Shown piece by piece: positions 1 to 64,000 of a stretch of DNA of 64,000 bases. The DNA comes from Thermoplasmatota archaeon (GTDB taxonomy: Archaea > Thermoplasmatota > E2 > UBA202 > JdFR-43). The notes under the pieces were generated by a model. That model did not search any database, was not told the origin of the DNA, and saw only the letters and a list, made by a program, of their open reading frames with translations. The translations under genes were made by a program, and so were the position numbers. Location: positions 5,935 to 69,934 of the forward strand of contig JAPDJP010000014.1 of the NCBI GenBank assembly GCA_029259055.1, written 5' to 3'. Position 1 is the first letter of the stretch, and every line of letters begins with the position of its first letter.

Positions 1-41
1 TTTTTGAGAAATATGGCATAAATGTTGATTTTAAATTCATT

Positions 42-782
42 TTGTCTTCTCTTCCCTTCATTTTGTATGGTGCGATTGCAAGAGTAATTGAGGATGCAAA
101 TATTATAACACCTCCCCTATCCTATTTTTTTATATCCCCTCTTATTTATGCGCAGGTAGGAATTCTTTTCTTTTTATCTTTGTTTTTAAAGAAAAGGTTT
201 GGAATCCTTTTGCTTATATTGAATCTTGTTCCTCTTTTCTTTTTGTCTTTTCTTGTTTCTTTCATTTTCGCAATCTCTTCTATCCTTTCATACTACATGT
301 ATAAAAAAAGCGAGAAGGACTATAATTCATCCATGTTTTTCCTGGGTATGCCGTTTTTCTCAACATCTATCATCATTTTGTTTATTCATGTTCTCCCAAC
401 ACACTACGAAATATTGATTGCTTTGTGTATTGCATTGGTAATTTCTTTCATAATCTACATAACGAAAACAATTTATAGTAATAAAATCAATTTATCTGTT
501 ATTTTTTCCCATATGCTCGATGCTTTTACTACATATTTTGCGGTCGTCAATCCATTAGGATTCAATATTGAATATGGAGAGAAGCACCCTTTACCAGATT
601 TTTTAATGAAAAATTTTTATGGAGTAGGATATCCCCTCCTTAAATTAGTTGTTGTAATGGGCATAATATATGCAATAGATGATTTGAAAAAGAATTTAAA
701 AAATACCATCAAATTCTTTATGTTTTTCTTGGGTTTGTCACCTGCAGTTAGAGATTTATTGAGAATAATGCTTGGAATCTAA
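42..782 (+). CDS. multi-pass integral membrane protein, function unknown
   Basis: Long ORF of strongly hydrophobic segments. No catalytic motif recognised. Listed start is a TTG. Confidence 0.4.
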   Translation: MSSLPFILYGAIARVIEDANIITPPLSYFFISPLIYAQVGILFFLSLFLKKRFGILLLILNLVPLFFLSFLVSFIFAISSILSYYMYKKSEKDYNSSMFFLGMPFFSTSIIILFIHVLPTHYEILIALCIALVISFIIYITKTIYSNKINLSVIFSHMLDAFTTYFAVVNPLGFNIEYGEKHPLPDFLMKNFYGVGYPLLKLVVVMGIIYAIDDLKKNLKNTIKFFMFFLGLSPAVRDLLRIMLGI

Positions 783-2365
783 TTTATAAGATGTTGCAGA
801 ATATATTCGTGCACTTTTTCATTAATTGCAATTAATGATATATGGTCTTCTTTCCCTTTTGGCCATGCAGCGCCTTCTAAAATGTATAGTGGCTTTCCTT
901 CCAAATATGGACTTTCAGTTGGGCAAAGACCATCTGAATAATGAGCTATTCCATCTCCATCAAAATCTTCCGGATAATCGCCTACTATGAAACCGATATC
1001 TCCTCCTATTCCATAATAATCAACTAAATCTGTTCCATTATAGCCCATTGCCCGCAAAAAAGGAGAATTATAAACCATATCTGGAACTTGCCCAATCCAC
1101 CATGGGAAGTAGGCGTATTTTATTATACTCCTCAATACACTTTCATTAATATTTGGAGGAACACCATGACAAGGAGTTCCAACTGCTATTAAGTCATCTA
1201 TTTGGTATGGCCCGATTGTAATATCAGGGTCGCCATCTCCATACCACGGCACGCCGGTACCATTCCATTCTTTATTCCAATAATCAACGTCCGCCATATA
1301 ATGCTCAGCCATAAATCTTGCAATCAGTCCTCCCATGCTGTGAGCTACTATATCAATAGTTTGGTTTGGAGGATATCCATTTAAAATCAAGGCTTCCCTT
1401 ATCTTCTCGCATACTTTAGCTGCAATCCATGGAATATGATGTTCTTTCCATTCGGGTTCATAAGTTAGCCATTGAATACCCGGCTTATTTACATCAAAAT
1501 CCAATACCTTAAAACCATTTTGTAACAATTTTTTTGTTAAATTCCACCATGTATAATTCAGTAAGGTATCTGCTATGCTTCCAGTCCATCCATGAATCAA
1601 AACAACTGGAAAATCTCCCGGTTTTTCTGGTTTAATAAATATGCTTTTGGTAGCAGTGCATCCTTTATAATCAATTTCTCCGGTTAGGTTTCTTTTAAAT
1701 TCAGCAATAACATTTATTGTCACATTTTTTTCAGCATTTGAGAAGAAAAATGGAATTTTTGTTTCACCATTGTAATCTGTTTTGCTATATTTTTCCATAA
1801 ATTTTTCTCCATTTATATAAAACTTCCAAACGATAGTTGCATTTTTTAAAGGATATGGTTTACCTAAATCAACAAATAAAGATGCTTTTAGAAAACAAGT
1901 TTCACCAGCAATCATTTTATTTTTGCTACTTTTCAATTTAATTGATGTATTGTACAGTTTCGGATATACAATCGCAACTGTTTTTGCATAATATGTTTTA
2001 CCATTTATTTTTGTACTTGCTGTTATGTTAACTACATGTTCCATTTCATCAACATCCTTTGGAGCGTAATAAACCGCTTTAAGTATGCCATTCTTATCTG
2101 TCATTGAAAAATTCTCAAAAACGAGCATTCCTTTATCATCTTTTGCTTCTACACTCCAATTTATTTTCTTAACACATGGTATGCCATTTACCTTTAGCTG
2201 TAAAATTATTTCTTGGGTTTTTCCCTCTTCAATACTAAATTTGTCGGGCTGTATATAAAAACTTACAGTAATTCCCTCTTTTTTTTCTTCTTTCTGCTCC
2301 GCTAAGATAAGTAAGGAAATCGAAACAATTAAAACTACGATTACTAAAACTTTCTTCAAATCCAT
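779..2365 (-). CDS. secreted alpha/beta-hydrolase (lipase/esterase-like) with N-terminal signal peptide
   Basis: N-terminal hydrophobic signal. C-terminal half has VVLIHGWTGS (oxyanion region) and AHSMGG nucleophile elbow (GxSxG) typical of lipase family. Confidence 0.6.
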   Translation of the reverse strand: MDLKKVLVIVVLIVSISLLILAEQKEEKKEGITVSFYIQPDKFSIEEGKTQEIILQLKVNGIPCVKKINWSVEAKDDKGMLVFENFSMTDKNGILKAVYYAPKDVDEMEHVVNITASTKINGKTYYAKTVAIVYPKLYNTSIKLKSSKNKMIAGETCFLKASLFVDLGKPYPLKNATIVWKFYINGEKFMEKYSKTDYNGETKIPFFFSNAEKNVTINVIAEFKRNLTGEIDYKGCTATKSIFIKPEKPGDFPVVLIHGWTGSIADTLLNYTWWNLTKKLLQNGFKVLDFDVNKPGIQWLTYEPEWKEHHIPWIAAKVCEKIREALILNGYPPNQTIDIVAHSMGGLIARFMAEHYMADVDYWNKEWNGTGVPWYGDGDPDITIGPYQIDDLIAVGTPCHGVPPNINESVLRSIIKYAYFPWWIGQVPDMVYNSPFLRAMGYNGTDLVDYYGIGGDIGFIVGDYPEDFDGDGIAHYSDGLCPTESPYLEGKPLYILEGAAWPKGKEDHISLIAINEKVHEYILQHLIN

Positions 2366-3750
2366 TTTATCCCCAATCTTTCTTGAAATCTAAGTTTTTC
2401 TCCTTCAATTTTTACAGGATATTCCCCAGTAACGCATCCCAAACACAAATTTTTCTTGTCTATACCAATTGCTTCAACGAGTCCATCAATGGAAATATAT
2501 GCCAATGAATCCGCATTTATTTTTTTTCTTACTTCTTCTATGCTTCTATTTGATGCTATCAGTTGGTCTCTCGTTGTCATATCTATACCAAAATAGCAAG
2601 GAGCAATAATTGGAGGAGAGCCAATTCTTACATGGACTTCTTTAGCCCCATGTGTTTTTAGAAGGTTAATAATTTTCTTTATAGTAGTTCCTCTGACTAT
2701 TGAATCATCCACCAAGACGATTCTATTCCCATTGACGATACTCTTTACAGGGTTTAGTTTTAATTGAACAAGCTTTTCCCTCAATTTTTGAGTAGGTAAA
2801 ATAAAAGTTCTTGCTATGTAACGATTTTTCATGAGTCCTTCTGCAAGTGGTATTCCAGAAGCTTTTGAAAACCCATACGCATGAGCCCTTCCCGAATCAG
2901 GAATTGGAATTACATAATCAGCATCAACAGGATGCTCCCTTGCAAGAATTTCTCCCAATTTTTCTCTTACTTTATAAACTTCTTTGTTATGAATAATAGA
3001 GTCAGCCCTTGCAAAATAAACATATTCAAAAAAACAGTGAGCTTTGTATTTTTCCTCCATAAGTTTATATGATTTATAGCCATCAGGAAAAATTTCGATT
3101 AATTCACCGGGCATTACATCTCTTACTAATTCTCCTCCTAAAGCATCTATTGCAACAGATTCCGATGCTATTATATATCCATCTTTAATTTTTCCTATAC
3201 AAAGAGGCTTTATTCCGAGAGCATCTCTAAGTCCGAAAACTCTGTTATTTAACATAAAAGTAAATGAATAAGAGCCCGCTAACTTTTTCATTAAAAGCTT
3301 AACCGCTTTTTCAAAACTTTTAAATTTTAAAAAATCCGCTAATAGATATATTACGACTTCTTCTTCATTACCATAAAAAAAAGTATGACCACTTTCCATT
3401 AATTCTTCCATCAATTGTTTCGAGTTTGTTATTATGCCATTATGGGCTATAGCAATGTCTCCAGCAGAAGTATGAAGTAGAGTGGGTTGCGCATTTTCTG
3501 GAGATGAAATTTTAATAGAATAGTATACATGCCCTATACCTATATTGCCCTTAATGTTACTTATATTTATACCTTTAAAAGCCTCATCAACTAATCCAAG
3601 ACCTTTGTAATTGTTTATTTTCCCTCCATTATAAATTGCCATTCCTGCCGCTTCTTGCCCCCGGTGCTGGAGAGCCATCAAAGCAATGTAAATGTTTTCT
3701 GCTACATTGTTATGAGATGCAATTGCTACAACTCCGCAATTTTCTCTCAT
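2356..3750 (-). CDS. purF: amidophosphoribosyltransferase
   Basis: N-terminal [10 protein letters not shown] (Ntn glutamine amidotransferase Cys after Met). PRTase domain. C-terminal Cys cluster. Length 464 aa. Confidence 0.85.
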
Positions 3751-3902
3751 TTTTTCCAGCTATAATTGCGGAGCCTTTTAGACCTTCCATATCCGCATGA
3801 TGCACAGTATTTTTTCCTTACATTGTATGCATGTTTTCCGCATCTTCTGCAAACAATATGTGTCTTCTTTCCCCCTTCTTTTGATGGCGTTCCCTTACTC
3901 AT
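3747..3902 (-). CDS. rpl37e: ribosomal protein L37e (not in ORF track)
   Basis: Manual translation of minus strand gives [51 protein letters not shown], the C4 zinc-ribbon L37e signature. Stop TGA overlaps purF ATG (ATGA). Confidence 0.8.
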
Positions 3903-3906
3903 TTTA

Positions 3907-4122
3907 TCACGGTAATATATATACTATATTATCTCCTCTAACTATAACTTTTTCTAAATTTCTTTTCTTTTCCCCCTCAATAAATTCCTCAGCATTTCTC
4001 AAAATCAAATTTAAATGAGGATGGTCATATCCCTCCAATATTCCCCTATATTCTCTACCTCCTCTTAATTGAACAAGAACTCTTTTTTCTAAGCTTGAAT
4101 GAATCACTTCAAGAGGTTTCAT
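3907..4122 (-). CDS. Sm-like archaeal protein (SmAP/LSm)
   Basis: [46 protein letters not shown]...RGDNIVYI matches Sm1/Sm2 motifs. Start moved to internal Met (72 aa). Upstream track extension unsupported. Confidence 0.8.
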
Positions 4123-4219
4123 TGGTATTGAATTGCGTCCTATTATTAAAATTTTTGTATCAAGAGTTCCAATAATCTTTAAGAAATTTTTATATAGTTT
4201 TTTTACATCTTTCCACAAT

Positions 4220-5245
4220 ATGGTTGCAATTGTGAGTTATGGAGCGTATGTGCCCAAATATAGAATAAAAGTTGAAGAAATTGCAAGGGTATGGGGAAGA
4301 CAAGCAAAATCCATTTCTGCTGGCTTAAATGTTTTTGAAAAATCTGTTCCCTCTATTGATGAAGATACTGCCACCATAGCTGTTGAAGCTGCAAGAAAAG
4401 CCGTTGAGCATGGCGGAATAAATGCTAAAGAAATAGGAGCAATTTATGTTGGTTCAGAAAGTCATCCATATGCTGTCAAACCAACCGCAACCATTGTTGC
4501 GGAAGCAATAGGAGCAACCCCAGATTTAACCGCCGCTGATTATGAATTTGCCTGTAAAGCTGGAACAGCGGGAATGCAAAATTGTATTGCATTGGTTAAT
4601 TCAGGAATGATAAAATACGGGATGGCAATTGGTGTTGATGTTGCTCAAGCAGCTCCAGGAGATGCTTTGGAATATACAGCTGCTGCGGGAGGAGCAGCTT
4701 TTATAATAGGAAGGGAGGGAATAGCAGAAATAAATGAAACAGTTTCATTTACAACAGATACACCAGATTTTTGGAGAAGAGAAGGACAACCTTATCCGGG
4801 GCATGGAGAACGATTTACTGGGGAGCCCGCTTATTTCCGTCACATTATGAGTGCTGCAAAATTGTTAATGGAGAAAGTTGGGACAAAACCATCTGATTAT
4901 GATTATGCAGTTTTTCATCAACCAAATGGTAAATTTCCTGTTAGAGTTGCAAAAAAACTTGGATTTGATAAAAAACAAATTGAAGATGGTTTATTATGCC
5001 CAATTATTGGAAATACATATTCAGGCTCAACCATGCTGGGGCTAGTGGCAATTTTAGATATAGCTAAACCGGGGCAACGTATTTTGGCTGTTTCATACGG
5101 TTCAGGCGCTGGCTCTGATGCTTTTGATATTACTGTTACAGATAAAATTGAAGGATATGAAAGAATGAAATTAAAAGAAATGCTAAATAAAAAGGAATAT
5201 GTTGATTATGCGACTTACATGAAATTTAGAGGTGAATTTAGATGA
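4220..5245 (+). CDS. hydroxymethylglutaryl-CoA synthase (archaeal type)
   Basis: [16 protein letters not shown] start typical of archaeal HMGCS. Thiolase-fold with catalytic Cys region. Start moved to internal Met. Confidence 0.85.
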
Positions 5246-6408
5246 GGGAGGTTGCGATTATTGGGGTTGGAATGACGGAATTTGGAGAAATATGGCAAAA
5301 ATCTTTTAGAGATTTGGTTGCTGAAGCAGGTATAAAGGCAATTTTAGATGCTGGCATTGAAGGGGATGAAATAGATGCCATGTACATTGGAGGAATGTCA
5401 ACTGGTAGATTTATTGGACAGGAGCATGTTGGTTCATTAGCTTTAGAAGTAGCTGGACTGGAAGATTTGCACATTCCCTCTACACGCGTCGAGGCAGCAT
5501 GCGCATCTGGAGGAGTTGCTATGCATCAGGGCTATTTAGCGGTTGCATCAGGTATGTATGACATCGTTGTTGTTGGGGGAGCGGAAAAAATGACGGATGT
5601 TGTTGGAGGAGAAGCAACAAATATTCTTGCATCTGCCGCAGATAGAGAATGGGAGGCTTTCTTCGGAGCAACTTTTCCTGGCTTATATGCTTTGATGGCT
5701 CGTTATCACATGCATAAATATGGAACGACTCCAGAACAACTAGCGATGGTAGCGGTAAAAAATCATTATAATGGTAGTTTGAACCCAAAAGCTCAGTTCA
5801 AAAGAAAAATAACTGTTGAAGATGTTTTAAATTCTCCGATAGTGGCAGATCCTTTGCATTTACTCGATTGTAGCCCGATTACTGATGGTGCTGCTGCAGC
5901 TATTCTGGCACCGCTGGACATTGCAAAAAAATATACTGATAAAATTGTGAAAATAAAAGCATCTGTTCAAGCTTGCGATACACTTTCATTGCATGGAAGA
6001 AAAAGATTTGATTCTTTACCTGCAGCTGTTCATGCTGCAAAAAAAGCTTATGAGATAGCAGGTATTAAGCCAAAGGATATTGATTTGGCAGAAGTGCACG
6101 ATTGCTTTACAATAGCGGAAATTATTGCTATTGAAGATCTAGGATTTTTTGAAAAGGGAGAAGGAGGAAAAGCAACAGAGGAAGGATTGACAGCATTAGA
6201 TGGGGAAATACCAATAAATACTTCTGGCGGATTGAAAGCAAAAGGACATCCTGTTGGAGCTACGGGAGTTGCTCAGATAAATGAAATTGTTTTACAATTG
6301 AGGGGGGAAGCCGATAAAAGACAAGTTAAAGATGCGGAAATTGGCTTGGCCCATAACGTTGGAGGCTCAGGCGGAACATGTGTTATTCATATTTTGGAGG
6401 CGGTTTAA
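5242..6408 (+). CDS. acetyl-CoA C-acetyltransferase (archaeal thiolase)
   Basis: [17 protein letters not shown]-terminus. Thiolase motifs. ATGA overlap with HMGCS stop. Confidence 0.85.
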
Positions 6409-6807
6409 ATGGGAGTTGCAAGATATTGGAGGGAAATACCTGCGAGATATAATTTGATTGGGAAAAAATGCCAGGTATGCGGGAAAATTTATTTTCCTCC
6501 CCGCAGTATTTGCCCTACTTGCAGAAGAAAATCCATAGGTAAGATGGAAGATTATAAATTAAGCGGGAAGGGAACAGTTGAGAGCTATACAATAATATAT
6601 ACACCTCCACCAGAGTTTAGTGATAAAGTACCATATGCAATTGCTTTAATAAGAATGGACGAAGGATGCTATTTAACTGGGCAGATTGTTGATTGTGATT
6701 TGGAGGAAATACACATTGGAATGAGGGTAAAGGCATGCTTTAGAAGAATACAGGAAGATGGCAAGAGGGGAGCAATATATTATGGCTATAAATTTAGGAA
6801 GGTATAA
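6409..6807 (+). CDS. DUF35 OB-fold/zinc-ribbon protein (thiolase-HMGCS scaffold subunit)
   Basis: CQVCGKIYFPPRSICPTC zinc ribbon plus OB-fold. Immediately downstream of thiolase as in the known archaeal three-gene operon. Confidence 0.8.
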   Translation: MGVARYWREIPARYNLIGKKCQVCGKIYFPPRSICPTCRRKSIGKMEDYKLSGKGTVESYTIIYTPPPEFSDKVPYAIALIRMDEGCYLTGQIVDCDLEEIHIGMRVKACFRRIQEDGKRGAIYYGYKFRKV

Positions 6808-6862
6808 CTAATAACAAAAACTTTAACAAAAACTTTATATACAAAGGAAGAAAAATAATATT

Positions 6863-7237
6863 ATGATTATAACGCTTGAAGATTTAGCAATGGCGATAGC
6901 TGCGAGAGTAGATATAGATATGGAATCAGCTATAAAAGATGCAAATTTTGTTATGGATTTGTTTGGTTTTGAGGATAGAATAATAGATAATATTTTGGAG
7001 CCCGAAGACCGACAATTATTTTATATTTTGGAAGAGGAAGGAATGCTTTTAACTGAAAGAGAAGAAACAACAATATATGATGGAAGAAGTTGGAGGACGC
7101 ATTATTGGGTTTTAAACAAGGAAACCATATTAAAATATAAGGAGGAAGGGAAAAGAAAGGAGGAAAGGAAAAAAGAAATTGAAGATGCTACAGAAGTTTA
7201 TAAGGAAATACCAGATGAATTATGGTTCAGCAGATGA
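6863..7237 (+). CDS. acidic hypothetical protein
   Basis: 124-aa ORF, Glu/Lys-rich C-terminus, no recognised motif. Confidence 0.3.
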   Translation: MIITLEDLAMAIAARVDIDMESAIKDANFVMDLFGFEDRIIDNILEPEDRQLFYILEEEGMLLTEREETTIYDGRSWRTHYWVLNKETILKYKEEGKRKEERKKEIEDATEVYKEIPDELWFSR

Positions 7238-7615
7238 TTCCTTCTTGCTCAAGATATCTTTAACAATTTCTCTAAAACCATCAAAACCCACAGGGCGAGC
7301 AATAACGCCCTTTGCGCCCGCCTTTTCCAATTCTTTTGCCCATCTTGTGCCAAAGTATGCTGTAAATCCATAAACTCTTGCTTTTGGGTCGATTTTTAAA
7401 ATTCTTTTTGTTGCTTCTACACCATCTATGCCCGGTAATTTTAAATCCATAATTACCAAATCTGGTCTCTTTCCTTTCTCCAAAAGCTCTTTATATTTTT
7501 CAACACCTTCTTCTCCACTATAGGCTTGATATATTTCAATTTTTAATGGTGATAAATATTCCTTTATTAATTCTTGAATAGGTTCTTCATCTTCAACAAC
7601 TAACATAATTGGCAT
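7220..7615 (-). CDS. stand-alone response-regulator receiver (CheY-like) protein
   Basis: MLVVEDEEPI ... DLVIMDLKLPGIDG ... phospho-acceptor Asp context and conserved Lys region. 131 aa. Confidence 0.7.
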   Translation of the reverse strand: MPIMLVVEDEEPIQELIKEYLSPLKIEIYQAYSGEEGVEKYKELLEKGKRPDLVIMDLKLPGIDGVEATKRILKIDPKARVYGFTAYFGTRWAKELEKAGAKGVIARPVGFDGFREIVKDILSKKESSAEP

Positions 7616-7661
7616 TATTGAAAAAACACTATTTATATATAAAACTATTTTATTTGCCTTA

Positions 7662-8876
7662 ATGTTAAAGGACTTGCAGGAAATAGCAAGAAAAATTGCA
7701 GAATATAAGCTATGTGATGCATGCTTAGGGAGACAATTTGCAAAGGTGGAGCATGGATTAACAAATGTGGAGAGGGGAAGAAAGATAAGGCAAATTTTAA
7801 ATTTGGATAGAGTGGACTATAAGGATTGTTGGTTATGTGAAGGTTTAATGGGGGAAATTGAAAAATTTGCTGAATTAGTAGTAGAAGAGCTTAAGGAATA
7901 TGATTTTAAAACATTTCTTATAGGTTGCAAGGTTGACGAAGAAATTTTAATGAAAGAAAGGAGAATCGAAACAGAATATAGCGAGTCTATAAAAAGAGAA
8001 TTAAATAGGGAAATAGGTAAAATTGTTTCAAAGAAACTTAATAAACCAGCAGATTTCAAGTCCCCAGATATTGTTGCAATAGTTAACACAATTTATGATT
8101 TTGTTGAGCTGGACATAAGACCTATCTTTATTTATGGAAGATATAAAAAATTAAAAAGAGGAATTCCCCAAACAAAATGGTATTGTAGAAAATGTAGAGG
8201 GAGAGGTTGCGAATATTGTAATTATAAAGGAAAAATGTATGAAGAAAGTGTTGAAGAACTTATTTCAAAAAAAGCTTTAGAAATGTTTGATGCGAAAGAT
8301 GAGGAATTCCATGGGGCTGGTAGGGAAGATATTGATGTTTTAATGCTCGGAAATGGTCGCCCATTTATTTTAGAAATAAAAGAACCAAGAAAAAGAAATA
8401 TAAAGCTTGATGAATTGCAAAAATTAATAAATGAATATGCAAAAGGAAAAGTAGAAGTAAGTGATTTAAGATATGCTAGTAGGCACGAAATAGAAAAAAT
8501 TAAATCTGCAAAATATCCGAAAATCTATAGGGTTAAAATAAGATTTGAAGAAAATGGAAAAATTAATGAAGCAGTAAATGCATTAAGGGGTAAAATAATT
8601 AGTCAAAGAACCCCAAAAAGGGTTGCACATAGAAGAGTAGATAAGATTAGATATAAAAAGATATTAGACATATATGTTGAGGATTTAAAGATGAACGAAG
8701 CAACGATAATAGTGAAGGCGGAAGCTGGGACATATATAAAAGAGTTAGTTACTGGAGATGATGGAAGAACGACGCCCTCCCTGAGCGAGCTGGCGGGCGT
8801 AAAATTAGAAGTTGAAAGTTTGGATGTAATAGGTATTGAAGAAGGTGATGAAAATGAAAAGGTCGAGGGGGTTTAG
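7662..8876 (+). CDS. pus10: tRNA pseudouridine synthase Pus10
   Basis: N-terminal CxxC...CxxC zinc-binding/THUMP-like region. C-terminal catalytic core with DIDVLMLGNGRPFILEI. Length about 400 aa typical of archaeal Pus10. Confidence 0.65.
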   Translation: MLKDLQEIARKIAEYKLCDACLGRQFAKVEHGLTNVERGRKIRQILNLDRVDYKDCWLCEGLMGEIEKFAELVVEELKEYDFKTFLIGCKVDEEILMKERRIETEYSESIKRELNREIGKIVSKKLNKPADFKSPDIVAIVNTIYDFVELDIRPIFIYGRYKKLKRGIPQTKWYCRKCRGRGCEYCNYKGKMYEESVEELISKKALEMFDAKDEEFHGAGREDIDVLMLGNGRPFILEIKEPRKRNIKLDELQKLINEYAKGKVEVSDLRYASRHEIEKIKSAKYPKIYRVKIRFEENGKINEAVNALRGKIISQRTPKRVAHRRVDKIRYKKILDIYVEDLKMNEATIIVKAEAGTYIKELVTGDDGRTTPSLSELAGVKLEVESLDVIGIEEGDENEKVEGV

Positions 8877-9141
8877 GAGTAAGAGTAGAAAAAAATTGAC
8901 GAAGAAATATAGAAAAGGAATGAGTAATATAATAACGAGAGCTATGCAAAAATTTGAAGAGGGGGAAAAAGTCGCCATTGTTATAGACCCATCTTTTCAT
9001 TATGGAATGCCACATCCTCGCTTTCACGGTAGAACAGGAGATGTTGTTGGAAAACAAGGGAGAGCATATATAGTAAAGATTAGGGATGGTAGAAAAATTA
9101 AGCATATAATTGCATTTCCCGAACATTTAAGGAAGGTATAA
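8854..9141 (+). CDS. rpl21e: ribosomal protein L21e
   Basis: MKRSRGFRSKSRKKL...HGRTGDVVG...YIVKI matches L21e. Start chosen at MKRSRGF. Track start 8836 overlaps Pus10. Confidence 0.8.
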   Translation: MKRSRGFRSKSRKKLTKKYRKGMSNIITRAMQKFEEGEKVAIVIDPSFHYGMPHPRFHGRTGDVVGKQGRAYIVKIRDGRKIKHIIAFPEHLRKV

Positions 9142-9142
9142 A

Positions 9143-9454
9143 ATGAAAATTGTGCTCATTTCGGAAGTTAAAGAAATGCTACAAAAATTGAGTAAAGAGA
9201 GAGAGTTGAATAGGGAGCAGAGGATAGCATTGGATCATAGTGAGAGGGTTGCAAAGCTATCTGCGAAAAAAGCGAGGGAACTTGTGAGTAAATTAATGGA
9301 AATAGGAAGGATAAATGAAAAACAAGCTTGCAAAATAGCAGATTTATTACCAAAGGATAAGGAAGAAGTTGTTGCGATTTTTGCAAAAGAAACATATATG
9401 CCATCTGATAAGGAAATTGAGGAAATTTTAGAACTTATAAATCAATATATTTAG
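9143..9454 (+). CDS. rpoF: DNA-directed RNA polymerase subunit Rpo4/F
   Basis: C-terminal KIADLLPKD...EIEEILELINQYI closely resembles archaeal RpoF. Position after rpl21e is the conserved archaeal arrangement. Confidence 0.7.
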   Translation: MKIVLISEVKEMLQKLSKERELNREQRIALDHSERVAKLSAKKARELVSKLMEIGRINEKQACKIADLLPKDKEEVVAIFAKETYMPSDKEIEEILELINQYI

Positions 9455-9462
9455 GAGGCATA

Positions 9463-10014
9463 ATGGAGGATTATGTATATATTTTAGATTATTTACCCAC
9501 GGGGAGACCAGGTTACAGGAGAGGACCTTTAGCTTATGGAATAGGAGAAAAACAATTTACCCTATTGGAATTAATACCAAAACCAAATGTTACCCTGTCT
9601 ATTGGTGAAAAGGTATATGTTGGAAAAGATTTAGAAAAAAGAGATAAAATCGCAAAAGTAAAAGGTAGGGTGAATTATGAGGATTTAACATCTACAGCAC
9701 ATGGAGAGATTTTTTATGTTTTATTGGATATAATAAAGAATAATGAAGAAAGATTTGTTAAATTTTTTAATGAATGTCCTCCCATAACAACAAGATTTCA
9801 TGCTTTGGAATTGTTACCTGGTTTAGGAAAGAAAACAATGCTAGAAATTTTAGATGAAAGAAAAAAAGCTCCATTTAAAAGTTTTGAAGATATAAAAAAT
9901 AGAGTGAAAACAATACATAGCCCAGAAAAAATAATAGCAAAAAGAATAATAGAGGAACTAGAGAATCCTAACGAGAAATATAGGCTATTTACTCGTCCTC
10001 CCTTAAGGAGATGA
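9463..10014 (+). CDS. DUF655 family protein (conserved archaeal, follows rpoF)
   Basis: MEDYVYILDYLPTGRPGY N-terminus and conserved position between rpoF and ksgA. Confidence 0.55.
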   Translation: MEDYVYILDYLPTGRPGYRRGPLAYGIGEKQFTLLELIPKPNVTLSIGEKVYVGKDLEKRDKIAKVKGRVNYEDLTSTAHGEIFYVLLDIIKNNEERFVKFFNECPPITTRFHALELLPGLGKKTMLEILDERKKAPFKSFEDIKNRVKTIHSPEKIIAKRIIEELENPNEKYRLFTRPPLRR

Positions 10015-10727
10015 AATATAGCCAGCATTTTTTAATTGATGAAAGAGTTGCAAATCGTCAAATAGAGTATGCGAATTTAAATGAAAATGATGTTGTTTTA
10101 GAAATTGGAGCTGGAAACGGAATACTTACTAAGAGGATTGCAAAAATTGCAAAAGTTATTGCTATCGAAATTGATAGAAAATTTATTGAAAAATTGAAAA
10201 AAATAAGGAATGTTGAAGTAATTCATGGTGATGCTTTAAAAATTGATTTTAATGAATTGGAATTTAACAAAGTAATTTCAAATTTACCATATCATATTTC
10301 TTCTCCTATTACTTTTAAATTGTTACAAAAAAAATTTGATTTAGGAATTTTAATGTACCAGAAAGAATTTGCGGAAAGATTGGTTGCAAAGCCAGGAAGT
10401 AAGGAATATTCAAGACTCTCAGTAATGGTATATTATAAGGCAGATTGCGAAATTCTCGAATATGTGCCAAAGAAAGCTTTTTATCCAGTACCAAAGGTTG
10501 ATTCATGCATTGTAAAAATTATTCCAATTGGTAAAAGATTTGATGTTAACGAAAAAATATTTGAGAAAGTTGTTAAGATTTTATTTTCTCATAGAAGAAA
10601 AAAAATAAAGAATGCTTTAAAATTACATGGTATAGATAAAGAAGTTCCATACGGGGATAGGAGGGTTGAAGAAATTGAACCAGAAAAAATTGTGGAAATA
10701 TGCAAGGCATTGGAAGAAAATCTTTGA
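10011..10727 (+). CDS. rsmA: 16S rRNA (adenine1518/1519-N6) dimethyltransferase KsgA/Dim1
   Basis: QHFLID...VLEIGAGNGILT SAM motif I and NLPY motif IV. ATGA overlap with upstream gene. Confidence 0.85.
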   Translation: MKYSQHFLIDERVANRQIEYANLNENDVVLEIGAGNGILTKRIAKIAKVIAIEIDRKFIEKLKKIRNVEVIHGDALKIDFNELEFNKVISNLPYHISSPITFKLLQKKFDLGILMYQKEFAERLVAKPGSKEYSRLSVMVYYKADCEILEYVPKKAFYPVPKVDSCIVKIIPIGKRFDVNEKIFEKVVKILFSHRRKKIKNALKLHGIDKEVPYGDRRVEEIEPEKIVEICKALEENL

Positions 10728-11658
10728 AAAAATTGATGCCATTTTTATAAAAACACCTGATGAAAATTTTTATTACTTCACAAATCTGGATGGGATATGG
10801 GAAAATAGCTTTGCAATTGTTTACCCCGATAGAATAGAGGTTATTTCTCCTCCATTAGAGGAAGCGAATGTAAATTTTTATAGAAATAAGAAAGAACTCG
10901 AAAAAATCCTTAAAGAAATGCTAGCAGTTGATAAAATAGGATTTAATGGGAGCAAATTATCCTATAAGGATTTCGTTTATCTCAAAAAAATTACAAAAGC
11001 AAAATTAATTGATATAAGTGATGAAATTAAAAAAATAAGGGTAATAAAGAATAAGGAAGAAATAAATTTAATAAGGAAAGCATGCAAAATATCACATTAT
11101 ATAATAAACAACATGGAGTTGGAAGGAAATGAAAAACAAATGGCAATTAAAATTGAATGTGAGATTAGAAGAAAAGGCGCTGAGCCAGCATTTCCTACAA
11201 TAGTTGCTTATGGAAAAAATAGTTCAATTCCTCATCATATGCCCACCAATAAAAAATTTTCAATGCCCGCATTAATTGATTTTGGAGCAAGGTATAAAAA
11301 ATATTGTTCGGATTTGACAAGAACATTCATAGCTAAAAGAGGAAAAAAGGTATATGAAATTGTTGAAACCGCATTGTATATGGCCATAGACGAAATGACC
11401 GAAGGAATAAAAGCTAAGGAAGTTTATGAAAAAATTGAGAAATATTTTAAAAAATATGGATATAAAATGAGGCATGCATTGGGGCATTCTATCGGTTTAC
11501 TTGTGCACGATGGTTTTTCATTAAGTAAGGAAGAAAGTTTGATATTAAGAGAAAATATGGTATTTGCCGTTGAGCCAGCAATATATACAAAAAATTATGG
11601 AATAAGAATTGAAGAAGATGTTATCATAAGAAAAAATAAAGCGGAAGTAATCCATTAG
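10666..11658 (+). CDS. M24 family Xaa-Pro aminopeptidase/prolidase
   Basis: Pita-bread fold with metal ligands: HHMP..., DFGARYKKYCSDLTRTF, HALGHSIGLLVHDG and AVEPAIY motifs. Start uncertain (overlaps ksgA end). Confidence 0.7.
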   Translation: MKKLNQKKLWKYARHWKKIFEKIDAIFIKTPDENFYYFTNLDGIWENSFAIVYPDRIEVISPPLEEANVNFYRNKKELEKILKEMLAVDKIGFNGSKLSYKDFVYLKKITKAKLIDISDEIKKIRVIKNKEEINLIRKACKISHYIINNMELEGNEKQMAIKIECEIRRKGAEPAFPTIVAYGKNSSIPHHMPTNKKFSMPALIDFGARYKKYCSDLTRTFIAKRGKKVYEIVETALYMAIDEMTEGIKAKEVYEKIEKYFKKYGYKMRHALGHSIGLLVHDGFSLSKEESLILRENMVFAVEPAIYTKNYGIRIEEDVIIRKNKAEVIH

Positions 11659-11686
11659 GCTTATATCTTGAATACTATTTAATTTT

Positions 11687-12358
11687 ATGAAAAATCTTGA
11701 TGAAGTTGCAAATAGGATTGAAGAAGAATTAAATGAAAAGGATGATTTAAGAGAAAAAGCTCTAAAAAAATGTAGGGATATTATAAGGGAAAGTAGAAAA
11801 AGTATAAAGAAAGCTCATTCAAATAATATTGAAGATGCTAGAAAACATTTGGAAAAAGCTAAAAGAATTTTAAGCAATTTAAAAGAAGAAATAAAAGAAC
11901 ATCCAGATATTCTCACATCTGGTTATATGGAAAATGCGATGCAGGAAATAGCGGAAGCAGGCATATTTTTATCAATAATTGAGGATAAAGAGTTACCATA
12001 TCCAGAAGAAATAAATGTAAGTTATACAGCTTATTTACTGGGGCTTGCGGATGTTGTGGGGGAATTAAGGAGGAGAGGGGTTTATCTTCTTAGGAACGGA
12101 AACGTTGAAGAGGTGGAAAAAATATTAGAACTGATGGAGGATATATGTGATAAGTTGTTAGAATTTGATTATCCATCTGGTTTGTTACCAATAAAAAGGA
12201 AGCAAGATGTGATAAAAAAGATTCTTGAAAAAATGAGGGGGGAAGTAGCGATATTTAAGAAAAGCAAAGAATTGGAAAGCAAAATTGAGGCAATAATGAT
12301 AAAATTAAGTAAGAAAAAAGAAAAAGAAGAAGCATTGGATATAGACTCCCTACTCTGA
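11687..12358 (+). CDS. translin-family-like protein (tentative)
   Basis: About 220 aa all-helical Lys/Glu-rich protein with spacing reminiscent of archaeal translin. Weak. Confidence 0.3.
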   Translation: MKNLDEVANRIEEELNEKDDLREKALKKCRDIIRESRKSIKKAHSNNIEDARKHLEKAKRILSNLKEEIKEHPDILTSGYMENAMQEIAEAGIFLSIIEDKELPYPEEINVSYTAYLLGLADVVGELRRRGVYLLRNGNVEEVEKILELMEDICDKLLEFDYPSGLLPIKRKQDVIKKILEKMRGEVAIFKKSKELESKIEAIMIKLSKKKEKEEALDIDSLL

Positions 12359-13513
12359 TTGGTATATTATTTCTCCCCTTTTTATTACCATTCTAACTAA
12401 ATTTGTGCCCACTTTGTATGGAATAAAAAGATAGGATGGAATATCCATGATTATTAAATCGGCTTGTTTCCCCTCCTGAATGCTCCCTATATTATTCATT
12501 TTTAGAGATTTTGCAGATATTAAAGTAGATGACCGAAGAGCTTCTAATGGTTTCATTCTCATTTTATAGCATGAAAGTTGAATAATGAATTGCATATTTG
12601 TAATATAGCAATTTGGGTTAAAATCGGTGGCTAAAGCAATTTCTAAACCATTTTGCAACATTTTTCTAGCATTTGGATAATTTGTATTTAAAACGAACGG
12701 CACAGCTGGCAGGAGGGTAGCGATAACTTTTTTCTTTGCCATCTCCTTTATTTCCTCTTCTCCAGCCATTAAAAGATGGTCAGCTGATACCGCTCCTATT
12801 TCTGCAGCAAGCTTGCTACATCCCATACATGAAAATTCATCTGCATGTATTCTAACATCCATTCCATATTTTTTTGCTTCTCTCAAAATCTTCATTGATT
12901 GCTTTATATCGAAATATCCTTTTTCGCAAAAAACGTCACAAAATTTCGCCAGTTTAGAAGCTTTTGGTAAAATCTCTTCTATAATATATTCAACGTATTC
13001 ATCTGCTGTCATATCTTCTGGAATTGCGTGAGCAAGGAAAGTTGGCACAATATCTATTTTTTCTTCTTTTTTTAATTCATTAATAACTTCTAAAATTTTT
13101 ATTTCATTTTTTTCATCTAATCCATATCCACTTTTTATTTCCAAAGTAGTTGTTCCATGCGTGATCATTTCTTTTATTCTTTCCTTACTTTCCTTTTTCA
13201 ATCTCTCTTTACTTGCTTTTTTGGTTTCTTCAACTGTATATTTTATCCCTCCTCCTCTTCTTGCAATTTCTTGATAACTAAGTCCCTCTATTTTCCATTC
13301 GATTTCAAATTCTCTATAACCAGCAAAAACCGTATGAGTATGGCAATCAACAAAGCCCGGCATCACAAATTTTTTCTCAGCATCTATTATTTCATCCGCT
13401 TTTTCCTTTTTTCCGATGCTCTTTATTATACCATCTTCAATATATATACATGTATTCTTTATAATTCTGGAACCATCAAATAATTCCCCAATATTCTTTA
13501 TTAGCAAATTCAT
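12350..13513 (-). CDS. imidazolonepropionase-like metal-dependent amidohydrolase
   Basis: PGFVDCHTHTVFAGYRE and YQEIARRGGGIKYTVEETKKAS match HutI-family signature. Downstream His/Asp metal ligands. Confidence 0.6.
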   Translation of the reverse strand: MNLLIKNIGELFDGSRIIKNTCIYIEDGIIKSIGKKEKADEIIDAEKKFVMPGFVDCHTHTVFAGYREFEIEWKIEGLSYQEIARRGGGIKYTVEETKKASKERLKKESKERIKEMITHGTTTLEIKSGYGLDEKNEIKILEVINELKKEEKIDIVPTFLAHAIPEDMTADEYVEYIIEEILPKASKLAKFCDVFCEKGYFDIKQSMKILREAKKYGMDVRIHADEFSCMGCSKLAAEIGAVSADHLLMAGEEEIKEMAKKKVIATLLPAVPFVLNTNYPNARKMLQNGLEIALATDFNPNCYITNMQFIIQLSCYKMRMKPLEALRSSTLISAKSLKMNNIGSIQEGKQADLIIMDIPSYLFIPYKVGTNLVRMVIKRGEIIYQSE

Positions 13514-13611
13514 GAGGTAAATAAATGTGGGATAAATAAATGTATAATGTGTATAGAGTTAATTAAACGATATAAAAGGAAAAGCTTAATTTCATCTAAT
13601 GCATTCAGATT

Positions 13612-14070
13612 GTGGAATTAAAGGAACTTCATGAAAAGAAAATAAGAGACATAATTGATGAAAAGCAAGTATGGAACCTCCCTTTAATAGAAAAAGATGC
13701 GAGTATAGAAGAAGTTTTAAGTGTATTAACTGGAAGAGACCATGTATGGGTTGTTGAAGAAAAAGGTAGCAAAAAATTGGTGGGAATTATTACGGAAAGC
13801 GATGTGCTTCGTCTCCTCGCTCCTCCTCGCCTTCCAAAATATGTTTTTGGTAAAAGATATGGCGTTTCCTTGCAGCATGGTACAGTTAAGGTTGCAAAAG
13901 ATGTTATGCATAGACAAATAATAAAATGTTCTCTTGATGACAAAATCGGTGACGCATTGTGCAGGATGATAAATTGTGGAATAAGAAGATTACCAGTTGT
14001 TAAAGATGATGAGATTGTTGGAGAAATTACTGTTCATTATATCCTTCAAATATTGTTAGGTAAGAGATAA
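13612..14070 (+). CDS. CBS-domain pair protein
   Basis: Two CBS motifs (GIITESDVLRLL ... RRLPVVKDDEIVGEITVHYIL). Confidence 0.7.
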   Translation: MELKELHEKKIRDIIDEKQVWNLPLIEKDASIEEVLSVLTGRDHVWVVEEKGSKKLVGIITESDVLRLLAPPRLPKYVFGKRYGVSLQHGTVKVAKDVMHRQIIKCSLDDKIGDALCRMINCGIRRLPVVKDDEIVGEITVHYILQILLGKR

Positions 14071-15194
14071 TGCTACTTGAAATAGGTATAGCCTTATTAT
14101 TAGCAAAAGTTGTTGGGCTTGCCTTCGAAAAAATCAAGCAACCAGCTGTAATAGGAGAAATTCTTGCAGGCATTATGATGGGACCATTTATAGCTGGCTA
14201 TTTTGGATTAAACTATCTTTCAGATGTAACGGAAGGATTGGCTCATATTGGAATAATATTACTTTTATTTATTTCAGGATTGGAAACAGGCATAGATGAA
14301 CTAAGAGCAGTTGGGAAAAATGGTTTTATTACCTCTCTCTTTGACGTATCAATTGCTTTCTTTTTTGGTTGTTTAGCAGGATATATTTTGGGATATGATT
14401 TAAAGGTAAGTATTGCAATAGGAAATATTCTGGTTGCAACAAGCGTTGGAATTACTGTAAGAACTCTAATGGAAATGCATGCTTTGCACACAAAAGTTGG
14501 AGAATTAATTTTAACTGTAGCTGTTTTAGATGATGTATTGGGCATAATCGTATTGTCCATTACATTAGGTCATGGCGCATCCTCCTCATTAATCAAAATT
14601 ACCATATTTTTCATTCTCTTCATAATTCTTTTATTTTTAATAGATAAAATTAAGGAAATAAAATTGCATATTCCTCGTTTTGCTTTAACTTTATCATTAT
14701 CTTTCGCTTTAATATTTTCAGCGTTTGCAAAAAGCTTAGGATTGGCTGCTATTACAGGCTCATTTTTTGCTGGGCTAATTTTTAGTAAATTGCCACAAAG
14801 AAGAAGAATAACAGACTTTATAAGACAAATTGGAGAAATTTTCTTTATTCCTTTATTTTTTGTATGGGTAGGAGCATCTTTTGATTTTTCTGCCATAAAG
14901 GAAATAGGTAGCCTCGTTGCTCTCTTTATACCAATGGCCTTGATTGGAAAAATAATTGGTTGTTCAGCTGGTGCAAAAATTTGTGGATTTACTGCAAGAG
15001 ATGCTTTCGCAGTTGGAATTGGAATGATGCCTCGTATGGAAGTTGCTTTAGTAGTGGTGACTACAGAAATAACGATGGGGATATTCAATGAAACTCTAGC
15101 TCATCAGGTTTTGGCATCGACAATTTTATTAGTAATAATATCTTCGTTTATTACCCCAATTTTGCTAAAAATGGTATATAAAGGAGAGAGTTAA
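14070..15194 (+). CDS. CPA2-family cation/proton antiporter (Kef/NapA-like)
   Basis: MLLEIGIALLLAKVVGLAFEKIKQPAVIGEILAGIMMGP typical CPA2 N-terminus. About 12 TM segments. ATGA overlap with CBS gene. Confidence 0.7.
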   Translation: MLLEIGIALLLAKVVGLAFEKIKQPAVIGEILAGIMMGPFIAGYFGLNYLSDVTEGLAHIGIILLLFISGLETGIDELRAVGKNGFITSLFDVSIAFFFGCLAGYILGYDLKVSIAIGNILVATSVGITVRTLMEMHALHTKVGELILTVAVLDDVLGIIVLSITLGHGASSSLIKITIFFILFIILLFLIDKIKEIKLHIPRFALTLSLSFALIFSAFAKSLGLAAITGSFFAGLIFSKLPQRRRITDFIRQIGEIFFIPLFFVWVGASFDFSAIKEIGSLVALFIPMALIGKIIGCSAGAKICGFTARDAFAVGIGMMPRMEVALVVVTTEITMGIFNETLAHQVLASTILLVIISSFITPILLKMVYKGES

Positions 15195-15919
15195 TATAGT
15201 TCTGTGAGTCTTTTGCATATGAAATTTAAAGCTTTTCGCAAATTCTTTTTATTATCCCAATTTTTAATTATATCATCTGGATTTTTTACTTCATCATAGT
15301 ATTTTATCATATTCGGTATAGCTCTTACAACATTATCAACAATAGTTACATCTGCACTTCTTGCTGTTCTAGATAAAGGATTTAAATCGATGGTTATGAC
15401 TATTTTCCCCATTTTTTTCAATGCTTCACACCTATCTCCATCTTCTAGAGGAACTAAAACAGTATCAGAAGAATATATGCCATCGTAACTGCATATAGCT
15501 CTATCATGCTTTAAGCCCTCGATTCTTGCATCTGCTTCTAATCCAAGTATATTTTCTCCTCCGTTTTCTTCTAGAAATCTTATTATCTTTTTTATTCTTT
15601 CCTCGCTCCTATGAAATAAATTTACCTCTATTTTTGCCTTTATTTTTCTGGCAAGATTTATAATGTCCTTTCCAGCTAGAATGGCAGTATTTCCATTTAC
15701 TGATATAACTGGATTTTTTGCCTTTTTAAGATATGCTATAGATGCCTTAACCGCTTCTATCGCAAATGGTTGAGTTTTTTCTCCTAATAAGTAATCAAAA
15801 GCTTCTCCTCTCCCATGAGCTATCAAGCCAGTAATATGAACAATTCCCTTTTTAACTCCTTCCGCTACAATTTCACGAAGTACTAAACTTTGATATCGGG
15901 GATGAGATTTTGGAATCAT
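15191..15919 (-). CDS. 4-phosphopantoate--beta-alanine ligase (archaeal phosphopantothenate synthetase, COG1701)
   Basis: PKSHPRY, GLIAHGRGEAFDYL, VNGNTA, PLEDGDR and ITIDLNPLSR blocks as I recall them from archaeal PPS. Recall-based. Confidence 0.5.
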   Translation of the reverse strand: MIPKSHPRYQSLVLREIVAEGVKKGIVHITGLIAHGRGEAFDYLLGEKTQPFAIEAVKASIAYLKKAKNPVISVNGNTAILAGKDIINLARKIKAKIEVNLFHRSEERIKKIIRFLEENGGENILGLEADARIEGLKHDRAICSYDGIYSSDTVLVPLEDGDRCEALKKMGKIVITIDLNPLSRTARSADVTIVDNVVRAIPNMIKYYDEVKNPDDIIKNWDNKKNLRKALNFICKRLTELY

Positions 15920-16038
15920 ATTTTTAATTGTTTTCTCCTTACTTTAATTTTTATTTTTATACTTTTTACCCCTATTTTTAAAACTTTCTAAAATAAACTT
16001 TAATTAAAAAATAAATAGTAGAAAATGCTTTTTGAACC

Positions 16039-17274
16039 ATGAAATCTTCCCGTATACCAGGCTTTTATAAGATGTCTATAGAAGAAAGAATAAAAATTAT
16101 CAAGGAATTTGCTGAATTAAGCGAAGAAGAGGCTAAGACGCTACGTTCATTTAATGGATTAACTAAGGACATTGCAAATATTATGATAGAAAATGTTGTT
16201 GGAAGTATGCAATTACCCTTGGGAATAGCAACAAATTTCATAATAAATGGAAAGGAAAAACTCATTCCAATGGCAATAGAAGAAACTTCTGTTGTTGCAG
16301 CCGCTTCCAACGCCGCCAAGCTGGCAAGGCCGGAAGGATTTAAAGCAAAAGCAAGTGAGCCCATCATGATTGGACAGATACAAATTCTTAATCCTTGTAA
16401 AGATGCGGAGAAAAAATTAGTGGAAAATAAGGAGGATATTTTAGATTTAGCAAATGCACAAGATAAAATTTTAGTCAGCTTGGGGGGAGGAGCCAAAGAT
16501 TTGGAAGTTAAGTGGCTTAGCGATGATATGTTGGTTGTTCATTTACTGGTTGATGTAAGAGATGCAATGGGTGCAAATGCTGTTAATACAATGGCTGAAG
16601 CTGTTGCCCCTCTTTTAGAAAAAATAACTGGCGGAAAAGCCTTATTACGTATAATATCGAATCTAGCTATTTATAGATTAGCTGAAGCAGAGGTTATCTA
16701 TAAGAAAGATGTTATAGGAGAGGATGTTGTAGATAAGATTGTTAAAGCTTATGAATTTGCTTCTTTGGATATCTTTAGAGCAGCTACCCATAATAAGGGA
16801 ATAATGAATGGAATAGATGCGGTGGCAATAGCAACAGGTAATGACTGGCGCGCTATTGAGGCGGGAGCGCATGCATATGCAGCAATGAATGGTTACAAGC
16901 CTTTAACAACCTGGCAGAAAAACGAGAATGGAGATTTGTACGGAAAAATAAAGTTACCGCTTGCTGTTGGGATAATTGGAGGAGCAACAAAAGTTCATCC
17001 TATTGCAAAATTATGTTTGAAAATATTAGGTGTAAAAACAGCCAAAGAACTCGCCGAAGTTATGGCAGCTGTTGGCTTAGCCCAAAACTTTGCTGCATTA
17101 AGAGCTTTGGCCACGAAGGGAATACAAGCAGGGCATATGAAATTGCATGCCCAAAATATTGCATTTATGGCTGGAGCTAGAGGAGAGGAAATTGACATTG
17201 TTGCAAAAAAAATGATTGAAGAAGGAAAAATAAGAATGGATAGAGCAAAAGAAATATTAGAAGAAATTAGATAA
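16039..17274 (+). CDS. hmgA: HMG-CoA reductase, class I
   Basis: Catalytic-domain-only archaeal form, 411 aa. Conserved ENVVG, DAMGANAVN and GGAT regions. Confidence 0.85.
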   Translation: MKSSRIPGFYKMSIEERIKIIKEFAELSEEEAKTLRSFNGLTKDIANIMIENVVGSMQLPLGIATNFIINGKEKLIPMAIEETSVVAAASNAAKLARPEGFKAKASEPIMIGQIQILNPCKDAEKKLVENKEDILDLANAQDKILVSLGGGAKDLEVKWLSDDMLVVHLLVDVRDAMGANAVNTMAEAVAPLLEKITGGKALLRIISNLAIYRLAEAEVIYKKDVIGEDVVDKIVKAYEFASLDIFRAATHNKGIMNGIDAVAIATGNDWRAIEAGAHAYAAMNGYKPLTTWQKNENGDLYGKIKLPLAVGIIGGATKVHPIAKLCLKILGVKTAKELAEVMAAVGLAQNFAALRALATKGIQAGHMKLHAQNIAFMAGARGEEIDIVAKKMIEEGKIRMDRAKEILEEIR

Positions 17275-17757
17275 TTTTCTTATTCTTTCTTCCCCTCCTA
17301 TTTTTTTAATAAAATTAGCTACTCTACTTGGTACTAAATGTTCCCATGGTTCATTATTTGCTATCTTTCTCCTTATAACCTTTCCTTGACATTCTTTTCT
17401 ATTAAACAGTTCAGTTTCCCTTACTTCATATCCCTCCCTTATAAAAAGCTCTTTTATTAGCTTATTATTTGAAATAACAAAATCAAAAGATGGCACCAAA
17501 TCTTCAACATGTTTTGCATAAACGCCATATCTATTTATATCTGGAACTGGAACAATAAAAAATTTTTTAATTTGCATTTCAAGCATTGCTTCATAAATCA
17601 TTTCATATCTCTCTCCAGCAGTAAAAGGATTTTCAAAAGTATAACTTTCATATGCGGAGCCAATTGCAAAAATAAGTTCATTTTCCTTAAATTTTTTTAC
17701 AAGAAAAGCATGCCCGTTATGAAAAGGTTGGAACCTACCTATTATTAAAGCTCTCAT
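17257..17757 (-). CDS. nadM: nicotinamide-nucleotide adenylyltransferase (archaeal NadM)
   Basis: MRALIIGRFQPFHNGH (H/T-x-GH nucleotidyltransferase motif). 166 aa. Confidence 0.8.
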   Translation of the reverse strand: MRALIIGRFQPFHNGHAFLVKKFKENELIFAIGSAYESYTFENPFTAGERYEMIYEAMLEMQIKKFFIVPVPDINRYGVYAKHVEDLVPSFDFVISNNKLIKELFIREGYEVRETELFNRKECQGKVIRRKIANNEPWEHLVPSRVANFIKKIGGEERIRKLSNFF

Positions 17758-17769
17758 AAATAATAATTT

Positions 17770-18780
17770 TTACCTAATTTTTAATCTTTCCTCAATTTCT
17801 TCAATGAGCAAATAGGATGGACAATTCAATATGGTATATCCCTTTTTGCTTTTATGTATAAATCCTTGCTGTAATAAATTTTGGAAATTTGTCTCAAATT
17901 TAATTTTTGTATTATATTCCTCTTCTTTTATTTTAACAATTTCTTTTATTTCTTCCAAATCTGCATATGCCTTGTTTTTACACGCTAAAGCCGTTGCTAA
18001 AAGAATCAAAGCTTCATCAACTTCCATGCTAGCGATATCGCTTATCCAATCTTCTCTATTTGCTTCTCTTATATCCTCTGCTTCAATTTTATTATGCTGT
18101 TTACTCTCCGCAACTAACGCGGAATTACGGAGGAGGTCTATAGCAGTTCTCATGTGGCCGGGAGCATCCAAAGCAATATCTGCTATTAATGATAAGCAAT
18201 CATCATCATAACTCCCAGTTATTAAACTTTCTTTCGCTCTATATTCTAATATTTCCTTAATTTCCTCCCACTTATATGGTCTTAATTCAACTATTGCATT
18301 GTTAGCGAAAGTGCTCCAGATAGCGTCATCATTTATTACTTGCTTCAAAATCATCCAGTTTCTTGTTATTGCTATATATGAGATTTTTTTCCCAAGTTCA
18401 TATTGTCTGGATAATGTGTAAGCAAAATGCCTTAGTTCATCTGTATGCATACCGTCTATTTCATCAAATATTAGCATTTTCCCTTCTTCAATTTCTTTCC
18501 ATAATTTTTGAGTTGGTAAGCCAGCTGGATTAAAACGGGGTTTTATTTGTTTTAATATTTCCTCTAAAACTCTATGTTCAGTTCTGTTCATATAACAATT
18601 TACATACGCATCTCCCCCAATATATCTTGCTAACAAGGTTTTTCCCGTTCCCACCCCTCCACTTATTAATGCTCTTCCTGTTTTAACCAAAATTTTTAAT
18701 CTGTTTATTTCTTCGTCTCTACATAAAATTTTATCTGGAATATATGATAAATCAAGTTTTTTTGCATCCTTCAGAATCAC
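17770..18780 (-). CDS. Orc1/Cdc6-family AAA+ protein, short paralog
   Basis: [16 protein letters not shown]-term. Walker A GGVGTGKT, Walker B LIFDEID, sensor-2 [11 protein letters not shown]-terminal winged helix. 336 aa, shorter than canonical. Confidence 0.65.
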
Positions 18781-18869
18781 ATATTTTAATTATGCAATTT
18801 CATAAAAAGTTTTCTAACAGCGTCAAAACCCAATATAAACATTTTTATATAAATCAATATTTCATTCTC

Positions 18870-19148
18870 ATGATTCGACCCCAAATAATAAAGACATATT
18901 GTCCTTATTGTCATCGCCATACGGAACATGCTATTGAGAGGGTAAGAAAGAAAAGGGCATCAGAATTAAAATGGGGACAACGCCGTTTCAGAAGAGTGAC
19001 AGCGGGGTACGGCGGATATCCCCGCCCCAAGCCGGAAGGGAGGGAAAAGCCAACAAAGAGAATCCATTTAAGATATCGCTGTAAGGAATGTGGCAAAGCT
19101 CATCAGAAAAAAGGCATTAGGTCAAAAAGGTTTGAATTTAAGAGATAA
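18870..19148 (+). CDS. rpl44e: ribosomal protein L44e
   Basis: [20 protein letters not shown]...GQRRFRR...GYGG...[20 protein letters not shown]4 zinc-finger L44e pattern. Start moved to internal ATG at 18870. Confidence 0.8.
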
Positions 19149-19150
19149 AT

Positions 19151-19324
19151 ATGGCGTCCCCATTTTATAAAGTTAGGTGTAAAGATTGTAACAATATCCA
19201 AATAATATTCAGTAAAGCAAGTACAAAAGTACTTTGTAATATATGTGGTAGTATATTGGCAGAGCCAACGGGGGGAAAAGCAAAAATAAAAGGAGAAATA
19301 TTAGAGGAATTGAGGCATGCTTAA
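19151..19324 (+). CDS. rps27e: ribosomal protein S27e (not in ORF track)
   Basis: Manual translation gives MASPFYKVRCKDCNNIQIIFSKASTKVLCNICGSILAEPTGGKAKIKGEILEELRHA, the C4 zinc-ribbon S27e. 3 nt after L44e stop. Confidence 0.8.
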   Translation: MASPFYKVRCKDCNNIQIIFSKASTKVLCNICGSILAEPTGGKAKIKGEILEELRHA

Positions 19325-20093
19325 GGAATTACCTGAGAAAGGAGAATTGGTTGTATGCACCGTAACAAAAGCAAAGGGATTTGGTGCTTTTGTTGAGCTT
19401 GAAGAATATCCAGGTAAAAAAGGATTTATTCATATAAAGGAAGTTGCACCTGGATGGGTTAAAAATATAAGAGACCATGTTAGAGAAGGGCAAAGAATAG
19501 TATGTAAAGTAATGGATGTGGATCCTTCCAAAGGATATGTTGATTTATCATTAAAAAGAGTTAATGAACATCAAAAAAGGGAGAAGATTCAGCAATGGAA
19601 AAATGAACAAAAAGCGAAAAAGTTGCTTGAGATGGTGGGCGAAAAAATAGGATTAAGTTTTGATGAATGCCTTAAAGAATTTGGTTATGAATTGGTTAAA
19701 AAATTTGGAAGTCTATATACCGCATTCGAGGAAGTAGCAAGAAATGAGAAAGTACTTGAAGAGGAAGGTTTCGAAGGGGAATGGATTGAGTATTTTATAG
19801 ATGTAGCAAAAGAAAACATAGTTATTCCATTTGTTGAAATAAAAGGATATGTAGAGATGAATTGTCCTACTCCAGATGGAATAAAACATATAAAGAAAGC
19901 TCTAGAATTAATTGAAGAAAAGAACGAGGTTGAAATTCAAGTAAAATATGTATCAGCTCCATTGTATAGAGTAGAGGTTAAAGCGCCAGATTATAAAATT
20001 GCAGAAAAAGAATTAAAAAGTAAAATTGAAAAAGCTATTGAATATATTAAAAAGCATGGTGGATATGGGAAATTTATGAGAGAAATCAAATGA
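19317..20093 (+). CDS. eif2a: translation initiation factor 2 alpha subunit
   Basis: N-terminal S1 domain (GELVVCTVTKAKGFGAFVELEEYPGKKGFIHIKEV). 258 aa. Conserved position after rps27e. Confidence 0.8.
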   Translation: MLKELPEKGELVVCTVTKAKGFGAFVELEEYPGKKGFIHIKEVAPGWVKNIRDHVREGQRIVCKVMDVDPSKGYVDLSLKRVNEHQKREKIQQWKNEQKAKKLLEMVGEKIGLSFDECLKEFGYELVKKFGSLYTAFEEVARNEKVLEEEGFEGEWIEYFIDVAKENIVIPFVEIKGYVEMNCPTPDGIKHIKKALELIEEKNEVEIQVKYVSAPLYRVEVKAPDYKIAEKELKSKIEKAIEYIKKHGGYGKFMREIK

Positions 20094-20266
20094 AATATTG
20101 TTATAAATGTAAAAGATACACATTAAAAGAAGTTTGTCCCGTTTGTGGAGAGAAAACATATAGAAAAGAACCTCCTCGTTTCTCTCCACAAGATAAATAT
20201 GGAAAATATAGGAGAATGCTCAAAAAAGTTGAAAAAGTTAAAAAAGTAGGAGTAGATAAAAAATAA
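20090..20266 (+). CDS. nop10: H/ACA RNP protein Nop10 (not in ORF track)
   Basis: Manual translation gives MKYCYKCKRYTLKEVCPVCGEKTYRKEPPRFSPQDKYGKYRRMLKK... zinc ribbon plus PPRFSP..KY motif. ATGA overlap with eif2a stop. Confidence 0.75.
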   Translation: MKYCYKCKRYTLKEVCPVCGEKTYRKEPPRFSPQDKYGKYRRMLKKVEKVKKVGVDKK

Positions 20267-20285
20267 AGAAAAATAAAGAAAATAA

Positions 20286-20317
20286 GTTAATAGGTTAATA
20301 AGTTAATAGGTTAAAAG
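20286..20317. repeat. tandem octamer GTTAATAG/GTTAATAA x4 just upstream of RBS of PAC2 gene
   Basis: Direct reading: gttaatag gttaataa gttaatag gttaaaag followed by ggagg and ATG at 20329. Confidence 0.5.
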
Positions 20318-20328
20318 GAGGAAATAAA

Positions 20329-21096
20329 ATGGAAAAGTTTAGAATTAGAGAAGCAACAGTAGTATATTTAGAAAAACCAGATTTGAAGGAACCAATCCTT
20401 ATAGAGGGATTGCCAGGTGTTGGTAATGTTGGAAAACTGGCTGCAGAACATCTTATTGATGAGATAAAAGCAAAAAAATTTGCCGAAATTTATTCAACAG
20501 ATTTTCCCCCACAGGTATTTGTTAATGCAGATGGCACAATAAAACTTGTAAAAAATGAGTTATATTATTGGAAAGGGGAAAAAGATTTAATAATATTAAC
20601 TGGAGATTATCAGGGAATGTCCTCTAAAGGTCAATATATGCTGGCAGAGGCTGTCTTGGATATAGCGGAAGAGTTCGGGACAAAAATGATTTATACTTTA
20701 GGAGGCTATGGAACTGGATTAGAAATTGAAAAACCTAGGGTAATAGGAGCTGCGACAGATAAAGAGCTAGTAGAAGAACTGAAGAAATATGGTGTTGTTT
20801 TTAAAGGAGAAGAAGGTGGGGGAATAATTGGCGCCTCCGGCTTATTGTTGGGATTGGGGAAATTGAGGAATATGAGAGGAGCCTGTCTCATGGGAGAGAC
20901 CTCAGGATATATTGTTGACCCGAATTCTGCAAGGGAAGTGATAAAAGTTTTAACGGAGATGTTAGGAATAAAAATTAGTTTTGCAAGATTGGATGAAAAG
21001 GCGGAGGAAGTAAAGAGAATAACAAGTAGAATAAGAAGCCTAGAAAAAGCTTTAATGGAAAAGGAAAGTAAGGAAGATTTAAGATACATTGGCTAA
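20329..21096 (+). CDS. PAC2-family proteasome-assembly-chaperone-like protein
   Basis: ILIEGLPGVGNVGKLAAEHLI motif typical of archaeal PAC2 (COG1938). Conserved position after nop10. Confidence 0.6.
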   Translation: MEKFRIREATVVYLEKPDLKEPILIEGLPGVGNVGKLAAEHLIDEIKAKKFAEIYSTDFPPQVFVNADGTIKLVKNELYYWKGEKDLIILTGDYQGMSSKGQYMLAEAVLDIAEEFGTKMIYTLGGYGTGLEIEKPRVIGAATDKELVEELKKYGVVFKGEEGGGIIGASGLLLGLGKLRNMRGACLMGETSGYIVDPNSAREVIKVLTEMLGIKISFARLDEKAEEVKRITSRIRSLEKALMEKESKEDLRYIG

Positions 21097-22448
21097 TGAT
21101 GGAAGAAATCGGAGAAATAAAGGAAAGTGCAACAGCAACATTCACTTTTAAAGCTTTTAAGGATATAAGAAAACTTGATTATGTATTTGTCGAAAATGTT
21201 TTGGCTCAGGTATGGGAAGTGAAACAAACGGTAAATGGCATTTTTGCTTATGCAACAATAATTGGCTCGATAAATGATAAATTTATGCCAAGAACTCCTT
21301 TTAAAATAGGAAGTAAAGTATATAGAGCTAATGAGAAAATTATTAAAAAAATTATTGGAATTGAAAATGAAGGAATATATATAGGACTCCTCAAAGATAC
21401 AAACATTAAGGTTCATCTTTCCCCAAAAGTTTTGATTCAAAAGCATTTATGTATATTAGCAAAAAGCGGAAGCGGGAAAAGTTATGCAATGGGTGTAATC
21501 ATTGAAGAATTTATTAAAAAGAATATACCAATTGTAATAATTGACCCACATGGAGAGTATACATCTTTAAGGAGACCAAACTTGGATAAACAAGACGTCT
21601 CAATAATGAAAAAATTTGGGATAAAACCAAGGTCTTATTTAAAAAATGTGTATGAATTTTCTCCAGTTTGTAGTAGAAACAAAGAAGCTATACCATTATA
21701 TATTGATGAAACGAATTTATCATTTCAAGATTTACTCAATTTATTACCAAATGCAACACCCTTACAAAAAGGAATATTATATGAAGCGCACAAAAAGGCG
21801 CAGGAAAAGAAAATATATTTATTAAAGGATATACTGGAATATATAAAAGAATCGAAGAGCAATGCAAAATGGAACCTTATTCCACAGATAGAACAAATTA
21901 TTTCAATGAAATTATTCTCAGTAAATTATACTCCAATAAATGAAATAGTCAAAAAAGGAAGATGTTCGATAATAAATTTGAAAGGAACGCCCCCATATAT
22001 TCAGGAAATATTGGTTGGTTTACTATTAAATAAAATATTTGAGCATAGAAAAAATGAAAAGATTCTTCCTGTGATGATAGTGATTGAAGAAGCTCATAGA
22101 TATTGCCCTGAAAAAGGACAGGGAAAAAGCTTTTCTAGTAGTATAATAAGGACAATTGCATCAGAAGGAAGGAAATTTGGAGTGGGTTTAGCTATTGTAA
22201 GCCAAAGACCAGCCAGAGTCGATAAAAATGTAATTTCCCAGTGTAATACCCATATAATACTTAAAACAACAAATCCAAATGACTTAAAAACCATTGTTGC
22301 AAGTGTTGAAGGCCTAAATTCAAAGGCATCAGACGAAATCCAAATGCTTCCAATAGGTACAGCAATAATTGCGGGTTTGCCTTTGGCAACCCCAATTTTT
22401 GTTGAGATAAGACCAAGAGAGACATTACATGGGGGAAAACTGGATTGA
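21096..22448 (+). CDS. HerA/FtsK-like P-loop ATPase (DUF87)
   Basis: Walker A CILAKSGSGKS. Walker B hydrophobic run plus EEAHRY. Arginine-rich C-terminal region. 450 aa. No NurA partner seen. Confidence 0.55.
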   Translation: MMEEIGEIKESATATFTFKAFKDIRKLDYVFVENVLAQVWEVKQTVNGIFAYATIIGSINDKFMPRTPFKIGSKVYRANEKIIKKIIGIENEGIYIGLLKDTNIKVHLSPKVLIQKHLCILAKSGSGKSYAMGVIIEEFIKKNIPIVIIDPHGEYTSLRRPNLDKQDVSIMKKFGIKPRSYLKNVYEFSPVCSRNKEAIPLYIDETNLSFQDLLNLLPNATPLQKGILYEAHKKAQEKKIYLLKDILEYIKESKSNAKWNLIPQIEQIISMKLFSVNYTPINEIVKKGRCSIINLKGTPPYIQEILVGLLLNKIFEHRKNEKILPVMIVIEEAHRYCPEKGQGKSFSSSIIRTIASEGRKFGVGLAIVSQRPARVDKNVISQCNTHIILKTTNPNDLKTIVASVEGLNSKASDEIQMLPIGTAIIAGLPLATPIFVEIRPRETLHGGKLD

Positions 22449-22450
22449 AT

Positions 22451-22897
22451 TTAAACTTTTCCTATATCTTTTTTTATTTCATCAAATAGCTCATCAACGT
22501 TATTGAAATTTTTTATGCCGACATCCCAGCTCATTAATCCATATACTGGCTTACCATGTTCTAAAGCTAGAGCAATTTCTGATAATGTTCCATAATGGCC
22601 ATCTATGGCGATAACAATATCCCCATTCAATATGACTAAAACATTTCTTGCATATCCAATGCCAGTTACAATTGAATAATCTAGGTATTTATTTCCTTCT
22701 TTCCTGTCATCACTTGGTAAAATTCCAATTGTTGTTCCTCCCGCTTCCTTTGCTCCCTGGCTTGCTGCTTCCATTACTCCTCCTCTTCCTCCAGTTATTA
22801 ACACTGCTCCCATTTCTGCTACTCTTTTTCCTACTTCTTTTGCAAGTTCATAAATTTCTTTACTGCAATGTTCTCCTCCTATCACACTTATATACAT
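22451..22897 (-). CDS. LOG/TIGR00725-family Rossmann-fold protein
   Basis: ISVIGGEHCS...ITGGRGGVMEAASQGA...GILP... pattern of TIGR00725/LOG family. Confidence 0.65.
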   Translation of the reverse strand: MYISVIGGEHCSKEIYELAKEVGKRVAEMGAVLITGGRGGVMEAASQGAKEAGGTTIGILPSDDRKEGNKYLDYSIVTGIGYARNVLVILNGDIVIAIDGHYGTLSEIALALEHGKPVYGLMSWDVGIKNFNNVDELFDEIKKDIGKV

Positions 22898-22967
22898 AGT
22901 TCCTTATAGATATTGGGTTAAAAAAGTTAGTGAGAGAATATTTTTATATTAATACATCTATAGAATT

Positions 22968-24005
22968 GTGCAGAAAGTAGGAGTAGCAAATTTACCTCTT
23001 CATTATGGGAAAGCCCCAAAATGGCTTTATGAAAGAATGGTTAGATTAGCTTCTGCTATTTCTGGCATAATAATTTACGAATATGGGGAAGAAAAATTTT
23101 TAGAGCTATTATCCAATCCTTTCTGGTTTCAGTGCTTTTCATGTGTATTAGGCTACGATTGGCATTCCTCAGGCACAACAACAGTTACAACAGCCGCCTT
23201 AAAAGAAGCTTTAACAAAATATGATATTGCTGTGGCTGGCGGAAAAGGAATGGCTAAAAAAACTTTGGAAGAAATAGAAAAGAAAGCTAACAAATTTGAT
23301 ATAGATGCGGAAAAAATAAAATATGCGAGCAGGATGACAGCAAAAGTAGATAGCTCGGCGTTACAAGATGGTTATGGTTTGTATCATCATACGATTTTTT
23401 TCACAAGAAAAGGAAAATGGATTGTTATTCAACAAGGAATGAATATAAAAACAAGATATGCCCGCCGTTATCACTGGATATGGAAAATAAAGAATTTTAT
23501 TGAGGAACCTCATTCTGGAATAGCAGGCATAAAAGGCATTGCTCTAAATATGACTGCAAAAGAAAGTGAAGAAGCAAGAAAAATTAGTTTAGATATTGCA
23601 AAAGAAAGACCAAGCATACTGATGAGGCAATTTAAAGCAATAAAATCTTATAAGGCAGAAAAATTGGATATGCCCCGCCACATTAATTGGAATGCATTAA
23701 AAGAAGTATATGAAATTCAACCTAAAAATTATGAAGAATTTCTATCAATAAAAGGAATTGGAGCATCAACGGTTAGAGCTTTAGCATATATATCAGAATT
23801 AATATATGGAAAAGCACCTTCTTGGAAAGACCCCGTTAAATTTTCTTTTGCAGTTGGAGGAAAGGATGGCGTGCCATATCCAGTAGATAGAAAGGCAATG
23901 GATGAAGCAACTAAAATTTTGCAATTAAGCTTGGAAGAAGCGACTTTAGGGAAAAAAGAAAAAATAGAAGCTATAAAAAGATTAAAAGCTTTAATTGGGC
24001 GTTAA
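22968..24005 (+). CDS. conserved archaeal protein (DUF763-like, tentative)
   Basis: LPLHYGKAPKWL and WHSSGTTTV blocks recalled from COG1415/DUF763. Weak. Confidence 0.35.
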   Translation: MQKVGVANLPLHYGKAPKWLYERMVRLASAISGIIIYEYGEEKFLELLSNPFWFQCFSCVLGYDWHSSGTTTVTTAALKEALTKYDIAVAGGKGMAKKTLEEIEKKANKFDIDAEKIKYASRMTAKVDSSALQDGYGLYHHTIFFTRKGKWIVIQQGMNIKTRYARRYHWIWKIKNFIEEPHSGIAGIKGIALNMTAKESEEARKISLDIAKERPSILMRQFKAIKSYKAEKLDMPRHINWNALKEVYEIQPKNYEEFLSIKGIGASTVRALAYISELIYGKAPSWKDPVKFSFAVGGKDGVPYPVDRKAMDEATKILQLSLEEATLGKKEKIEAIKRLKALIGR

Positions 24006-24518
24006 TTTAACGGAATAGCTTGCTATTGCATACCCTTCCTGTATTACATGCCCACTTATTGCTTCGTCAAATCTTTTCCAGTCTGCACCAGCTGGCAAAT
24101 CAAGAGATGTATCAAGAATATATACTCTAAAATAATACCTGTGCGATTTGTCTGGAGGAGGACACGGCCCACTATATCCTATTTTACCAAAATCATTTCT
24201 TCCCTGAATTGCTTCTATGGGCTTTTCCACAATTTCCTCCTTTGGTATATTTTCTGGAATCACAACCTCTTCCTTAGCTTCTATATTCCATATAAGCCAA
24301 TGCACAAAATCATGTGCATCAACATCATAAACTTTTATTGCAATTGTTTTTGCTTTACTACTTATTCCGGTTATTTTTATTTGTGGGGAAATATCTTCTC
24401 CTTTGCAAGTATATTTATCTGGAAACTCGCTAAATGGAAGCTCCACTTTTAATTCTTCTTTTTTAATGCAACCAGGAAATAGTAATAAAATAATCGTTAT
24501 AATAACCAATTTTTTCAT
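23991..24518 (-). CDS. PEBP/YbhB-YbcL family protein, lipoprotein-like signal
   Basis: N-terminal signal with PGC lipobox-like. DVDAHDFVHW and GYSGPCPPPDKSHRYYF PEBP motifs. Confidence 0.7.
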   Translation of the reverse strand: MKKLVIITIILLLFPGCIKKEELKVELPFSEFPDKYTCKGEDISPQIKITGISSKAKTIAIKVYDVDAHDFVHWLIWNIEAKEEVVIPENIPKEEIVEKPIEAIQGRNDFGKIGYSGPCPPPDKSHRYYFRVYILDTSLDLPAGADWKRFDEAISGHVIQEGYAIASYSVKLTPN

Positions 24519-24539
24519 AATTTTAAATAAAAATTTGGC

Positions 24540-25052
24540 TTAAATTGATTTTGCTGTATTTAGCAATTCTATTAGTATTTTTTCTTTGATTTTATTTTTT
24601 TCATTAAAGAATTCTTCCAGCAATTTTTTATCGTATTTTTTGCTATATTCATATGCCTGTAAAATCATTTCAAATTTATCTATTTGATGAAGTAATTCTG
24701 CTTCTCTACTTTTGCCTTCCATAAACTCTTTCCATAGATTATAATATTCTCTGTTTTTTAATTCATCCAATAACAATTTTTTCATAGCCATTTCTTCCAT
24801 TTTCATTTTATCCCTTTTCTCCATATCATGAGGTGTAATATCTCCTGTAATTACTTCCGCCAAATCATGCAGTAAAGCCATTTTCATTAATTTCTCCGTA
24901 TTCAGGTTCATATAATCCCCCAAAAGCATAGCAATTAAAGCAACTCTAAATGTATGGCAAGCAACACTTTCTGCATCTTCTATCCCAATCCTAATCCATC
25001 CCGCTCTTTTTATTTCTTTTAGTTTCCCAGCTTTCATAATAAATGACAACAT
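24540..25052 (-). CDS. HD-domain phosphohydrolase (YfbR-like 5'-nucleotidase family)
   Basis: CHTFRVA...LLHDLAEVITGDITP HD motif. Start trimmed to MLSF at 25052 because the first 31 codons of the track ORF are the tRNA below. Confidence 0.65.
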   Translation of the reverse strand: MLSFIMKAGKLKEIKRAGWIRIGIEDAESVACHTFRVALIAMLLGDYMNLNTEKLMKMALLHDLAEVITGDITPHDMEKRDKMKMEEMAMKKLLLDELKNREYYNLWKEFMEGKSREAELLHQIDKFEMILQAYEYSKKYDKKLLEEFFNEKNKIKEKILIELLNTAKSI

Positions 25053-25053
25053 A

Positions 25054-25135
25054 TGCGGGGGGTGGGATTCGAACCCACGAAGGCCTTCGCCACAGGGTCC
25101 TAAGCCCTGCGCCGTTACCGCTTGGCTACCCCCGC
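25054..25135 (-). tRNA. tRNA-Leu (anticodon TAG), long variable arm
   Basis: Minus-strand read GCGGGGGTAGCCAAGCGGTAACGGCGCAGGGCTTAGGACCCTGTGGCGAAGGCCTTCGTGGGTTCGAATCCCACCCCCCGCA. 7-bp acceptor stem, GTTCGAATC T-loop, anticodon loop CTTAGGA, long extra arm. CCA not encoded. Confidence 0.8.
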
Positions 25136-26172
25136 TAACATGCAAGCAATTTTTTTGTTATTGGTAAAAAGTTAAAGTCCTTTATAATTTTAGCCTTATT
25201 TAAACTATATGTCCTTATGAGAGGATTTAACAAAATCCAATCATTTTCCTTTAATTTTTGCATTATGTTTGTTTTGCAGAGCTTATAGCTTTCAAAACTG
25301 TCATGCATTGATATCGCAACAAATTCGAATCTTCTCGCCGCCAAAAAAACAATTTCATTACACAATAATTGCTTAAGCTCGTCTTTTTCAAAATTTGGAG
25401 GATTGTGAGGATTTAAGGGCACATGATAAAATGCCAAAATTTTCAAACCTATTTTACTGAAATCTGGTATTACTATTGTTTTCATATAACCATTCATGAA
25501 TTTTTTCTTCAACCTTCCAACTGTATGCCTTGTTACTCCTATCATTTCAGCAACTTCTTTTGAAGATTTTTCGGGGTGTTCAATTATTTTACAAAATATT
25601 TTCTTTTCTCTTTTCGAAAAACTTACTTTTTTAATTTCAAAAAAATTCCCATTTTCTTTTACTTCGTCATTTATTTCAAATAAAGTGGATAGCAAGGGAG
25701 AAAAATCAAAAAATCTATATATTTTACTTAATTCAAAAGGAAAAATCACCTCCCTCGGATACTGTCTATCTAATAAGCCTAAAGAACCAAATGTATAAGT
25801 TCTCACATCATTTATTTTTCCAATACTTGTATAATTTTTTGCAAAACTTATTGAAAATCCCTTATCCTCTTCCCCCATAGAAAAGAAAATTTCCTCTGAG
25901 GCTTCTATTTTTTCTTCTGTTACCTCCACTCTTCTTTCTAAAGGAATGACTGGGTTAAAATTTGTATATATTATTGCCATTATTTCTGCTCCAAAATTTT
26001 GGAGCATTGGAACAAGATAAACCTTGTAATAATTTTCTTCCCTTAATCTTTTTCTAATAGCGGAAACTGTTGATTGCTTTATCCCAAATTTTTCCGCTAT
26101 TTGCCGATCACTTGCATTTGGGAATTTTGTTATACCATACAATACTTTTTTTTCATAATTTGTTAAATTCAC
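25135..26172 (-). CDS. transcriptional regulator with two tandem wHTH-plus-effector modules
   Basis: Module 1 has DRQIAEKFGIKQSTVSAIRKRLREE and module 2 has SKEVAEMIGVTRHTVGRLKKKF, each followed by about 100 aa. Internal duplication visible by eye. Confidence 0.45.
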   Translation of the reverse strand: MNLTNYEKKVLYGITKFPNASDRQIAEKFGIKQSTVSAIRKRLREENYYKVYLVPMLQNFGAEIMAIIYTNFNPVIPLERRVEVTEEKIEASEEIFFSMGEEDKGFSISFAKNYTSIGKINDVRTYTFGSLGLLDRQYPREVIFPFELSKIYRFFDFSPLLSTLFEINDEVKENGNFFEIKKVSFSKREKKIFCKIIEHPEKSSKEVAEMIGVTRHTVGRLKKKFMNGYMKTIVIPDFSKIGLKILAFYHVPLNPHNPPNFEKDELKQLLCNEIVFLAARRFEFVAISMHDSFESYKLCKTNIMQKLKENDWILLNPLIRTYSLNKAKIIKDFNFLPITKKLLAC

Positions 26173-26367
26173 ATAAATAAATGTAATTTGGAATAAATTT
26201 TTTGTGTATTTTATAAATTTAGATTTGTTATAAGAAGCTGAGAATTAAAATTATAAAAATGGAAAAAATTTTGATATAAATTATCCAAATTTATAAATTT
26301 TATATTTTTATTTTCAATTTTGGAAAAAATTTATATAGCAAAAAGAAATAATTTTTATGGCGATTAA

Positions 26368-26619
26368 ATGAAATATTGGGTAAAAGAAGAATTAAAGCCC
26401 CCTCATGGCAAAGTGTATATAATAAAGGATAGATGTAAGGGTTGCGGTTTTTGCATAGAGTTTTGCCCACAAGGCGTTTTACAGGAATCGGAAGAATTTA
26501 ATGCCAAGGGATATCACCCACCAAAACTTGTTGAAAACGAAAAAAAATGCATAGGATGCGGTTTCTGTTCCTTGGTTTGTCCTGAATTTGCAATTTATAT
26601 TGAAAAGGAGGGGGAATAA
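26368..26619 (+). CDS. 2-oxoacid:ferredoxin oxidoreductase delta subunit (2x[4Fe-4S])
   Basis: CKGCGFCIEFCP and CIGCGFCSLVCP cluster motifs. 83 aa. Confidence 0.75.
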   Translation: MKYWVKEELKPPHGKVYIIKDRCKGCGFCIEFCPQGVLQESEEFNAKGYHPPKLVENEKKCIGCGFCSLVCPEFAIYIEKEGE

Positions 26620-26621
26620 AT

Positions 26622-27752
26622 ATGCAAGTAAAATTTTATAGTGGAAATATTGCATGTGCTGAAGGCGCAATAGCTGCTGGTTGCAGATTTTTTGCTGGTT
26701 ATCCTATAACACCTTCATCAGAGATTGCAGAACATATGGCTTTAAGATTGCCGCAAGTAGGAGGGATATTTATTCAAATGGAAGATGAACTTGCTTCGAT
26801 GGCTGCTATACTTGGTGCATCTTGGGGAGGTGCTAAAGCAATGACAGCTACATCTGGCCCGGGTTTTTCGTTAATGCAAGAAAATATTGGATTGGGAGCG
26901 ATGACGGAAACACCTTGTGTTGTTGTAAATGTTCAGAGAGCGGGCCCCTCTACCGGAATGCCCACTTTAGTTGGACAAGCGGATGTTATGCAAGCAAGAT
27001 GGGGTAGTCATGGTGATTATGAAATCATTGCCTTGAGCCCTTCTTCACCGCAAGAATGTTTTGATTTAACAATAAGAGCGTTTAATTTGGCGGAAGAATA
27101 TAGAGTTCCAGTTATTGTTTTAATGGATGAAAGTGTAAGCCATATGTTTGAAAAAGTAATTATCCCTCCTAAAGAAAAAATAAGAATTGTTAATAGAAAA
27201 AAACCAAGAGTTCCCCCTGATGAATTTCTGCCATATAAGGCAGATGATTTTATTCCTCCTATGGCTTGTGCTGGAGAAGGTTATTCGGTACATGTAACTG
27301 GTTTAACCCACGATGAAAAAGGTTATCCTCAAGCTACCTCACCAGAAGTTCAAGAAAGACTTGTGAGGAGATTATGTGATAAAATTAGGAAAAACGAAAG
27401 GAAAATGAGAGATATTGAAGAATATGAGATGGAAGATGCTGAAATTGCAATAGTTTCTTTTGGAACAACCGCAAGAAGCGCAAAAGCAGCGGTAAAGTTT
27501 GCTAGAAAAAAAGGATATAAGGTTGGATTGATAAGACTTAAAACAATATGGCCATTTCCTGATGAATATTTTGAAAGCTTGGATGGCATTAAAAAATTTC
27601 TGGTTGTAGAAGTAAATTATGGACAAATTAAATTGGAAGTGGAAAGAAATGTTGGCAAAAATAGAGTTGAATTATTACCAAAAATGGGAGGGGAAATTCA
27701 TACGCCTGAAGAAATATACAAAAAAATTAGGGAGGTGTTGCAATGGAAATAG
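26622..27752 (+). CDS. 2-oxoacid:ferredoxin oxidoreductase alpha subunit
   Basis: Typical OFOR alpha N-terminus (GNIACAEGAIAAGCRFFAGYPITPSSEI). Confidence 0.8.
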   Translation: MQVKFYSGNIACAEGAIAAGCRFFAGYPITPSSEIAEHMALRLPQVGGIFIQMEDELASMAAILGASWGGAKAMTATSGPGFSLMQENIGLGAMTETPCVVVNVQRAGPSTGMPTLVGQADVMQARWGSHGDYEIIALSPSSPQECFDLTIRAFNLAEEYRVPVIVLMDESVSHMFEKVIIPPKEKIRIVNRKKPRVPPDEFLPYKADDFIPPMACAGEGYSVHVTGLTHDEKGYPQATSPEVQERLVRRLCDKIRKNERKMRDIEEYEMEDAEIAIVSFGTTARSAKAAVKFARKKGYKVGLIRLKTIWPFPDEYFESLDGIKKFLVVEVNYGQIKLEVERNVGKNRVELLPKMGGEIHTPEEIYKKIREVLQWK

Positions 27753-28573
27753 TTGCAAAAAATCATCCTTTAGATAAATATCTCCGTACGGATCGTATCC
27801 CCCACATATGGTGCCCTGGTTGTGGTCTTGGAACTGTATTAAATTGTTTTTTGCATGCCTTAGAAGAAACAGATATTGATTTGAAAAATTTAGCCATTGT
27901 TTCTGGAATAGGATGCACTGGAAGAGTTGCTGGTTATATAAATGTTGATTCCTATCATACCACTCATGGAAGGGCGATACCATTTGCTACTGGATTAAAA
28001 CTTGCAAATCCAAAATTGAAAGTAGTTGTATTTAGTGGAGATGGAGATTTATTTGCTATAGGGGGAAATCATTTTATACATGCTGCCAGGCGAAATATAG
28101 ATATGACGGTAATATGCGTAAATAATTATAACTATGGAATGACAGGCGGACAGTTAGGACCAACTACACCTTTGGATGCAAGAACAACAACAAGTCCATA
28201 TGGAAATATTGAGCATCCTTTCAATTTATGCCATGTTGCTGCTGCATCAGGTGCTGTTTATGTTGCGAGATGGACAGCACTCCATGTTCGCCGCCTAAAA
28301 GAATCGATGAAGGAAGCATTAAACAAAAAAGGTTTTTCTTTCATAGAAGTAATCGCTTCCTGTCCTACTACTTATGGGCGCCGTAACAAAATGCCGACTG
28401 GATTAGAAACAATGAAATATTATAAAGAGCATTCCGTAATTAAGCATGGTATCGACCCATCAAAAGCAGATATTGAAATTGGTAAAGATATCGTAGTGGG
28501 AAAATTTGTTGACATTGAAAAACCTACATTTGATGAAGCTGTTCATGAATTGATAAAAAAGGCGAGAAAATGA
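27743..28573 (+). CDS. 2-oxoacid:ferredoxin oxidoreductase beta subunit (TPP-binding)
   Basis: WCPGCG..., GIGC and GDGD TPP/Mg motifs. Confidence 0.8.
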   Translation: MEIVAKNHPLDKYLRTDRIPHIWCPGCGLGTVLNCFLHALEETDIDLKNLAIVSGIGCTGRVAGYINVDSYHTTHGRAIPFATGLKLANPKLKVVVFSGDGDLFAIGGNHFIHAARRNIDMTVICVNNYNYGMTGGQLGPTTPLDARTTTSPYGNIEHPFNLCHVAAASGAVYVARWTALHVRRLKESMKEALNKKGFSFIEVIASCPTTYGRRNKMPTGLETMKYYKEHSVIKHGIDPSKADIEIGKDIVVGKFVDIEKPTFDEAVHELIKKARK

Positions 28574-29106
28574 GAATCGAAATAAAATTTGGGGGATTTG
28601 GAGGGCAAGGAATAATCACTATGGGACATATAGCGGGCAAGGCTTGTATCTATGATGAAAGGAATGTTGTCTTTACACCTTCTTATGGGCCTGAAGCAAG
28701 AGGAGGAGCGGCAAGTTCAAATATTGTTATAAGCGATGAAGAAATAGATTATCCATATGTTACATACCCAGATATTCTTGTCGTAATGAGTCAAGAAGCA
28801 TATGAAAAATATGCCCCTTTGCTTAAGGAGGAGGGTTTACTCATTATTGATGAAGATTTAGTCAGACTTAAGAATGGAGAAGGAAGAGTAGCAAAAATAC
28901 CGGCAACAAGAATTGCAGAAAATCTAGGAAAAAGAATAGTTACAAATATAGTGATGCTTGGATTTTTTACTGGAGTAACAAAATTGATTTCTTATGATGC
29001 AATAAAAAAAGCTGTATTGGAAACGGTCCCAGCAAAATTTAAAGAGCTAAATGAAAAAGCATTAGATGAAGGTTATAAGAGAGGGATAGAATGGCAAGAA
29101 GAATAG
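28570..29106 (+). CDS. 2-oxoacid:ferredoxin oxidoreductase gamma subunit
   Basis: GFGGQGI...PSYGPEARGG motif of OFOR gamma. Confidence 0.75.
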   Translation: MRIEIKFGGFGGQGIITMGHIAGKACIYDERNVVFTPSYGPEARGGAASSNIVISDEEIDYPYVTYPDILVVMSQEAYEKYAPLLKEEGLLIIDEDLVRLKNGEGRVAKIPATRIAENLGKRIVTNIVMLGFFTGVTKLISYDAIKKAVLETVPAKFKELNEKALDEGYKRGIEWQEE

Positions 29107-31025
29107 GTGTATTTGTTTGTCATTGTGGCGTAAATATTGCAGGCGTTGTGGATGTTGAAAGAGTAGCTGAAGAAATAAAAAAGCATCCAAATGTTGTTTT
29201 TGCAACTACCTATCAATACATGTGCTCTGACCCTGGCCAAAACCTAATAAGACAAAAAATAGAGGAGGAGAATTTAGATGCTGTTGTTATAGCAGCTTGC
29301 TCACCTGCTATGCATGAAGAAACATTTAGAAATGTTTGCAAAGATTATTTCAATCCCTATAGGTGTGAAATGGCTAATATCAGGGAACAATGTTCATGGG
29401 TTCATGATGGGAAAGAAGCAACAGAAAAGGCAATAAAAATTGTTAAAGCAACTGTTGAAAAATTAAAAGAAAATGAGGATTTATTGCCCATTCTTGTTCC
29501 GGTAGAAAAGAGATGCTTAGTCATAGGAGGGGGTATAGCTGGAATACAAGCAGCTTTAGATATAGCTGATGCTGGTTATGAAGTTATTTTGGTGGAGAAA
29601 GAGCCAAGTATAGGAGGAAGAATGGCGCAATTGAGCGAGACATTTCCTACATTGGACTGTAGCCAATGTATTCTAACGCCTAAAATGGTTGCTTTATCAA
29701 GACATCCAAAGGTAAAGCTGTATGCATATTCCGAAATTTTGGATATATCTGGATATGTTGGCAACTTTACTGTAAAAATTTTGAAGAAGCCCCGTTATGT
29801 TGATGAAGATAAATGCACTGTATGTGGAGATTGTGAAAAAGTTTGCCCAGTTATTGTTCCAAATGAATTTGAAATGGGAAGAAAGCCAAGAAAAGCAATT
29901 TATATTCCCTTCCCCCAAGCAGTTCCTTCCACATATACTCTGGATAGAGAAGCTTGCTTAGGATTGGCTCCATTAACATGCGCTCAATGTAAAGATGCGT
30001 GCGAGGCTGGTGCCATCGATTATGATATGCAGCCGAAAATTGTTGAAGAGAAAGTCGGAGCCATTATAGTTGCTACTGGCTATAACTTATATGATAAGAA
30101 TAAGCTTGTAGAATATGGATACGGGGAGGATGATGATATAATAACAAGTTTAGAATTTGAAAGAATGCTTTCCGCCAGTGGTCCCACACAGGGCAAAATT
30201 ATAAAGCCTTCTACAGGTGAAGTGCCAAAAAAAATCGTTTTTATTCAGTGTGCTGGTTCTAGAGATAGACAGCATATGCCTTATTGTAGCAGTATATGCT
30301 GTATGTATACAGCAAAGCATGCTTTGCTATATAAACATCATGTGCCGGATGGGGAAGCATACGTTTTTTATATTGATATAAGAGCTACTGGTAAAGGTTA
30401 TGAAGAATTTATTGCAAGAGTAATGGAGGAGGAAAGAATAAATTATATTAGGGGCAAAGTAGCCAAGATATATAGAGAGGGAAATAAACTCATTGTTTGT
30501 GGAGTTGACACTCTTACAGGTAGGAGAATCGAAATAAAAGCTGATTTGGTTGTATTAGCAATGGCTATAGTTGGAAAAGAAGAGACAAAGGAAATAGCAA
30601 AGTTATTGAAAGTGGCTATAGACGAAGGAGGATTTTTAAAAGAATCTCATCCAAAATTGAAGCCAGTTGAAGCTTTATCAAGAGGCATTTATTTTGCTGG
30701 TTGCTGTCAGTCTCCAAAAGATATTCCTTCTGCTGTTGCTCAAGCTTCTGCAGCAGCATCAAAAGTTCTTGCTTTATTTGCAAAAGATAGACTCGAAAAA
30801 GATCCTTTAGTAGCTGTTATTGATGAAGAACACTGTTCTGGTTGTGGAGTCTGTATAAGTGTTTGCCCCTATGGAGCTATGACATGGCAAAATGGGAAAG
30901 CAAAATGTATAGAAGCACTTTGTGAGGGATGTGGAACCTGTGCGGCAGCTTGTCCGAGCAATAATATTGAAATGAGAAATTTCAAAGACGAACAGATTGA
31001 AAAAATGGTGGAGGTGGTTATATGA
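29091..31025 (+). CDS. hdrA: heterodisulfide reductase subunit A
   Basis: MARRIGVFVCHCGVNIAG N-term. FAD GGGIAGIQAA. Several CxxCxxCxxxCP clusters. 644 aa. Confidence 0.85.
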   Translation: MARRIGVFVCHCGVNIAGVVDVERVAEEIKKHPNVVFATTYQYMCSDPGQNLIRQKIEEENLDAVVIAACSPAMHEETFRNVCKDYFNPYRCEMANIREQCSWVHDGKEATEKAIKIVKATVEKLKENEDLLPILVPVEKRCLVIGGGIAGIQAALDIADAGYEVILVEKEPSIGGRMAQLSETFPTLDCSQCILTPKMVALSRHPKVKLYAYSEILDISGYVGNFTVKILKKPRYVDEDKCTVCGDCEKVCPVIVPNEFEMGRKPRKAIYIPFPQAVPSTYTLDREACLGLAPLTCAQCKDACEAGAIDYDMQPKIVEEKVGAIIVATGYNLYDKNKLVEYGYGEDDDIITSLEFERMLSASGPTQGKIIKPSTGEVPKKIVFIQCAGSRDRQHMPYCSSICCMYTAKHALLYKHHVPDGEAYVFYIDIRATGKGYEEFIARVMEEERINYIRGKVAKIYREGNKLIVCGVDTLTGRRIEIKADLVVLAMAIVGKEETKEIAKLLKVAIDEGGFLKESHPKLKPVEALSRGIYFAGCCQSPKDIPSAVAQASAAASKVLALFAKDRLEKDPLVAVIDEEHCSGCGVCISVCPYGAMTWQNGKAKCIEALCEGCGTCAAACPSNNIEMRNFKDEQIEKMVEVVI

Positions 31026-31441
31026 AAGAAGATTTTGAACCAAAAATTGTTGCCTTTCTTTGTAATTGGTGTGCTTATGCAGGGGCTGATATGGCTGGAA
31101 CATCCCGCCTTAAATACCCAGCAAATGTTGTGCCAATAAAAGTAATGTGCTCTGGAAGGGTTGATCCTGAATTCATATTAAATGCTTTTGAAAAAGGCGC
31201 AGACGGCGTATTCATAGGAGGCTGTCATCCAGGGGATTGCCATTATGTTAACGGAAATTTAAGAACAAGAAGAAGAGTAAAAATGATGAAAAAACTGTTG
31301 GAACAAATGGGAGTAAATCCGAAAAGATTGCGTTTAGAATGGATTTCAGCAACAGAAGGGGCTAAATTTGCAAGAGTAATAAAGGAATTTGTTGAAGAAA
31401 TTAAAGAATTAGGGCCCTCTCCATGGAGGGAAAGAAGATGA
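31022..31441 (+). CDS. mvhD: methyl-viologen-reducing hydrogenase delta subunit
   Basis: KIVAFLCNWCAYAGAD...VMCSGRV...GCHPGDCHY conserved MvhD/FlpD pattern. Confidence 0.8.
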   Translation: MKEDFEPKIVAFLCNWCAYAGADMAGTSRLKYPANVVPIKVMCSGRVDPEFILNAFEKGADGVFIGGCHPGDCHYVNGNLRTRRRVKMMKKLLEQMGVNPKRLRLEWISATEGAKFARVIKEFVEEIKELGPSPWRERR

Positions 31442-32361
31442 AAAACGTAAAGAAGAAAATAGCAATGTATTGGGGAGCTGGTTGTGGGGGATGCGATGTC
31501 TCATTGCTTGGCATACATGAGAAATTGTTGGATTTGCTCGATGAAATTGAAATCGTTTTTTGGCCATGTGCAATGGATATAAAATACGAGGACTTGGAAA
31601 AAATGGAAGATAAGAGCATAGATATTGCTTTTTATAATGGAGCAATAAGAACTGAGGAAAATGAAGAAATTGCCAAATTATTGAGGAAGAAAGCAAAATT
31701 GATGGTGGCTTATGGTTCATGTGCTATAGAGGGATGCGTTATAGGATTAGCGAATTTGTATAATAAAAAAGAAATTTTTGAAGCTGTTTATTTAAAAAAC
31801 GAGACAACAAAAGAAAAAATTTTGCCTTCTCGTGATTTACCAGAATTTTTACCATATTTAAAGACATTGGACCAAGTAGTAAAAGTAGATGCATTTATTC
31901 CGGGTTGTCCTCCCCCTAAGCCAGTATTAGAAGAAGCTTTAGATGCCTTACTTCAAGGAAAAACAAAATTTGGAAAAGAGGTAGCTTTATGTGAAGAATG
32001 CCCGCGTAAAGATACAAAACCAGAAAAAATAGAGATAAGCAAATTTTATAGATGGCATGAGAAAGAAGATAATGGAGAATGTTTTTTGGCACAGGGTATC
32101 ATCTGTATGGGTCCCGCTACACGAGCTGGTTGTAAAGGGGAATGCATTTCTGCAAATATTCCATGTACTGGTTGCATGGGTGCATTGCCTAGAGTTAGAG
32201 ACCAAGGGGCGGCGATGCTCTCAGCGATTGCATCATTATTGGATGTGGAAGATGAAAAGGAGGATGAAGTTATAGATAGTATTAAGGATATAATCGGAAC
32301 ATTTTATAAATATTCTACAGCAAAATTGTTGCCAAGAGGAGGGATGAAAGATGAAAGTTAG
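31438..32361 (+). CDS. mvhG: [NiFe] hydrogenase small subunit (F420-non-reducing)
   Basis: IAMYWGAGCGGCDVSLL proximal-cluster motif. Start set to ATG of ATGA overlap with mvhD stop. Confidence 0.8.
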   Translation: MKNVKKKIAMYWGAGCGGCDVSLLGIHEKLLDLLDEIEIVFWPCAMDIKYEDLEKMEDKSIDIAFYNGAIRTEENEEIAKLLRKKAKLMVAYGSCAIEGCVIGLANLYNKKEIFEAVYLKNETTKEKILPSRDLPEFLPYLKTLDQVVKVDAFIPGCPPPKPVLEEALDALLQGKTKFGKEVALCEECPRKDTKPEKIEISKFYRWHEKEDNGECFLAQGIICMGPATRAGCKGECISANIPCTGCMGALPRVRDQGAAMLSAIASLLDVEDEKEDEVIDSIKDIIGTFYKYSTAKLLPRGGMKDES

Positions 32362-33799
32362 TTGTAATAGCAAAATATGCATTAACCCCATAACAAGATT
32401 GGAAGGGCATGGAAGAATAGATATAATTTTAGATGAAAATGGAAGAGTTGAAAAAGCATATATGATTATCCCTGAATTAAGGGGATTCGAAAAATTTTGC
32501 CAAGGAAGGAAAGCCGAAGATATGCCAATAATAACTTCCCGCATTTGTGGAGTGTGCCCGGAAGCGCATCATATGGCCGCAGCAAAAGCATTAGATATGG
32601 CCTTTAATGTTGAGCCACCTAAAACCGCCAAATTATTGAGGGAATTACTTTACAATGCTTATATATACTATGACCATTGCTTGCATTTATATTATTTAGG
32701 AGGTATTGATGTTTTACTTGGAGATGTTCCCAAAGAAGAAAGAAATGTGATAGGGTTAATAAAAAAATTCGGAGTAGAAATAGGAAAGGAAGTTATAAAA
32801 CATCGCCGTTATGCAATGGAAATTGTTAAAATTCTGGGCGGACGGGAGATACACCCTGTGGCGGCAATACCTGGAGGAGTAAGTAAGGGAATAAATGAGG
32901 AAGAAAGGGAAGAAATCAGGAAAAAAGCTGAATCGTGTGTTAAATTTGCTTTAAAAAGCTTAGAAATTTTTAAAGATGTTTTTAATAGCAAAAGATGGAA
33001 TGAATTGCTTGGCTTAGATAAAATACAAACATATTATATGGGGTTAGTTGATGAAAAAAATCGTGTAAATTATTATGATGGGGACATAAGAATTGTTGAT
33101 CCAGATGGTAAAGAATTTGCAAAAGTAAAGACAAAAGATATTTTAAATTATATAGAAGAGCATGTTGAAGAATGGACTTATGTAAAATTTCCCTACTTAA
33201 AGCAAATTGGATGGAAAGGATTCATTGATGGGAAGGATAGTGGCATTTATAGAGTAGGGTCGTTAGCAAGGCTTAATGTTGCGGATGGAATGAATACTAA
33301 GCATGCTATGGAAGAGTTTAAGGAATTTAGGAAAGATGGTATAGTGCATGAAACCTTTGGATATTATTATGCCCGCCTTATAGAAATGTTAAATGCAGCA
33401 GAAAGAATGCTTGATTTAGTAGAGCAAGATGAAATAGTAGGTAATGATTTGCGAAATATGCCAAACGAGCCCAATGAAGGCGTAGGAGTTGTGGAAGCTG
33501 CTAGAGGTGTGCTAATTCATCATTATAAGCTAAATAATGATGGATTAGTTGAAAAAGTAAATCTTATTGTTGCTACAACAAATAATAATGCTGCCATTAA
33601 TATGAGTGTTGCAAATACTGCAAAAAAGGTTATTGACAAAGGAGAAATAAATGATATTCTATTGAATAAGGTTGAAGCTGCCTTTAGATGTTACGACCCT
33701 TGTTTAGCCTGCGCTTCACATGCTTTGGGGCAGATGCCTCTGATAGTAAACCTATATAAAGGAAAAAAATTTTATAGGAGGCTCGAAAAAAATGTATAG
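32351..33799 (+). CDS. mvhA: [NiFe] hydrogenase large subunit (F420-non-reducing)
   Basis: N-terminal RICGVCPEAHH and C-terminal DPCLACASHA Ni-binding CxxC pairs. Confidence 0.85.
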   Translation: MKVSCNSKICINPITRLEGHGRIDIILDENGRVEKAYMIIPELRGFEKFCQGRKAEDMPIITSRICGVCPEAHHMAAAKALDMAFNVEPPKTAKLLRELLYNAYIYYDHCLHLYYLGGIDVLLGDVPKEERNVIGLIKKFGVEIGKEVIKHRRYAMEIVKILGGREIHPVAAIPGGVSKGINEEEREEIRKKAESCVKFALKSLEIFKDVFNSKRWNELLGLDKIQTYYMGLVDEKNRVNYYDGDIRIVDPDGKEFAKVKTKDILNYIEEHVEEWTYVKFPYLKQIGWKGFIDGKDSGIYRVGSLARLNVADGMNTKHAMEEFKEFRKDGIVHETFGYYYARLIEMLNAAERMLDLVEQDEIVGNDLRNMPNEPNEGVGVVEAARGVLIHHYKLNNDGLVEKVNLIVATTNNNAAINMSVANTAKKVIDKGEINDILLNKVEAAFRCYDPCLACASHALGQMPLIVNLYKGKKFYRRLEKNV

Positions 33800-34238
33800 T
33801 GTTGTTGTTGGCATTGGAAATCCTTTGCTTGGGGATGATGCGGTTGGTTTGGAAGTTGTTAAAAGGTTAAAGGAAAAGAATGAAAAAAATGTAGACACAA
33901 AGCTTTGCATGGCTGGAGGGCTTGAGTTGGCAGAGACGATTGCCGATTACGATTTAGCTATCATAGTCGATGCTGTTAAAGGCATAGATGGAGTCAAAGA
34001 AATTAGTATAGATGACTATAAAGAAAGCGTTGCTAATCATGATATAAGTTTTCCATCTGCCTATAGAATTCTATCAAAATATATTAGGATGCCAAAAGTG
34101 AGAATCGTAGGAATAGGAATAAATAATATAGAAATGAAAGAAGAAATTTCTGATGAAACTAAAGAAAAAATACCTGTTGCAATAAAATTTATTAAAAAAA
34201 TATTGGAGGAAGAAAATGAACTTGTTGGAGAAAGTTGA
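33792..34238 (+). CDS. hydrogenase maturation endopeptidase (HycI/FrhD family)
   Basis: VVVGIGNPLLGDDAVG metal-binding motif. 148 aa. Confidence 0.7.
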   Translation: MYSVVVGIGNPLLGDDAVGLEVVKRLKEKNEKNVDTKLCMAGGLELAETIADYDLAIIVDAVKGIDGVKEISIDDYKESVANHDISFPSAYRILSKYIRMPKVRIVGIGINNIEMKEEISDETKEKIPVAIKFIKKILEEENELVGES

Positions 34239-34572
34239 GGAATTAAGCGGGCAAAATTTGTATGCCTGTTATCAATGTGGGCGTTGTTCAGCAGGTTGCC
34301 CCATGGTTGAACAAATGGATTTATTGCCTAATCAGGTTATATTGTTGGTTATAAGAGGAGATCAAAGTGTTGTAGAAGCTAAAACGCCATGGATATGCGC
34401 AGAATGTTATCAATGCTTTACAAGATGTCCAAAAGAAGTAGATATTGCAAAAATAATGGAAGCATTGCGCTTGATAAAATTGAGGAAAAATATCGATTAT
34501 ATTAAATTGGGGGAATTAAAGAATTTACCACAAATTGCCTTAGTAGCTGGTGCAAGAAAATATACGGGGTGA
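34216..34572 (+). CDS. hdrC: heterodisulfide reductase subunit C-like (2x[4Fe-4S])
   Basis: CYQCGRCSAGCP and CAECYQCFTRCP motifs. Confidence 0.75.
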   Translation: MNLLEKVEELSGQNLYACYQCGRCSAGCPMVEQMDLLPNQVILLVIRGDQSVVEAKTPWICAECYQCFTRCPKEVDIAKIMEALRLIKLRKNIDYIKLGELKNLPQIALVAGARKYTG

Positions 34573-34576
34573 AAAA

Positions 34577-35359
34577 ATGGAGGAAATGGCTTATTATCCG
34601 GGATGTACATTAAAAACAAATGCAAAAGAATTTGAAGAAAGTTTGCTAAGAGTATTTAAGAAATTGGGAATCAGGCTTAAAGAATTGAATAAATGGTACT
34701 GTTGCGGTACAGTATATAGCTTAGCTACTGATAACTTAATGTATAGGCTAGCAGCAATAAGAAATTTAATAAAAGTTATGGAAGAAGGATATGATAAAGT
34801 TGTTGTTCCCTGTTCAATATGTTACAATACCCTAAAACAAGCAAATTTAATGGCAAGAAATGACAAAGAGGCGATGGAAAAAATAAATTCCTTTATGGAC
34901 GAAGAGCCAGATTATGACGGAAGCGTTGAAGTTTTACATCCTTTAGAATTATTAAGAGAAAAAATAGATAAATTAAAAGGAAAATTAAATGGAAAATATG
35001 CATGTTATTATGGTTGCTTGTTGTTGCGCCCAAAAGAAGTTGCTATAGATGAATATGAGATGCCTACAATAATGGAAAAAATTGTTGAAGCTTTAGGAGG
35101 GAGCGTCGTTAATTTTCCTTTAAAAAATGAATGTTGCGGAAGTTATAATGTGGTTAGCAATAAAGAAGCTGTTATTGATAGGGTTTATAGGATTATAATG
35201 AATGCAAGGAAAAACGAAGCAGAAGCAATATTAACTTCATGCCCTCTTTGCCATTTCAACTTAAAGGAAATGCAAAATGAAATAAAAAAAATTCATGCAG
35301 ATTTTGTTGATATGCCAATATATTATTTTAGCCAAATAATAGAGGAAGCGTTAGAATAA
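34577..35359 (+). CDS. hdrB: heterodisulfide reductase subunit B-like (two CCG domains)
   Basis: YYPGCT ... WYCCG ... second Cys-rich CCG region (YYGCLL, CCGS). Start moved to MEEMAYY. Confidence 0.8.
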   Translation: MEEMAYYPGCTLKTNAKEFEESLLRVFKKLGIRLKELNKWYCCGTVYSLATDNLMYRLAAIRNLIKVMEEGYDKVVVPCSICYNTLKQANLMARNDKEAMEKINSFMDEEPDYDGSVEVLHPLELLREKIDKLKGKLNGKYACYYGCLLLRPKEVAIDEYEMPTIMEKIVEALGGSVVNFPLKNECCGSYNVVSNKEAVIDRVYRIIMNARKNEAEAILTSCPLCHFNLKEMQNEIKKIHADFVDMPIYYFSQIIEEALE

Positions 35360-35380
35360 AAATGAGAAAGGAGGGATAAA

Positions 35381-36121
35381 ATGGCAAGAAAAAGGAAGGA
35401 AGGAAGAAAAAAGGAAGAAATGAAAATGGTCAGAATTTATATTATGGGGAAGGAATATAAGGTGCCGGCTGGCTTAACAATAATGAAGGCAATGGAATAT
35501 GCTGGTTATCGTTACATAAGGGGAGCTGGTTGCAGAGCTGGGTTTTGTGGGGCTTGTGCCACTGTCTACAGAAAGGAAGGAGATTACAAATTATATGCAG
35601 ATTTAGCCTGCCAAACAACAGTTGAAGATGGAATGTGGCTTGTACAGCTTCCATTTACTCCAGCAAACAAAGCGACCTATGATTTGGAGGAAATAAAGTT
35701 AGATGATAAAACGCTTGTTAATTTCTATCCAGAAATAGCTAGATGCGTTTCTTGTAATACATGTACAAAAGCGTGCCCCCAGGAACTGGAAGTAATGGAT
35801 TATATACAAGCTTGTTTAAGAGGAGATATCAAAAAAGCTGCTGAGCTTTCTTTTGATTGCATACAATGTGGTTTATGTGCTTTACGATGTCCTGCAGAAA
35901 TAGCTCATTATCATGTTAGCCAGCTTGCAAGGCGATTATATGGAAAATATATTGCTCCAAAAGCAAAGCATTTAGAAAAGAGAGTTGAAGAAATAAAAGA
36001 AGGAAAATTCGATAAAGAAATGAAAGAAATCATGGAAAAGAGTATAGAAGAGCTTAAAGAAATGTATAATTCTCGTTATATAGAGCCGGAAGAAGAGGAA
36101 ATTGTTGTTGAAGCTGACTAG
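35381..36121 (+). CDS. succinate dehydrogenase/fumarate reductase iron-sulfur subunit-like (2Fe-2S + 2x4Fe-4S), no CCG domain
   Basis: GCRAGFCGACA plant-type 2Fe-2S. CVSCNTCTKACP and CIQCGLCALRCP. True start probably MKMVRIY within the Lys-rich leader. Confidence 0.7.
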   Translation: MARKRKEGRKKEEMKMVRIYIMGKEYKVPAGLTIMKAMEYAGYRYIRGAGCRAGFCGACATVYRKEGDYKLYADLACQTTVEDGMWLVQLPFTPANKATYDLEEIKLDDKTLVNFYPEIARCVSCNTCTKACPQELEVMDYIQACLRGDIKKAAELSFDCIQCGLCALRCPAEIAHYHVSQLARRLYGKYIAPKAKHLEKRVEEIKEGKFDKEMKEIMEKSIEELKEMYNSRYIEPEEEEIVVEAD

Positions 36122-36129
36122 GTGAGAAA

Positions 36130-37779
36130 ATGTATCCAAAAGAATTTGAAAAATCTATAAGAAAGGTTGAAGAAACAAGGCAAGAAAGGCTTAAAAAGCC
36201 TCCGGAGAGGTTAGGCGAAAAAGAAAAGGAAGAATTATTAAAGAAATGGCATCCAGATTATAAGCCGGAGGCAAAAAGAAAATTAAGAGTAGGAGTAAGT
36301 AAAGGAAGCATTGTACCAAATGAGGTTGCAGACATAATTGAGGCATATCCTTTAATTAATCCAGATGAGATCGATTTAAGCCAAATTGACTATGAAACCG
36401 ATATTTTAATTATTGGAGGTGGAGGTGCAGGAACTGCGGCAGCTTTATTTGCATACTATAATGGCATATCTCCAGAAAATATAATAATTGCAACAAAACT
36501 TCGCCATGGGGACAGCAATACAATAATGGCTCAGGGAGGAATACAAGCTGCAGACAAAGAAAATGATTCACCAGTTATCCATTATTTGGATGTTATAGGA
36601 GGAGGACATTTCGCAAACAAGCCGGAGTTAGTGGCTAGGCTTGTTTTAGATGCTCCTTTAATAATAAAATGGCATGAAGAACTTGGTGTAATGTATGATA
36701 AAAAGGAAGATGGAGAAATGATAACTATACATGGAGGAGGTACTAGCCGAAAAAGAATGCATTCAGCCAAAGATTATACCGGAATGGAAATAATGCGCGT
36801 GCTAAGAGACGAGGCAAGAAATATTGGTATAGAAGTATTGGAATTTTCTCCAGCCATTGATTTACTTATTGATGATGAGGGAAAAGTAGGCGGAGCATTG
36901 CTATATAATTTGGAAACAGACCAATATTATGTTGTAAAAGCGAAGGCAGTTATTCTGGCAACAGGAGGATTTGGAAGATTACATATACAAGGATTTCCAA
37001 CAACCAACCACTATGGAGCAACAGCCGACGGCCTAGTAATGGCGTATAGAGTTGGAGCAAAGCTTAGAGATATGGATTCTGTACAATATCATCCTACTGG
37101 TGTAGCGTATCCTGAACAAATAGTTGGGTTACTTGTTACGGAAAAGGTGAGAGGATTAGGTGCTCAACCTGTGAATGTGGAGGGAGAACAATTCGTACAT
37201 CCTCTGGAGCCAAGAGATGTTGAAGCAGCTGCAATCATAAGAGAATGTTATGGAAGAAATAAAGGTGTTATTACACCTACTGGAATGCGTGGAATATGGC
37301 TCGATTCCCCAATGATTGAAATAATACATGGAAAGGGAACTATTGAAAGAAGGCTTGGAGCAATGTTTAGAATGTTTAAGAGATTTGATATTGATATGCG
37401 TTACGAACCAATTCTTGTGTTTCCGACGCTTCATTATCAAAATGGGGGTATTGAAATAAATGAGAATGCTCAAGTTCTCGGCATAAATGGAATAATAAAG
37501 GGACTATTTGCAGCTGGAGAAGTAGAAGGAGGAGTTCACGGAAAAAATAGGCTTATGGGTAATTCATTGTTAGATACACAAGTATTTGGAAGAATAGCTG
37601 GAATTAATGCTGCAAAATATTCAAGAAAGGCAAAAGTAGGAAAATTGAGTTTAGAGCATGTCAAAAAATATGTAGAAGAGCTAAAAAAGGCAGGAATAAA
37701 GGAAGAAAGAAAAGCCCCAATCTTGCTTCCAGATTATAGAGAAAAGAAAGTATTATCGAGAGCAATAGACATATTATAG
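36130..37779 (+). CDS. fumarate reductase/succinate dehydrogenase flavoprotein-like (TfrA-like) with about 90-aa N-terminal extension
   Basis: ILIIGGGGAGTAAAL FAD motif. SVQYHPTG (QFHPTG-type) motif. C-terminal helical domain. Confidence 0.75.
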   Translation: MYPKEFEKSIRKVEETRQERLKKPPERLGEKEKEELLKKWHPDYKPEAKRKLRVGVSKGSIVPNEVADIIEAYPLINPDEIDLSQIDYETDILIIGGGGAGTAAALFAYYNGISPENIIIATKLRHGDSNTIMAQGGIQAADKENDSPVIHYLDVIGGGHFANKPELVARLVLDAPLIIKWHEELGVMYDKKEDGEMITIHGGGTSRKRMHSAKDYTGMEIMRVLRDEARNIGIEVLEFSPAIDLLIDDEGKVGGALLYNLETDQYYVVKAKAVILATGGFGRLHIQGFPTTNHYGATADGLVMAYRVGAKLRDMDSVQYHPTGVAYPEQIVGLLVTEKVRGLGAQPVNVEGEQFVHPLEPRDVEAAAIIRECYGRNKGVITPTGMRGIWLDSPMIEIIHGKGTIERRLGAMFRMFKRFDIDMRYEPILVFPTLHYQNGGIEINENAQVLGINGIIKGLFAAGEVEGGVHGKNRLMGNSLLDTQVFGRIAGINAAKYSRKAKVGKLSLEHVKKYVEELKKAGIKEERKAPILLPDYREKKVLSRAIDIL

Positions 37780-39543
37780 CAATATTCTACCTATCTCTTC
37801 CAACGTATCTAAATCATTCATTTTGACCATCTTATTTGATATAGTATATAATACATTGTCAATATATAATGCTCTTTTTACAAAGCTTTCGTAATCCCAG
37901 CAAATTTCTTCTAAATGGGTTATTCTCCCTTTAAATTTAAATCCGCTTAAATTCAATTTGTATACATAAGCTCCCTGAAAAACAAACTTTCTGTATATTC
38001 TTGAATAATTTGCATCTATTTCTTTGCACATTTCGTGCACTCTGACAGGTATAACTAACAATTCTTTTTTTCTATCGAACAAAAATGCTTTATGGTCATA
38101 TAATGCCAAGCTATCCGTTCCTATATCTCCTATAACAACCTTATCTATTTCTTTGGGTTCATCAGGATTGGTAACATCAAATAAAGCAATTTTAAGTCCT
38201 TCTGTAACTCCAATATTTTCGTCTGCCTCTTTCCCTATTCCAATTATGTGATTCTCATCATATGGATGCAAATAATCGGAATAGCCAGGTATTTTTAATT
38301 TTCCTAAGATCTCAGGTTTATAAGGGTTGGATAAATTTATAACAAAAAATGGGTCCATCCTTTTAAAAGTTACAAGATATGCCCTATTTCCCATAAATCT
38401 TGCAGAATAAATTTCTTCTCCAACAGCAATATTTTCTAATTTTCCTACTATACTTAGATTTTCGTCCAATATGTAAATATTATTACTTGAGTTTGTCCAT
38501 GAATAACCAATTGTTGTGGCTATCCTAAAAAATCCATTATATTCGTCCATGGAAAATTGATTTAGAATTCTTCCCAATACTTCTCCAAATGCTTCATATG
38601 AGATTTTGCCATTTTTTATTGATATTCTATGAATTATTGTTCTTTCTTTGTAATAATAACTATAACTGTATTTTCTACACGCTAAGAATATATTATACTT
38701 TGAAACATACATTGTTTGCACATTACCAATAACAAAACTTTTTTGGTCAATAATTTCTCCTCTTATACTTATCGCAATAACATTTGTAATGGAATCTATT
38801 GTATAAGGCATGTCCATGTAATAAATGCAATTAATAGGTGTTGATATGGTCTCATTATCAATTCTTATTTTTGGTAAATTTAATATTTCCTTTTCTTCAT
38901 AAGTAAAATAAATATCAAATGGTTCTTCAATAGTTACAATATAAACATAGTTATCCAGCATTCTTGCATCGAAATATCTTCCGTCTACTTCGATGTCTTT
39001 TATTAATTTAGGCTCTTCTCTATTTGAAATATTATATATCTTAATGAGTGTTGTTGGAAAACCTCTGGAGTAATTCCCAAATTCTAAATATCTATAGGAA
39101 TAGCAAAAAACAATGAGATAATCCTTATTAATAAAAATATCCATTGGTTCAACGTCTAATACTATTTTGGAAGAAATATTAGCATTTTCTGGAGGATAAG
39201 CCCTTATAATATAAATTTTCTGGTTCGTAACCATATAAATATATTCTCCATCTGTTTTGACAAAATCTGGTTCATCAACTCCTTCTACCTGAACATTTGT
39301 TTTAGAAAAATCAATATAATCTGATGATTTGGCATGAAAATCTGCTCCTTCTACAGCATCTACAACAATTTCTCCTTTATATACTGGAGTAAAAATTTCC
39401 CCCATATTATTTCTGAAAAATTCCAAAACTTGATGATATGTAGTGAAGGGTTTTAATTTATATGTATACTCTCCTCGGCTTGGGATGATGACTACCAATG
39501 TTATTAATATTAAAATTACCAATGCTATTTTTTTCCAGTCCAT
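37774..39543 (-). CDS. secreted beta-propeller-domain protein (COG4880-like)
   Basis: N-terminal TM/signal. C-terminal repetitive blade-like segments as in the archaeal secreted beta-propeller family. Recall-based. Confidence 0.45.
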   Translation of the reverse strand: MDWKKIALVILILITLVVIIPSRGEYTYKLKPFTTYHQVLEFFRNNMGEIFTPVYKGEIVVDAVEGADFHAKSSDYIDFSKTNVQVEGVDEPDFVKTDGEYIYMVTNQKIYIIRAYPPENANISSKIVLDVEPMDIFINKDYLIVFCYSYRYLEFGNYSRGFPTTLIKIYNISNREEPKLIKDIEVDGRYFDARMLDNYVYIVTIEEPFDIYFTYEEKEILNLPKIRIDNETISTPINCIYYMDMPYTIDSITNVIAISIRGEIIDQKSFVIGNVQTMYVSKYNIFLACRKYSYSYYYKERTIIHRISIKNGKISYEAFGEVLGRILNQFSMDEYNGFFRIATTIGYSWTNSSNNIYILDENLSIVGKLENIAVGEEIYSARFMGNRAYLVTFKRMDPFFVINLSNPYKPEILGKLKIPGYSDYLHPYDENHIIGIGKEADENIGVTEGLKIALFDVTNPDEPKEIDKVVIGDIGTDSLALYDHKAFLFDRKKELLVIPVRVHEMCKEIDANYSRIYRKFVFQGAYVYKLNLSGFKFKGRITHLEEICWDYESFVKRALYIDNVLYTISNKMVKMNDLDTLEEIGRILL

Positions 39544-39638
39544 GTTAGTAAAATAAACCTCTATTATAAAAATTTAGAAATTGTTAACTAATTAGCTAAT
39601 CATCAAAAAGCTAATTTATTCAAAGTAAATTAATAACA

Positions 39639-40799
39639 ATGATTTATTCGTATTCAGCTATTTCTTCATTTGAAGCATGTCCCCTAAAGTTTAAGTATGC
39701 GTATATCGACAAAATTGAGCCTTTAAGAAGAAATATAGAGGCTTTTATGGGGAATAGGGTTCATGAAGCTTTAGAAAAACTTTATAGAGATAAATTATAT
39801 GAAAAGGTTTGTTCATTGGAAGAATTATTAAATTTTTATAATGAAAGATGGAAAAAGGAAATGAGCGAACAAATATTTGTTACTAAGGAAGAATATCGTA
39901 TAGAAAATTATAGGAAAATGGGAGAAAGATATTTAATAGATTATTATAATACCTACAAGCCATTTGATGAAGGAAGAATAATTGCGCTAGAGAAAAAAGT
40001 TTTTTTCCCATTAAATGAAAAATACTGGATTGTAGGAATAATAGATAGAATTGTTGAAAAAGATGGAAAATATGAAGTTCATGATTATAAAACCTCTCTA
40101 TATTTTCCAACAAAAAAAGAAATAGAAAATGATTGTCAACTTCAATTATATGCTTTAGCTTTGGATTATTTATATGGAATAAAAGAAGTTGAATTAGTTT
40201 GGCATTTTTTAGCCTTTAATAAAGAAATAAGATTAAAGAAAAGGAGCTATGAAGGAGCAAGAATGGAATTAATAAAGAAAATAGAAAAAATAGAAAAGGC
40301 AATAAAATCGAATGAATTTCCACCAAGAGAATCTTCCTTATGCCCATATTGTGAGTATCAACCAATCTGTCCGGTTTTCAGACATAAATATAAATTAGAA
40401 GAAATGGAAGAAATTACGGAGGAAGAGGGTTTTAAATTGGTAAATGAATATTGGAACATATTGACAAAAATTGAAGAATTAAAGATTCTTAAGGAAGAAA
40501 TTAAGGAAAAACTTATAGAATATGCTAAAAGAAATAATTTACAATGTGTCTATGGAAGTGAAAAAGTAGCAAATATTAAAATAAGTAAAAATTTGTATTT
40601 TAACAAAAAATTAAAAATTAAGGAAATCCTTAAAAAAGAGGGATTATACGAAAAATATACAAAACTTGATACTTGGAAATTAGCGGATGATTTCAGAAAT
40701 AACTTACTTCCTAAGCATTTAATGGAAAAATTGAGAGAATTTATTGAGGAAAAAGAAAACACAAGAATTTATTTAAAAAATTTGGAAAGGGAAGAATAA
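39639..40799 (+). CDS. PD-(D/E)XK nuclease with Cas4/AddB-type Cys cluster, stand-alone
   Basis: N-terminal YSYSAISSFEACPLKFKY. D/E-x-K core. C-terminal CPYCEYQPICP (C...CxxCx5C pattern). Confidence 0.6.
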   Translation: MIYSYSAISSFEACPLKFKYAYIDKIEPLRRNIEAFMGNRVHEALEKLYRDKLYEKVCSLEELLNFYNERWKKEMSEQIFVTKEEYRIENYRKMGERYLIDYYNTYKPFDEGRIIALEKKVFFPLNEKYWIVGIIDRIVEKDGKYEVHDYKTSLYFPTKKEIENDCQLQLYALALDYLYGIKEVELVWHFLAFNKEIRLKKRSYEGARMELIKKIEKIEKAIKSNEFPPRESSLCPYCEYQPICPVFRHKYKLEEMEEITEEEGFKLVNEYWNILTKIEELKILKEEIKEKLIEYAKRNNLQCVYGSEKVANIKISKNLYFNKKLKIKEILKKEGLYEKYTKLDTWKLADDFRNNLLPKHLMEKLREFIEEKENTRIYLKNLEREE

Positions 40800-40896
40800 T
40801 GTTAATGATATTTGTTTGTTTTTAGTAATTTATGAATTGATGAGTAAATATAATCCTAATCAATAAATATAATTACCAAAAATTTATTATGTCGAG

Positions 40897-41922
40897 ATGG
40901 GAAGCGTTAAAGATCTAATTATAATAAAAGAGGCAAAAAATGATGAGGAAGGTATTGCTAACTTCATTTTTTCCGACCGTTATTCAGTTTTTGACTGGGG
41001 AGAAATGCCAAACCACATAGAAAACAAAGGAGAAGCATTGTGCATAATCGGTGCTTATTTTTTTGAGAAATTGGAGGAAATGGGTATAAAAACGCATTAT
41101 ATGGGGATAATAGAAAAAGGTAAATTGAAAAAATTGGATGAAATAGAAAAGCCAACAAATATAATGCAGTTTAAATTACTCCGCGTTCTTAAGCCAAAAG
41201 TGAAAGAAAATGCATATGATTATTCAATTTATAGAAAAGAGAAAGGCAATTTTCTTATCCCATTAGAAATAATTTACAGGAATTCTCTTCCCGCTGGCTC
41301 AAGCGTTTTTAAAAGATTAAAAGAAGGAACTTTAAAACTTGAGGATATCGGGCTAAAAGAAATGCCAAAAGAAGGACAAAAACTCCCTCATCCAATAATT
41401 GATGTATCAACAAAACTTGAAGAAGTCGATAGATATATTAGCTGGGAAGAGGCAAAGCAAATCGCAGGATTAAGTGAAGAGGAAGCGGAGGAAATGAAAA
41501 AAATTACATTGGAGGTTAATGATTTGATAACAAAAGAAATTAAAAAAGCAAATCTTGAAAATGAGGACGGAAAAATTGAATTCGGCTTTGACAGAAAAAG
41601 AGAGTTACTACTGGTAGATGTTATTGGCACTCCTGACGAGTGTAGATTTAAGTTCAATGACATGCCAGTAAGTAAAGAGATTGCAAGAATTTTTTATAGA
41701 AATACTGAATGGTACAAGGATATAGAAAAAGCAAAAAAAATCGATAGAATAAATTGGAAGAGCCTTGTTTCTTCTCCGCCTCCTCCCCTTCCAGAAAATT
41801 TAGCAAAGCTTTTATCAGATTTATACAAAGCTTGCTGTAATGAAATAACTTCCAAGAATTGGTTTGATGTAGGGAGTTTAAGAGAAATTATTAGGGAGAT
41901 AAAAGACTGCTTAAACTTGTAA
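40897..41922 (+). CDS. purC: SAICAR synthetase (long form)
   Basis: GSVKDLI...FSDRYSVFDWGEMP...KGEAL...FFEKLEEMGIKTHY parallels PurC blocks. Confidence 0.6.
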   Translation: MGSVKDLIIIKEAKNDEEGIANFIFSDRYSVFDWGEMPNHIENKGEALCIIGAYFFEKLEEMGIKTHYMGIIEKGKLKKLDEIEKPTNIMQFKLLRVLKPKVKENAYDYSIYRKEKGNFLIPLEIIYRNSLPAGSSVFKRLKEGTLKLEDIGLKEMPKEGQKLPHPIIDVSTKLEEVDRYISWEEAKQIAGLSEEEAEEMKKITLEVNDLITKEIKKANLENEDGKIEFGFDRKRELLLVDVIGTPDECRFKFNDMPVSKEIARIFYRNTEWYKDIEKAKKIDRINWKSLVSSPPPPLPENLAKLLSDLYKACCNEITSKNWFDVGSLREIIREIKDCLNL

Positions 41923-43234
41923 TAATTAAATTTGCTGAATCAACAGCACAATTCATTCCAACTCCCTTTGAAGAAACACAATCTCCAGCTATATATAGAT
42001 TTTTTATGGGAGTATTTACATTTGGCTTAATACAATCTATTGTTTTTGCTACCCCGTCCAAATGCCATATTGAGGAATAGATGCTCCATTCAACATATTT
42101 CTCATAATTTGGTAGCAATCTTTCTAAATTTTTATCTATAATGTCTTTTAACTCCAACATTTTCTTCCTATTCTTAGCTTCTTCAGGAGAACAAATTGCG
42201 TAGCTTTGGATAATGCATTTTTTCTTTGGCGCTATTCCTAAGGTATAGTTCATTTTAAAATCAACCATTCCAACAACATCATTTCCTTCAAAATCAACAT
42301 CTCTTTCAATAAAAACAAAAGATTTATTCAATGCATTTCCTATTCTATCTATATCTATTGCATGGTATGAGACTAAGCTTCCTGTTGGTTTTAATTTCTT
42401 AATATAATTTACCCACTCATCCGGAAACTCTCTTTCATCAGCTACCGAGAATATATGTTGTACTGGAATAGTCGAAATTATTAAGTCATATTCTCTTTCT
42501 TCCTTTCCAATTTTTATCCCCTTTGCAACACCATCTTCAATAATTATTTTATCCACTTTTTTGTAAATTATCTTTCCTCCATTATTTATAATATAGTTTG
42601 CTATCGATTTTGAAATACTTTCCAATCCATCATATGGATAAATAACTGGGTGTCCTCCTAATAATTCCCGCTGGGCGAAAAATGTTTCTCCAGCGGAAAT
42701 TTTTGATAAGTCATTTACGGTTGTAATAAGACGGGGAAATAGTTCTAAAATTAATTTTAATTTTCCTTTTCCATATCTTTCTATCATTTCTTCAATGGAT
42801 ATTTTTTTCATCTCTTCGATTTTGGATTTTCTTGTAGTAAGAAGTTGGAGTATTCTTGGTAATATTTTCAATTTATCTTTTGCTTTTAATATAGGATAAT
42901 CTATTTTATCACCTATTAATCCTAAACGGGAGCCAACAAAATCAATATTTATTCCTAATTTTTTGAGTAATCTTACGCAGGCGCCCTTTTTCCCTCCCCC
43001 CAATAAATGAAATCCTAAATCTATTTTATAACCTTTCAAGCTTGTATCTAAATTTTTAGAAATAATTTTCATTTCAAATTTTTTTATAAGATTTTCATAT
43101 TCATCTGGACTACAAGATAAAGCTCTTCCTCCTATTCTTTCCCTTTCATATAAAACAACTTCCCATCCATTTTTTACCAATAGGGAAGCTGTTGCCAATC
43201 CTCCCAATCCCGCCCCTATTATACAAGCTCTCAT
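41891..43234 (-). CDS. FAD-dependent oxidoreductase (CrtI/phytoene-desaturase-like family)
   Basis: MRACIIGAGLGGLATASLL dinucleotide motif with downstream E-x-R-x-GG. Confidence 0.6.
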   Translation of the reverse strand: MRACIIGAGLGGLATASLLVKNGWEVVLYERERIGGRALSCSPDEYENLIKKFEMKIISKNLDTSLKGYKIDLGFHLLGGGKKGACVRLLKKLGINIDFVGSRLGLIGDKIDYPILKAKDKLKILPRILQLLTTRKSKIEEMKKISIEEMIERYGKGKLKLILELFPRLITTVNDLSKISAGETFFAQRELLGGHPVIYPYDGLESISKSIANYIINNGGKIIYKKVDKIIIEDGVAKGIKIGKEEREYDLIISTIPVQHIFSVADEREFPDEWVNYIKKLKPTGSLVSYHAIDIDRIGNALNKSFVFIERDVDFEGNDVVGMVDFKMNYTLGIAPKKKCIIQSYAICSPEEAKNRKKMLELKDIIDKNLERLLPNYEKYVEWSIYSSIWHLDGVAKTIDCIKPNVNTPIKNLYIAGDCVSSKGVGMNCAVDSANLIITSLSSLLSP

Positions 43235-43235
43235 T

Positions 43236-44237
43236 TTACATCTCCGGTTGGAATAACTTTAGACCAGCTAATGGAGTGAAGGCAATATACCATAATATAG
43301 GTAATACAACCAATGCCAAAGAAATTATGCCAATTTTACTCATAAGCATTATAGGAACTATTGAATATCTAATAAATGCAGCTGCTGCAATCAATTTTCT
43401 TATTTTTATTCTATTGAATCTCCTTAGCCACAATAACTTTATTTCTATCAAAATTATGAGGGAAATTAATAACAAGAGTAAAATGAGTTGCCATACATAA
43501 TATTTTAGCCCATAAATAAAAGGAATAAAAACGAAACATGCTGATGATAGTCTTATTCCCATGCCAAATGCTTTAAAGTGCCAAGGAACTTCTATCCTTC
43601 CTTCTTCTACTTTTACACCAGATACTAAAGCAATGTTTTTTACGCCCATTAAGTAATCATGGTCCGCATCTTTTATACCCCCTTCTACAGCATTCATATG
43701 TAATGTTTGGTTGAATGTCAGAAGGAAAATTATCCAAGTGAGTAAATTTGGTTTTGAAAAAGCCAACGCACCAAATAAAAAAACAAATGATATTGACAAC
43801 GCCACCAAAAAATCTGAGCCTGCTAATTTCTTTCCATATAAATTATAGATGGTTCCCAATATCCCAGCCAGCACTAAAACAACTATTCCCGCAAATTTTA
43901 AATCATCAAAATTGTAATCCTTCCATAAAATAAAGGCAAAAAGAAATGTTAATATAACGCAAAAAATACAAATTGCTACAGCATTTTTTCTTTCTATTAT
44001 TCCACTCACTAACGGTTTCTTTTGCAACTCTTTTATAAGCCTATCTAGTTCAACGTCAGCATAATCATTTAAAACGAAACCAAAAATAGCGGTAAAACAG
44101 CCAATTGCAAACAGAATGGCTAATTTATAAAAATCGTATATTCCAACAGAGATGGCGCCGAAAACAGGGGGAATCGCCAGTCCCCCCAAGCCCGGTAACC
44201 GTATTAGTTTAATATAAGCATTGAGTTTTTGCATCAT
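43236..44237 (-). CDS. UbiA-family prenyltransferase
   Basis: NDYADVELD (NDxxDxxxD) motif. Multi-TM. 2-nt gap to the FAD oxidoreductase. Confidence 0.7.
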   Translation of the reverse strand: MMQKLNAYIKLIRLPGLGGLAIPPVFGAISVGIYDFYKLAILFAIGCFTAIFGFVLNDYADVELDRLIKELQKKPLVSGIIERKNAVAICIFCVILTFLFAFILWKDYNFDDLKFAGIVVLVLAGILGTIYNLYGKKLAGSDFLVALSISFVFLFGALAFSKPNLLTWIIFLLTFNQTLHMNAVEGGIKDADHDYLMGVKNIALVSGVKVEEGRIEVPWHFKAFGMGIRLSSACFVFIPFIYGLKYYVWQLILLLLLISLIILIEIKLLWLRRFNRIKIRKLIAAAAFIRYSIVPIMLMSKIGIISLALVVLPILWYIAFTPLAGLKLFQPEM

Positions 44238-44352
44238 AAAAAAATAAAAAAGGGTATTAAATTTCTACGCTATTAAATTTCTCCATTAATTATTTTTTGT
44301 TTTAATTATCTATAAAAGATATAACAAAATAATAAATACACAATTTTATACT

Positions 44353-45786
44353 ATGGAAAGAAAAATTATAGAAAAAATTGAGGAAATAATCAGTAAAGAT
44401 AGGATTTTTACCGATACAGCAGATTTATATGCTTATGGTTTTGATGCATCTATACATCATGCAACGCCCGACATTGTTATAAGACCAAAAGATGCGGAAG
44501 AAGTAGAAAAAGTTGTAAAAATAGCTAATGAATATCGCATTCCTATTATTGCAAGAGGTTCGGGCACCGCTTTGTGTGGGCAGGCAGTGCCTATCTATGG
44601 GGGCATTATTCTAGATATGACCGGAATGAATAAAATAAAGGAAATAAGAGTAGAAGATTTGTATTGTGTTGTTGAACCAGGTGTTGTATATGCAAAATTA
44701 AATGAAGCATTGGCGAAATATGGGTTCTTTTTCCCTCCTACTCCAGGAAGTGGAGATGTTTGCACAATTGGGGGAATGCTCGCTGTTAATGCTTCTGGCA
44801 TGAGAGCAATAAAGTATGGAGCAACTCGTGATTATGTTCTTGGTATGGAAATTGTTTTTCCATATGGAAGGGTAAGATTTGGAGGGAAAACGTTAAAGAA
44901 CTCTTCGGGCTATCAAATAGAACGTTTAATTGTTGGGAGCGAGGGAACTCTTGGAATAATAACGGAAGCCACTTTACGAATTGCTCCTCTTCCCCAAAAA
45001 AGAGCTGTTGCATTGGCATCTTTTGATGATGTAATTGATGCAGGTAAAGGAGTGGCAGAAATTATTGGAAAAGGTGTGCTTCCTTCAGCATTAGAAATTA
45101 TGGATAGAGTATGTATTCAAGCTGTAAATAGGGCAATGGGTATTGGATTACCAGATGCAGAAGCTATTTTATTAATTGAAGTTGATGGAAATGAAAAGGA
45201 AGTAAAAGAAAATATAGAAAAGATTGCAAAAATTTTGAAGGAGAAGGCGAGCAAAATAGAATTTACTGATGATGAGCAAGAAATGCTTAAATTGTGGAAA
45301 GGTAGAAAAGGGGTTTTACCCTCTTTATCAAGATACGGTGAAAATATGGTTTCTGTTAGCTTAGCTGATGATATGTGCTTACCCATTTCAAAAATTCCAT
45401 ATGCAATAAAAGAATTCCAAAAAATAGCAAAGAAATATGGCATAATCATTGGAACATATGGACATGCTGGAGATGGAAATTTACATACAAAAGTTTTAAT
45501 TGACCCAACAAAAGAAGAAAATTGGAGAAATGCAGAAAAAGCTGTGGATGAGATATATAAAGTTGTTTACCAGCTTAATGGAATTGCGAGTGGTGAGCAT
45601 GGCATAGGAATAACAAAAGCACCTTGGATGAATGGAGATTTATCAACAATGGAAAAAATAAAAAAGGCAATAGACCCAAACAATATCATGAATCCAGGAA
45701 AAATGATGCAATGGAAAAAAGGTATAATAGCCTATTTGAGATATCCCGTTAAAAATGAGGAAAAAAGATTTAGAACTGTTACTTGA
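44353..45786 (+). CDS. FAD-linked oxidase (GlcD/D-lactate dehydrogenase family)
   Basis: PCMH-type FAD-binding N-domain (RGSGTALCGQAVP) and C-terminal FAD-oxidase domain. Confidence 0.75.
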   Translation: MERKIIEKIEEIISKDRIFTDTADLYAYGFDASIHHATPDIVIRPKDAEEVEKVVKIANEYRIPIIARGSGTALCGQAVPIYGGIILDMTGMNKIKEIRVEDLYCVVEPGVVYAKLNEALAKYGFFFPPTPGSGDVCTIGGMLAVNASGMRAIKYGATRDYVLGMEIVFPYGRVRFGGKTLKNSSGYQIERLIVGSEGTLGIITEATLRIAPLPQKRAVALASFDDVIDAGKGVAEIIGKGVLPSALEIMDRVCIQAVNRAMGIGLPDAEAILLIEVDGNEKEVKENIEKIAKILKEKASKIEFTDDEQEMLKLWKGRKGVLPSLSRYGENMVSVSLADDMCLPISKIPYAIKEFQKIAKKYGIIIGTYGHAGDGNLHTKVLIDPTKEENWRNAEKAVDEIYKVVYQLNGIASGEHGIGITKAPWMNGDLSTMEKIKKAIDPNNIMNPGKMMQWKKGIIAYLRYPVKNEEKRFRTVT

Positions 45787-46384
45787 AAAAATAAAGAAAC
45801 CAAAAAAAATCAAAGTTAATCTGGAGCAATACATTACGCCAGCAAACATTGCCTCAGATATTTTATGGACTGCTTTTTATAATGGAGATATAGAAAATAA
45901 AATTGTTATTGATTTGGGATGCGGAACGGGCATTTTTTCTATTGGAAGCGCTTTATTGAATGCAAAAAGGGTAATAGGTATTGATATAGATAAGGAACTC
46001 GTTGAAATAGCGAAGAATGAGGCAAAAAGATTCGGATTGAAAATAGAATTTTTAGTAATGGATATTGACGAATTTAATGAAAAAGGAGATACGGTTATTA
46101 TGAATCCTCCATTTGGCGCTCAATTTTCAAATAGAAGAGCTGATAGAAAATTTATAAAGAAAGCAATGGAACTTTGCCGCACATTTTACTCCCTACATTT
46201 AAAAGAAACGATCGAATTTATAAGGAATATTATAAAAAGAAATAATTGGAAAATATGTATGGAGAAAGAATATAAATTCCCATTAAAAGCCTCTCTCCCT
46301 TTTCATGAGAAAAAAATCGCATATTATGATGTTGTAATGGTAATGGCTAAATCAAAACATTTTTCCAATTACAAAAGCAATTAA
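45755..46384 (+). CDS. small class I methyltransferase with NPPFG motif (METTL5-like RNA MTase)
   Basis: DLGCGTGIFSIG motif I and MNPPFG motif IV. 209 aa. Confidence 0.6.
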   Translation: MRKKDLELLLEKIKKPKKIKVNLEQYITPANIASDILWTAFYNGDIENKIVIDLGCGTGIFSIGSALLNAKRVIGIDIDKELVEIAKNEAKRFGLKIEFLVMDIDEFNEKGDTVIMNPPFGAQFSNRRADRKFIKKAMELCRTFYSLHLKETIEFIRNIIKRNNWKICMEKEYKFPLKASLPFHEKKIAYYDVVMVMAKSKHFSNYKSN

Positions 46385-47068
46385 CGCTGTTATTGCTATA
46401 GAAATTAAATTTACATCGCTATTGGTTAAAATGGTGTCTTCTCCCTTTATATTTCCCTTATATCTCCCCTGAAAGGTTGCCCCTAATAAGGAATCAATGT
46501 GACAACCCAATAATCCCAATAAAATACATAATACAAACTGTAATATACTCAAATTAAGCAGGAAATAACCCAATATGGATATAATGAATGCTCCTATAAA
46601 GGAAAAAAATTCCCCTAGTAATGAAATTGCGCCATTTGTCCCAGCCTCCACCCTTTTTAGATTTGTAATAAAATAAGCCTTATCAGATAGAACGCCAATT
46701 TCTGAAGCTAAAGTATCTGCCAAAGCAACTGATATAGAAACAACAAATGGAAAAGAAAAATCCAAATTTAATGATGAAAAAATAGCCAAAACAGCAGGAA
46801 TGAGGCCATTTGCAACAACGTTCATTGCTCTTCTTGCAGCTCTTTCTTTTAGTCTCTGCCTTTTGAAATTTCTCTTGTATTTTGTTGCAATTGCGCCTAA
46901 GATTAAAAAAATAAGAAGGAGAAGAAACCAGTAAATTCCTTGTGTGAATAGAATAGTTGCTCCGATTATTATTGCAAATATTGTTCCTCCTGTATCCAAT
47001 ACTCTAAATTTTAAGGAAATAATTGCAAACAGAAGGCAAATTATTATGTTTGTAAAGATTTCGATCAT
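46352..47068 (-). CDS. integral membrane protein (DUF92/TMEM19-like, tentative)
   Basis: Multi-TM with [11 protein letters not shown] conserved-looking loop. Confidence 0.4.
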
Positions 47069-48537
47069 CCTTTTACTACACCTAATGGCACCATTTTTGC
47101 TACTTTTAATGATAAGCCAGCCCCATGTGTGGCATTAACAACTTGACTTACATCTTTATATGCATCAGGGCTTTCTTCCGCCATCACAACCCAACTTGCT
47201 GGATGAGCATAAATTCCTTTCTGTTCTAACTTTCTTGCAATTTCTCTTCCACTCCATCTTCTTTTTGCTTGCTCTCTTGACATAACTCTTCCTGCACCAT
47301 GACAGGTTGAACCAAAAGCTTCTTCAGATTGTTCTGTTCCCTTTAATAAATAGCTCTCAGTTCCCATATCTCCAGGTATCAAAACAGGTTGCCCAATCTT
47401 TTGATATTTCTTTGGAATTTCCTTTCTATTTGGGCCAAAAGAGCGAGTTGCTCCTTTTCTATGAACACAAACTAATTTTTTCTCTCCATCCACAACATGC
47501 TCTTCAAATTTTGCGATATTATGGCAAACGTCATAAACAATATGCATTCCAAGTTCTTCAGCATCCTCTTTTAAAATGTTTTCAAACGACTGCCTTACCC
47601 AATGGACAATCATTTGCCTGTTTGCCCAAGCAAAATTGGCTGCACAAGCCATTGCCTTAAAGTAACTTTCTCCCTCTTTACTTTTTACTGGTGCACAGGC
47701 AAGCTGACGGTCGGGCAAACTAATATTATATTTTCTAACAGCTTGTTCTAATACTCTCAAATAATCTGAACATATCTGGTGCCCGCATCCTCTAGAGCCC
47801 GTATGAATCATTACAACAATTTGGTCTTTTTCTATTCCATAAACCTTTGCCGCTTCTTCATCAAAAACTTCTGCTACTCTCTGAATCTCTAAAAAATGAT
47901 TTCCCGCCCCTAACGAACCCACCTGACTTTTTCCTCTTTCTTTAGCCCTTTCTGATACATAACTGGCATCTGCAACATCCATGCAACCATTTTCCTCTAA
48001 ATATTCTAAATCCTCTTCCCATCCATAACCATTTTCAACCGCCCATCTCGCACCCATTTGTAAAACGTCATCGAGCTGAGCTTTATTTAGTCTCACCCTC
48101 GCCTGACTACCTACTCCTGAAGGGACATTTTTAAAAAGTTCATCTACAAGTTGTCTAATTTTGTTTTTGTCCAGATCATTGACTTTTAAATTTGTTCTTA
48201 CAAGACGAACTCCGCAATTTATATCAAATCCTACCCCTCCAGGAGATATTACTCCCTCCTCTGCATCTGTGGCTGCGACCCCGCCAATTGGAAATCCATA
48301 TCCCCAATGTATGTCAGGCATCGCTAGCGATTTACCCACTATGCCTGGTAAAGTTGCCACATTGGCTGCCTGCTCTGGAGCATTGTCTTTCCTTATTGAT
48401 GGTATCATTTCATCACTTGCATATATCAGGGCGGGTACTTTCATTTTCAAATTACCATTTATTCCCCTGTATGTTTTTGGGATTTCGTACCTGTAATCTC
48501 CTATTTTTACAAGTGGACCACTCCACATTTTTATCAC
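47065..48537 (-). CDS. rtcB: RNA-splicing ligase RtcB
   Basis: Canonical RtcB motifs ([27 protein letters not shown]). 490 aa. Confidence 0.9.
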
Positions 48538-48945
48538 CTATATATCAAATAATACTTTAATGGTAACTCCTTTTTTATTTCTTTTTATTTCCAACATATG
48601 GTATGTTACCGCTTTTATCTCCACACCATACCCATGTTTCTGCCGATCATATTTTTCTCCACATGCATAACCAATAAGTCTATCATTTAATTTAACTTCA
48701 AATTCTCCAAATACAAGATTCTCAACATCATGTATGTAAAGCAATTCTGAGAGCCAGTCCACAAGCAACAATTCTTCATCATCTCCTTTTTCTAACTCAA
48801 TTTTTTTCTTTACTTTGCAATCTATTTTGCTTCCGTCTGTTATTATCGCAAACATTCCTTTAGCAGCATTTTCAAATGCCTCTTCCAGATTTTTCCCATA
48901 TGCTTCTATTCCAACATCTGCTGTATGCTCAATAATTTTATACAT
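48538..48945 (-). CDS. archease
   Basis: MYKIIEHTADVGIEAYG N-terminus. Adjacent to rtcB. Confidence 0.85.
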   Translation of the reverse strand: MYKIIEHTADVGIEAYGKNLEEAFENAAKGMFAIITDGSKIDCKVKKKIELEKGDDEELLLVDWLSELLYIHDVENLVFGEFEVKLNDRLIGYACGEKYDRQKHGYGVEIKAVTYHMLEIKRNKKGVTIKVLFDI

Positions 48946-48979
48946 GTTTGTAAAATTGCTAAGTTATAAAAACTTATGG

Positions 48980-49032
48980 GGGAGGGGGAAAAATAGACAA
49001 TTAGAGGTGGAGGCAATATCCATCCCCCTCCC
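48980..49032. other. GC-rich hairpin GGGAGGGGG...(35 nt)...CCCCCTCCC in intergenic gap
   Basis: Direct reading. Perfect 9-bp G/C stem in an otherwise AT-rich gap, just downstream of archease stop on the other strand. Confidence 0.35.
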
Positions 49033-49205
49033 AACAATTTTATAAAATTAAGTGTTTATAAAACTTTCTATTTTATTTGGGGCGGGGCTGTCAAAAATTT
49101 TTGAAAAACGGCTTACTGCATTTGTAGTCATCTACATCTGGATTTCTTGATAACCCCTTACCAATTTAAACCTTAAATTTTTAAATTTTAAAAAATATAA
49201 AAATA

Positions 49206-49263
49206 CCGCGATGATGAATACTTCCGCCACTGATAGATGATGAATATTACGCTATCGGAGCGG
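49206..49263 (+). ncRNA. candidate C/D-box sRNA (2'-O-methylation guide)
   Basis: ccgc-GAUGAUGA-12nt-CUGA-ua-GAUGAUGA-12nt-CGGA-gcgg. C and C' boxes are perfect, D' is perfect, D has one mismatch (CGGA). Both guides are exactly 12 nt. 4-bp terminal stem ccgc/gcgg. Confidence 0.5.
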
Positions 49264-49308
49264 TTTATGATAGAATAAAATATAAAAATAAAATTTTATT
49301 CCAACAGC

Positions 49309-50376
49309 ATGAAATTGCTCGAATTCCAAGGAAAAAAACTTTTTAAGGAATATGGCATACCTGTACCCCAAGGCATTGTTATTGAGAAAAAAGAGGATTT
49401 AAAAGATATAGATATTCCCTTTCCATGGGTAATGAAAGCCCAAGTTTTGGTGGGAGGAAGAGGAAAAGCAGGAGGTATTAAATTTGCAAATAATATGGAA
49501 GAAGCAATAAAGAATTTTGAAGAGCTCATAACCATGGAAATAAAGGGGGAGAAAGTAAGAAAAGTGCTTATTGAGGAGAAATTAAGGATCGAAAAGGAAT
49601 ATTATTTAAGCTTTTTTATAGATAGGAGTAGCAGAAAATATTTAATGATGTTCTCTTTTGAAGGAGGTGTCGATATAGAAGCAATGGCTGAAAAAGTAAT
49701 GAAAATTTATGTTAATCCTTTAATTGGGTTGCAACCATACCATTTAAGAAAACTGCCAAAAGAAGTGCGAGAGATTGCAAAAAAGCTGTTTCAGTTATTT
49801 ATTGAAAAGGATTGTGAGCTGGCAGAAATAAACCCTTTAGTTATTTCAAATGGATTGGCTATTGCTGCGGATTCAAAAATAATCATAGACAATAATTCCA
49901 TTTATAGGCATGAAGACTTACCAAAAGAAGATATAGAACTTACCCCTCTAGAAAGGGAGGCAAAAGAAAAAAGAATTGCTTTTGTTCAACTTGAAGGAAA
50001 TATTGGAGTTATAGCAAATGGAGCTGGTCTCACAATGGCAACTTTAGATGCATTAAATGAGTTTGATGGTAAGGGAGGGGTATTTTTAGATTTAGGAGGA
50101 ACAGATGACCCAGAAAAAGTAAAACAGGCTTTTGAATTAATGGCAAAAGCAAAACCAAAAGTGATTCTCCTAAATTTATTTGGAGGTATAACAAAATGTG
50201 ATACAGTTGCAAAAGGCATTATAGAATTTTTGCAAGAGAATAAAATCAATTGTCCCGTTATAGCTCGTATTAAGGGAATGAATGAAGAAAAAGCAAGGCA
50301 AATGCTTAAAGAATATGTTATTCCTATAGAATCTTTTAAAGAAGCTGCAAAAAAGGCAGCTGAGCTGGGTGGTTAA
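49309..50376 (+). CDS. sucC: succinyl-CoA synthetase beta subunit (ATP-grasp)
   Basis: [23 protein letters not shown]-term and ligase-CoA domain. Confidence 0.75.
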
Positions 50377-51247
50377 AATGGCTATATGGGCGGATGAAAA
50401 TATAAGGCTGCTTGTTCAAGGCATTACAGGGCATCAGGGACGTTTTCATACAAAAGCCATGATGGAATTTGGAACGAAAATCGTAGCTGGGGTGACGCCT
50501 GGCAAAGGCGGACAAGAGGTTCATGGAGTGCCAGTTTATGATAGTGTTGAAGAAGCCATGGAAATGAAGCCGAATGCAAGCATTGTTTTTGTTCCAGCCC
50601 CTTTTGCTAAAGATGCTGTTATCGAAGCATTAGATGCGGGAATAAAGCTTATTGTTGTAATAACGGAAAATATTCCTTTCCATGATACAATGCAATTTAT
50701 ACACTATGCAATATACAAAAAAGCCCGTATCATCGGACCAAATTGTCCTGGTATAGCTTCTCCAGGAAAAACAAAGATTGGAATTTTTCCAAATGTAATA
50801 TTTAAGAAAGGAAATATTGGAGTGGCTTCCCGCTCTGGAACATTAACCTATGAAATTGTAAATGCTTTGAGCAAAGAAGGCTTAGGGCAATCAACATGTG
50901 TCGGCTTAGGAGGAGACCCTATTATAGGTTCAACATTTATCGATGCTCTAAAAGCTTTTGAAAAAGATGATGAAACGCATGCAATTGTTTTGGTTGGAGA
51001 AATTGGGGGCACAGCAGAAGAAGAAGCTGCTGAATATATAGAAGCAAATGTAAGCAAGCCAGTATATGCGTATATAGCTGGGAGAACAGCTCCTCCTGGG
51101 AAAAGAATGGGGCATGCAGGAGCCATCATATCTGGTAAAAAAGGGACGGCAGAATCAAAGATAAAAGCTTTTGAAAAAGCTGGCGTAAAAGTTGCTCGTT
51201 TTCCTCATGAAATAGCAAAGTTAATTAAAAATGATAAGAGAATTTAA
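50369..51247 (+). CDS. sucD: succinyl-CoA synthetase alpha subunit
   Basis: [13 protein letters not shown]...VTPGKGG...phospho-His region GHAGAI. Confidence 0.85.
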
Positions 51248-51719
51248 GGGGAAAAGACCAAAAATAAGCAATGCCATTGTTGATGAACTGGCAATTCTTA
51301 TTGGAAACGTTATAATAAAAGATGGTGCGAATATATGGCCCCATGCAATGTTGAGGGCAGATGAAGAAGAAATTATAATAGAAGAAAATGTCGCCATATT
51401 AGAAAAAGCATTTATTGAAGCTCCAAAAAAAGTTGTAATTGGAAAAAACAGTGTAATATCTCACGGAGCAATAATTCATGGCGCAACTATAGGAGAAAAT
51501 GTTCTTATTGGTATAGGGGCTATCGTTCTGGAAGTAAATGTTGGGAAAAATAGCATAATTGCTGCTGGTTCCGTCGTTACAAAAGACGTTGAAGAAAATT
51601 CTTTTGTAGCTGGGATACCTGCTAAAAAATTAAGAGGAATAAAAGAGGAGGAAATTAAAAAAATAAAAGAAATTGTGGAGGAATTAAAGGAAAAGGCGAG
51701 ATATTTAAAAATGGGCTAA
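51231..51719 (+). CDS. gamma-class carbonic anhydrase/left-handed beta-helix (hexapeptide) protein
   Basis: Hexapeptide repeats with His ligand pattern ([22 protein letters not shown]). Confidence 0.6.
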
Positions 51720-51728
51720 TTTAATTTT

Positions 51729-52343
51729 ATGAAAGAAATCACCATAGAAGGAAGGAAACTTTACTTATTGCCAGTAATTCATGGGTTGGTAGGAGAAGAA
51801 GAAAAAGTAAAAAAAGCTTTTGAAGATTTCAGCCCAGATTGTATTGCAATAGGTATTTCCCCAGAAGATATTGAAATAATGGGTAAAATAGATGATACAG
51901 AAGAATATGAAATATCTTTCCAACATCAATGTTATTTAATGCATCTTTCCAATTATGGCAAGATTTCTCTCCCACCTTTGGATATTAAAGTGGCTTATGA
52001 ACTAGCTAAAAAAAATAAGATACCAATTTTAGCAATTGATATAAATGATGATGAGTATGCTGATTTACTCACTCAAAATGTTTCGATATTTTCCTTGATT
52101 AGACATTCCAGAAAAATAAAAAAATTAGCAAAGAAAAAGTTCAAAGCAAAAAATGCGAAAGAATTTGTAATGGAATGGGACAGGGAGATAAATTCAATAA
52201 AAGCTTTTAGAAAAATAGAAGAGATAAGGGAGGAAAGGATGACGCACAATCTTATTAAACTCTGTAAGAATTACAAGAAAATTTTGGCTATAATCCCATT
52301 TGAAAAATACGATGGAATTAGGAAAAGATTGGAAGATATGTAA
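51729..52343 (+). CDS. TraB/GumN-family-like protein (tentative)
   Basis: LYLLPVIHGLVG...PDCIAIGISPED and REERMTHNL reminiscent of TraB family. Weak. Confidence 0.3.
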   Translation: MKEITIEGRKLYLLPVIHGLVGEEEKVKKAFEDFSPDCIAIGISPEDIEIMGKIDDTEEYEISFQHQCYLMHLSNYGKISLPPLDIKVAYELAKKNKIPILAIDINDDEYADLLTQNVSIFSLIRHSRKIKKLAKKKFKAKNAKEFVMEWDREINSIKAFRKIEEIREERMTHNLIKLCKNYKKILAIIPFEKYDGIRKRLEDM

Positions 52344-52362
52344 AAGAAAGTTATAAAAGATA

Positions 52363-53700
52363 ATGGCATATTACCAACCAATGAGAAAAAAAGTAATAAT
52401 AATGGGGGCTGCGGGAAGAGACTTTCATAATTTCAATGTTTTTTTCAGAAATAATAAAGAATATGAAGTAATTGCTTTTACAGCTGCACAAATTCCAAAT
52501 ATTTCTGGGAGGAGATATCCAAAGGAGCTTGCAGGCGAACTTTATCCAAATGGCATACCAATTTATAGCGAGGATGAACTTCCAGATTTAATAAAGAAAC
52601 ATGGAGTGGATGAAGTTATCTTTTCATATACAGATGTTTCATATCAATATGTAATGAATAGATGCTCCATTGTAAATGTTGCTGGGGCAGATTTTAAATT
52701 ATTGAGTCCAGAGCATACAATGCTTAAATCAAAAAAACCTGTTATTGCAGTATGTGCTGTAAGGACGGGATGCGGAAAATCCCAATTTTCAAGAAAAATT
52801 TTCGAAATTTTGGCTAAAAGATGTAAAGTTGTGGCAATAAGACATCCAATGCCATATGGAGATTTAGCAAAGCAAAAATGCCAAAGATTTGCAAGTTATG
52901 AAGATTTAGACAGGCATGAATGTACCATAGAGGAAAGAGAAGAATATGAGCCGTATATTGATATGGGGGGCGTAGTATATGCGGGTGTTGATTATGAAGA
53001 AATCCTAAAAGAGGCTGAAAAAGAGGCAGATGTAATCATATGGGATGGAGGAAATAATGACTATCCATTTTATAAACCTGACTTGCATATTGTAATCGCT
53101 GATCCTCATCGAGCGGGACATGAACTTTCATATTATGCTGGAGAAATAAACTTGAGGATGGCTGATGTTGTCATTATAAATAAAATTGATACAGCAAAGG
53201 ATGAGGATATAAAGAAAATAGAGAAAAATGTTAGGAATGCCAATCCAAAAGCAAAAATAATCAAAGCTACGTCCCCTATAAAAATTGAAGGTGATATAAA
53301 AGGAAAAAGAGTCTTGGTCGTAGAGGATGGCCCCACTTTAACACATGGAGAAATGAAATTTGGTGCTGGAACAATAGCAGCCATGAAAGAAAATGCCGAG
53401 ATAATTGATGCAAGAAAATATGCTGTTGGTTCCATTAAAGAAACTTTTGAAAAATATTCTCATCTAGAAAAAATATTGCCAGCGATGGGATATGGAGAAG
53501 AGCAAATAAGGGATTTAGAAAAAACAATAAATTTGGCGGATTGCGATGTTGTTTTAGCTGCAACACCTATTGATTTAAAAAGAATCATAAAAGTGAATAA
53601 GCCAATTATTAGGGTAAGATATGGAGTGGGGGAAGAAGCAGAAAAAGAGTTAGAAAAAATAATCGAGGAGTTTCTAAAAAATGTTGATTTTTCCAGCTAA
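52363..53700 (+). CDS. cpgS: cyclic 2,3-diphosphoglycerate synthetase
   Basis: About 445-aa protein with N-terminal KVIIMGAAGRDFHNFN and P-loop-like CAVRTGCGKSQ. Matches my recollection of COG2403 cPGS. Confidence 0.65.
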   Translation: MAYYQPMRKKVIIMGAAGRDFHNFNVFFRNNKEYEVIAFTAAQIPNISGRRYPKELAGELYPNGIPIYSEDELPDLIKKHGVDEVIFSYTDVSYQYVMNRCSIVNVAGADFKLLSPEHTMLKSKKPVIAVCAVRTGCGKSQFSRKIFEILAKRCKVVAIRHPMPYGDLAKQKCQRFASYEDLDRHECTIEEREEYEPYIDMGGVVYAGVDYEEILKEAEKEADVIIWDGGNNDYPFYKPDLHIVIADPHRAGHELSYYAGEINLRMADVVIINKIDTAKDEDIKKIEKNVRNANPKAKIIKATSPIKIEGDIKGKRVLVVEDGPTLTHGEMKFGAGTIAAMKENAEIIDARKYAVGSIKETFEKYSHLEKILPAMGYGEEQIRDLEKTINLADCDVVLAATPIDLKRIIKVNKPIIRVRYGVGEEAEKELEKIIEEFLKNVDFSS

Positions 53701-54840
53701 CAATTCATCTTTTATCTCTCCCAATTTTTCTAATCTTTCCCTCACAATTTCTTCCACCCCTGAATCTACTTTTCCTCCAATTATTCCAATTCCCACCACT
53801 AATGGGTCAGTAATTGGTCTACCTATCTGAGACAGCATTTTAACATATGCTTCTTCCACATCATAATTTTTTACTATATCATCTGCTATTCTGGTAGCTG
53901 TTATATTGTAGAGTTTGCCAACATGTGTTACCGGGTTTTTTCCAGCAGCCGCCTCCATCGATACCGGGCGGTTCGGAGTAATTAAACCATTTATTCTGTT
54001 TCCTCTTCCTACTGAGCCATCGTCTCCATTTTCCATTGATAAGCCGGTAACAGTTAAATAAAAAATTCCTTTTTCATAATCATCTGCGGTATTTATGGCA
54101 AGGCTCACATCTTTATCTGTAAATTTTTTGGCAAAATCTAGTAAATCTTCCGCTACTTCTTCCTTTACACTTATATAATGGTCTGCATCTGGAATATATT
54201 TATCAACCATTGCTATTGCAACTGTAACATTTATCCTATCTTCTACTCTACAACTCATTACTTTAACATCCTGTCCTAATTCGGGATAGCTACTTTTTAA
54301 ATTGATGTTTATATATCTTTCCATTTGTAAAGTTAGCTTTTCTGTTTCAGAAAGAGGAGCATATCCAGCACCAACTGATGTATCATTTGCTAATCTTCTA
54401 CGTGGGTCATAAACGCTTTTTAAATCTTGACTGCCTTCCCATATTTTACAATCTATTATAACATCTGTATCTGCATTTAAATCTGGGAAATTCTTTTCTA
54501 AATATTCATGAGCTGCTCTAACAGCAATGGCCCTTATAGGCATTCTCTTATTTCCAAATAATGCTGTTGCTCTCCCTACAAGCAGTATATAGGCTGGTTC
54601 AATAATTACTCCTCCTCCAAATGAGGGTTGTGATTGTCCCCCTACAATTTGGCATTCATCCGTATTATGATGCAAAATATAACCGAAGTGCTGTAGATAT
54701 TCTTTACATAAAGCTCTTGATACGCTTTCCGCTAATCCATCAGCTATTGAATCGGGATGGCCTATTCCTTTTCTTTCTACTATTTCAACTTTTTGTTTTT
54801 CAACTGGGATGCTATTTAGATTTTCAATGGTAATTTTCAT
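53674..54840 (-). CDS. S-adenosylmethionine synthetase, archaeal type
   Basis: VEIVERKGIGHPDSIADGLAE signature of archaeal MAT. 388 aa. Confidence 0.8.
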   Translation of the reverse strand: MKITIENLNSIPVEKQKVEIVERKGIGHPDSIADGLAESVSRALCKEYLQHFGYILHHNTDECQIVGGQSQPSFGGGVIIEPAYILLVGRATALFGNKRMPIRAIAVRAAHEYLEKNFPDLNADTDVIIDCKIWEGSQDLKSVYDPRRRLANDTSVGAGYAPLSETEKLTLQMERYININLKSSYPELGQDVKVMSCRVEDRINVTVAIAMVDKYIPDADHYISVKEEVAEDLLDFAKKFTDKDVSLAINTADDYEKGIFYLTVTGLSMENGDDGSVGRGNRINGLITPNRPVSMEAAAGKNPVTHVGKLYNITATRIADDIVKNYDVEEAYVKMLSQIGRPITDPLVVGIGIIGGKVDSGVEEIVRERLEKLGEIKDELLAGKINIF

Positions 54841-54930
54841 AAAATGAGGATTGAAAACCTATACTTATATTTTTGTGTTTTACTTTTTCTATTATTTCTT
54901 TTTCGAGACTTTACATTAACTTTTTACATT

Positions 54931-54977
54931 AAAAGTATTTAAATATCCTTAAAAATATTCTAATTAGGTAGATAATC
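54931..54977 (+). promoter_or_regulatory. repeated promoter element copy A (TATA-like TTTAAATA)
   Basis: AAAAGTATTTAAATATCCTTAAAAATATTCTAATTAGGTAGATAATC then ATGCAA. Near-identical to copy B at 57039 and similar to copy C at 60851. Confidence 0.55.
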
Positions 54978-55370
54978 ATGCAAACGCAAAATCTGAAAAA
55001 AGTGTTTAGTGAGCATCCGGAGATCTTAGTAGCTTATCTATTCGGCTCTTTAGCAAAAGGAGAAGCAAATGAGAAAAGCGATGTAGATATAGGCATTCTT
55101 GTTAGTAAGAATTTCAAACCAGATAGATTTTACGAAGTGAAAATAGCTGAAGAGATAGAAAAAGAAGTTGGTTTAAGAAGAGTGGAGGTTGTGATATTAA
55201 ACGATAAACCCGTAAGCTTTCTTAACCAAGTCTTAAGATATGGTAAACTCATTTTCTGTAGAGATGATAAAGCGAGAGTTTCTTTTGAAACTATAGTAAC
55301 GAAAAAATTCATAGACCTTAAACCATATTTTGAAGAATATAATAAGATGAGGGTGTTGAAGTATGATTGA
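54978..55370 (+). CDS. minimal nucleotidyltransferase (MNT, HepT/MNT antitoxin-type)
   Basis: LFGSLAKGEANEKSDVDIGILV GS...DxD nucleotidyltransferase motif. 130 aa. Confidence 0.75.
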   Translation: MQTQNLKKVFSEHPEILVAYLFGSLAKGEANEKSDVDIGILVSKNFKPDRFYEVKIAEEIEKEVGLRRVEVVILNDKPVSFLNQVLRYGKLIFCRDDKARVSFETIVTKKFIDLKPYFEEYNKMRVLKYD

Positions 55371-55474
55371 TAAGGATTTAATAGAAGCTAAATTTGACAT
55401 AATAGAAACAATTCGCTTATTTAATTTCTTGAAGAAGATGCTTTGTAAAGATCTTGAAATTTCTTAAAAAGGTT
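55367..55474 (+). pseudogene. HepT (HEPN toxin) N-terminal remnant, 35 codons
   Basis: ATGA-overlapped ORF MIDKDLIEAKFDIIETIRLFNFLKKMLCKDLEIS. Resembles HepT N-terminus but lacks the Rx4HxY region. It runs into the 3' end of the convergent AbiEii gene. Confidence 0.45.
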
Positions 55475-56325
55475 TCAAATTCTTTAGTCGGTTTAACGAT
55501 AAACATGCTTCTTTCGAAAGGGTCTTCTAAAATTTCATTTCCGATATCGAAAAACTTTCTATTCTTTTCCAAGTTTTCTCTATATTTTTGATAATAAAGA
55601 GAAAAAAGTATCTTATCTATTATCTGTTGCTTTAATTTACTTACAAGAGTCAATTTTGGATCCACCACGAATATATCATAGAAATCTCTCAATTTTTGTT
55701 TCCTTCTTGTCAATATAGCTCTTATTTTTTCACAAAGGATTTCTTTTATATCGTAAACTACCACATTAAAAGGCTTATAAAATTCAAAAAAATCTTGAAA
55801 ATATGTTTTTTCGTTTCTATCTAACTTAGCGTTTGTTAATAATGTATTTGCTCTTCTTTCCTTAGGTTTAAACAAAATTTTCTCGACAAAATTTACTTGG
55901 ATCTTAATTATTTCTTCTTTATACCACATTTTAAACGTTACCATTCTTCCACCTCCTCCAAACTCAAAATATTTTTTATCCTCCAAATTAGAGAGAAAAT
56001 CGATATTCATCTTCTTTCCTACCAATTCAAGAAATTTTGCAAATTCATTTATTTTTTCTATCAGTTTCTTTCTTATCCTTTTCCTTCCTAATCCTTCCCA
56101 TATCTCCTGATTTAACCATGTAAAATCTAGATCAACACTAAACCTATAATATCCTAAATAACACTTTATCAAACAACTACCTCCCTTAAAGATGTAATTC
56201 CTTCCAAAGTTTTCTGAAATTTCTTTCAGAATTCTGTGAATTATAACATCTCTTTCAATTAACGATCTATTTTCTATTCCTGTTTTCTCGGCAATAAATT
56301 CAACAAATTCAGATAAGTCTGGCAT
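55417..56325 (-). CDS. AbiEii/DUF1814-family nucleotidyltransferase (type IV TA toxin)
   Basis: FKGGSCLIKCYLGYYRFSVDLDF core motif of AbiEii family. Confidence 0.65.
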   Translation of the reverse strand: MPDLSEFVEFIAEKTGIENRSLIERDVIIHRILKEISENFGRNYIFKGGSCLIKCYLGYYRFSVDLDFTWLNQEIWEGLGRKRIRKKLIEKINEFAKFLELVGKKMNIDFLSNLEDKKYFEFGGGGRMVTFKMWYKEEIIKIQVNFVEKILFKPKERRANTLLTNAKLDRNEKTYFQDFFEFYKPFNVVVYDIKEILCEKIRAILTRRKQKLRDFYDIFVVDPKLTLVSKLKQQIIDKILFSLYYQKYRENLEKNRKFFDIGNEILEDPFERSMFIVKPTKEFETFLRNFKIFTKHLLQEIK

Positions 56326-56935
56326 TTTCCATCATTCCTTTAACACTTTTTGGATAAAATTTCACATACTTTGCTAATCTTTTTCTATTCACTTTATTCC
56401 TGTATTCTTCAATAAAAGAAATAATCTTTTCTTCTGGTACAGACCTGTATCTAAAAATATAAATAAAATCTAGCAATGTTTTTTCAATATCGGAGAATGG
56501 AATTTCATCATTTTTAATCCCAAAGCTCAATAATTTTGGTTTTAACTTAATGAACTTCACTTTTTCTCCCATAACCTTTATTTCCTTTGCTCTGAAAATT
56601 TTATCGTTTATTATGAAGATAGTATCAAAAAATTCATGGGTTAAACCATTCAATCTTAATGCTGTGTACAAACCAAAATACCATTTTATCCTAAGTTTAT
56701 TCATTCCTAAGGAAAGAATTCGATAAATACTCAACGCTTTTTTCAATTTAAATTCTTCAATGTTCTTTACATAATATAACCCTCTCAGAATTCTTATCAA
56801 ATATCCATAGTAAATCATAAAGTTCAGTGTATTATCAATGTTTACCCTAAATCTTTTCAAGACTTTTTCTATTTCTTCCCTTTCTAAAACCTTTCCTCCA
56901 TATTCCGAAATCAAGTATTTTATCGCATTCCTCAT
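56309..56935 (-). CDS. AbiEi-like antitoxin/transcriptional regulator (tentative)
   Basis: Upstream, overlapping partner of AbiEii. About 200 aa with N-terminal wHTH-like region. Confidence 0.45.
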   Translation of the reverse strand: MRNAIKYLISEYGGKVLEREEIEKVLKRFRVNIDNTLNFMIYYGYLIRILRGLYYVKNIEEFKLKKALSIYRILSLGMNKLRIKWYFGLYTALRLNGLTHEFFDTIFIINDKIFRAKEIKVMGEKVKFIKLKPKLLSFGIKNDEIPFSDIEKTLLDFIYIFRYRSVPEEKIISFIEEYRNKVNRKRLAKYVKFYPKSVKGMMENARLI

Positions 56936-57038
56936 GATTGTTATTTATATAACAATAATTAAAAAAGTTTTTGGTTGTTATATAAATAACAAGATGGAAA
57001 TGACAATATTTTACGTCCTTTTATATATTTTACCACTA

Positions 57039-57087
57039 AAAAGTATTTAAATACTCTTAAAAATATTTCTAATTAGGGTAGATAATC
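57039..57087 (+). promoter_or_regulatory. repeated promoter element copy B
   Basis: AAAAGTATTTAAATACTCTTAAAAATATTTCTAATTAGGGTAGATAATC then ATGCAA. Confidence 0.55.
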
Positions 57088-58905
57088 ATGCAACGTACTT
57101 TACGAATTCCAAGCTTTGTAACACCAGAAGCATATTTTAAAGTCATAAGCGAAGAGTTAGCTCGCCGTATCCTTTCTCGACCTTACGAAGCAGATGCTTC
57201 TTTTTCCACTTACTCACAAGCTTTACCAAGCATAGAAAGTGAATATGTTACTCCTAGCAATATTTGTGTTTCTTATAATATTAATGGTAAGCCAACTTTG
57301 GAGCAATTGATTGATGGATTACCTTCAGAAGAAGAAAGAGGGATAGAGAAGATTTACAATTCGTTAAGCGAGGGGAAAAGGAAAGAGCTGTATGATGTTC
57401 TTTTCTATGATAAGCTTATTACCGATGTTGCTGATAGAAGTGAGATTAAAGAGCTTAGAAATAAAATCTACTTTTCTGAAATTGGTAAGAAAAGCAGAAA
57501 GGAAGTGAAAAGGAAAATAAGGGAGGAGATTGAGCGATATTTAGAGAATAACGTTAAGCCCATTATAGAAGAATATAGAAAAGAACTTCTTTCTCGAGCA
57601 AATGGAGAGAGCGATTTAACCAACGTAATTAATGAAATCTTTTCTCCTCAAAATGCAGGCGATTACCTAAGAGCTTTAGAATACATAAAGAAAATCGGAT
57701 TTCACAATTTTCTAGAAGAACTCGTGTTTGAAAACGAAAATCCTTCTTCTCCTGTTGAATATCTCCACGAAGCCATTGCAAGCGATGCAATGGCTGATTA
57801 TTTGCTAAGGAAAGGACTGTATCATATTAGCAAAGATGGTGCTCTTGAAAGAGCAAGCAGCTATGGAGAAATATTTCACAAGCTCTCTAAGCAAGAAAGA
57901 AAAAAAGTCAAGGAATATGAAAAGAAGCTTGGGTTGAGGAAGAGCAAGGCATTTGCAATTGGAGCTGCAAGCATTATATTAGGAGCGATAGGAGCAGCAG
58001 CTTATCATGCCTACAAAAGCGGAGAAAAGCTTAAAGGAGATGGCTCTTACTTTTTCCACAACCCTAATGATTACATAAAATATCTAAAATCAATATGGAA
58101 CAAACACAGCAACGATATTGACAACGATCGTATTCCTAATGATGTTGAGGAAAAGTATGGGTTGGATATGTTTGATGGAAAGGATGCCTGGAAAGATAAC
58201 GATGGTGACAAGTTTCCTGATTGGTTTGAAGAAAAGGTAAGTGGAACAGACCCAGTCATTCCAAATCATAGATGGGCGATCTTGGAGCATGGATTTAATA
58301 AAGGTGGGATAGGGTTATACAAAATATTTACTAAAAAATTAGGGGAGAAGGAGGTTCCTTGGGAGGCTTCGGGTTTAGGTTTCGATAAAGACAAAGTCAT
58401 ACTCCTTAAAGGTCCTAATGCAACATTTCAGAATTATCTTGATGCCATAAATGAAACGAAGCAAAAAATTTCTCCGAATGATTTTTTGGTGATAAGGATA
58501 TATGGGCATGGAGCTGAAGGGTGGTTTGGTTTTAATAACGGGAGCGAATTAAAAGATGATTATACGTCAGATTTGCATCAATATTCTGAAATAATAAAAC
58601 CAATAGAGGATGTTGAATGTGATCGTATAATCTTTTTTATAGACGCTTGTTATAGTGGTTCGGCAATACAATCATTTAAAAAAGCTTTATTTAAGTCTCC
58701 TATTATTGTATATACAAGTGGGAAAAGCGACGAAACAACTGCACCTCATATCGACAATTTTCTAAAAGCATTAGATGATAAAAAGCGGATAGAGATGGAA
58801 ACTATTTTATTTCCCTTTATGAAGCTTATAAAAGTGTATACGATGAAGTTTCAACATTTAAATATGAACCAGACTATCCTCAACAATACGATCCTTTTAA
58901 TTTAG
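57088..58905 (+). CDS. single-pass membrane protein: cytoplasmic N-domain, TM, DxDGD Ca-like motifs, extracellular legumain/GPI8-like (C13) peptidase domain
   Basis: TM AFAIGAASIILGAIGAAAYHAY at about aa 290. DNDGDKFPDWFE. His in RIYGHGAEGWF and Cys in IIFFIDACYSGSAI, paralleling legumain HG and EACESGS catalytic dyad. Confidence 0.6.
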   Translation: MQRTLRIPSFVTPEAYFKVISEELARRILSRPYEADASFSTYSQALPSIESEYVTPSNICVSYNINGKPTLEQLIDGLPSEEERGIEKIYNSLSEGKRKELYDVLFYDKLITDVADRSEIKELRNKIYFSEIGKKSRKEVKRKIREEIERYLENNVKPIIEEYRKELLSRANGESDLTNVINEIFSPQNAGDYLRALEYIKKIGFHNFLEELVFENENPSSPVEYLHEAIASDAMADYLLRKGLYHISKDGALERASSYGEIFHKLSKQERKKVKEYEKKLGLRKSKAFAIGAASIILGAIGAAAYHAYKSGEKLKGDGSYFFHNPNDYIKYLKSIWNKHSNDIDNDRIPNDVEEKYGLDMFDGKDAWKDNDGDKFPDWFEEKVSGTDPVIPNHRWAILEHGFNKGGIGLYKIFTKKLGEKEVPWEASGLGFDKDKVILLKGPNATFQNYLDAINETKQKISPNDFLVIRIYGHGAEGWFGFNNGSELKDDYTSDLHQYSEIIKPIEDVECDRIIFFIDACYSGSAIQSFKKALFKSPIIVYTSGKSDETTAPHIDNFLKALDDKKRIEMETILFPFMKLIKVYTMKFQHLNMNQTILNNTILLI

Positions 58906-59043
58906 CTAATAAAACATATTTGGCTCCTATTGTGGCGAAGGAATAACGATCAGTAGAATTGTGCTACTAATACTTCAATTGTTAATTTAAACAAAATCAA
59001 GAATAAGAAAATTTAAATAAATCCTTAGGTAAAAAATAAAATT

Positions 59044-59481
59044 ATGAAAAAGAAATTTCTAGTTGTAGTAGTACTTCTTTTTTTAATAGCCTTTACAAAG
59101 AATGTTTATGCTGCATGTAAAATTTCTTGTTATACTTGTAGTCCCTTCCAGGGTTGTCCTCAAATTCCATCTGGATGCTGGTATGAAGAAGGAAATTATG
59201 TAGAAAGAATATGTATAGTTGGAGATGTAAGTTACGGTCCTGGCGATGGGCAGGAAGAGGGTTGTGTAGATGCGGGAGATTACTGGGGATGTTCGTGTTA
59301 TGATCCTCAAGGATACTGCGGAAATGAGATTTGTTTAGCTACAAGTGAGGGATATAACGGAGCGACATGCGAAATAAAAGATCGATGCTTTTGGAGTGGT
59401 TGTGGTTGGAAAACTGTATCTGGTAAATGGGATGCATCTGAAGATAAATGTGTAAAATGTGATAGTAAAATAAAGAAATAG
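59044..59481 (+). CDS. secreted cysteine-rich small protein (signal peptide, about 24 Cys)
   Basis: MKKKFLVVVVLLFLIAFTKNVYA signal. Mature part dense in Cys/Gly/Asp/Tyr. Confidence 0.6.
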   Translation: MKKKFLVVVVLLFLIAFTKNVYAACKISCYTCSPFQGCPQIPSGCWYEEGNYVERICIVGDVSYGPGDGQEEGCVDAGDYWGCSCYDPQGYCGNEICLATSEGYNGATCEIKDRCFWSGCGWKTVSGKWDASEDKCVKCDSKIKK

Positions 59482-60296
59482 GAATTTTAGGAGATACTTC
59501 AGGAATATACGTCGGTTGTGGAGATGATAATCCCAACTCTGGCAATGGGCTATGCGAATCTGCATGTAATGAAACGGTTGCTCCAGAATGTGACGAACAT
59601 CCTCCTGGCTATCCATGTGGAACAAACAATCCCCATGCAACATGGGGGGTTTGTTGCTACGATGAGCTAACTGGAGAAACTTTTTGCGCAAGATCAGAGA
59701 ACTGCGGTCCTCCTGATGACGAAGTGAATACAGGGATTCCTTGTGATAACACAGAGGATTGTGTGACTTGTACCAATGAATGTAAATGTCCAGTACAACC
59801 ATGTGAAGATGAATGTACCTATGGAAAAAAAAGATGTAGTGGTTCTGTAGCTCAGCAATGTGGAGATTGTGACGATGATCCTTGTTATGAATGGTGTGAT
59901 GTTGAAGATTGTTCCAGCAAGTGGGATAAGTGGACATGTAAGCCTGGAACAACCAAACGTTGTTGGAAAGATGGATATTGTAGTAATGGAAACTGTTATG
60001 CAACCTATTCTTCTTGCTCTTGGTACAAAGATTGTGGTGCAGAGTGTGAAGCTGGAGATACAAAAACATGCCCTGATGGAACTGTTGTGAGTTGTGATAC
60101 TTCAACATGTACATTTCCAAGTTGTCCTTCTGAAATCCCAGAAGGAGCTATAAGAGTCTTCGTAACGTCTAAACAATATAGAGGAGATCTTGGTGGATTA
60201 GGTGGAGCGGATGCAAAATGTCAGGCGAGGGCTGACAATGTAAAAAGCATTAATCATTCGATAATCATCCGAGAATTATCTGATGAAGAAACATAA
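59469..60296 (+). CDS. cysteine-rich protein segment without own ATG; probable frameshifted continuation of 59044..59481
   Basis: Frame is open from 59469, 13 nt before the stop of the upstream Cys-rich ORF. No ATG until far downstream (track start 59724 is GTG). Same Cys-rich composition. Confidence 0.45.
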   Translation, partial: NKEIGILGDTSGIYVGCGDDNPNSGNGLCESACNETVAPECDEHPPGYPCGTNNPHATWGVCCYDELTGETFCARSENCGPPDDEVNTGIPCDNTEDCVTCTNECKCPVQPCEDECTYGKKRCSGSVAQQCGDCDDDPCYEWCDVEDCSSKWDKWTCKPGTTKRCWKDGYCSNGNCYATYSSCSWYKDCGAECEAGDTKTCPDGTVVSCDTSTCTFPSCPSEIPEGAIRVFVTSKQYRGDLGGLGGADAKCQARADNVKSINHSIIIRELSDEET

Positions 60297-60327
60297 TACG
60301 TTGATCTCTTTATCAATATGTTTTCGT

Positions 60328-60546
60328 TTACAAAAATTCCTCAATAGACTTTCTAGTTTGCTTAACTATATATTTCAATACAAATTTGCTTATCTCTTTA
60401 TGTAGTGGGACCCATGTTGTAAGAACTTTACCATTTTCCAATCGCTTTTTAAAAGTCATATGCTTTCTTGTTCTTACGTTCTTAAATCCATTTTTCTCTA
60501 GAACTTCGATTACTTTACGCTGAGGAAGAGGCTTTAATTTTACCAT
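60328..60546 (-). CDS. hicA: HicA-family toxin (YcfA-like mRNA interferase)
   Basis: LPQRKVIEVLEKNGFKNVRTRKHMTFKK pattern of HicA. 72 aa. Confidence 0.55.
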   Translation of the reverse strand: MVKLKPLPQRKVIEVLEKNGFKNVRTRKHMTFKKRLENGKVLTTWVPLHKEISKFVLKYIVKQTRKSIEEFL

Positions 60547-60775
60547 GCGCCTTACCTCTTAAAACAATAGAAGAGAACGTTATTGAAATAGACTTAAAAA
60601 CTTCAATATTTGGCTTTGGTGTGTCAGGATCTTCCATATATTCTTTAATTAAATCTTCCATATTTTCTTTTGCTTCCTTTTGAGTTTTTCCTTGGGTTGC
60701 TAACTCGAATATAGGGCAAAAAGCAATCCACCATTTATCTTCTTTAAACAAAATAATGGGAACCGGTACAGACAT
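60515..60775 (-). CDS. hicB: HicB-family antitoxin (UPF0150)
   Basis: MSVPVPIILFKEDKWWIAFCPIFELATQGKTQKEAKENMEDLIKEYMED matches HicB N-domain pattern. Start trimmed. Confidence 0.5.
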   Translation of the reverse strand: MSVPVPIILFKEDKWWIAFCPIFELATQGKTQKEAKENMEDLIKEYMEDPDTPKPNIEVFKSISITFSSIVLRGKAHGKIKASSSA

Positions 60776-60850
60776 ATCTTTATCACCTTGCATAATACTA
60801 AGTTTTGGCACATATAAATCTCTTTTCATTCAATATATATTTCACCACCA

Positions 60851-60895
60851 TCAAGCATTTAAATACCCTTAAAAATATTTCTAATAGGGGTGAGT
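60851..60895 (+). promoter_or_regulatory. repeated promoter element copy C
   Basis: TCAAGCATTTAAATACCCTTAAAAATATTTCTAATAGGGGTGAGT then ATG. Confidence 0.5.
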
Positions 60896-62770
60896 ATGCG
60901 TTTTGCCCTTCACATAAAACCAGAATACGTAGAAGCTGTGAGCAACGAGCTTTTAAAGAGAGCTAGAGGCTTGTTAGCGTATCCTATCGATACTACCAGC
61001 GTTAGAGTTTCAACAGATTTTCAGGAATACTGGAATGATAATGTGAATTACAATCCTGAGATTCCGAAAGAGATAAAAGAAATGTTAAATCTCTATGATG
61101 GTAGGGAGAAAGACAATATCTACAATGCTTTTATACAGGATAAATATATTGAGGAATTGATCAATGGAGCGAGGGAGATCAAAAGGAAAATTTACATGGA
61201 AAATGTGGGGAGAAAAAGCAGAAAGGAGATAAAAAAGGAGATAAGGCAAGCTGTAAAGAAGTATATGGAAGAAAATGCAGGATTGCTTTTAGAAAGATAT
61301 AAGGAAGAATTGAAGAGAAAAGCGGGAGATGAGTTGAAAAACAAAATAGAGGAATTTTTTTCCGCTAACAATTTGAAGGATTATTATGAAAAGTTGAGCC
61401 ACATAAAATTCGTTGGCATCGACTCTACTTTAGAAGATCCAACCAAGTCTGCTGAAGATTACTTACATTCCCTATTGAAGGAAGAGGCAGCAGCAGACTA
61501 TCTAACTAGAAAGGGGCTTTATTTCATTAGCGGAGACGGAGAGTTGAAGAGAGCAAAGAATTATAAAGAAATATTTCACAAGCTCTCTAAGCAAGAAAGG
61601 AAAAAAGTCAAGGAATATGAAAAGAAGCTTGGGTTGAGGAAGAGCAAATTATTAACATGGATATCTATTGGTAGTCTTCTAGGCTTATCAGCTGCAGCTC
61701 TTGCTTATGCTTCTATGGATCCAGACCATGATGGACTTAGAAATCTGGGCGAGATTCACCATAGAACAGATCCTCACAACCCGGATACAGACGGCGATGG
61801 TATTAACGATTATGAAGAAATATTTAAATATAATACAAATCCTCTTAAACCAGATAGCGATTATGATGGATTAACAGATTTTCAAGAAATCTTTAATTAT
61901 TCAACAGATCCGTTAGACCCGGATTGCGATAAGGATAACTTATTAGACGGTCAAGAAATTGAAAATAAAACCGATCCCTTTTCTATTGATACAGATGGGG
62001 ATTGGATAAGAGATGATCTTGAAATATTTAAACATCATACCGATCCTACAAAGTTAGATACAGACGGCGATGGTATAGATGATTTTAATGAACTTTTTAC
62101 ATATCCTCATATCTTGAATGCTACGAAAAAGGATGCCGAAAAATTACTAAGCAAGATTCCGAATGTACAGCCAATGCCATGGAATGAAAGTAATGACTAT
62201 ATTAAAGAAAATATAGGTGTTTATCCTTGGGAAGGTTTTATAGGAAGATATAAGGTAGATAATTGGGATCACATTATAATTTCTATTTCAAAGCGAGACC
62301 CATTAGTTAAGTTTTTTGCTAAGCACGCTTACATAGAATGGCTTGGACCTAAAAAAGATCCAGGAGGTGAGTGGTCCTATAGCAATGTGGGTATTCTAAA
62401 AACTTACGGTGGAAGAATATCTAAAGAATATGGAAGAGGTGGACCAGTTCAGCCGTCCCACTTCCTCACCTCTGGAAGAATCGGGACTTGTCAGCACGCG
62501 TCAGTTACTGCAGCAACACTTTTACAACTTATGGGATATGATTCAGTACTTGTTTATGGAGACTATGAACCTATTGGTCAAACATTAGGTCATCAATGGG
62601 TAGAGACTGTTATAGATGGTGAGGTATATGTTGTTAACTTTGATGGGTTAGCTCCAAGGGATGAATTTTATTTTTGGAATCCAGACCTTAAGAAAGTTGC
62701 AATTGGTGGGATAGAAGGAGCTTGTATACCTTATGACCCAGACTGGTATAAAAAAGGCTTACATGTGTAG
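60896..62770 (+). CDS. single-pass membrane protein paralog: shared cytoplasmic N-domain, TM, thrombospondin-type-3-like DxDxDGxxD repeats, extracellular transglutaminase-like Cys-His-Asp domain
   Basis: Start at ATG 60896 (track start is GTG). TM LLTWISIGSLLGLSAAALAYA. Repeats DPDHDG, DTDGDGINDYEEI, DSDYDGLTDFQEI, DTDGDGIDDFNEL. GTCQHAS ... GHQWVE ... D. Confidence 0.6.
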   Translation: MRFALHIKPEYVEAVSNELLKRARGLLAYPIDTTSVRVSTDFQEYWNDNVNYNPEIPKEIKEMLNLYDGREKDNIYNAFIQDKYIEELINGAREIKRKIYMENVGRKSRKEIKKEIRQAVKKYMEENAGLLLERYKEELKRKAGDELKNKIEEFFSANNLKDYYEKLSHIKFVGIDSTLEDPTKSAEDYLHSLLKEEAAADYLTRKGLYFISGDGELKRAKNYKEIFHKLSKQERKKVKEYEKKLGLRKSKLLTWISIGSLLGLSAAALAYASMDPDHDGLRNLGEIHHRTDPHNPDTDGDGINDYEEIFKYNTNPLKPDSDYDGLTDFQEIFNYSTDPLDPDCDKDNLLDGQEIENKTDPFSIDTDGDWIRDDLEIFKHHTDPTKLDTDGDGIDDFNELFTYPHILNATKKDAEKLLSKIPNVQPMPWNESNDYIKENIGVYPWEGFIGRYKVDNWDHIIISISKRDPLVKFFAKHAYIEWLGPKKDPGGEWSYSNVGILKTYGGRISKEYGRGGPVQPSHFLTSGRIGTCQHASVTAATLLQLMGYDSVLVYGDYEPIGQTLGHQWVETVIDGEVYVVNFDGLAPRDEFYFWNPDLKKVAIGGIEGACIPYDPDWYKKGLHV

Positions 62771-62975
62771 ACAAACTTAACGATTGAAACAATAATAAGA
62801 AGACAACAATTATCGCAACGATGAAATTCATTGCTTTGCTCTCGGAAGTGTTACCATGGTAGCTACGTGAGTTGAGATGCCAAGAAGCTTAGCTTCTCTA
62901 TTGATCAATGGAATTAACAGAACCAAATAAATTTAAATAATAAATTTGTGTTAATTAAATATATGCTGCGATATC

Positions 62976-63431
62976 TTGTTGGAATTATTCTTATTGTGTT
63001 ATTTTGTTGGAGGGGTTTTCTTCTTCACGAATATAAAAGAAAAGCCTATAAAATGTGTAAATGGAACGATTCCAAAAAGTATTTTTTGCTTAGTAGAAGA
63101 GCCGAAACTCTTACAAGAAAATAGCTACATGGAAATAAAATTCCTATTGGGAAAAAATGAAAAATTAAGTGAGAATGATTATTTAATTCTATTAACGGAT
63201 CTCGATAATGTTTCTGTTCAAAGTAATTTAAAATTCGTCAGATCAAGATATCAGTTTTCAGCGGATATAAAGAACGAAAAGAGAGTTGAAATTAACATTT
63301 CTGGTTACCTTCCGTCGAGAAACAAGGAAATATGGTTCAATAACTCCCTTATTCGCTTGCCAAATCATGTATTGTTATTCGAAATTCAAAAAACTGAGAA
63401 AGGTGTAAAGGTATATGAGATTTATGAATAG
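62976..63431 (+). CDS. small hypothetical protein with hydrophobic N-terminus
   Basis: ORF-track only. Alternative ATG at 62963 in another frame gives a 52-aa TM peptide. Neither is supported by motifs. Confidence 0.25.
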   Translation: MLELFLLCYFVGGVFFFTNIKEKPIKCVNGTIPKSIFCLVEEPKLLQENSYMEIKFLLGKNEKLSENDYLILLTDLDNVSVQSNLKFVRSRYQFSADIKNEKRVEINISGYLPSRNKEIWFNNSLIRLPNHVLLFEIQKTEKGVKVYEIYE

Positions 63432-64000
63432 AACTTTACTTATTACTTTGATATTGTTATTATCACTATTGAGCATTGGATATGCTCCAGATACATGTCC
63501 AATATGCACTCTAAGATATTGTTGTAGTCCGGGATATTGTGATGAAGGTACTATAACTTATTGGACACCAGCTCCATGTACCCATAATCCTGGTGCCCAA
63601 GAATCATCTTGTACAGCAGGTCAGTGGTCTCCATGCCCACAGAATGTGTGGAAGTGCTATGATTATTGTGTTCAGACAAGTGATGAAGAGTGTCCAACAG
63701 ATGAACCATATTGTTATATTATCCAACCAGATCCTAATCCACCTTGTACAGATAACGGGGTACCTGAAGTAGAGCATGGATACTGCGTAGAGTGCTATGA
63801 AAATTATCATTGTCCAGGAACTGATGATGCTTGTGAATGCGGAAAAGATTTTACTTGTAAACCATGTTCTGAAAATGAATATTGTGATAAAAATAGATGC
63901 CGATCAAAGAAAAAATGTGGGACTGGGGTGGGGGAGATGTGTAAGGGATATAATGTAGCAGAATGTGATTTCTTCTATTGTAGCAGAGAAGGAGAGTGTG
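63424..64000 (+). CDS. secreted cysteine-rich protein, 3'-partial (runs off window)
   Basis: ATG at 63424 gives MNRTLLITLILLLSLLSIGYA signal then CPICTLRYCCSPGYCDEG... Cys-rich to window end. Absent from ORF track because there is no stop. Confidence 0.55.
   Translation, partial: MNRTLLITLILLLSLLSIGYAPDTCPICTLRYCCSPGYCDEGTITYWTPAPCTHNPGAQESSCTAGQWSPCPQNVWKCYDYCVQTSDEECPTDEPYCYIIQPDPNPPCTDNGVPEVEHGYCVECYENYHCPGTDDACECGKDFTCKPCSENEYCDKNRCRSKKKCGTGVGEMCKGYNVAECDFFYCSREGEC

Follow-up and report, generated by a model that had tools for sequence, protein, structure and literature searches.

A candidate H2-dependent bifurcating fumarate reductase encoded with a 2-oxoglutarate-type OFOR in a Thermoplasmata archaeon

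The gene block and its products

The window, i.e., the whole 64,000-nucleotide stretch of DNA that was analysed, comes from a Thermoplasmata archaeon and contains a block of 13 plus-strand genes (26368-37779) in the order OFOR delta, alpha, beta and gamma, HdrA, MvhD, MvhG, MvhA, maturation protease, truncated HdrC, HdrB-like CCG protein, FrdB-like Fe-S protein and FrdA-like flavoprotein (Table 1). The first-pass annotation of this DNA had spoken of eleven genes, although its own list and the open reading frames give 13; its description of them as contiguous and on one strand was accurate, with neighbours joined by overlaps of 4-23 nt or separated by gaps of 2-21 nt. Minus-strand genes flank the block on both sides, a divergent one upstream (25135-26172) and a convergent one downstream (37774-39543), so that the 13 genes appear to be transcribed as one unit. 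Approximately 32 nt 5' of the first ATG there is a TTTATATA motif, weak evidence since the region is very AT-rich. Because no hydrophobic segment occurs in any of the 13 proteins and no membrane-anchor gene for a fumarate reductase is present among the block genes, the fumarate reductase is predicted to be soluble.

Table 1. Features of the block and the nearby sucCD genes (positions in the window)
Feature	Position	Strand	Evidence
OFOR delta subunit (2x[4Fe-4S] ferredoxin-like)	26368..26619	+	Top NCBIfam matches OorD, OGOR delta subunit; 8 Cys
OFOR alpha subunit, 2-oxoglutarate/2-oxoacid type	26622..27752	+	PRK08659 590 bits, above cutoff
OFOR beta subunit (TPP-binding)	27743..28573	+	PRK09628 272 bits, below cutoff 364; PDB 8ys5_C 244 bits
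OFOR gamma subunit	28570..29106	+	PRK08537 206 bits, below cutoff 235; TIGR02175 above cutoff
HdrA, flavin-based electron-bifurcating subunit	29091..31025	+	733 bits to M. wolfeii HdrA 5odc_A; 34 Cys
MvhD ([2Fe-2S] adaptor, donor module to HdrA)	31022..31441	+	PF02662, 201 bits
MvhG-like [NiFe] hydrogenase small subunit	31423..32361	+	Top NCBIfam match VhuG, 210 bits, below equivalog cutoff
MvhA-like [NiFe] hydrogenase large subunit	32351..33799	+	Top match VhuA, 370 bits
Hydrogenase maturation endopeptidase	33792..34238	+	TIGR00072 87 bits, above cutoff; PF01750
Truncated HdrC-like 2x[4Fe-4S] protein, 118 aa	34216..34572	+	Two CX2CX2CX3CP motifs
HdrB-like protein, two CCG domains	34550..35359	+	PF02754 twice
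FrdB/SdhB-like Fe-S subunit, [2Fe-2S] + 2x[4Fe-4S]	35381..36121	+	CX4CX2CXnC and two CX2CX2CX3CP motifs
FrdA-like fumarate reductase flavoprotein, predicted	36130..37779	+	PF00890 only
sucC + sucD (succinyl-CoA synthetase)	49309..51247	+	PRK00696 370 bits, TIGR01019 442 bits

The suggestion that the OFOR could be a KOR was borne out by its alpha subunit, which scored 449 bits against the 2-ketoacid:Fd oxidoreductase of P. furiosus (1yd7), 291 against 2-oxoglutarate synthase (8ys5) and 241 against MmOGOR (6n2n), versus only 67 against POR, so that no clustering with pyruvate enzymes was seen. The top match of the beta subunit, PRK09628, is the 2-oxoglutarate Fd oxidoreductase beta family, and overall the enzyme resembles the OGOR/KGOR type, i.e., 2-oxoglutarate/2-oxoacid enzymes, and not POR or VOR. 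The sucCD genes, whose step falls between the two enzymes of the block, were found where they had been reported (49.3-51.2 kb). HdrA aligns to residues 5-647 of the 654 of 5odc_A and, judged by this, is a full-length canonical bifurcating HdrA, while in the MvhA translation the metal-binding motifs RICGVC and DPCLACASH can be read, as can a C-terminal extension past the His.

The two proteins that follow the hydrogenase genes differ in how completely they match their methanogen counterparts. The HdrC-like protein aligns solely to residues 30-107 of the 184-aa HdrC 5odc_C, and its homologues in related loci are consistently shortened as well (median 133 aa). The CCG protein, for which a public gene call uses an alternative start (an ATG 27 nt downstream, giving 260 aa), aligns end to end with HdrB 8rvv_B and 5odc_B, and has both CCG motifs intact in its two domains, the sites for two noncubane [4Fe-4S] clusters. 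Its top NCBIfam matches were SdhE of methylmenaquinol:fumarate reductase (155 bits) and then HdrB TIGR03288 (126 bits), both below cutoff. In true HdrB such intact motifs form the disulfide-reducing site, and a small thiol or disulfide may be a substrate of the CCG protein.

The cofactor motifs of the Fe-S protein are invariant among 20 homologues, and it is only in these motifs and in domain order that it is like SdhB; E. coli FrdB was the top full-length fold match of its AF2 model with a low TM-score (0.28), and the modelled likeness to FrdB is thus weak. No CCG domain was found in it, and it follows a separate hdrCB, as first described. The Fe-S protein corresponds to the N-terminal portion of the TfrB profile, and together with the CCG protein it covers the two halves of that profile (positions 18-86 and 255-473), in keeping with the proposal of a split TfrB counterpart. 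Membership of Tfr proper was not supported, since the flavoprotein scored 331 bits where the TfrA cutoff is 718, over positions 6-428 of 546 only, and the CCG and Fe-S proteins each fell below the TfrB cutoff of 385.

Within the flavoprotein, PF00890 alone was matched, the Succ_DH_flav_C domain (the SdhA C-terminal domain) was absent, and the N-terminus carries a conserved 88-aa extension. Equivalents of the dicarboxylate-binding and catalytic residues H242, T254, E255, R286, H354 and R399 of E. coli SdhA are present and invariant among 18 homologues from many phyla. The covalent-FAD residue His45 is replaced by Asn in the flavoprotein and in all homologues examined, and its FAD is therefore predicted to be bound non-covalently. 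With neither anchor gene, hydrophobic segment nor covalent-FAD His, the pair does not have the look of a membrane-bound succinate dehydrogenase. Non-covalent FAD supports fumarate reduction but succinate oxidation only poorly, as in E. coli Frd/Sdh and Shewanella Fcc3. The top fold match of the flavoprotein model was E. coli FrdA (1kf6_A); the structure models were of moderate confidence (pLDDT 75 and 77).

Recurrence of the core in other phyla

A relative of the flavoprotein is encoded by at least 597 species, and gene order was compared in the best 80 loci of the 597 matched stretches, to which the counts that follow refer. The order HdrC'-CCG-FeS-flavoprotein recurs in archaea (Thermoplasmata, Thermococci/Methanofastidiosa, Theionarchaea, Heimdall- and Thorarchaeota, Bathyarchaeota) and in bacteria (Thermotogae, Acetothermia, Anaerolineae, WOR-3 and others), and because the same genes stand in the same order in so many phyla the arrangement is not due to chance. 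HdrA and MvhD are the usual companions of this core, and the donor module is either MvhAG (H2) or FlxABC (NADH). In 19 loci OFOR, HdrA, MvhA, CCG, FeS and flavoprotein genes occur together, and in eight at least part of a FlxA/B/C-like NAD(P)H module replaces MvhAG beside the same core, e.g., in Heimdallarchaeota, a Chloroflexaceae MAG and a Eubacteriales MAG.

OFOR is a frequent neighbour of the core, and in loci L016, L023, L024, L030 and L035 its genes lie on both sides of the Hdr/Frd block. Other neighbours are class I fumarase (16 and 12 loci), SucC (12), SucD (8), malic enzyme (8) and glutamate dehydrogenase (5), and in L016, a Thermotogae locus, malic enzyme, fumarase, the Hdr-Mvh-Frd block, SucCD and OFOR all lie together. 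Glutamate dehydrogenase and malic enzyme as neighbours are equally compatible with an oxidative, glutamate-degrading flux. No recurrent gene for a candidate thiol carrier was found among the conserved neighbours of the related loci. The FeS-flavoprotein pair stands alone, with no Hdr gene within 10 kb, in approximately nine of the 55 loci with enough upstream sequence, and the four-gene core stands alone in some Bacillota, including Desulfofundulus and Ammonifex loci; members of the family therefore need not be coupled to HdrA or a hydrogenase. In addition, L004 and L030 carry two HdrC/HdrB pairs, evidence that one pair dedicated to Frd and another associated with Mvh can exist side by side.

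A bifurcating fumarate reductase and its alternatives

Based on gene content and motifs, the 13 genes probably encode an H2-dependent bifurcating fumarate reductase and a ferredoxin-fed 2-oxoglutarate synthase. The former would be a single cytoplasmic complex, in which MvhAG oxidises H2 and the electrons pass via MvhD to HdrA, whose FAD would split each pair. The high-potential electron would travel through the HdrC-like protein and the two noncubane clusters of the CCG protein to the [4Fe-4S]/[2Fe-2S] chain of the FrdB-like subunit, and from there to the non-covalent FAD of the FrdA-like subunit, reducing fumarate to succinate; for the transfer between Fe-S and CCG modules, the fused TfrB, which joins both, can be taken as a precedent. 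The low-potential electron would leave via the ferredoxin domains of HdrA to ferredoxin, which would be handed over to the four-subunit 2-oxoglutarate:ferredoxin oxidoreductase for carboxylation of succinyl-CoA, itself made by SucCD from the succinate of the first reaction. One ferredoxin (two electrons) would be made per fumarate reduced and one used per 2-oxoglutarate formed. Calculated from textbook potentials, electron flow from H2 (-414 mV) to fumarate (+33 mV) and ferredoxin (approximately -450 to -500 mV) is strongly exergonic, and more so than with CoM-S-S-CoB (approximately -140 mV) as acceptor. The branch from fumarate via succinate and succinyl-CoA to 2-oxoglutarate, linked to H2, had already been put forward in the first-pass annotation, and it fits the fumarase, SucCD, malic enzyme and glutamate dehydrogenase genes adjoining related loci. 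The union of these modules in one operon suggests that in many non-methanogens the Mvh-Hdr machinery may reduce fumarate instead of an unknown disulfide.

The same annotation had made thiols the link: a conventional Mvh-HdrABC would reduce a (hetero)disulfide with H2, and the lone HdrB-like protein would also serve a split thiol:fumarate reductase (CCG, FeS and flavoprotein) that re-oxidises the thiols with fumarate. Although both CCG motifs are intact as in catalytic HdrB, the FeS and CCG proteins between them account for the fused methanogen TfrB, and the four-gene core stands alone in Bacillota as a self-contained thiol:fumarate reductase would, we consider this distinctly unlikely. The module is present in Thermotogae, Acetothermia, WOR-3, Chloroflexota, Bacillota and Asgard archaea, groups that are not known to make CoM or CoB; the conserved neighbours offer no candidate thiol carrier, and the scores stay below the equivalog cutoffs for TfrA and TfrB. 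With a single HdrB-like subunit, moreover, the disulfide would be reduced and re-formed in place, and a loop that starts and ends at one site therefore amounts to direct electron transfer, with no gain over it. Of the original proposal the H2 coupling and the KOR assignment thus stand, while the thiol intermediate is neither needed nor supported. Very improbable, in our estimate, is mere co-regulation, in which Mvh-Hdr with an unrelated acceptor, an AB-type fumarate reductase fed by ferredoxin or another donor, and KOR share an operon for one pathway but are uncoupled. The pairs that lack a nearby Hdr gene agree with it, as do the AB-only fumarate reductases of unknown donor in rTCA bacteria (PMC13147460), but the core order is tightly kept across domains, the HdrC is consistently shortened, the core stays constant while Mvh or Flx donor modules vary, and several loci have OFOR genes interleaved with the block.

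Operation of this complex in the opposite direction, as a confurcating succinate dehydrogenase in glutamate/amino-acid fermentation, is unlikely but not negligible. OFOR would then oxidise 2-oxoglutarate to succinyl-CoA and reduced ferredoxin, SucCD would make ATP, and high-potential electrons from succinate would merge at HdrA with low-potential ones from ferredoxin and exit as H2 via MvhAG, the merging pulling an otherwise impossible succinate oxidation, with fumarase and malic enzyme taking the carbon to pyruvate. The recurrence of glutamate dehydrogenase, malic enzyme, fumarase and SucCD as neighbours is in line with this, peptide fermentation or syntrophy is predicted for many hosts, and ferredoxin and succinate keep their 1:1 stoichiometry in the oxidative direction too; the oxidative route has been drawn exactly so in MAG papers (PMC9723716, PMC11291895), and succinate oxidation to H2 is more favourable above approximately 65 °C (PMC9723716). 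Against it, with ferredoxin at approximately -450 to -500 mV the mean donor potential is calculated as approximately -210 to -235 mV, from which H+ could be reduced only at approximately 1 Pa H2 or less. The covalent-FAD His is invariably Asn, the mark of enzymes that oxidise succinate poorly. The biochemically characterised group 3c hydrogenases all oxidise H2 in cells (PMC11216029).

Relation to known systems

Compared with the methanogen MvhADG-HdrABC structures (5odc, 8rvu, 7bkb, 9sfi), the block contains HdrA, MvhD, MvhG, MvhA, HdrC-like and HdrB-like subunits, with HdrA and HdrB aligning over their full length and their cluster motifs intact. It differs in that its HdrC is reduced to a ferredoxin core, its HdrB-like protein falls below the HdrB equivalog cutoffs, MvhB polyferredoxin is missing from the block, FrdB-like and FrdA-like subunits are added, and the terminal acceptor is likely to be fumarate and not CoM-S-S-CoB. 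The TfrAB of Methanothermobacter is a thiol:fumarate reductase (Heim et al. 1998, cited in PMC9324843 and PMC11237513), likewise soluble, with an SdhB-like Fe-S module working with CCG domains, and its TfrA is the top NCBIfam match of the block flavoprotein. Unlike in the fused TfrB, the Fe-S and CCG parts of the block are separate genes with an HdrC-like protein added, and CoM-SH and CoB-SH are unlikely donors because of the taxonomic spread of the module.

Some extra subunits of the five-subunit fumarate reductase of Hydrogenobacter thermophilus are reportedly Hdr-like. That enzyme, as summarised in PMC13147460 (Miura et al. 2008), is soluble, multi-subunit and irreversible, serves a reductive TCA route and is equipped with extra subunits for electron input instead of a membrane anchor; it differs in its NADH donor and scattered genes, and the summary does not report bifurcation.

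The hydrogenase (MvhAG) version was not found described in the literature, whereas the NADH (Flx) version has already been proposed from gene clusters, in mSphere 2019 and in a 2019 preprint. According to the account of the latter in PMC7282089 (Koendjbiharie and van Kranenburg 2019), the 'succinate operon' of Pseudoclostridium thermosuccinogenes combines fumarase, Flx-Hdr and a two-gene fumarate reductase, the last soluble, directly after the Hdr-containing bifurcation module as in the block, adjoining fumarase, and proposed to couple succinate formation with ferredoxin reduction. It is NADH-dependent, bacterial and fermentative, with succinate as the end product, and that account reports neither OFOR nor hydrogenase in it. 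The mSphere proposal concerns rTCA clusters in tubeworm symbionts and in Thioflavicoccus mobilis, with flxABCD-hdrABC, korABCD and tfrAB (Rubin-Blum et al., mSphere 2019, PMC6315080), which are co-expressed (Mitchell et al. 2024, PMC11636981; summarised in PMC13147460). There, as here, the genes for the four subunits of a 2-oxoglutarate:ferredoxin oxidoreductase are interspersed in one cluster with those for an Hdr module and a two-gene fumarate reductase, and in both cases it is from genes that bifurcated electrons are proposed to go to fumarate and, via ferredoxin, to OGOR; the tfrAB of those clusters is likened to the present FeS/flavoprotein pair by cluster content. The present block differs in its donor (H2 via MvhAG, with a maturation protease, in place of NADH via FlxABC) and in its host, an archaeon without ACL/rTCA context, and Flx-type versions of its core were found in Heimdallarchaeota, Chloroflexota and Eubacteriales loci.

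A thirteen-gene block and its surroundings

Based on its gene content, the block of consecutive forward-strand genes in the window is probably an H2-driven variant of a proposed, unproven class of enzymes, i.e., soluble, electron-bifurcating fumarate reductases that are coupled to heterodisulfide reductase (Hdr) and genetically tied to 2-oxoglutarate synthase. Its first four genes form a complete delta-alpha-beta-gamma set for a 2-oxoacid:ferredoxin oxidoreductase (OFOR), and they are followed by genes for HdrA, three subunits of a group 3c [NiFe] hydrogenase (MvhD, MvhG and MvhA), a maturation protease, a truncated HdrC-like protein (HdrC'), an HdrB-like protein with two CCG motifs (the CCG protein, HdrB'), an FrdB/SdhB-like iron-sulfur protein (FeS protein, FrdB') and an FrdA-like flavoprotein (FrdA'). 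The first-pass annotation had described a contiguous same-strand block of eleven genes; the contiguity was confirmed, but both the ORFs and that annotation's own list give 13 genes, and its interpretation of them was partly supported. Genes within the block overlap by 4-23 nt or are separated by gaps of 2-21 nt, and the block is bordered by a divergent gene upstream and a convergent gene downstream. The motif TTTATATA lies ~32 nt 5' of the first ATG of the block, but the spacer is very AT-rich, so the motif counts for little. No membrane-like segment was detected in any of the 13 proteins, nor was an anchor gene found in the block. The window (G+C ~33%) also encodes the archaeal markers aIF2-alpha, an archaeal-type SAM synthetase, a proteasome chaperone and RtcB, proteins identical to its own were found in Thermoplasmata MAGs, and sucCD lies 11.5 kb downstream of the block.

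Several other features of the region are collected in the table. The ORF that diverges from the block may encode a regulator. The hexapeptide-repeat protein encoded after sucD might supply CO2/bicarbonate for a carboxylation step, or might be an unrelated protein with an acyltransferase fold. The kin of the GlcD-like oxidase include glycolate, D-lactate and D-2-hydroxyglutarate dehydrogenases.

Coordinates of the block, of neighbouring features in the window and of clusters in three related loci
Feature	Sequence	Coordinates	Strand	Remarks
HD-domain ORF	window	24540-25145		predicted start overlapped by tRNA-Leu
tRNA-Leu	window	25054-25135	-	abuts end of 345-aa ORF
345-aa ORF	window	25135-26172	-	upstream border; two sigma-70 region-4-like helix-turn-helix stretches
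Thirteen-gene block	window	26368-37779	+	OFOR delta to flavoprotein
589-aa secreted-looking beta-propeller protein (PF09826)	window	37774-39543	-	downstream border; end overlaps flavoprotein gene by 6 nt
386-aa Cas4/PD-(D/E)XK-like nuclease	window	39639-40799	+	next after beta-propeller gene
GlcD-like FAD-linked oxidase	window	44353-45786	+	426 bits, under equivalog cutoff; not adjacent to block
Gamma-carbonic-anhydrase-like hexapeptide-repeat protein	window	51231-51719	+	directly 3' of sucD, 17 nt overlap
Cluster with two HdrC/HdrB-like pairs	L004	562-11647
Cluster with two HdrC/HdrB-like pairs	L030	11-15981
Acetothermia bacterium 64_32 cluster	L024 (LGFI01000006.1)	1531-13069

Identity of the subunits

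The sole NCBIfam model bearing on specificity whose cutoff was passed by the OFOR alpha subunit, PRK08659, has a generic name (2-oxoacid enzyme). In a PDB search, alpha matched the P. furiosus 2-ketoacid:ferredoxin oxidoreductase 1yd7 with 449 bits, the four-subunit 2-oxoglutarate synthase 8ys5 with 291 bits and the Magnetococcus 2-oxoglutarate enzyme (OGOR) 6n2n with 241 bits, versus only 67 bits for the pyruvate type (POR). The beta subunit (8ys5_C, 244 bits) and delta, whose best matches were OorD and OGOR-delta, behaved likewise. By these PDB and NCBIfam scores, the OFOR does not cluster with pyruvate enzymes and is nearer to OGOR/KGOR than to POR/VOR/IOR, in agreement with the earlier guess of a KOR. 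A putative specificity for 2-oxoglutarate has contextual support, from the genes nearby: SucCD in the window and in related loci, and fumarase and glutamate dehydrogenase in related loci.

Like MvhADG-HdrABC, the block encodes a full-length HdrA, with sites for FAD and multiple [4Fe-4S] clusters, together with MvhD, MvhG and MvhA. HdrA is canonical, with 34 Cys and 733 bits to M. wolfeii HdrA (5odc_A, residues 5-647 of 654), and MvhD matches PF02662 with 201 bits. MvhG and MvhA have VhuG and VhuA as best matches, both under the equivalog cutoffs, and in MvhA the NiFe ligand motifs are accompanied by a cleavable C-terminal tail. In the remaining two subunits the likeness to MvhADG-HdrABC is mixed. 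HdrC', with 118 aa and two CX2CX2CX3CP motifs, matches residues 30-107 of a 184-aa HdrC and lacks its N- and C-terminal parts; it scores 64 bits against an HdrC equivalog cutoff of 350, and its shortness is typical of its relatives (median length 133 aa). The CCG protein can be aligned over its entire length to solved HdrB, with both CCG motifs intact, but reaches only 126 bits against the HdrB cutoff of 345, and its best NCBIfam model is SdhE, the CCG subunit of methylmenaquinol:fumarate reductase.

In the FeS protein (246 aa) there are one [2Fe-2S] motif of the plant/SdhB type and two complete [4Fe-4S] motifs; none of the three varies among 20 homologues, and a domain search found no CCG domain in the protein. 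In thiol:fumarate reductase (Tfr, TfrAB) the SdhB-like and two-CCG modules are fused in TfrB, whereas here they are separate genes: the FeS protein touches only the N-terminal TfrB profile (positions 18-86), the CCG protein covers positions 255-473, and both are far under the 385-bit cutoff. A PDB sequence search with the FeS protein returned generic ferredoxins only, with no SdhB and no close solved relative, and although its AF2 model (pLDDT 77) had E. coli FrdB and SdhB as best full-length fold matches, the TM-score was low (0.28), so that it is by its motifs and its domain order that the protein is called SdhB-like. The C-terminal half of the model is HdrC-like in the fold search.

The flavoprotein (549 aa) comprises an FAD_binding_2 domain and a conserved, Cys-free N-terminal extension of 88 aa. 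Alignment to 1nek_A and 7d6v_A showed that it keeps H242, T254, E255, R286, H354 and R399 of E. coli SdhA, and none of these six residues varies among 18 homologues that come from many phyla. The covalent-FAD His45 is replaced by Asn, as it always is in the examined homologues; a flavin that is not covalently bound is the mark of enzymes working as fumarate reducers and not as succinate oxidisers. The best fold matches of its AF2 model (pLDDT 75) were E. coli FrdA and Shewanella Fcc3, and it aligned to positions 6-428 of the 546 in the TfrA profile (PRK06263) with 331 bits (cutoff 718). Judged by the motifs of the two proteins, the Asn at His45 and the lack of a membrane segment, the FeS-flavoprotein pair is predicted to be a soluble enzyme with a non-covalent flavin and a complete fumarate site. 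The possibility that it is instead a membrane-bound complex II was rejected: the catalytic residues are those of complex II-type SDH/QFR, but the anchor, the hydrophobic segments, the covalent-FAD His and the SdhA C-terminal domain (PF02910) are all absent. Aspartate and urocanate were considered as substrates and rejected, given that all fumarate-binding residues are present and that fumarase and SucCD are neighbours.

Related loci in archaea and bacteria

Scanning one genome per species with a degenerate pattern turned up 597 stretches that encode a flavoprotein relative, of which the 80 best were compared by tblastn with the 13 window proteins and by clustering of all locus ORFs. Among these 80 loci (designated by L numbers), the FeS gene is almost everywhere immediately 5' of the flavoprotein gene, and in at least 35 of the 55 having enough upstream sequence the genes for HdrC' and the CCG protein directly precede that pair. 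HdrA is present in 47 of the 80, and MvhA and OFOR alpha in 33 each; OFOR, HdrA, MvhA, CCG protein, FeS protein and flavoprotein occur together in 19. The archaeal hosts belong to Thermoplasmata, Thermococci/Methanofastidiosa, Theionarchaea, Culexarchaeia, Bathyarchaeota-like lineages, Desulfurococcales, and Heimdall-, Thor- and Borrarchaeota, and the bacterial hosts to Thermotogae, Acetothermia/Bipolaricaulota, Anaerolineae, WOR-3, Fraserbacteria, Spirochaetota, Armatimonadota and Bacillota. The exact gene order of the window recurs in Ca. Heimdallarchaeum aukensis (L058). These comparisons show the block to be a conserved and horizontally mobile unit.

In loci that have HdrA/MvhD without MvhAG (e.g., L032, L037, L074, L076 and L078), the place taken in the window by MvhG, MvhA and the maturation protease is filled by a FAD/NAD-binding FlxA-like protein and two FlxB/C-like Fe-S proteins. 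Judged by gene content, modules for H2 and for NAD(P)H as donor replace each other around a constant core. The next most frequent neighbours in the 80 loci are class I fumarase (alpha in 16, beta in 12) and SucC and SucD (12 and 8), followed by malic enzyme (8) and glutamate dehydrogenase (5). A Thermotogae locus (L016) has malic enzyme, fumarase, the Hdr-Mvh-Frd block, SucCD and OFOR in one string, and in five others or relatives of it the OFOR genes lie on both sides of the Hdr/Frd block. Such neighbours and synteny point to fumarate/succinate and 2-oxoglutarate/succinyl-CoA as the substrate pair, and do so far better than the score of any one protein.

No fusions among the CCG, FeS and flavoprotein families, which would be a sign of physical contact, were found in the 80 loci. 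The only fusions were between HdrA and MvhD (~790-845 aa), alongside tandem or rearranged double HdrA proteins of ~1000 aa (L021, L026, L029, L033, L034, L077 and others, including many Thermoplasmata-type relatives); HdrA ORFs reach 1403 aa in L052 and L071, and the form in the window has 644 aa. L004 and L030 each have two HdrC/HdrB-like pairs, one by MvhDGA and one by the FeS-flavoprotein genes, and HdrA is also present twice. The window pair is 69% and 58% identical to the Mvh-adjacent copy of L004, as against 46% and 50% for the copy next to the Frd genes. Since two pairs occur in these clusters, the genome studied here may have a second one elsewhere. In L043, L048, L057 and L065, from unclassified and WOR-3-like bacteria, the FeS-flavoprotein genes lie beside glutamate dehydrogenase with no Hdr gene within 10 kb.

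Electron flow, competing readings and precedents

In the mechanism that we propose, MvhAG would oxidise H2 and MvhD would hand the electrons to the flavin of HdrA, where each pair would be split. The high-potential branch would run via HdrC', the noncubane clusters of the CCG protein and the clusters of the FrdB-like protein to the FAD of the FrdA-like protein, and so to fumarate, and the low-potential branch would reduce ferredoxin. SucCD would then make succinyl-CoA from succinate, and the co-encoded OFOR would carboxylate it with the reduced ferredoxin. One half of the wire, HdrA to HdrC to HdrB, has a precedent in Hdr, and the other, a CCG and SdhB-like module feeding a flavoprotein, in Tfr. 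Textbook potentials (H2 -414 mV, fumarate +33 mV, ferredoxin ~-450 to -500 mV) make the proposed bifurcation strongly exergonic by calculation. The stoichiometry would also fit: one ferredoxin (2 e-) made per fumarate reduced, and one needed per succinyl-CoA carboxylated to 2-oxoglutarate, a match that suggests a reason for the OFOR link. What the sequences show are the parts with their motifs and catalytic residues, their synteny and the swapping of modules; we infer the assembly of the parts into one complex, the bifurcation, the direction of flux and the hand-over of ferredoxin.

Flux could be reversed, with electrons from succinate and reduced ferredoxin confurcated to H2 in glutamate fermentation, as would suit the way in which many hosts live and the presence nearby of glutamate dehydrogenase and malic enzyme, but the invariant loss of the covalent-FAD His speaks against it and, by calculation, H2 would have to be at ~1 Pa or lower. 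Mere co-regulation of the enzymes would accommodate the ~9 of 55 loci with the FeS-flavoprotein pair only, which imply that this pair can work with other partners. The first-pass annotation had favoured a split Tfr that shares HdrB with Mvh-Hdr and is coupled to it through thiols. The sharing came close to the mark, in that the separate FeS and CCG proteins together cover what is fused in TfrB. A thiol-mediated link would be compatible with the intact CCG motifs and with the four-gene cores that stand alone in Bacillota, but with only one CCG protein a free thiol/disulfide shuttle would be superfluous, and the occurrence of the module in many phyla without methanogenesis speaks against a reduction of CoM-S-S-CoB and makes coupling via CoM/CoB implausible.

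The logic of H2-driven, bifurcating fumarate reduction has NADH-driven precedents. For tubeworm symbionts and T. mobilis it was proposed from the gene order of flxABCD-hdrABC, korABCD and tfrAB (PMC6315080), with support from co-expression (PMC11636981; summarised in PMC13147460), and for the succinate operon of P. thermosuccinogenes in a 2019 preprint, as cited by PMC7282089. The window shares with these clusters the contiguous HdrA, MvhD/FlxD, HdrC, HdrB and two-gene soluble fumarate reductase, as well as a korABCD-type OFOR, and differs in its donor, MvhG/MvhA with a protease rather than NADH-oxidising FlxABC; the published proposals (PMC6315080, PMC7282089) are all NADH-driven via Flx. A literature search found no description of a hydrogenase-linked fumarate reductase (search terms MvhADG, group 3c, HdrA and Mesotoga), which is not proof of absence. 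The wording "bifurcating fumarate reductase" gave no match, and no report came up in which an Hdr-coupled fumarate reductase of either kind had been tested biochemically.

In Asgard archaea, Culexarchaeia and other uncultured anaerobes, the acceptor of MvhADG-HdrABC has repeatedly been called "an unidentified heterodisulfide" (PMC11291895, PMC9723716). The window locus and its relatives, at least 19 of the best 80 loci, point to fumarate as the acceptor of Mvh-Hdr in non-methanogens, which turns the matter into a question directly testable by enzymology. If true, energy from H2-driven fumarate reduction would be conserved without a membrane, and the powering of the reductive dicarboxylate branch in quinone-free organisms would be explained. 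A more far-reaching idea, which we consider unlikely, is a single hard-wired supercomplex of MvhAG-MvhD-HdrA-HdrC'-HdrB'-FrdB'-FrdA' and the four-subunit KOR, in which low-potential electrons from HdrA would pass straight into KOR delta and drive CO2 fixation onto succinyl-CoA, with fumarate, and not an unknown heterodisulfide, serving Mvh-Hdr as its physiological high-potential acceptor in a large share of the archaea that are not methanogens, Heimdall- and Thorarchaeota among them, and in several bacterial phyla. An analogy is offered by methanogens, whose Hdr-Fwd/Fmd supercomplexes use the last reduction step to power the first one that fixes CO2 (PMC13518236, PMC13580544).

The FeS/flavoprotein family is widespread and under-annotated, and the names given to its FeS subunit are inconsistent: homologues appear in databases as "4Fe-4S dicluster protein", "heterodisulfide reductase subunit C", "formate hydrogenlyase subunit 6", "ferredoxin" and "SDH/FRD-like Fe-S protein". 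Routine annotation evidently misses the family, since the Acetothermia genome of L024 was stated to be without a fumarate reductase gene (PMC4725000), yet its cluster encodes OFOR gamma, HdrA, MvhD, MvhA, CCG protein, FeS protein, flavoprotein and OFOR alpha.

What the first reader, a model, noticed from the sequence alone, without database searches (positions are those of the whole stretch)
54931..62770. Paralogous membrane proteins with swapped extracellular domains (C13/legumain-like vs transglutaminase-like) and a near-identical 81-nt tract
ORFs 57088..58905 and 60896..62770 share a roughly 290-aa charged N-terminal domain and one TM helix. Just before the helix there is an 81-nt tract identical except for 1 nt (57868..57948 vs 61568..61648, encoding EIFHKLSKQERKKVKEYEKKLGLRKSK). 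After the helix both carry DxDGD Ca-binding-like motifs, and then the domains diverge completely. One has a His-Cys dyad embedded exactly like legumain/GPI8 transamidases (YGHG ... FIDACYSGS). The other has a transglutaminase-like Cys-His-Asp core (GTCQHAS ... GHQWVE). Both families catalyse transpeptidation or cross-linking. The neighbours are secreted Cys-rich proteins. The identical tract looks like a recombination/gene-conversion handle for C-terminal cassette exchange. I do not know this architecture as described.
Basis: partly seen in the sequence, partly recalled or inferred. Interest (0 to 1): 0.85.

Follow-up and report, generated by a model that had tools for sequence, protein, structure and literature searches.

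The report
Archaeal surface-enzyme genes shuffled at shared tract
Two neighbouring archaeal membrane-protein genes carry unrelated outward-facing enzyme domains behind a related inner domain, and the 80-base stretch they share almost letter for letter is where a related population recombined the two gene types; this way of shuffling genes is already known, but it is a new example built on an otherwise unknown protein domain.

Summary
Genes A (57088-58905) and B (60896-62770) share a helical N-domain with no known relatives (34% identity without the tract, E 2e-35), then a 27-aa basic segment, one TM helix, acidic Ca-type repeats and unrelated catalytic domains. A is clan-CD/C13-like, with its His474/Cys521 aligned to the legumain dyad. 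B is transglutaminase-like, with Cys532/His566/Asp583. The 80-nt tract (57868-57947 vs 61568-61647) is 79/80 identical against about 50% elsewhere.

The main new evidence is a related population (L003/L004) that encodes a natural chimera. It is B-like up to the tract (92-93%) and A-like straight after it (97%), so the switch of parentage lies inside the tract. That copy has three private synonymous changes, so the A=B identity reflects homogenisation within one genome, not a fixed nucleotide motif.

Both genes lie in a roughly 9.8-kb strain-specific island rich in toxin-antitoxin genes. The island is absent between the SAM-synthetase and UbiA genes of close Thermoplasmatota relatives, and a related island sits at another chromosomal site in L003.

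The closest precedents are the central conserved region of the S. aureus lpl genes and polymorphic-toxin-style cassette exchange. Biochemical function is unproven, and the structure predictions failed. I rate this a new variant of a known kind, of moderate interest.

The parts
54876..64000 (.). Strain-specific genomic island of about 9.8 kb that runs about 670 nt past the window end. It contains MNT, AbiEii/AbiEi, gene A, a Cys-rich pseudogene, HicAB, gene B, a small partner gene and further Cys-rich ORFs.
   Evidence: In relatives L009, L010 and L007 the SAM-synthetase gene lies about 60 nt from UbiA. In the source contig L001, homology stops at 5858 and resumes at about 15657-15671 (window = L001 + 49017). 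None of 80 Thermoplasmata loci around SAM synthetase carries these genes.
54914..54971 (+). Promoter/5'UTR module, copy 1, upstream of the MNT gene at 54978-55370.
   Evidence: The motif AAGYATTTAAATAYYCTTAAAAATATT occurs only 3 times in 64 kb, against 0 expected. This copy is 93% identical over 55 nt to the copy upstream of gene A, including the ATGCAA start.
57022..57079 (+). Promoter/5'UTR module, copy 2 (BRE/TATA-like TTTAAATA), upstream of gene A.
   Evidence: (D4). It is 86% identical to copy 3, whereas the adjacent coding DNA is about 50% identical.
57088..57867 (+). Gene A, N-domain type A (aa 1-260). It is charged, predicted helical, has no signal peptide, and is inferred to be cytoplasmic.
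   Evidence: No Pfam, NCBIfam, PHROG or PADLOC family matches. A profile search of 1.84 billion representative proteins finds only A, B, P0004 and the fragment P0005. The AF2 model is helical with pLDDT 52.
57868..57947 (+). Tract, copy A (encodes EIFHKLSKQERKKVKEYEKKLGLRKSK). It is the basic juxtamembrane segment and the crossover site.
57949..58172 (+). Gene A TM helix (aa 288-309) plus a conserved juxtamembrane ectodomain segment running to EEKYGL.
   Evidence: This segment is 97% identical in nucleotides and amino acids to the L003 chimera and 66% in amino acids to P0001. Identity collapses after 58172.
58240..58902 (+). Gene A clan-CD (C13/caspase-like) domain, with His474 (58507-58509) and Cys521 (58648-58650).
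59044..60296 (+). Cys-rich secreted protein gene of the DUF1554 family. It is apparently split by a frameshift near 59478 and cut short at its 3' end next to HicA.
   Evidence: NCBIfam LenA/LenB gives a weak hit. The intact 645-aa homologue in L003 has PF07588.
60328..60829 (-). HicA/HicB-like toxin-antitoxin pair lying between the two tract copies.
   Evidence: Pfam HicA_toxin scores 36.7 bits. The pair is conserved at 91-100% amino-acid identity in L003/L004.
60834..60891 (+). Promoter/5'UTR module, copy 3, upstream of gene B.
60896..61567 (+). Gene B, N-domain type B (aa 1-224).
   Evidence: It is 92% identical in nucleotides to L003 3688-4359.
61568..61647 (+). Tract, copy B.
61649..62098 (+). 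Gene B TM helix (aa 252-272) followed by about five TSP3-type Ca-binding repeats (aa 275-401).
   Evidence: Pfam TSP3_bac scores 46.7 bits. Direct repeats have a 69-nt period (D1). Thermococcus ARP-like proteins match at 55% over the repeats.
62105..62767 (+). Gene B transglutaminase-like domain, with Cys532 (62489-62491), His566 (62591-62593) and Asp583 (62642-62644).
62976..63431 (+). Small membrane-anchored partner protein (151 aa) downstream of B.
   Evidence: It is homologous (33%, E 6e-19) to the 166-aa gene that follows the chimera in L003/L004. No family matches it.

Best explanation
A and B are tandem paralogues encoding single-pass membrane proteins. I infer that the N-terminus is inside the cell and the C-terminus outside. 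Each gene is a mosaic of modules: a shared promoter/5'UTR module; one of two anciently diverged helical N-domains with no known relatives; a 27-aa basic juxtamembrane segment encoded by the near-identical 80-nt tract; a TM helix; acidic Ca-binding (TSP3-type) repeats; and a Cys-dependent catalytic ectodomain that is either clan-CD/C13-like or transglutaminase-like.

The tract is the only stretch in the two genes similar enough for homologous recombination. Recombination or gene conversion there keeps the two copies identical within a genome. On an evolutionary time scale it also re-assorts everything upstream (promoter plus N-domain) with everything downstream (TM, ectodomain and following genes).

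Shown here: the paralogy; the tract identity including synonymous sites; the domain assignments at profile level; a natural recombinant whose parentage switches inside the tract; the location in a strain-specific island that sits at different chromosomal sites in related genomes.

Inferred: the topology; that the recombination is RadA-type homologous exchange rather than site-specific; that the ectodomains are active surface (trans)peptidases or cross-linkers acting on extracellular proteins, possibly the co-encoded secreted Cys-rich DUF1554-type proteins; that HicAB between the direct repeats counter-selects deletion of the interval.

My confidence is about 0.85 for the architecture, about 0.7 for the recombination role of the tract, and about 0.25 for any specific substrate.
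For: N-domain homology without the tract is E 2e-35, and the ectodomains are unrelated.

Chimera P0004: its N-domain is 92% identical to B in amino acids. In nucleotides, the region before the tract is 92-93% identical to B and 47% to A. The 225 nt after the tract are 97% identical to A and 43% to B. At the single A/B SNP the chimera is B-like, so the crossover lies in the last ~47 nt of the tract. The contig was assembled by MEGAHIT with k=141, longer than the 80-nt repeat, and is reproduced exactly in a JGI assembly.

The L003 tract carries three private synonymous changes, a divergence similar to its flanks. Identity within the window genome is therefore concerted evolution, not a nucleotide-level constraint. 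Same-codon use outside the tract (52%) equals the expectation from codon bias, so the A/B duplication is old.

The N-domain-less homologue P0001 has TM, juxtamembrane segment, TSP3 repeats and C13 domain but no tract. The tract therefore belongs to the N-module, and the fusion point is the end of the tract.

The mosaic continues downstream: the TM/juxtamembrane segment is 97% identical between A and P0004, the TSP3 region 84% between P0004 and P0001, and the C13 cores only 25-33%.

There is no recombinase gene in the island, and the repeats are direct.

Precedent: in the S. aureus lpl cluster, a 132-nt central conserved region is the recombination site that shuffles the 5' and 3' variable regions (PMC2568036).
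Against: Only one recombinant is known. L003 and L004 are 100% identical over 6.4 kb and may come from the same reads, so they count as one observation. The family is tiny: three full-length proteins in 1.84 billion cluster representatives. Recurrent exchange therefore cannot be demonstrated or dated.

The L003 locus differs from the window by more than one event: an A-type N fragment is joined to a DUF1554 remnant, and the island sits at a different chromosomal site. Its history is not a simple reciprocal exchange.

Domain scores are marginal, at 22-25 bits. Both AlphaFold models were of low confidence (pLDDT 52 and 43) and the Foldseek results were meaningless. Neither the folds nor the topology nor any activity is verified.

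The direct-repeat orientation means that intragenomic crossover would delete 3.7 kb, not swap cassettes. No such deletion product was seen.
Confidence: 0.7

Rival explanations
1. This is a polymorphic-toxin-like or self/non-self system. The N-domain plus tract would be the constant 'body', the ectodomains would be exchangeable effector 'warheads' (Tox-caspase and Tox-transglutaminase types are known in such systems), and the small downstream protein would be a cognate immunity or partner protein. Cassette exchange would serve conflict between cells.
For: The C-terminal module was exchanged at a conserved junction. Caspase-like and transglutaminase domains are listed as toxin or processing domains of polymorphic toxins, and cassette replacement by a single recombination at the 3' part of the gene is the defining mechanism (PMC3482391). 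A small membrane-anchored gene follows B and the chimera. The setting is a variable island rich in toxin-antitoxin genes. The catalytic cores are hypervariable (25-33%) next to conserved segments. An archaeal precedent for hypervariable modules is VARTIG (PMC8416519).
Against: The 'body' is not constant: the A and B N-domains are only 34% identical. There is no signal peptide and no known trafficking domain, and the N-domain should be cytoplasmic. The partner proteins after a transglutaminase gene (B) and after a C13 gene (the chimera) are homologous to each other (33%), and A has no partner at all, which does not fit toxin-specific immunity. There are no orphan C-terminal cassettes and no further tract copies in 64 kb. 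A membrane-tethered ectoenzyme has no evident delivery route.
Confidence: 0.18
2. The tract is only a passive footprint of one recent short gene conversion between paralogues, or of the fusion event itself. It has no continuing role, and the position of the L003 breakpoint is coincidental or merely reflects the domain boundary.
For: Only two populations are known, so recurrence is unproven. Protein-level constraint on a basic juxtamembrane helix would help preserve similarity (the AF2 segment 200-245 has pLDDT 70-89).
Against: Two independent signals coincide on the same 80 nt: identity within one genome, and a parentage switch between genomes. Once identical, an 80-nt tract is a substrate for homologous recombination whether or not it was selected for. 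The same pattern in S. aureus lpl is recurrent.
Confidence: 0.15
3. The nucleotide identity is kept by selection on the RNA or DNA itself, for example an sRNA or regulator target, an mRNA structure, or a translational pause on the A-rich lysine codons before membrane insertion. Recombination would not be the cause.
For: The tract is A-rich (AAAGAAAAAAAG) and lies immediately 5' of the TM-coding segment. The promoter modules are also conserved, which hints at co-regulation.
Against: The orthologous tract in L003/L004 has three synonymous substitutions, about the same divergence as its flanks. No RNA structure is predicted (z = +1.06). The identity ends exactly where homology between the two proteins ends.
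Confidence: 0.05
4. The pattern is an assembly or binning artefact: a collapsed or duplicated repeat, or chimeric contigs.
For: All the data are metagenome assemblies, and repeats of about 80 nt can mis-join short-k assemblies.
Against: The window and L001 are separate assemblies that differ by 14 SNPs and give the same structure. The chimera contig was built with k=141, longer than the repeat, and was recovered identically by JGI. The copies differ by one SNP, and the flanks are unique.
Confidence: 0.02

Closest known systems
Central conserved region of the tandem lpl lipoprotein paralogues in the Staphylococcus aureus nuSa-alpha island (Tsuru & Kobayashi 2008, PMC2568036)
   Same: Both involve tandem, same-strand paralogues for surface proteins in a genomic island. 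A short internal tract (132 nt there, 80 nt here) is conserved at nucleotide level between much more divergent 5' and 3' regions. Rearrangement breakpoints between genomes fall on the tract, shuffling 5' and 3' halves. No dedicated recombinase is involved (searches compared).
   Different: This case is archaeal. There are only two copies, not a large cluster. The 3' halves are non-homologous catalytic domains rather than diverged versions of one domain. The tract sits at a cytoplasm/TM boundary. Recurrence is not shown here.
Polymorphic toxin systems (Zhang et al. 2012, PMC3482391)
   Same: C-terminal modules are exchanged by recombination at a conserved junction. Caspase-like and transglutaminase-like domains are among the known C-terminal modules. 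Small downstream genes are present, and the loci lie in variable islands.
   Different: The N-terminal part here is not constant. There is no secretion or trafficking domain, no toxin-matched immunity pattern and no silent cassette array. The protein stays membrane-anchored.
VARTIG hypervariable module of Thermococcales (Makarova et al. 2021, PMC8416519)
   Same: Both are archaeal, hypervariable, recombination-shuffled C-terminal regions of a surface protein with variable downstream genes, compared by their authors to polymorphic toxins.
   Different: VARTIG is built on Ig domains in a large secreted protein. There is no sequence relationship, the lineage differs, and no defined short tract is described there.
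Legumain/GPI8 (MEROPS C13) and other clan-CD peptidases (metacaspases, caspases)
   Same: The order and local context of the His-Gly and Ala-Cys-x-Ser-Gly catalytic dyad agree. The best PDB profile hits are legumains (E 2e-4), then metacaspases. The Pfam PF01650 score is above the gathering threshold.
   Different: Only about 80 of the 258 model positions align. Specificity-pocket residues could not be aligned. The fold was not confirmed. No evidence bears on transamidase versus hydrolase activity. The domain is attached to a TM anchor and a cytoplasmic domain that are unknown for C13.
Archaeal 'calcium-binding acidic-repeat protein' type: TSP3 repeats plus a transglutaminase-like domain (e.g. 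Thermococcus sp. 2319x1, P0093, PF18884+PF04473)
   Same: The ectodomain plan matches that of B: a run of TSP3 Ca-binding repeats (55% identical over the repeats) followed by a Cys/His papain-like core.
   Different: P0093 has a signal peptide in place of the N-domain, tract and TM. The catalytic cores are not detectably similar by BLAST, and the profile-profile comparison is weak (probability 16%).
P0001 (JGI 3300005099), an N-domain-less homologue of A
   Same: It has the same TM, juxtamembrane segment (66%), TSP3 repeats and C13 ectodomain, and it also lies beside an MNT-type nucleotidyltransferase gene.
   Different: It lacks the N-domain and the tract, showing that these were added as a separate module.

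Membership tests
Peptidase C13 / clan CD (caspase-haemoglobinase fold) | Family profile score above the curated threshold | tested here: met
   PF01650 scores 24.6 bits against GA 22.8, covering aa 462-549 = model positions 106-185 of 258. This is marginal and partial. Precomputed PF01650 hits also exist on homologues P0001 and P0004.
Peptidase C13 / clan CD (caspase-haemoglobinase fold) | Catalytic His then Cys, each at the end of a hydrophobic strand (H-G ... A-C-x-S-G) | tested here: met
   A profile of A, P0004 and P0001 aligns aHG to the legumain HG and DaCySGS to EACESGS. His474 and Cys521 are invariant in the three proteins.
Peptidase C13 / clan CD (caspase-haemoglobinase fold) | Alpha/beta caspase-like fold | tested here: inconclusive
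   The AF2 model has pLDDT 43. The strand-helix-strand elements around His and Cys reach pLDDT 60-75, but Foldseek finds no meaningful match.
Peptidase C13 / clan CD (caspase-haemoglobinase fold) | C13-specific Asn/Asp S1 pocket and transamidase/ligase activity | not testable with these tools
   The pocket residues lie outside the aligned 80 positions, and activity needs an enzyme assay.
Transglutaminase-like superfamily (PF01841, papain-like) | Family profile score above the curated threshold | tested here: inconclusive
   The full-length protein scores 22.4 bits against GA 23. The isolated C-domain scores 24.2 bits, E 4e-5.
Transglutaminase-like superfamily (PF01841, papain-like) | Cys-His-Asp triad in canonical order and spacing | tested here: met
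   GTC532QHAS, GH566QWVE and NFD583 fall within model positions 39-104 of 108. Cys and His align to the Thermococcus PF04473 cores, though with low probability.
Transglutaminase-like superfamily (PF01841, papain-like) | Papain-like fold | not tested
PDB phmmer found nothing for the domain.
Bacterial-type TSP3 Ca-binding repeats (PF18884) | Repeated DxDxDGxxD motifs scoring above threshold | tested here: met
   B scores 46.7 bits against GA 25 and has 69-nt periodic repeats. A has only a weak signal (NCBIfam MtsD, E 1e-3).
Polymorphic toxin systems | Constant N-terminal body with a recognised secretion/trafficking domain | tested here: not met
   The N-domains are 34% identical, with no signal peptide and no family hit in four libraries.
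Polymorphic toxin systems | C-terminal domain replaced by recombination at a conserved junction | tested here: met
   The P0004 chimera.
Polymorphic toxin systems | Toxin-specific immunity gene immediately downstream, and silent toxin-immunity cassettes | tested here: not met
   The partners after a transglutaminase gene and after a C13 gene are homologous to each other, and A has none. There are no extra tract copies in the window.
Central-conserved-region tandem paralogue clusters (S. aureus lpl type) | Same-strand tandem paralogues with an internal nucleotide-conserved tract between divergent 5' and 3' regions | tested here: met
Central-conserved-region tandem paralogue clusters (S. aureus lpl type) | Rearrangement breakpoints between genomes located at the tract | tested here: met
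   This rests on one recombinant lineage only.
Central-conserved-region tandem paralogue clusters (S. aureus lpl type) | [quoted passage not shown] | tested here: inconclusive
   The block 60142-61647 (DUF1554 remnant, HicAB, promoter, B N-domain, tract) is shared at 93% with L003. Its left end, however, lies in the Cys-rich gene and not in a tract.
Site-specific shufflons / invertible cassette systems | Inverted repeat sites plus a dedicated recombinase | tested here: not met
   The tracts are direct repeats on the same strand, and no recombinase or integrase gene lies in or next to the island.

The most novel reading that the evidence does not exclude
This may be an archaeal 'polymorphic ectoenzyme' system. 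A previously unknown cytoplasmic domain would be coupled, through a dedicated 80-nt recombination handle, to interchangeable Ca-dependent cysteine (trans)peptidase or cross-linking ectodomains. These would act on co-encoded Cys-rich secreted proteins or on neighbouring cells. That would give uncultured hydrothermal Thermoplasmatota a strain-variable surface chemistry for conflict or self/non-self recognition, with the TA modules inside the array stabilising it against repeat-mediated deletion.
Probability: 0.15. Interest if true: 0.75.

Novelty: new variant of a known kind. Interest (0 to 1): 0.5.

Why it matters
This is a clean, nucleotide-resolved example in archaea of how a very short tract of identity lets otherwise diverged paralogues re-assort whole domains. 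Here the exchanged ectodomains are two unrelated catalytic types, attached to two old versions of a cytoplasmic domain. It also defines a new protein domain with no detectable relatives in 1.84 billion representative proteins. Finally, it marks a strain-specific island, rich in toxin-antitoxin genes, that encodes surface enzymes and Cys-rich secreted proteins in an uncultured Thermoplasmatota lineage. If the exchange proves recurrent, it would extend the concept of polymorphic surface or toxin systems to membrane-anchored archaeal ectoenzymes. Otherwise it remains an instructive but lineage-restricted case of mosaic gene evolution.

Tried and rejected
1. The search for homologous proteins with the B N-domain found nothing. 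It did not even find B itself, although B is in the collection, so that negative result is uninformative. It was replaced by the exhaustive HMM search.

2. The scan of GTDB species-representative genomes and the JGI metagenome scan with N-domain patterns found no relatives. An exact-DNA scan for the tract recovered only the L004 contig. Three viral-contig scans were negative: one exact-DNA scan for the tract and two protein-pattern scans, one for the N-domain and one for A's TM-to-C-terminus region.

3. The search with the whole B ectodomain was swamped by TSP3 repeats. I should have excluded the repeats. It still gave the Thermococcus ARP-type precedent.

4. AF2 gave low-confidence models for the N-domain (pLDDT 52) and the A ectodomain (pLDDT 43), and the Foldseek searches were meaningless. 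No structural conclusion is drawn from them.

5. The RNA-structure hypothesis for the tract is rejected (z = +1.06).

6. A search for terminal repeats or att-like sites at the island ends, in the window and in L003, found none that were convincing.

7. Island GC content does not differ from the rest of the window, so composition gives no sign of foreign origin.

8. PHROGs gave no hits, and PADLOC gave only a weak caspase hit for A, so there is no link to known defence systems beyond the flanking AbiE, MNT and HicAB genes.

9. A simple one-step reciprocal-exchange history for L003 was considered and rejected. The locus also has a 2.8-kb deletion-like junction (57339|60142) and lies at another chromosomal site.

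Full report
**Observation.** The two ORFs are present as described: A at 57088-58905 (605 aa) and B at 60896-62770 (624 aa). The near-identical stretch is 57868-57947 vs 61568-61647, which is 79/80 identical. The tract occurs only twice in the 64-kb window.

In a codon alignment, the rest of the N-domain is 45-58% identical at nucleotide level, rising abruptly to 96-99% over the tract. Among identical residues, the same codon is used at 25 of 27 positions inside the tract and 43 of 82 outside (binomial P 8e-6). Codon usage alone gives about 2e-7 for 26 or more of 27. The longest run with at most one mismatch is 81 nt, against at most 40 in 5000 codon shuffles. The 52% same-codon rate outside the tract matches the codon-bias expectation, so the duplication is old and only the tract is young.

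A second assembly of a nearly identical strain (L001, 14 SNPs over about 15 kb, none in either tract) shows the same structure.

**Protein anatomy.** Without the tract, the N-domains are still clearly homologous (34% over 260 aa, E 2e-35), while the ectodomains are unrelated. Each protein has a single hydrophobic helix (A 288-309, B 252-272), preceded by the basic KKLGLRKSK and followed by acidic sequence. Together with the absence of a signal peptide and the extracellular-type TSP3 repeats, this implies an N-in/C-out topology, which is an inference.

B carries about five TSP3_bac repeats (46.7 bits), followed by a transglutaminase-like core. That core scores 22.4 bits in the full-length protein and 24.2 bits when scanned alone, against a gathering score of 23. 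It contains Cys532, His566 and Asp583.

A carries a conserved juxtamembrane segment, a short acidic region, and a clan-CD domain. Pfam Peptidase_C13 scores 24.6 bits against 22.8. Weak caspase hits appear in NCBIfam and PADLOC. A three-sequence profile hits legumains first in the PDB (E 2e-4), then metacaspases, with His474 and Cys521 aligned to the legumain dyad.

These results support clan-level assignments. They do not establish legumain/GPI8-type transamidase chemistry. AlphaFold2 models of the N-domain (pLDDT 52, all-helical with one small hairpin) and of the A ectodomain (pLDDT 43) were too poor for fold searches.

**The N-domain has no known relatives.** It matches no Pfam, NCBIfam, PHROG or PADLOC family. 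An exhaustive HMM search of 1.84 billion cluster representatives found only five entries: A, B, a third protein P0004, a 71-aa fragment P0005, and a spurious eukaryotic repeat protein. GTDB species representatives, the JGI metagenome collection and viral contigs gave nothing more. The 90% clusters hold one or two members each.

**The decisive comparative evidence.** P0004 (634 aa) is encoded on ENA contig k141_432769 (L003) and on an identical JGI contig (L004). It has a B-type N-domain (92% amino-acid identity), then the tract, then an A-type TM and juxtamembrane segment, and a C13 ectodomain.

At nucleotide level, L003 is 92-93% identical to B and 47% to A up to the tract. It is 96% and 95% identical to the two window copies within the tract. 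It is 97% identical to A and 43% to B in the 225 nt after the tract. At the single A/B SNP it is B-like, so the switch lies in the last ~47 nt of the tract.

The contig was assembled with k=141, which is longer than the repeat. L003 and L004 are 100% identical, so I count them as one observation made by two assemblers.

The L003 tract has three private synonymous substitutions, a divergence similar to its flanks. This argues against a nucleotide-level functional constraint and for homogenisation of A and B within one genome. The tract RNA shows no significant structure (z = +1.06).

**Modules beyond the tract.** P0001 is a more distant homologue with TM, juxtamembrane segment, TSP3 repeats and C13 domain, but with no N-domain and no tract. 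The N-domain and tract are therefore a separate module fused at the TM boundary.

Similarity is discordant along the C13 genes. The TM/juxtamembrane segment is 97% identical between A and P0004. The TSP3 region is 84% identical between P0004 and P0001. The catalytic cores are only 25-33% identical in all pairs.

A 27-nt promoter-like motif (BRE/TATA context) occurs only three times in the window: upstream of the MNT gene, of A and of B. The A and B copies are 86% identical over 58 nt, and the MNT and A copies are 93% identical over 55 nt including the start codon. This may be a second, 5' region of shared identity.

**Genomic setting.** SAM-synthetase relatives identify the organism as an uncultured Thermoplasmatota lineage: 92% identity to a 'Thermoplasmatales' MAG and 89% to JdFR-43. 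In JdFR-43 and two other relatives, the SAM-synthetase gene lies about 60 nt from UbiA. In the source genome, about 9.8 kb (window ~54876 to ~64673) is inserted there.

The island contains, in order:
- MNT;
- AbiEii/AbiEi (PADLOC 267 bits);
- gene A;
- a Cys-rich DUF1554-family gene that looks frameshifted and cut short at its 3' end;
- HicAB;
- gene B;
- a 151-aa partner protein;
- further Cys-rich ORFs.

None of the 80 related loci carries these genes. In L003, a related 5.6-kb island lies between genes whose orthologues are adjacent in the window (23550-26206 and 26365-27820). The island therefore occupies different chromosomal sites in related genomes. No recombinase, terminal repeats or compositional anomaly were found.

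The L003 island also holds a 71-aa A-type N fragment joined directly to the DUF1554 remnant/HicAB block (window 57339|60142). Its history therefore involves more than one event.

**Mechanism.** The best-supported reading is that the tract is the only part of these genes similar enough for homologous recombination. Exchange there both homogenises the copies and re-assorts the upstream and downstream modules.

This is the pattern described for the 132-nt central conserved region of the S. aureus lpl tandem paralogues, where breakpoints between genomes fall on the conserved tract and the 5' and 3' variable regions are shuffled (PMC2568036). It also resembles cassette replacement in polymorphic toxin systems, which include caspase-like and transglutaminase-like C-terminal modules (PMC3482391), and the VARTIG module of Thermococcales (PMC8416519).

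Membership in polymorphic toxin systems is not supported, for four reasons:
- The N-terminal part is neither constant nor a trafficking domain.
- The partner proteins following a transglutaminase gene and a C13 gene are homologous to each other (33%).
- A has no partner.
- No silent cassettes are present.

Because the two tracts are direct repeats, intragenomic crossover would delete the 3.7-kb interval, including HicAB. That the TA pair counter-selects such deletions is my inference.

**Function.** The ectodomains retain complete catalytic residues and Ca-binding repeats, and in both islands they sit next to secreted Cys-rich proteins. A role as membrane-anchored surface (trans)peptidases or cross-linkers acting on extracellular proteins is plausible but untested. 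I give any specific substrate low confidence.

**Verdict.** The mechanism is a new variant of a known kind. The protein architecture and the N-domain are new but restricted to one lineage. Interest is moderate (0.5).

Noticed in passing
window 59044-60296: The two 'Cys-rich neighbour' ORFs look like a single DUF1554-family secreted-protein gene. It appears split by a frameshift near 59478: the second frame is open upstream to that point. Its 3' end is cut short at 60296 beside HicA. The same truncated remnant plus HicAB is present in L003 2938-3641, while L003 also has an intact 645-aa homologue (PF07588).
   Followed up: partly
window 54933-54959, 57041-57067, 60853-60879: A 27-nt promoter-like motif, AAGYATTTAAATAYYCTTAAAAATATT, is found only three times in 64 kb: upstream of the MNT gene, gene A and gene B. 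The MNT and A copies share 17/17 nt across the start codon (GGTAGATAATCATGCAA). This suggests co-regulation or a second recombination-homogenised module.
   Followed up: partly
window 56938-56992: There is a perfect 18-nt inverted repeat, TTGTTATTTATATAACAA / TTGTTATATAAATAACAA, with a 19-nt spacer. It lies between the start of the AbiEi gene and the promoter of gene A. It could be an AbiEi operator or a bidirectional terminator.
   Followed up: no
window 26206-26365, compared with L003 2610-8220: This 160-nt intergenic site, between a TrmB/MarR-like gene and the ferredoxin/POR operon, is empty in the window genome. In the related L003 genome it holds a 5.6-kb island with the chimeric gene. 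No target duplications or terminal repeats were evident.
   Followed up: partly
window 54978-56935: An MNT-type nucleotidyltransferase gene stands alone, without a HEPN partner, next to a complete AbiEii/AbiEi pair. In L002, an MNT/HEPN pair lies directly beside the N-domain-less C13 gene P0001. These membrane-protein genes therefore recur next to nucleotidyltransferase TA modules.
   Followed up: no
window 58173-58902 compared with P0004 and P0001: The C13 catalytic cores are only 25-33% identical among the three known proteins, although the adjacent segments are 84-97% identical. A has also lost most TSP3 repeats and the D-x-N-x-D-G-like motif near the C-terminus. This could reflect rapid diversification, further cassette exchange or incipient decay.
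   Followed up: partly
window 63424-64000 (L001 14407-15486): Two further Cys-rich ORFs (62 aa with a signal peptide, and 285 aa) follow the 151-aa partner gene and run off the window. They may be another split Cys-rich secreted-protein gene at the right end of the island.
   Followed up: no
window 49309-51247 (L001 292-2230): Just upstream of the island region are genes with ATP-grasp_2/Citrate_synth_N/Ligase_CoA and CoA_binding/Succ_CoA_lig domains. This looks like a citryl-CoA or succinyl-CoA synthetase-like pair and hints at reverse-TCA-type carbon metabolism in this Thermoplasmatota lineage.
   Followed up: no

What the first reader, a model, noticed from the sequence alone, without database searches (positions are those of the whole stretch)
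54931..60895. Three copies of a roughly 55-nt promoter plus start-codon element
The element ATTTAAATAYYCTTAAAAATATT(T)CTAAT(T)AGGG(T)... sits immediately upstream of the ATGs at 54978 (MNT), 57088 (paralog 1) and 60896 (paralog 2). Copies A and B are near-identical through the ATG and the second codon (ATGCAA). They form direct repeats flanking the MNT/HepT-stump/AbiE segment. This suggests a duplication or insertion by recombination between promoter copies, and shared regulation of the three genes.
Basis: seen in the sequence. Interest (0 to 1): 0.6.

Follow-up and report, generated by a model that had tools for sequence, protein, structure and literature searches.

The report
Reused archaeal promoter-plus-start-codon module
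Three near-identical stretches of about 65 bases are copies of one archaeal promoter with a short leader and start codon; it belongs to a tiny orphan family of membrane-protein genes in a strain-variable gene island, and an inserted toxin-antitoxin cassette now uses one copy, so this is a clear case of promoter reuse rather than a new kind of element.

Summary
Three copies (about 54918-54986, 57025-57094, 60837-60906) are the only ones in 64 kb. They score 52-60 bits against an element profile, and nothing else in the window exceeds 5 bits.

Each copy reads as an archaeal core promoter: A-rich BRE, TATA box TTTAAATA, A/T-rich proximal stretch. A roughly 10-nt leader with a Shine-Dalgarno-like AGG(G)T and the ATG follow.

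Copies B and C are the native promoters of two paralogues. These share only about 40% amino-acid identity and belong to an orphan family (5 hits among 1.84 billion representative proteins). Copy A is the same module fused at codon 2 to an MNT-HepT toxin-antitoxin cassette.

Strain variants show the region is a presence/absence island between the AdoMet synthase and UbiA genes:
- an empty site;
- a form with A, MNT, intact HepT and paralogue 1 in one apparent operon, where only a 19-nt SD-ATGCAA repeat precedes paralogue 1;
- the window form, where an AbiE module plus a full copy B replaces most of HepT.

A single recombination between promoter copies does not fit. The element is an ordinary kind of thing in an unusually well-documented setting. 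Transcription itself is untested.

The parts
54918..54986 (+). Element copy A. Upstream block CTTTTTACATTA, A-rich BRE AAAAGT (54931-54936), TATA box TTTAAATA (54938-54945), A/T-rich proximal stretch CCTTAAAAATATT, CTAATTAGGT with the predicted start site and an SD-like AGGT, then ATGCAA (54978-54983), now the first two codons of MNT.
   Evidence: 60.0 bits. Present before MNT in every island-bearing strain variant: L050, L051, L054, L056, L058, L061.
57025..57094 (+). Element copy B, the promoter, leader and start of paralogue 1. TATA box 57046-57053, ATG 57088.
   Evidence: 58.8 bits. Conserved before the paralogue-1 orthologues of L056, L052 and L072.
60837..60906 (+). Element copy C, the promoter, leader and start of paralogue 2. 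TATA box 60858-60865, SD-like GGGGTGAG, ATG 60896.
   Evidence: 52.4 bits. Conserved before the paralogue-2-like gene of L062 and L063.
54978..55370 (+). MNT (MntA-type nucleotidyltransferase antitoxin), driven by copy A.
   Evidence: Pfam Polbeta 6.5e-24 and NTP_transf_2. The N-terminus is 3-4 residues longer than in its nearest homologues.
55363..55467 (+). HepT stump. Only the first 16 or so codons (to about 55410) are homologous to the intact 133-aa HepT of strain L054. The remainder is read-through into the 3' flank of AbiEii.
55417..56325 (-). AbiEii toxin gene, part of the segment 55410 to about 57080 that is absent from strains L054 and L058.
   Evidence: Pfam AbiEii 2.9e-25; BLAST break points.
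56309..56935 (-). AbiEi-like antitoxin/regulator gene, divergent from paralogue 1.
   Evidence: No Pfam hit. Hundreds of 60-66% identical homologues, some named 'AbiEi family antitoxin' or 'transcriptional regulator of viral defense system' by their sources.
56938..56992 (.). Two 18-bp palindromes, TTGTTAT-N4-ATAACAA, 19 nt apart, next to the AbiEi start. This is the likely AbiEi promoter/operator. It is separate from element B and separated from it by a poorly conserved spacer.
   Evidence: Inverted repeat I25, 100% complementary. Conserved in L052, L056 and L070.
57088..58947 (+). Paralogue 1: orphan N-domain, one predicted membrane helix, C13-peptidase-like C-terminal domain. Frameshifted near 58800; the ORF as read ends at 58905.
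57867..57947 (+). Coding block shared with paralogue 2 (61567-61647), 80 of 81 bases identical, just before the membrane helix. It is the crossover zone of mosaic family members.
60328..60829 (-). HicA (60328-60546) and a HicB-like gene (60515 to about 60775/60829), divergent from paralogue 2. They have their own TATA-like box (rc of 60807-60814).
   Evidence: Pfam HicA 4.6e-09; sequence read; the same linkage occurs in L062 and L063.
60896..62770 (+). Paralogue 2: the same N-domain at about 40% identity, a membrane helix, TSP3-type repeats and a transglutaminase-core-like domain.
61567..61647 (+). The second copy of the shared 81-nt coding block.
54881..64000 (.). Strain-variable island between the AdoMet synthase gene (53674-54840, - strand) and UbiA (beyond the window end, at about window-equivalent 64635). 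Absent from strain L060.

Best explanation
The element is a family-specific archaeal expression module. It comprises a core promoter (A-rich BRE, TATA box TTTAAATA, A/T-rich proximal element, pyrimidine-purine start site near TTAGG), a leader of about 9-13 nt carrying an SD-like AGG(G)T / GGGGTGA, and the start codon.

It belongs to a tiny orphan family of single-pass membrane proteins. These have an unknown roughly 290-aa N-domain, a membrane helix, and a C13-peptidase-like or transglutaminase-like C-terminal domain. The genes lie in a strain-variable island of an uncultured archaeon.

Copies B and C are the promoters of two old paralogues. They are kept nearly identical by selection on promoter function, by gene conversion, or by both.

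Copy A is the same module at the left edge of the island. An MNT-HepT toxin-antitoxin cassette sits between it and paralogue 1 and uses its SD, ATG and second codon.
- In some strains A appears to drive MNT-HepT-paralogue 1 as one operon.
- In the window strain, a segment carrying an AbiE module and a full promoter copy B has replaced seven-eighths of HepT. This gives paralogue 1 its own promoter again.

Shown: the copies, their exclusivity, their conservation, the strain variants and the junctions.
Inferred: promoter activity, the start site, the order of events, and which force keeps the copies alike.
For: **Promoter anatomy**
- The genome is archaeal: archaeal AdoMet synthase, Pus10 with the archaeal THUMP domain, HerA, RtcB/archease, proteasome alpha.
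- Window genes with a clean TATA box have it 17-24 nt from the ATG, which suggests leaderless transcripts. In the element the distance is 30-34 nt, leaving room for a short leader that holds AGG(G)T.
- The layout matches the published archaeal scheme: TATA near -27, A-rich BRE upstream, A/T-rich PPE near -10, Y-R start, SD GGDGRD (PMC5316973).

**Family-specific, not generic**
- No further copy in 64 kb.
- A scan of 185,579 species genomes gave only single chance hits.
- A scan of 241 million metagenome records found one locus, L052, and it is a homologous island.
- The N-domain has 5 hits in 1.84 billion representative proteins.
- The element precedes family members in L052, L056, L062, L063 and L072.

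**Conservation above background**
- The paralogue N-domains are 50% identical at the DNA level, with third-base identity of 45/83 in conserved codons. The promoters are 86% identical.
- Against the roughly 82%-identical relative L052, the block TTTTACCAC...ATG is 56/60 identical, while the spacer next to it is unalignable.

**History**
- L060 is an empty site.
- L054 and L058 have A, MNT, intact HepT, a 28-nt spacer and paralogue 1, with the 19-nt repeat at both cassette ends.
- The window, L050, L051 and L056 have the HepT stump plus AbiE plus copy B.
- Each arrangement is seen in at least two independent assemblies, except the empty site, which is seen in one (L060).
- AbiEi homologues are widespread, and at least one (L070) lacks the element.
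- Other MNT-HepT cassettes have unrelated promoters.
Against: - No transcript data exist, so the promoter, start site and leader are inferred from sequence alone.
- The rest of the source genome could not be searched. The source is an NCBI contig of 72,222 bp and was not retrievable. Further copies before unrelated genes elsewhere cannot be excluded.
- The MNT promoter of another Thermoplasmata MAG (L064) matches copy C at 20 of 22 positions around the TATA box. It scores only 7.3 bits against the element profile. Part of the 5' half might still reflect a lineage-wide motif.
- The order of events is not resolved. L054 could be a deletion derivative of an ancestor that had intact HepT plus AbiE plus B.
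- The shared ATGCAA adds only 3 informative bases beyond the ATG. The claim that MNT borrowed the paralogue's second codon is therefore weak.
- In L054 a weak A/T-rich box (AAATTTAT, 18 nt before the ATG) could still give paralogue 1 a promoter of its own.
Confidence: 0.7

Rival explanations
1. The whole MNT / HepT-stump / AbiE segment entered, or was duplicated, in one step by recombination between two promoter copies. For example, a circle carrying one element copy could have integrated Campbell-style at the promoter of paralogue 1, leaving A and B as flanking direct repeats.
For: - A and B are direct repeats of 51/55 identity that exactly bracket the segment.
- The right junction of the strain difference lies inside element B.
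- The family demonstrably recombines at short shared blocks.
Against: - L054 and L058 have A, MNT and an intact HepT without AbiE or a full B.
- L052 and L072 have AbiE, element and paralogue 1 without MNT.
- HepT is truncated at the AbiE junction, so MNT-HepT and AbiE arrived or changed in separate events.
- No variant with a single element directly before paralogue 1 was found.
- No recombinase gene lies in the island.
Confidence: 0.12
2. The conserved part downstream of the TATA box (CTTAAAAATATTTCTAAT) and the upstream block (TTTTACCAC) are binding sites of a dedicated regulator. One of the neighbouring antitoxins might fill this role. The three genes would then form a small regulon, and the conservation would reflect operator function rather than the core promoter alone.
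For: - Conservation covers the whole stretch from about -50 to the ATG, more than a TATA/BRE pair needs.
- Every copy lies next to a toxin-antitoxin module: MNT-HepT, AbiE, HicAB.
- TTAAAAATATTTCTAA is an imperfect palindrome, and CTAATTAG is a perfect one in copies A and B.
Against: - CTAATTAG is not kept in copy C or in L062 (CTAATAGG, CAAATAGG).
- One-base indels shift the half-sites between copies.
- AbiEi has its own distinct operator 40-90 nt away.
- The conserved span equals the usual footprint of the archaeal pre-initiation complex (established knowledge, not tested here).
- Gene conversion can explain the identity without any operator.
Confidence: 0.15
3. The element is simply the common strong-promoter consensus of this organism, so the three copies carry no shared history.
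For: - The TATA/BRE part is generic in type.
- The L064 MNT promoter resembles copy C around the TATA box.
Against: - About 25 other promoter regions in the window use TTTATATA-like boxes and share nothing else with the element.
- The profile finds nothing above 5 bits elsewhere in 64 kb.
- Exact-pattern scans of public genomes and metagenomes recover only homologous islands or single chance hits.
Confidence: 0.03
4. The element is the end of a mobile element or a site-specific recombination site (attC-like, MITE or IS end), not primarily a promoter.
For: Structural junctions cluster at its 3' end: MNT fused after ATGCAA; the L052 truncated paralogue fused after ATGCGA; the AbiE segment ending in the SD.
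Against: - No stable hairpin (z-scores -0.3 to -1.0).
- No terminal inverted repeats pairing the copies.
- No integrase or transposase in the island.
- No hits in viral contigs.
- Junctions that keep a promoter and a start codon are the ones selection would retain.
Confidence: 0.03

Closest known systems
Archaeal core promoter with a short SD-bearing leader (BRE / TATA / PPE / Inr), as mapped genome-wide in Thermococcus onnurineus (PMC5316973)
   Same: An 8-bp A/T-rich TATA box with an A-rich stretch directly upstream. An A/T-rich stretch where the PPE is expected. A T-A step at the predicted start. An SD-like GG-rich motif a few bases before the ATG.
   Different: Ordinary promoters of one genome share only these short motifs. 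Here about 60-70 contiguous bases are 86-96% identical between genes whose coding parts have diverged to about 40% protein identity.
Conserved 5' expression regions of bacterial surface-protein multigene families (for example Mycoplasma vlp/vsp/vsa genes; recalled from memory, not tested)
   Same: A small family of membrane or surface proteins with variable outer domains. The members share a nearly identical promoter region and show mosaic, recombining gene bodies.
   Different: No phase-variable homopolymer tract of useful length and no invertase or inversion sites. The conserved part stops at the start codon rather than including a signal-peptide region. The N-domain here is predicted cytoplasmic and is itself diverged.
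MntA-HepT (MNT-HEPN) type VII toxin-antitoxin modules
   Same: The MNT gene overlaps HepT by the usual few bases. The intact HepT in strain L054 carries the Rx4H motif (RNFLVH).
   Different: In the window the toxin gene is reduced to a 16-codon stump. The cassette has no promoter of its own type: it uses the paralogue family's module. In L054 it appears to be co-transcribed with a downstream membrane-protein gene.
Toxin-antitoxin and defence modules accumulating in variable genomic islands and integron cassette arrays
   Same: Three different TA modules (MNT-HepT, AbiE, HicAB) are interleaved with variable cargo genes in a presence/absence island.
   Different: No integrase, no attC-like hairpins, and mixed gene orientation. 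The repeated sequence is a promoter at the 5' ends of genes, not a recombination site at their 3' ends.

Membership tests
Archaeal core promoter | 8-bp A/T-rich TATA box | tested here: met
   TTTAAATA at 54938-54945, 57046-57053 and 60858-60865.
Archaeal core promoter | Purine/A-rich BRE directly upstream of the TATA box | tested here: met
   AAAAGTA (A), AAAAAGTA (B), ATCAAGCA (C; AAAAAGTA in L062).
Archaeal core promoter | TATA box centred about 26-27 nt upstream of a mapped transcription start, and transcription actually initiating there | not testable with these tools
   No transcript data. Indirect only: TATA-to-ATG spacing is 30-34 nt, against 17-24 nt for presumably leaderless genes of the same window.
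Archaeal core promoter | A/T-rich proximal element near -10 and a pyrimidine-purine initiator | tested here: inconclusive
   AAAAATATT and the T-A step of TTAGG lie at the expected distances. Without a mapped start the positions are assumed.
   The variants found are an empty island site (L060), A-MNT-HepT-paralogue 1 (L054, L058) and the window type (L050, L051, L056). None has a single element directly before paralogue 1 at this site.
   Relative to L054, the AbiE segment ends in element B on the right but inside HepT codons 16-17 on the left.
Integron attC / cassette recombination site | Imperfect inverted repeats forming a stable single-strand hairpin, with an integrase nearby | tested here: not met
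   Folding z-scores are -0.34, -1.04 and -0.68. No integrase among the island genes.
MITE / IS end | Terminal inverted repeats and target-site duplications bounding a unit | tested here: not met
   All copies are in the same orientation. No matching inverted partner was found in 54700-63000.
MntA-HepT type VII toxin-antitoxin | MNT nucleotidyltransferase domain | tested here: met
   Pfam Polbeta 6.5e-24, NTP_transf_2 8.7e-12.
MntA-HepT type VII toxin-antitoxin | Intact HepT (HEPN) toxin with the Rx4-6H motif | tested here: not met
   The window holds only about 16 homologous codons. The intact 133-aa HepT with RNFLVH exists in L054 and L058.
AbiE type IV toxin-antitoxin | AbiEii nucleotidyltransferase toxin, an upstream overlapping AbiEi regulator, and paired inverted repeats in the promoter | tested here: met
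   Pfam AbiEii 2.9e-25. AbiEi-named homologues. Two perfect 18-bp palindromes at 56938-56992. The role of the repeats as an operator is inferred from published AbiE work, recalled from memory.
Phase-variable surface-protein multigene family (Mycoplasma-type) | A switch mechanism in or near the conserved 5' region: a long homopolymer tract or site-specific inversion | tested here: not met
   The longest tracts are A5, T3 and G4, with 1-nt differences between copies. No invertase and no inverted element copies.

The most novel reading that the evidence does not exclude
The promoter module and the 81-nt linker block are the fixed joints of a modular recombination system. The system would shuffle N-domains, membrane anchors and outer protease-like domains of an archaeal surface-protein family, in the way cassette-type antigenic variation works. 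New coding bodies, including a toxin-antitoxin cassette, would be plugged in precisely after codon 2. The interleaved TA modules would stabilise segments of the island, and the MNT antitoxin might be co-expressed with, or even regulate, the family.
Probability: 0.1. Interest if true: 0.7.

Novelty: new member of a known kind. Interest (0 to 1): 0.35.

Why it matters
The case documents at base resolution, with natural strain variants, how promoters are reused in an uncultured archaeon. A toxin-antitoxin cassette sits between a gene and its promoter and takes over the SD and start codon. A second insertion then brings a fresh promoter copy.

It also flags an orphan, mosaic family of membrane-anchored protease-like proteins, together with a compact sequence of about 65 bp that is probably a strong portable archaeal promoter. 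That sequence could be tried as a genetic part.

It does not reveal a new type of genetic element.

Tried and rejected
- **Species-genome scan.** An exact-pattern scan of 185,579 species genomes gave 49 single chance hits in unrelated AT-rich genomes. They score 8-25 bits against the element profile, while true copies score 44-67 bits. The source genome is not in that collection.
- **Viral contig scans.** Nothing found.
- **Word-indexed protein search with the paralogue-1 N-domain.** It found nothing, not even the protein itself. This was a retrieval failure, because the exhaustive search found the family.
- **Exact look-up of paralogue 2.** Not on record, so the 72-kb source contig could not be fetched.
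- **Rfam and single-strand folding of the element and the 81-nt block.** No RNA family and no structure above shuffles.
- **AlphaFold2 of the N-domain from a 2-sequence alignment.** Mean pLDDT was 48.5, too poor for a fold search, so none was run.
- **A full degenerate copy B hidden under the HepT 3' end in L054.** Only the last 19 nt are similar (7.5 bits). The 22 nt upstream match 9/22, which is chance level.
- **The palindromic TATA box of copy C as a bidirectional promoter for HicBA.** This is unnecessary, because HicB has its own TATA-like box at a better distance.
- **The element as part of the AbiE cassette or of the MNT cassette.** Rejected, because homologous cassettes elsewhere lack it.

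Full report
**Observation**

The 23-nt core ATTTAAATAYYCTTAAAAATATT, allowing up to 3 mismatches, occurs only at 54937, 57045 and 60857, against 0.05 expected by chance.

The similarity is longer than the core:
- B and C are 86% identical over 58 nt, reaching 20 nt upstream of the TATA box.
- A and B match at 51 of 55 positions, from AAAAGT through ATGCAA.
- A profile built from seven distinct copies scores the window copies at 52-60 bits. Nothing else in the 64 kb exceeds 5 bits.

**Setting**

The window is archaeal. It encodes an archaeal-type AdoMet synthase, Pus10 with the archaeal THUMP domain, HerA, RtcB/archease and mevalonate-pathway enzymes, and a proteasome alpha subunit lies in the flanking DNA. 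The nearest MNT homologues are labelled Thermoplasmata. This is only a weak pointer to the taxon, because such cassettes move between genomes.

The genes around the copies are as follows:
- MNT, 54978-55370.
- A 16-codon HepT stump.
- AbiEii and AbiEi on the opposite strand.
- Paralogue 1 (57088 onward), C13-peptidase-like and frameshifted near 58800.
- A frameshifted cysteine-rich secreted protein.
- HicA and a HicB-like gene on the opposite strand.
- Paralogue 2 (60896-62770), with TSP3-type repeats and a transglutaminase-core-like domain.

**What the element looks like**

Reading 5' to 3', each copy has these parts:
- a block TTTT(T)AC(C)A(C/T)TA;
- an A-rich stretch, AAAAGT;
- TTTAAATA;
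- YYCTTAAAAATATT(T)CTAAT;
- (T)AGG(G)T or AGGGGTGAG;
- 5-8 further bases and then the ATG.

In this window, genes with a clean TATA box have it 17-24 nt before the ATG, as expected for leaderless transcripts. In the element the distance is 30-34 nt. A start 21-23 nt after the TATA box would fall on the A/G of TTAGG. That would give a leader of 9-13 nt carrying an SD-like motif similar to those inside operons of the same window, such as CTAGGTGAGAAA-ATG at 36130.

This is the published archaeal layout: TATA near -27, A-rich BRE, A/T-rich proximal element near -10, pyrimidine-purine start, SD GGDGRD (PMC5316973).

The element does not fold better than shuffles, either as the promoter region or as transcript (z-scores -0.3 to -1.0). 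It matches no Rfam family. It has no inverted partner.

**Family-specific, not generic**

- Elsewhere in the window, promoters use TTTATATA-like boxes. TTTAAATA precedes genes only in the island.
- A scan of one genome per species (185,579 species) returned 49 single hits in unrelated AT-rich genomes and no multi-copy genome.
- A stricter pattern scanned over 241 million metagenome records returned one locus, L052, which is a homologous island.
- An exhaustive profile search with the shared N-domain found 5 proteins among 1.84 billion representatives: the two paralogues, a third member P0022, a 71-aa stump, and one weak hit.
- The element stands in front of family members in every related locus recovered: L052, L056, L062, L063 and L072.
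- More decayed versions precede a paralogue-1 stump in L062 and an N-domain-less paralogue in L052.

**Why the copies are so alike**

The two paralogues share about 40% amino-acid identity over 290 residues. Their N-domain DNA is 50% identical, and third-base identity in conserved codons is 45/83. Neutral sequence between them should therefore be randomised.

Two islands of identity stand out against this background:
- the promoter, at 86%;
- an 81-nt coding block just before the membrane helix (57867-57947 vs 61567-61647), with 80/81 identical bases and 25 of 27 third positions identical.

P0022 in L062 and L063 is a mosaic. It has a paralogue-2-type N-domain and a paralogue-1-type membrane and C-terminal part. 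Both parental homologies overlap on exactly this block. Recombination between family members at short shared blocks is therefore documented, and gene conversion may contribute to promoter identity.

Selection is also indicated. Against the roughly 82%-identical relative L052, the block from TTTTACCAC to the ATG is 56/60 identical. The adjacent spacer cannot be aligned, and the neighbouring coding regions are 70-85% identical.

I cannot separate the two forces.

**Strain variants**

An exact look-up of the neighbouring AdoMet synthase recovered contigs from several samples. These contigs show three states.

- **Empty site.** In L060 the AdoMet synthase gene is 70 nt from UbiA. The whole region from about 54881 to UbiA is therefore a presence/absence island.
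- **AbiE-less form.** L054 and L058 have copy A, MNT, an intact 133-aa HepT, a 28-nt spacer and an intact 693-aa paralogue 1. They have no AbiE and no full copy B. Only AGGTGCATAATCATGCAA precedes paralogue 1. The MNT-HepT cassette is thus bracketed by a 19-nt repeat (16/19 identical) consisting of the element's SD, ATG and second codon.
- **Window form.** The window, L050, L051 and the 94%-identical L056 have the HepT stump, AbiE and copy B.

By BLAST, L054 and the window are homologous over 54718-55408 and again from 57082 onward. Window 55410 to about 57080 therefore replaces 378 nt of L054. The left junction lies in HepT codons 16-17, 8 nt beyond the AbiEii stop. The right junction lies inside the SD of element B.

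The AbiE-element-paralogue 1 linkage also occurs without MNT in the more distant L052 and L072. AbiEi homologues are very widespread, and one checked context (L070) keeps the AbiEi operator but has no element. Other MNT-HepT cassettes have unrelated promoters. The window's MNT is 3-4 residues longer at its N-terminus than its relatives.

**Interpretation**

B and C are the native promoters of the paralogues. A is the same module with an MNT-HepT cassette sitting between it and paralogue 1. AbiE is an independent mobile module that lies next to a paralogue promoter.

However, the A...B segment is the product of at least two events, not of one recombination between promoter copies.

Two orders of events remain open. 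Either the AbiE-plus-B segment replaced the HepT 3' end in an L054-like ancestor, or both forms are deletion derivatives of an ancestor that had intact HepT plus AbiE plus B.

A recurring feature is that junctions fall just after codon 2: ATGCAA|ACG for MNT, and ATGCGA|ATT for the N-domain-less paralogue of L052. This is what selection for expressed fusions would retain. It needs no dedicated mechanism.

**Regulation**

All three genes carry the same core promoter, so similar basal expression is likely. In L054-type strains paralogue 1 is probably co-transcribed with MNT-HepT.

A dedicated operator is not supported. The only perfect palindrome (CTAATTAG) is not kept in copy C or in L062, and one-base indels shift the possible half-sites. 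AbiEi has its own pair of perfect 18-bp palindromes 40-90 nt away from element B.

**Comparison and verdict**

The element is an archaeal promoter and translation-start module: a known kind of thing. Its unusual feature is that 60-70 contiguous bases are shared by diverged paralogues and by an unrelated cassette.

It fails the tests for an attC site, a MITE/IS end and a phase-variation switch (see the membership table).

The setting is moderately interesting: an orphan, mosaic family of membrane-anchored protease-like proteins interleaved with three toxin-antitoxin modules in a presence/absence island. The finding itself is largely explained.

Main limits:
- no transcript data;
- the rest of the source genome could not be searched;
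- the N-domain could not be modelled (pLDDT 48.5).

Noticed in passing
window 57867-57947 and 61567-61647: An 81-nt coding block (EIFHKLSKQERKKVKEYEKKLGLRKSK) is 80/81 identical between two paralogues whose remaining N-domain DNA is only 50% identical. It lies just before the membrane helix. It is the crossover zone of a natural chimera (P0022 in L062 and L063: paralogue-2 N-domain joined to paralogue-1 membrane and C-terminal part). No RNA structure was found.
   Followed up: partly
window 54881 to beyond 64000 (L050 to about 15617); L060 1047-1118: The whole region between AdoMet synthase and UbiA is a presence/absence island of about 9.7 kb. Strain L060 has the two genes 70 nt apart, with 30 unique bases in place of the island. 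No flanking repeats or recombinase were seen. The last island ORF runs antisense into the 3' end of UbiA, as if cut by the junction.
   Followed up: partly
window 56938-56955 and 56975-56992: Two perfect 18-bp palindromes, TTGTTAT-N4-ATAACAA, lie 19 nt apart directly upstream of the AbiEi-like gene. They are conserved in L052, L056 and, partly, in a 65%-identical homologue's locus (L070). This is the likely AbiEi autoregulatory operator.
   Followed up: partly
window about 58800 (paralogue 1) and 59481-59483 (cysteine-rich gene): Both genes are frameshifted. Paralogue 1 continues in another frame to 58947, and the cysteine-rich secreted protein continues in another frame to 60296. The same gene calls (605-, 145- and 190-aa products) appear in the independent assembly L050, so the frameshifts are probably real decay rather than sequencing error. 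Together with the HepT stump, the island holds several pseudogenes.
   Followed up: partly
L055 near 11164-11263; L054 1-80: In contig L055 the AdoMet synthase upstream region joins, after the bases TTTTAC, directly onto a hairpin-containing sequence (GCCCGCCTCC...GGAGGCGG). In L054 that sequence lies beyond UbiA and the proteasome alpha gene. Both contigs end there. It could be another structural variant or a repeat that breaks assemblies.
   Followed up: no
L064 3959-4003 (Thermoplasmata MAG GCA_021163175.1): The promoter of a 71%-identical MNT reads CACCATCAATTATTTAAATACC. It matches window copy C (CACCATCAAGCATTTAAATACC) at 20 of 22 positions, yet scores only 7.3 bits against the element profile. 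This could be coincidence, a shared upstream motif or distant common origin.
   Followed up: partly
window 59012-59043 and 62932-62975; L054 about 3990-3958 (- strand): The other island genes (the cysteine-rich secreted proteins and the 151-aa ORF) also use a TTTAAATA box, while promoters in the first 54 kb of the window use TTTATATA-like boxes. The island thus has its own TATA flavour.
   Followed up: no
window 57005-57035: Upstream of copy B the window strain has about 20 extra bases relative to L056 and L052. They form a local duplication of ATATTTTAC (ATATTTTACGTCCTTTTATATATTTTAC).
   Followed up: no
L052 187-493: A family member lacks the N-domain. A decayed element copy and ATGCGA are fused directly to the membrane-helix region (MRIGKGKKLKAVG...). 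It is followed by a frameshifted C13-like domain.
   Followed up: no
window 61755-62104: Four 69-nt-spaced repeats encode calcium-binding TSP3-type motifs (DxDxDG) in the outer part of paralogue 2.
   Followed up: no
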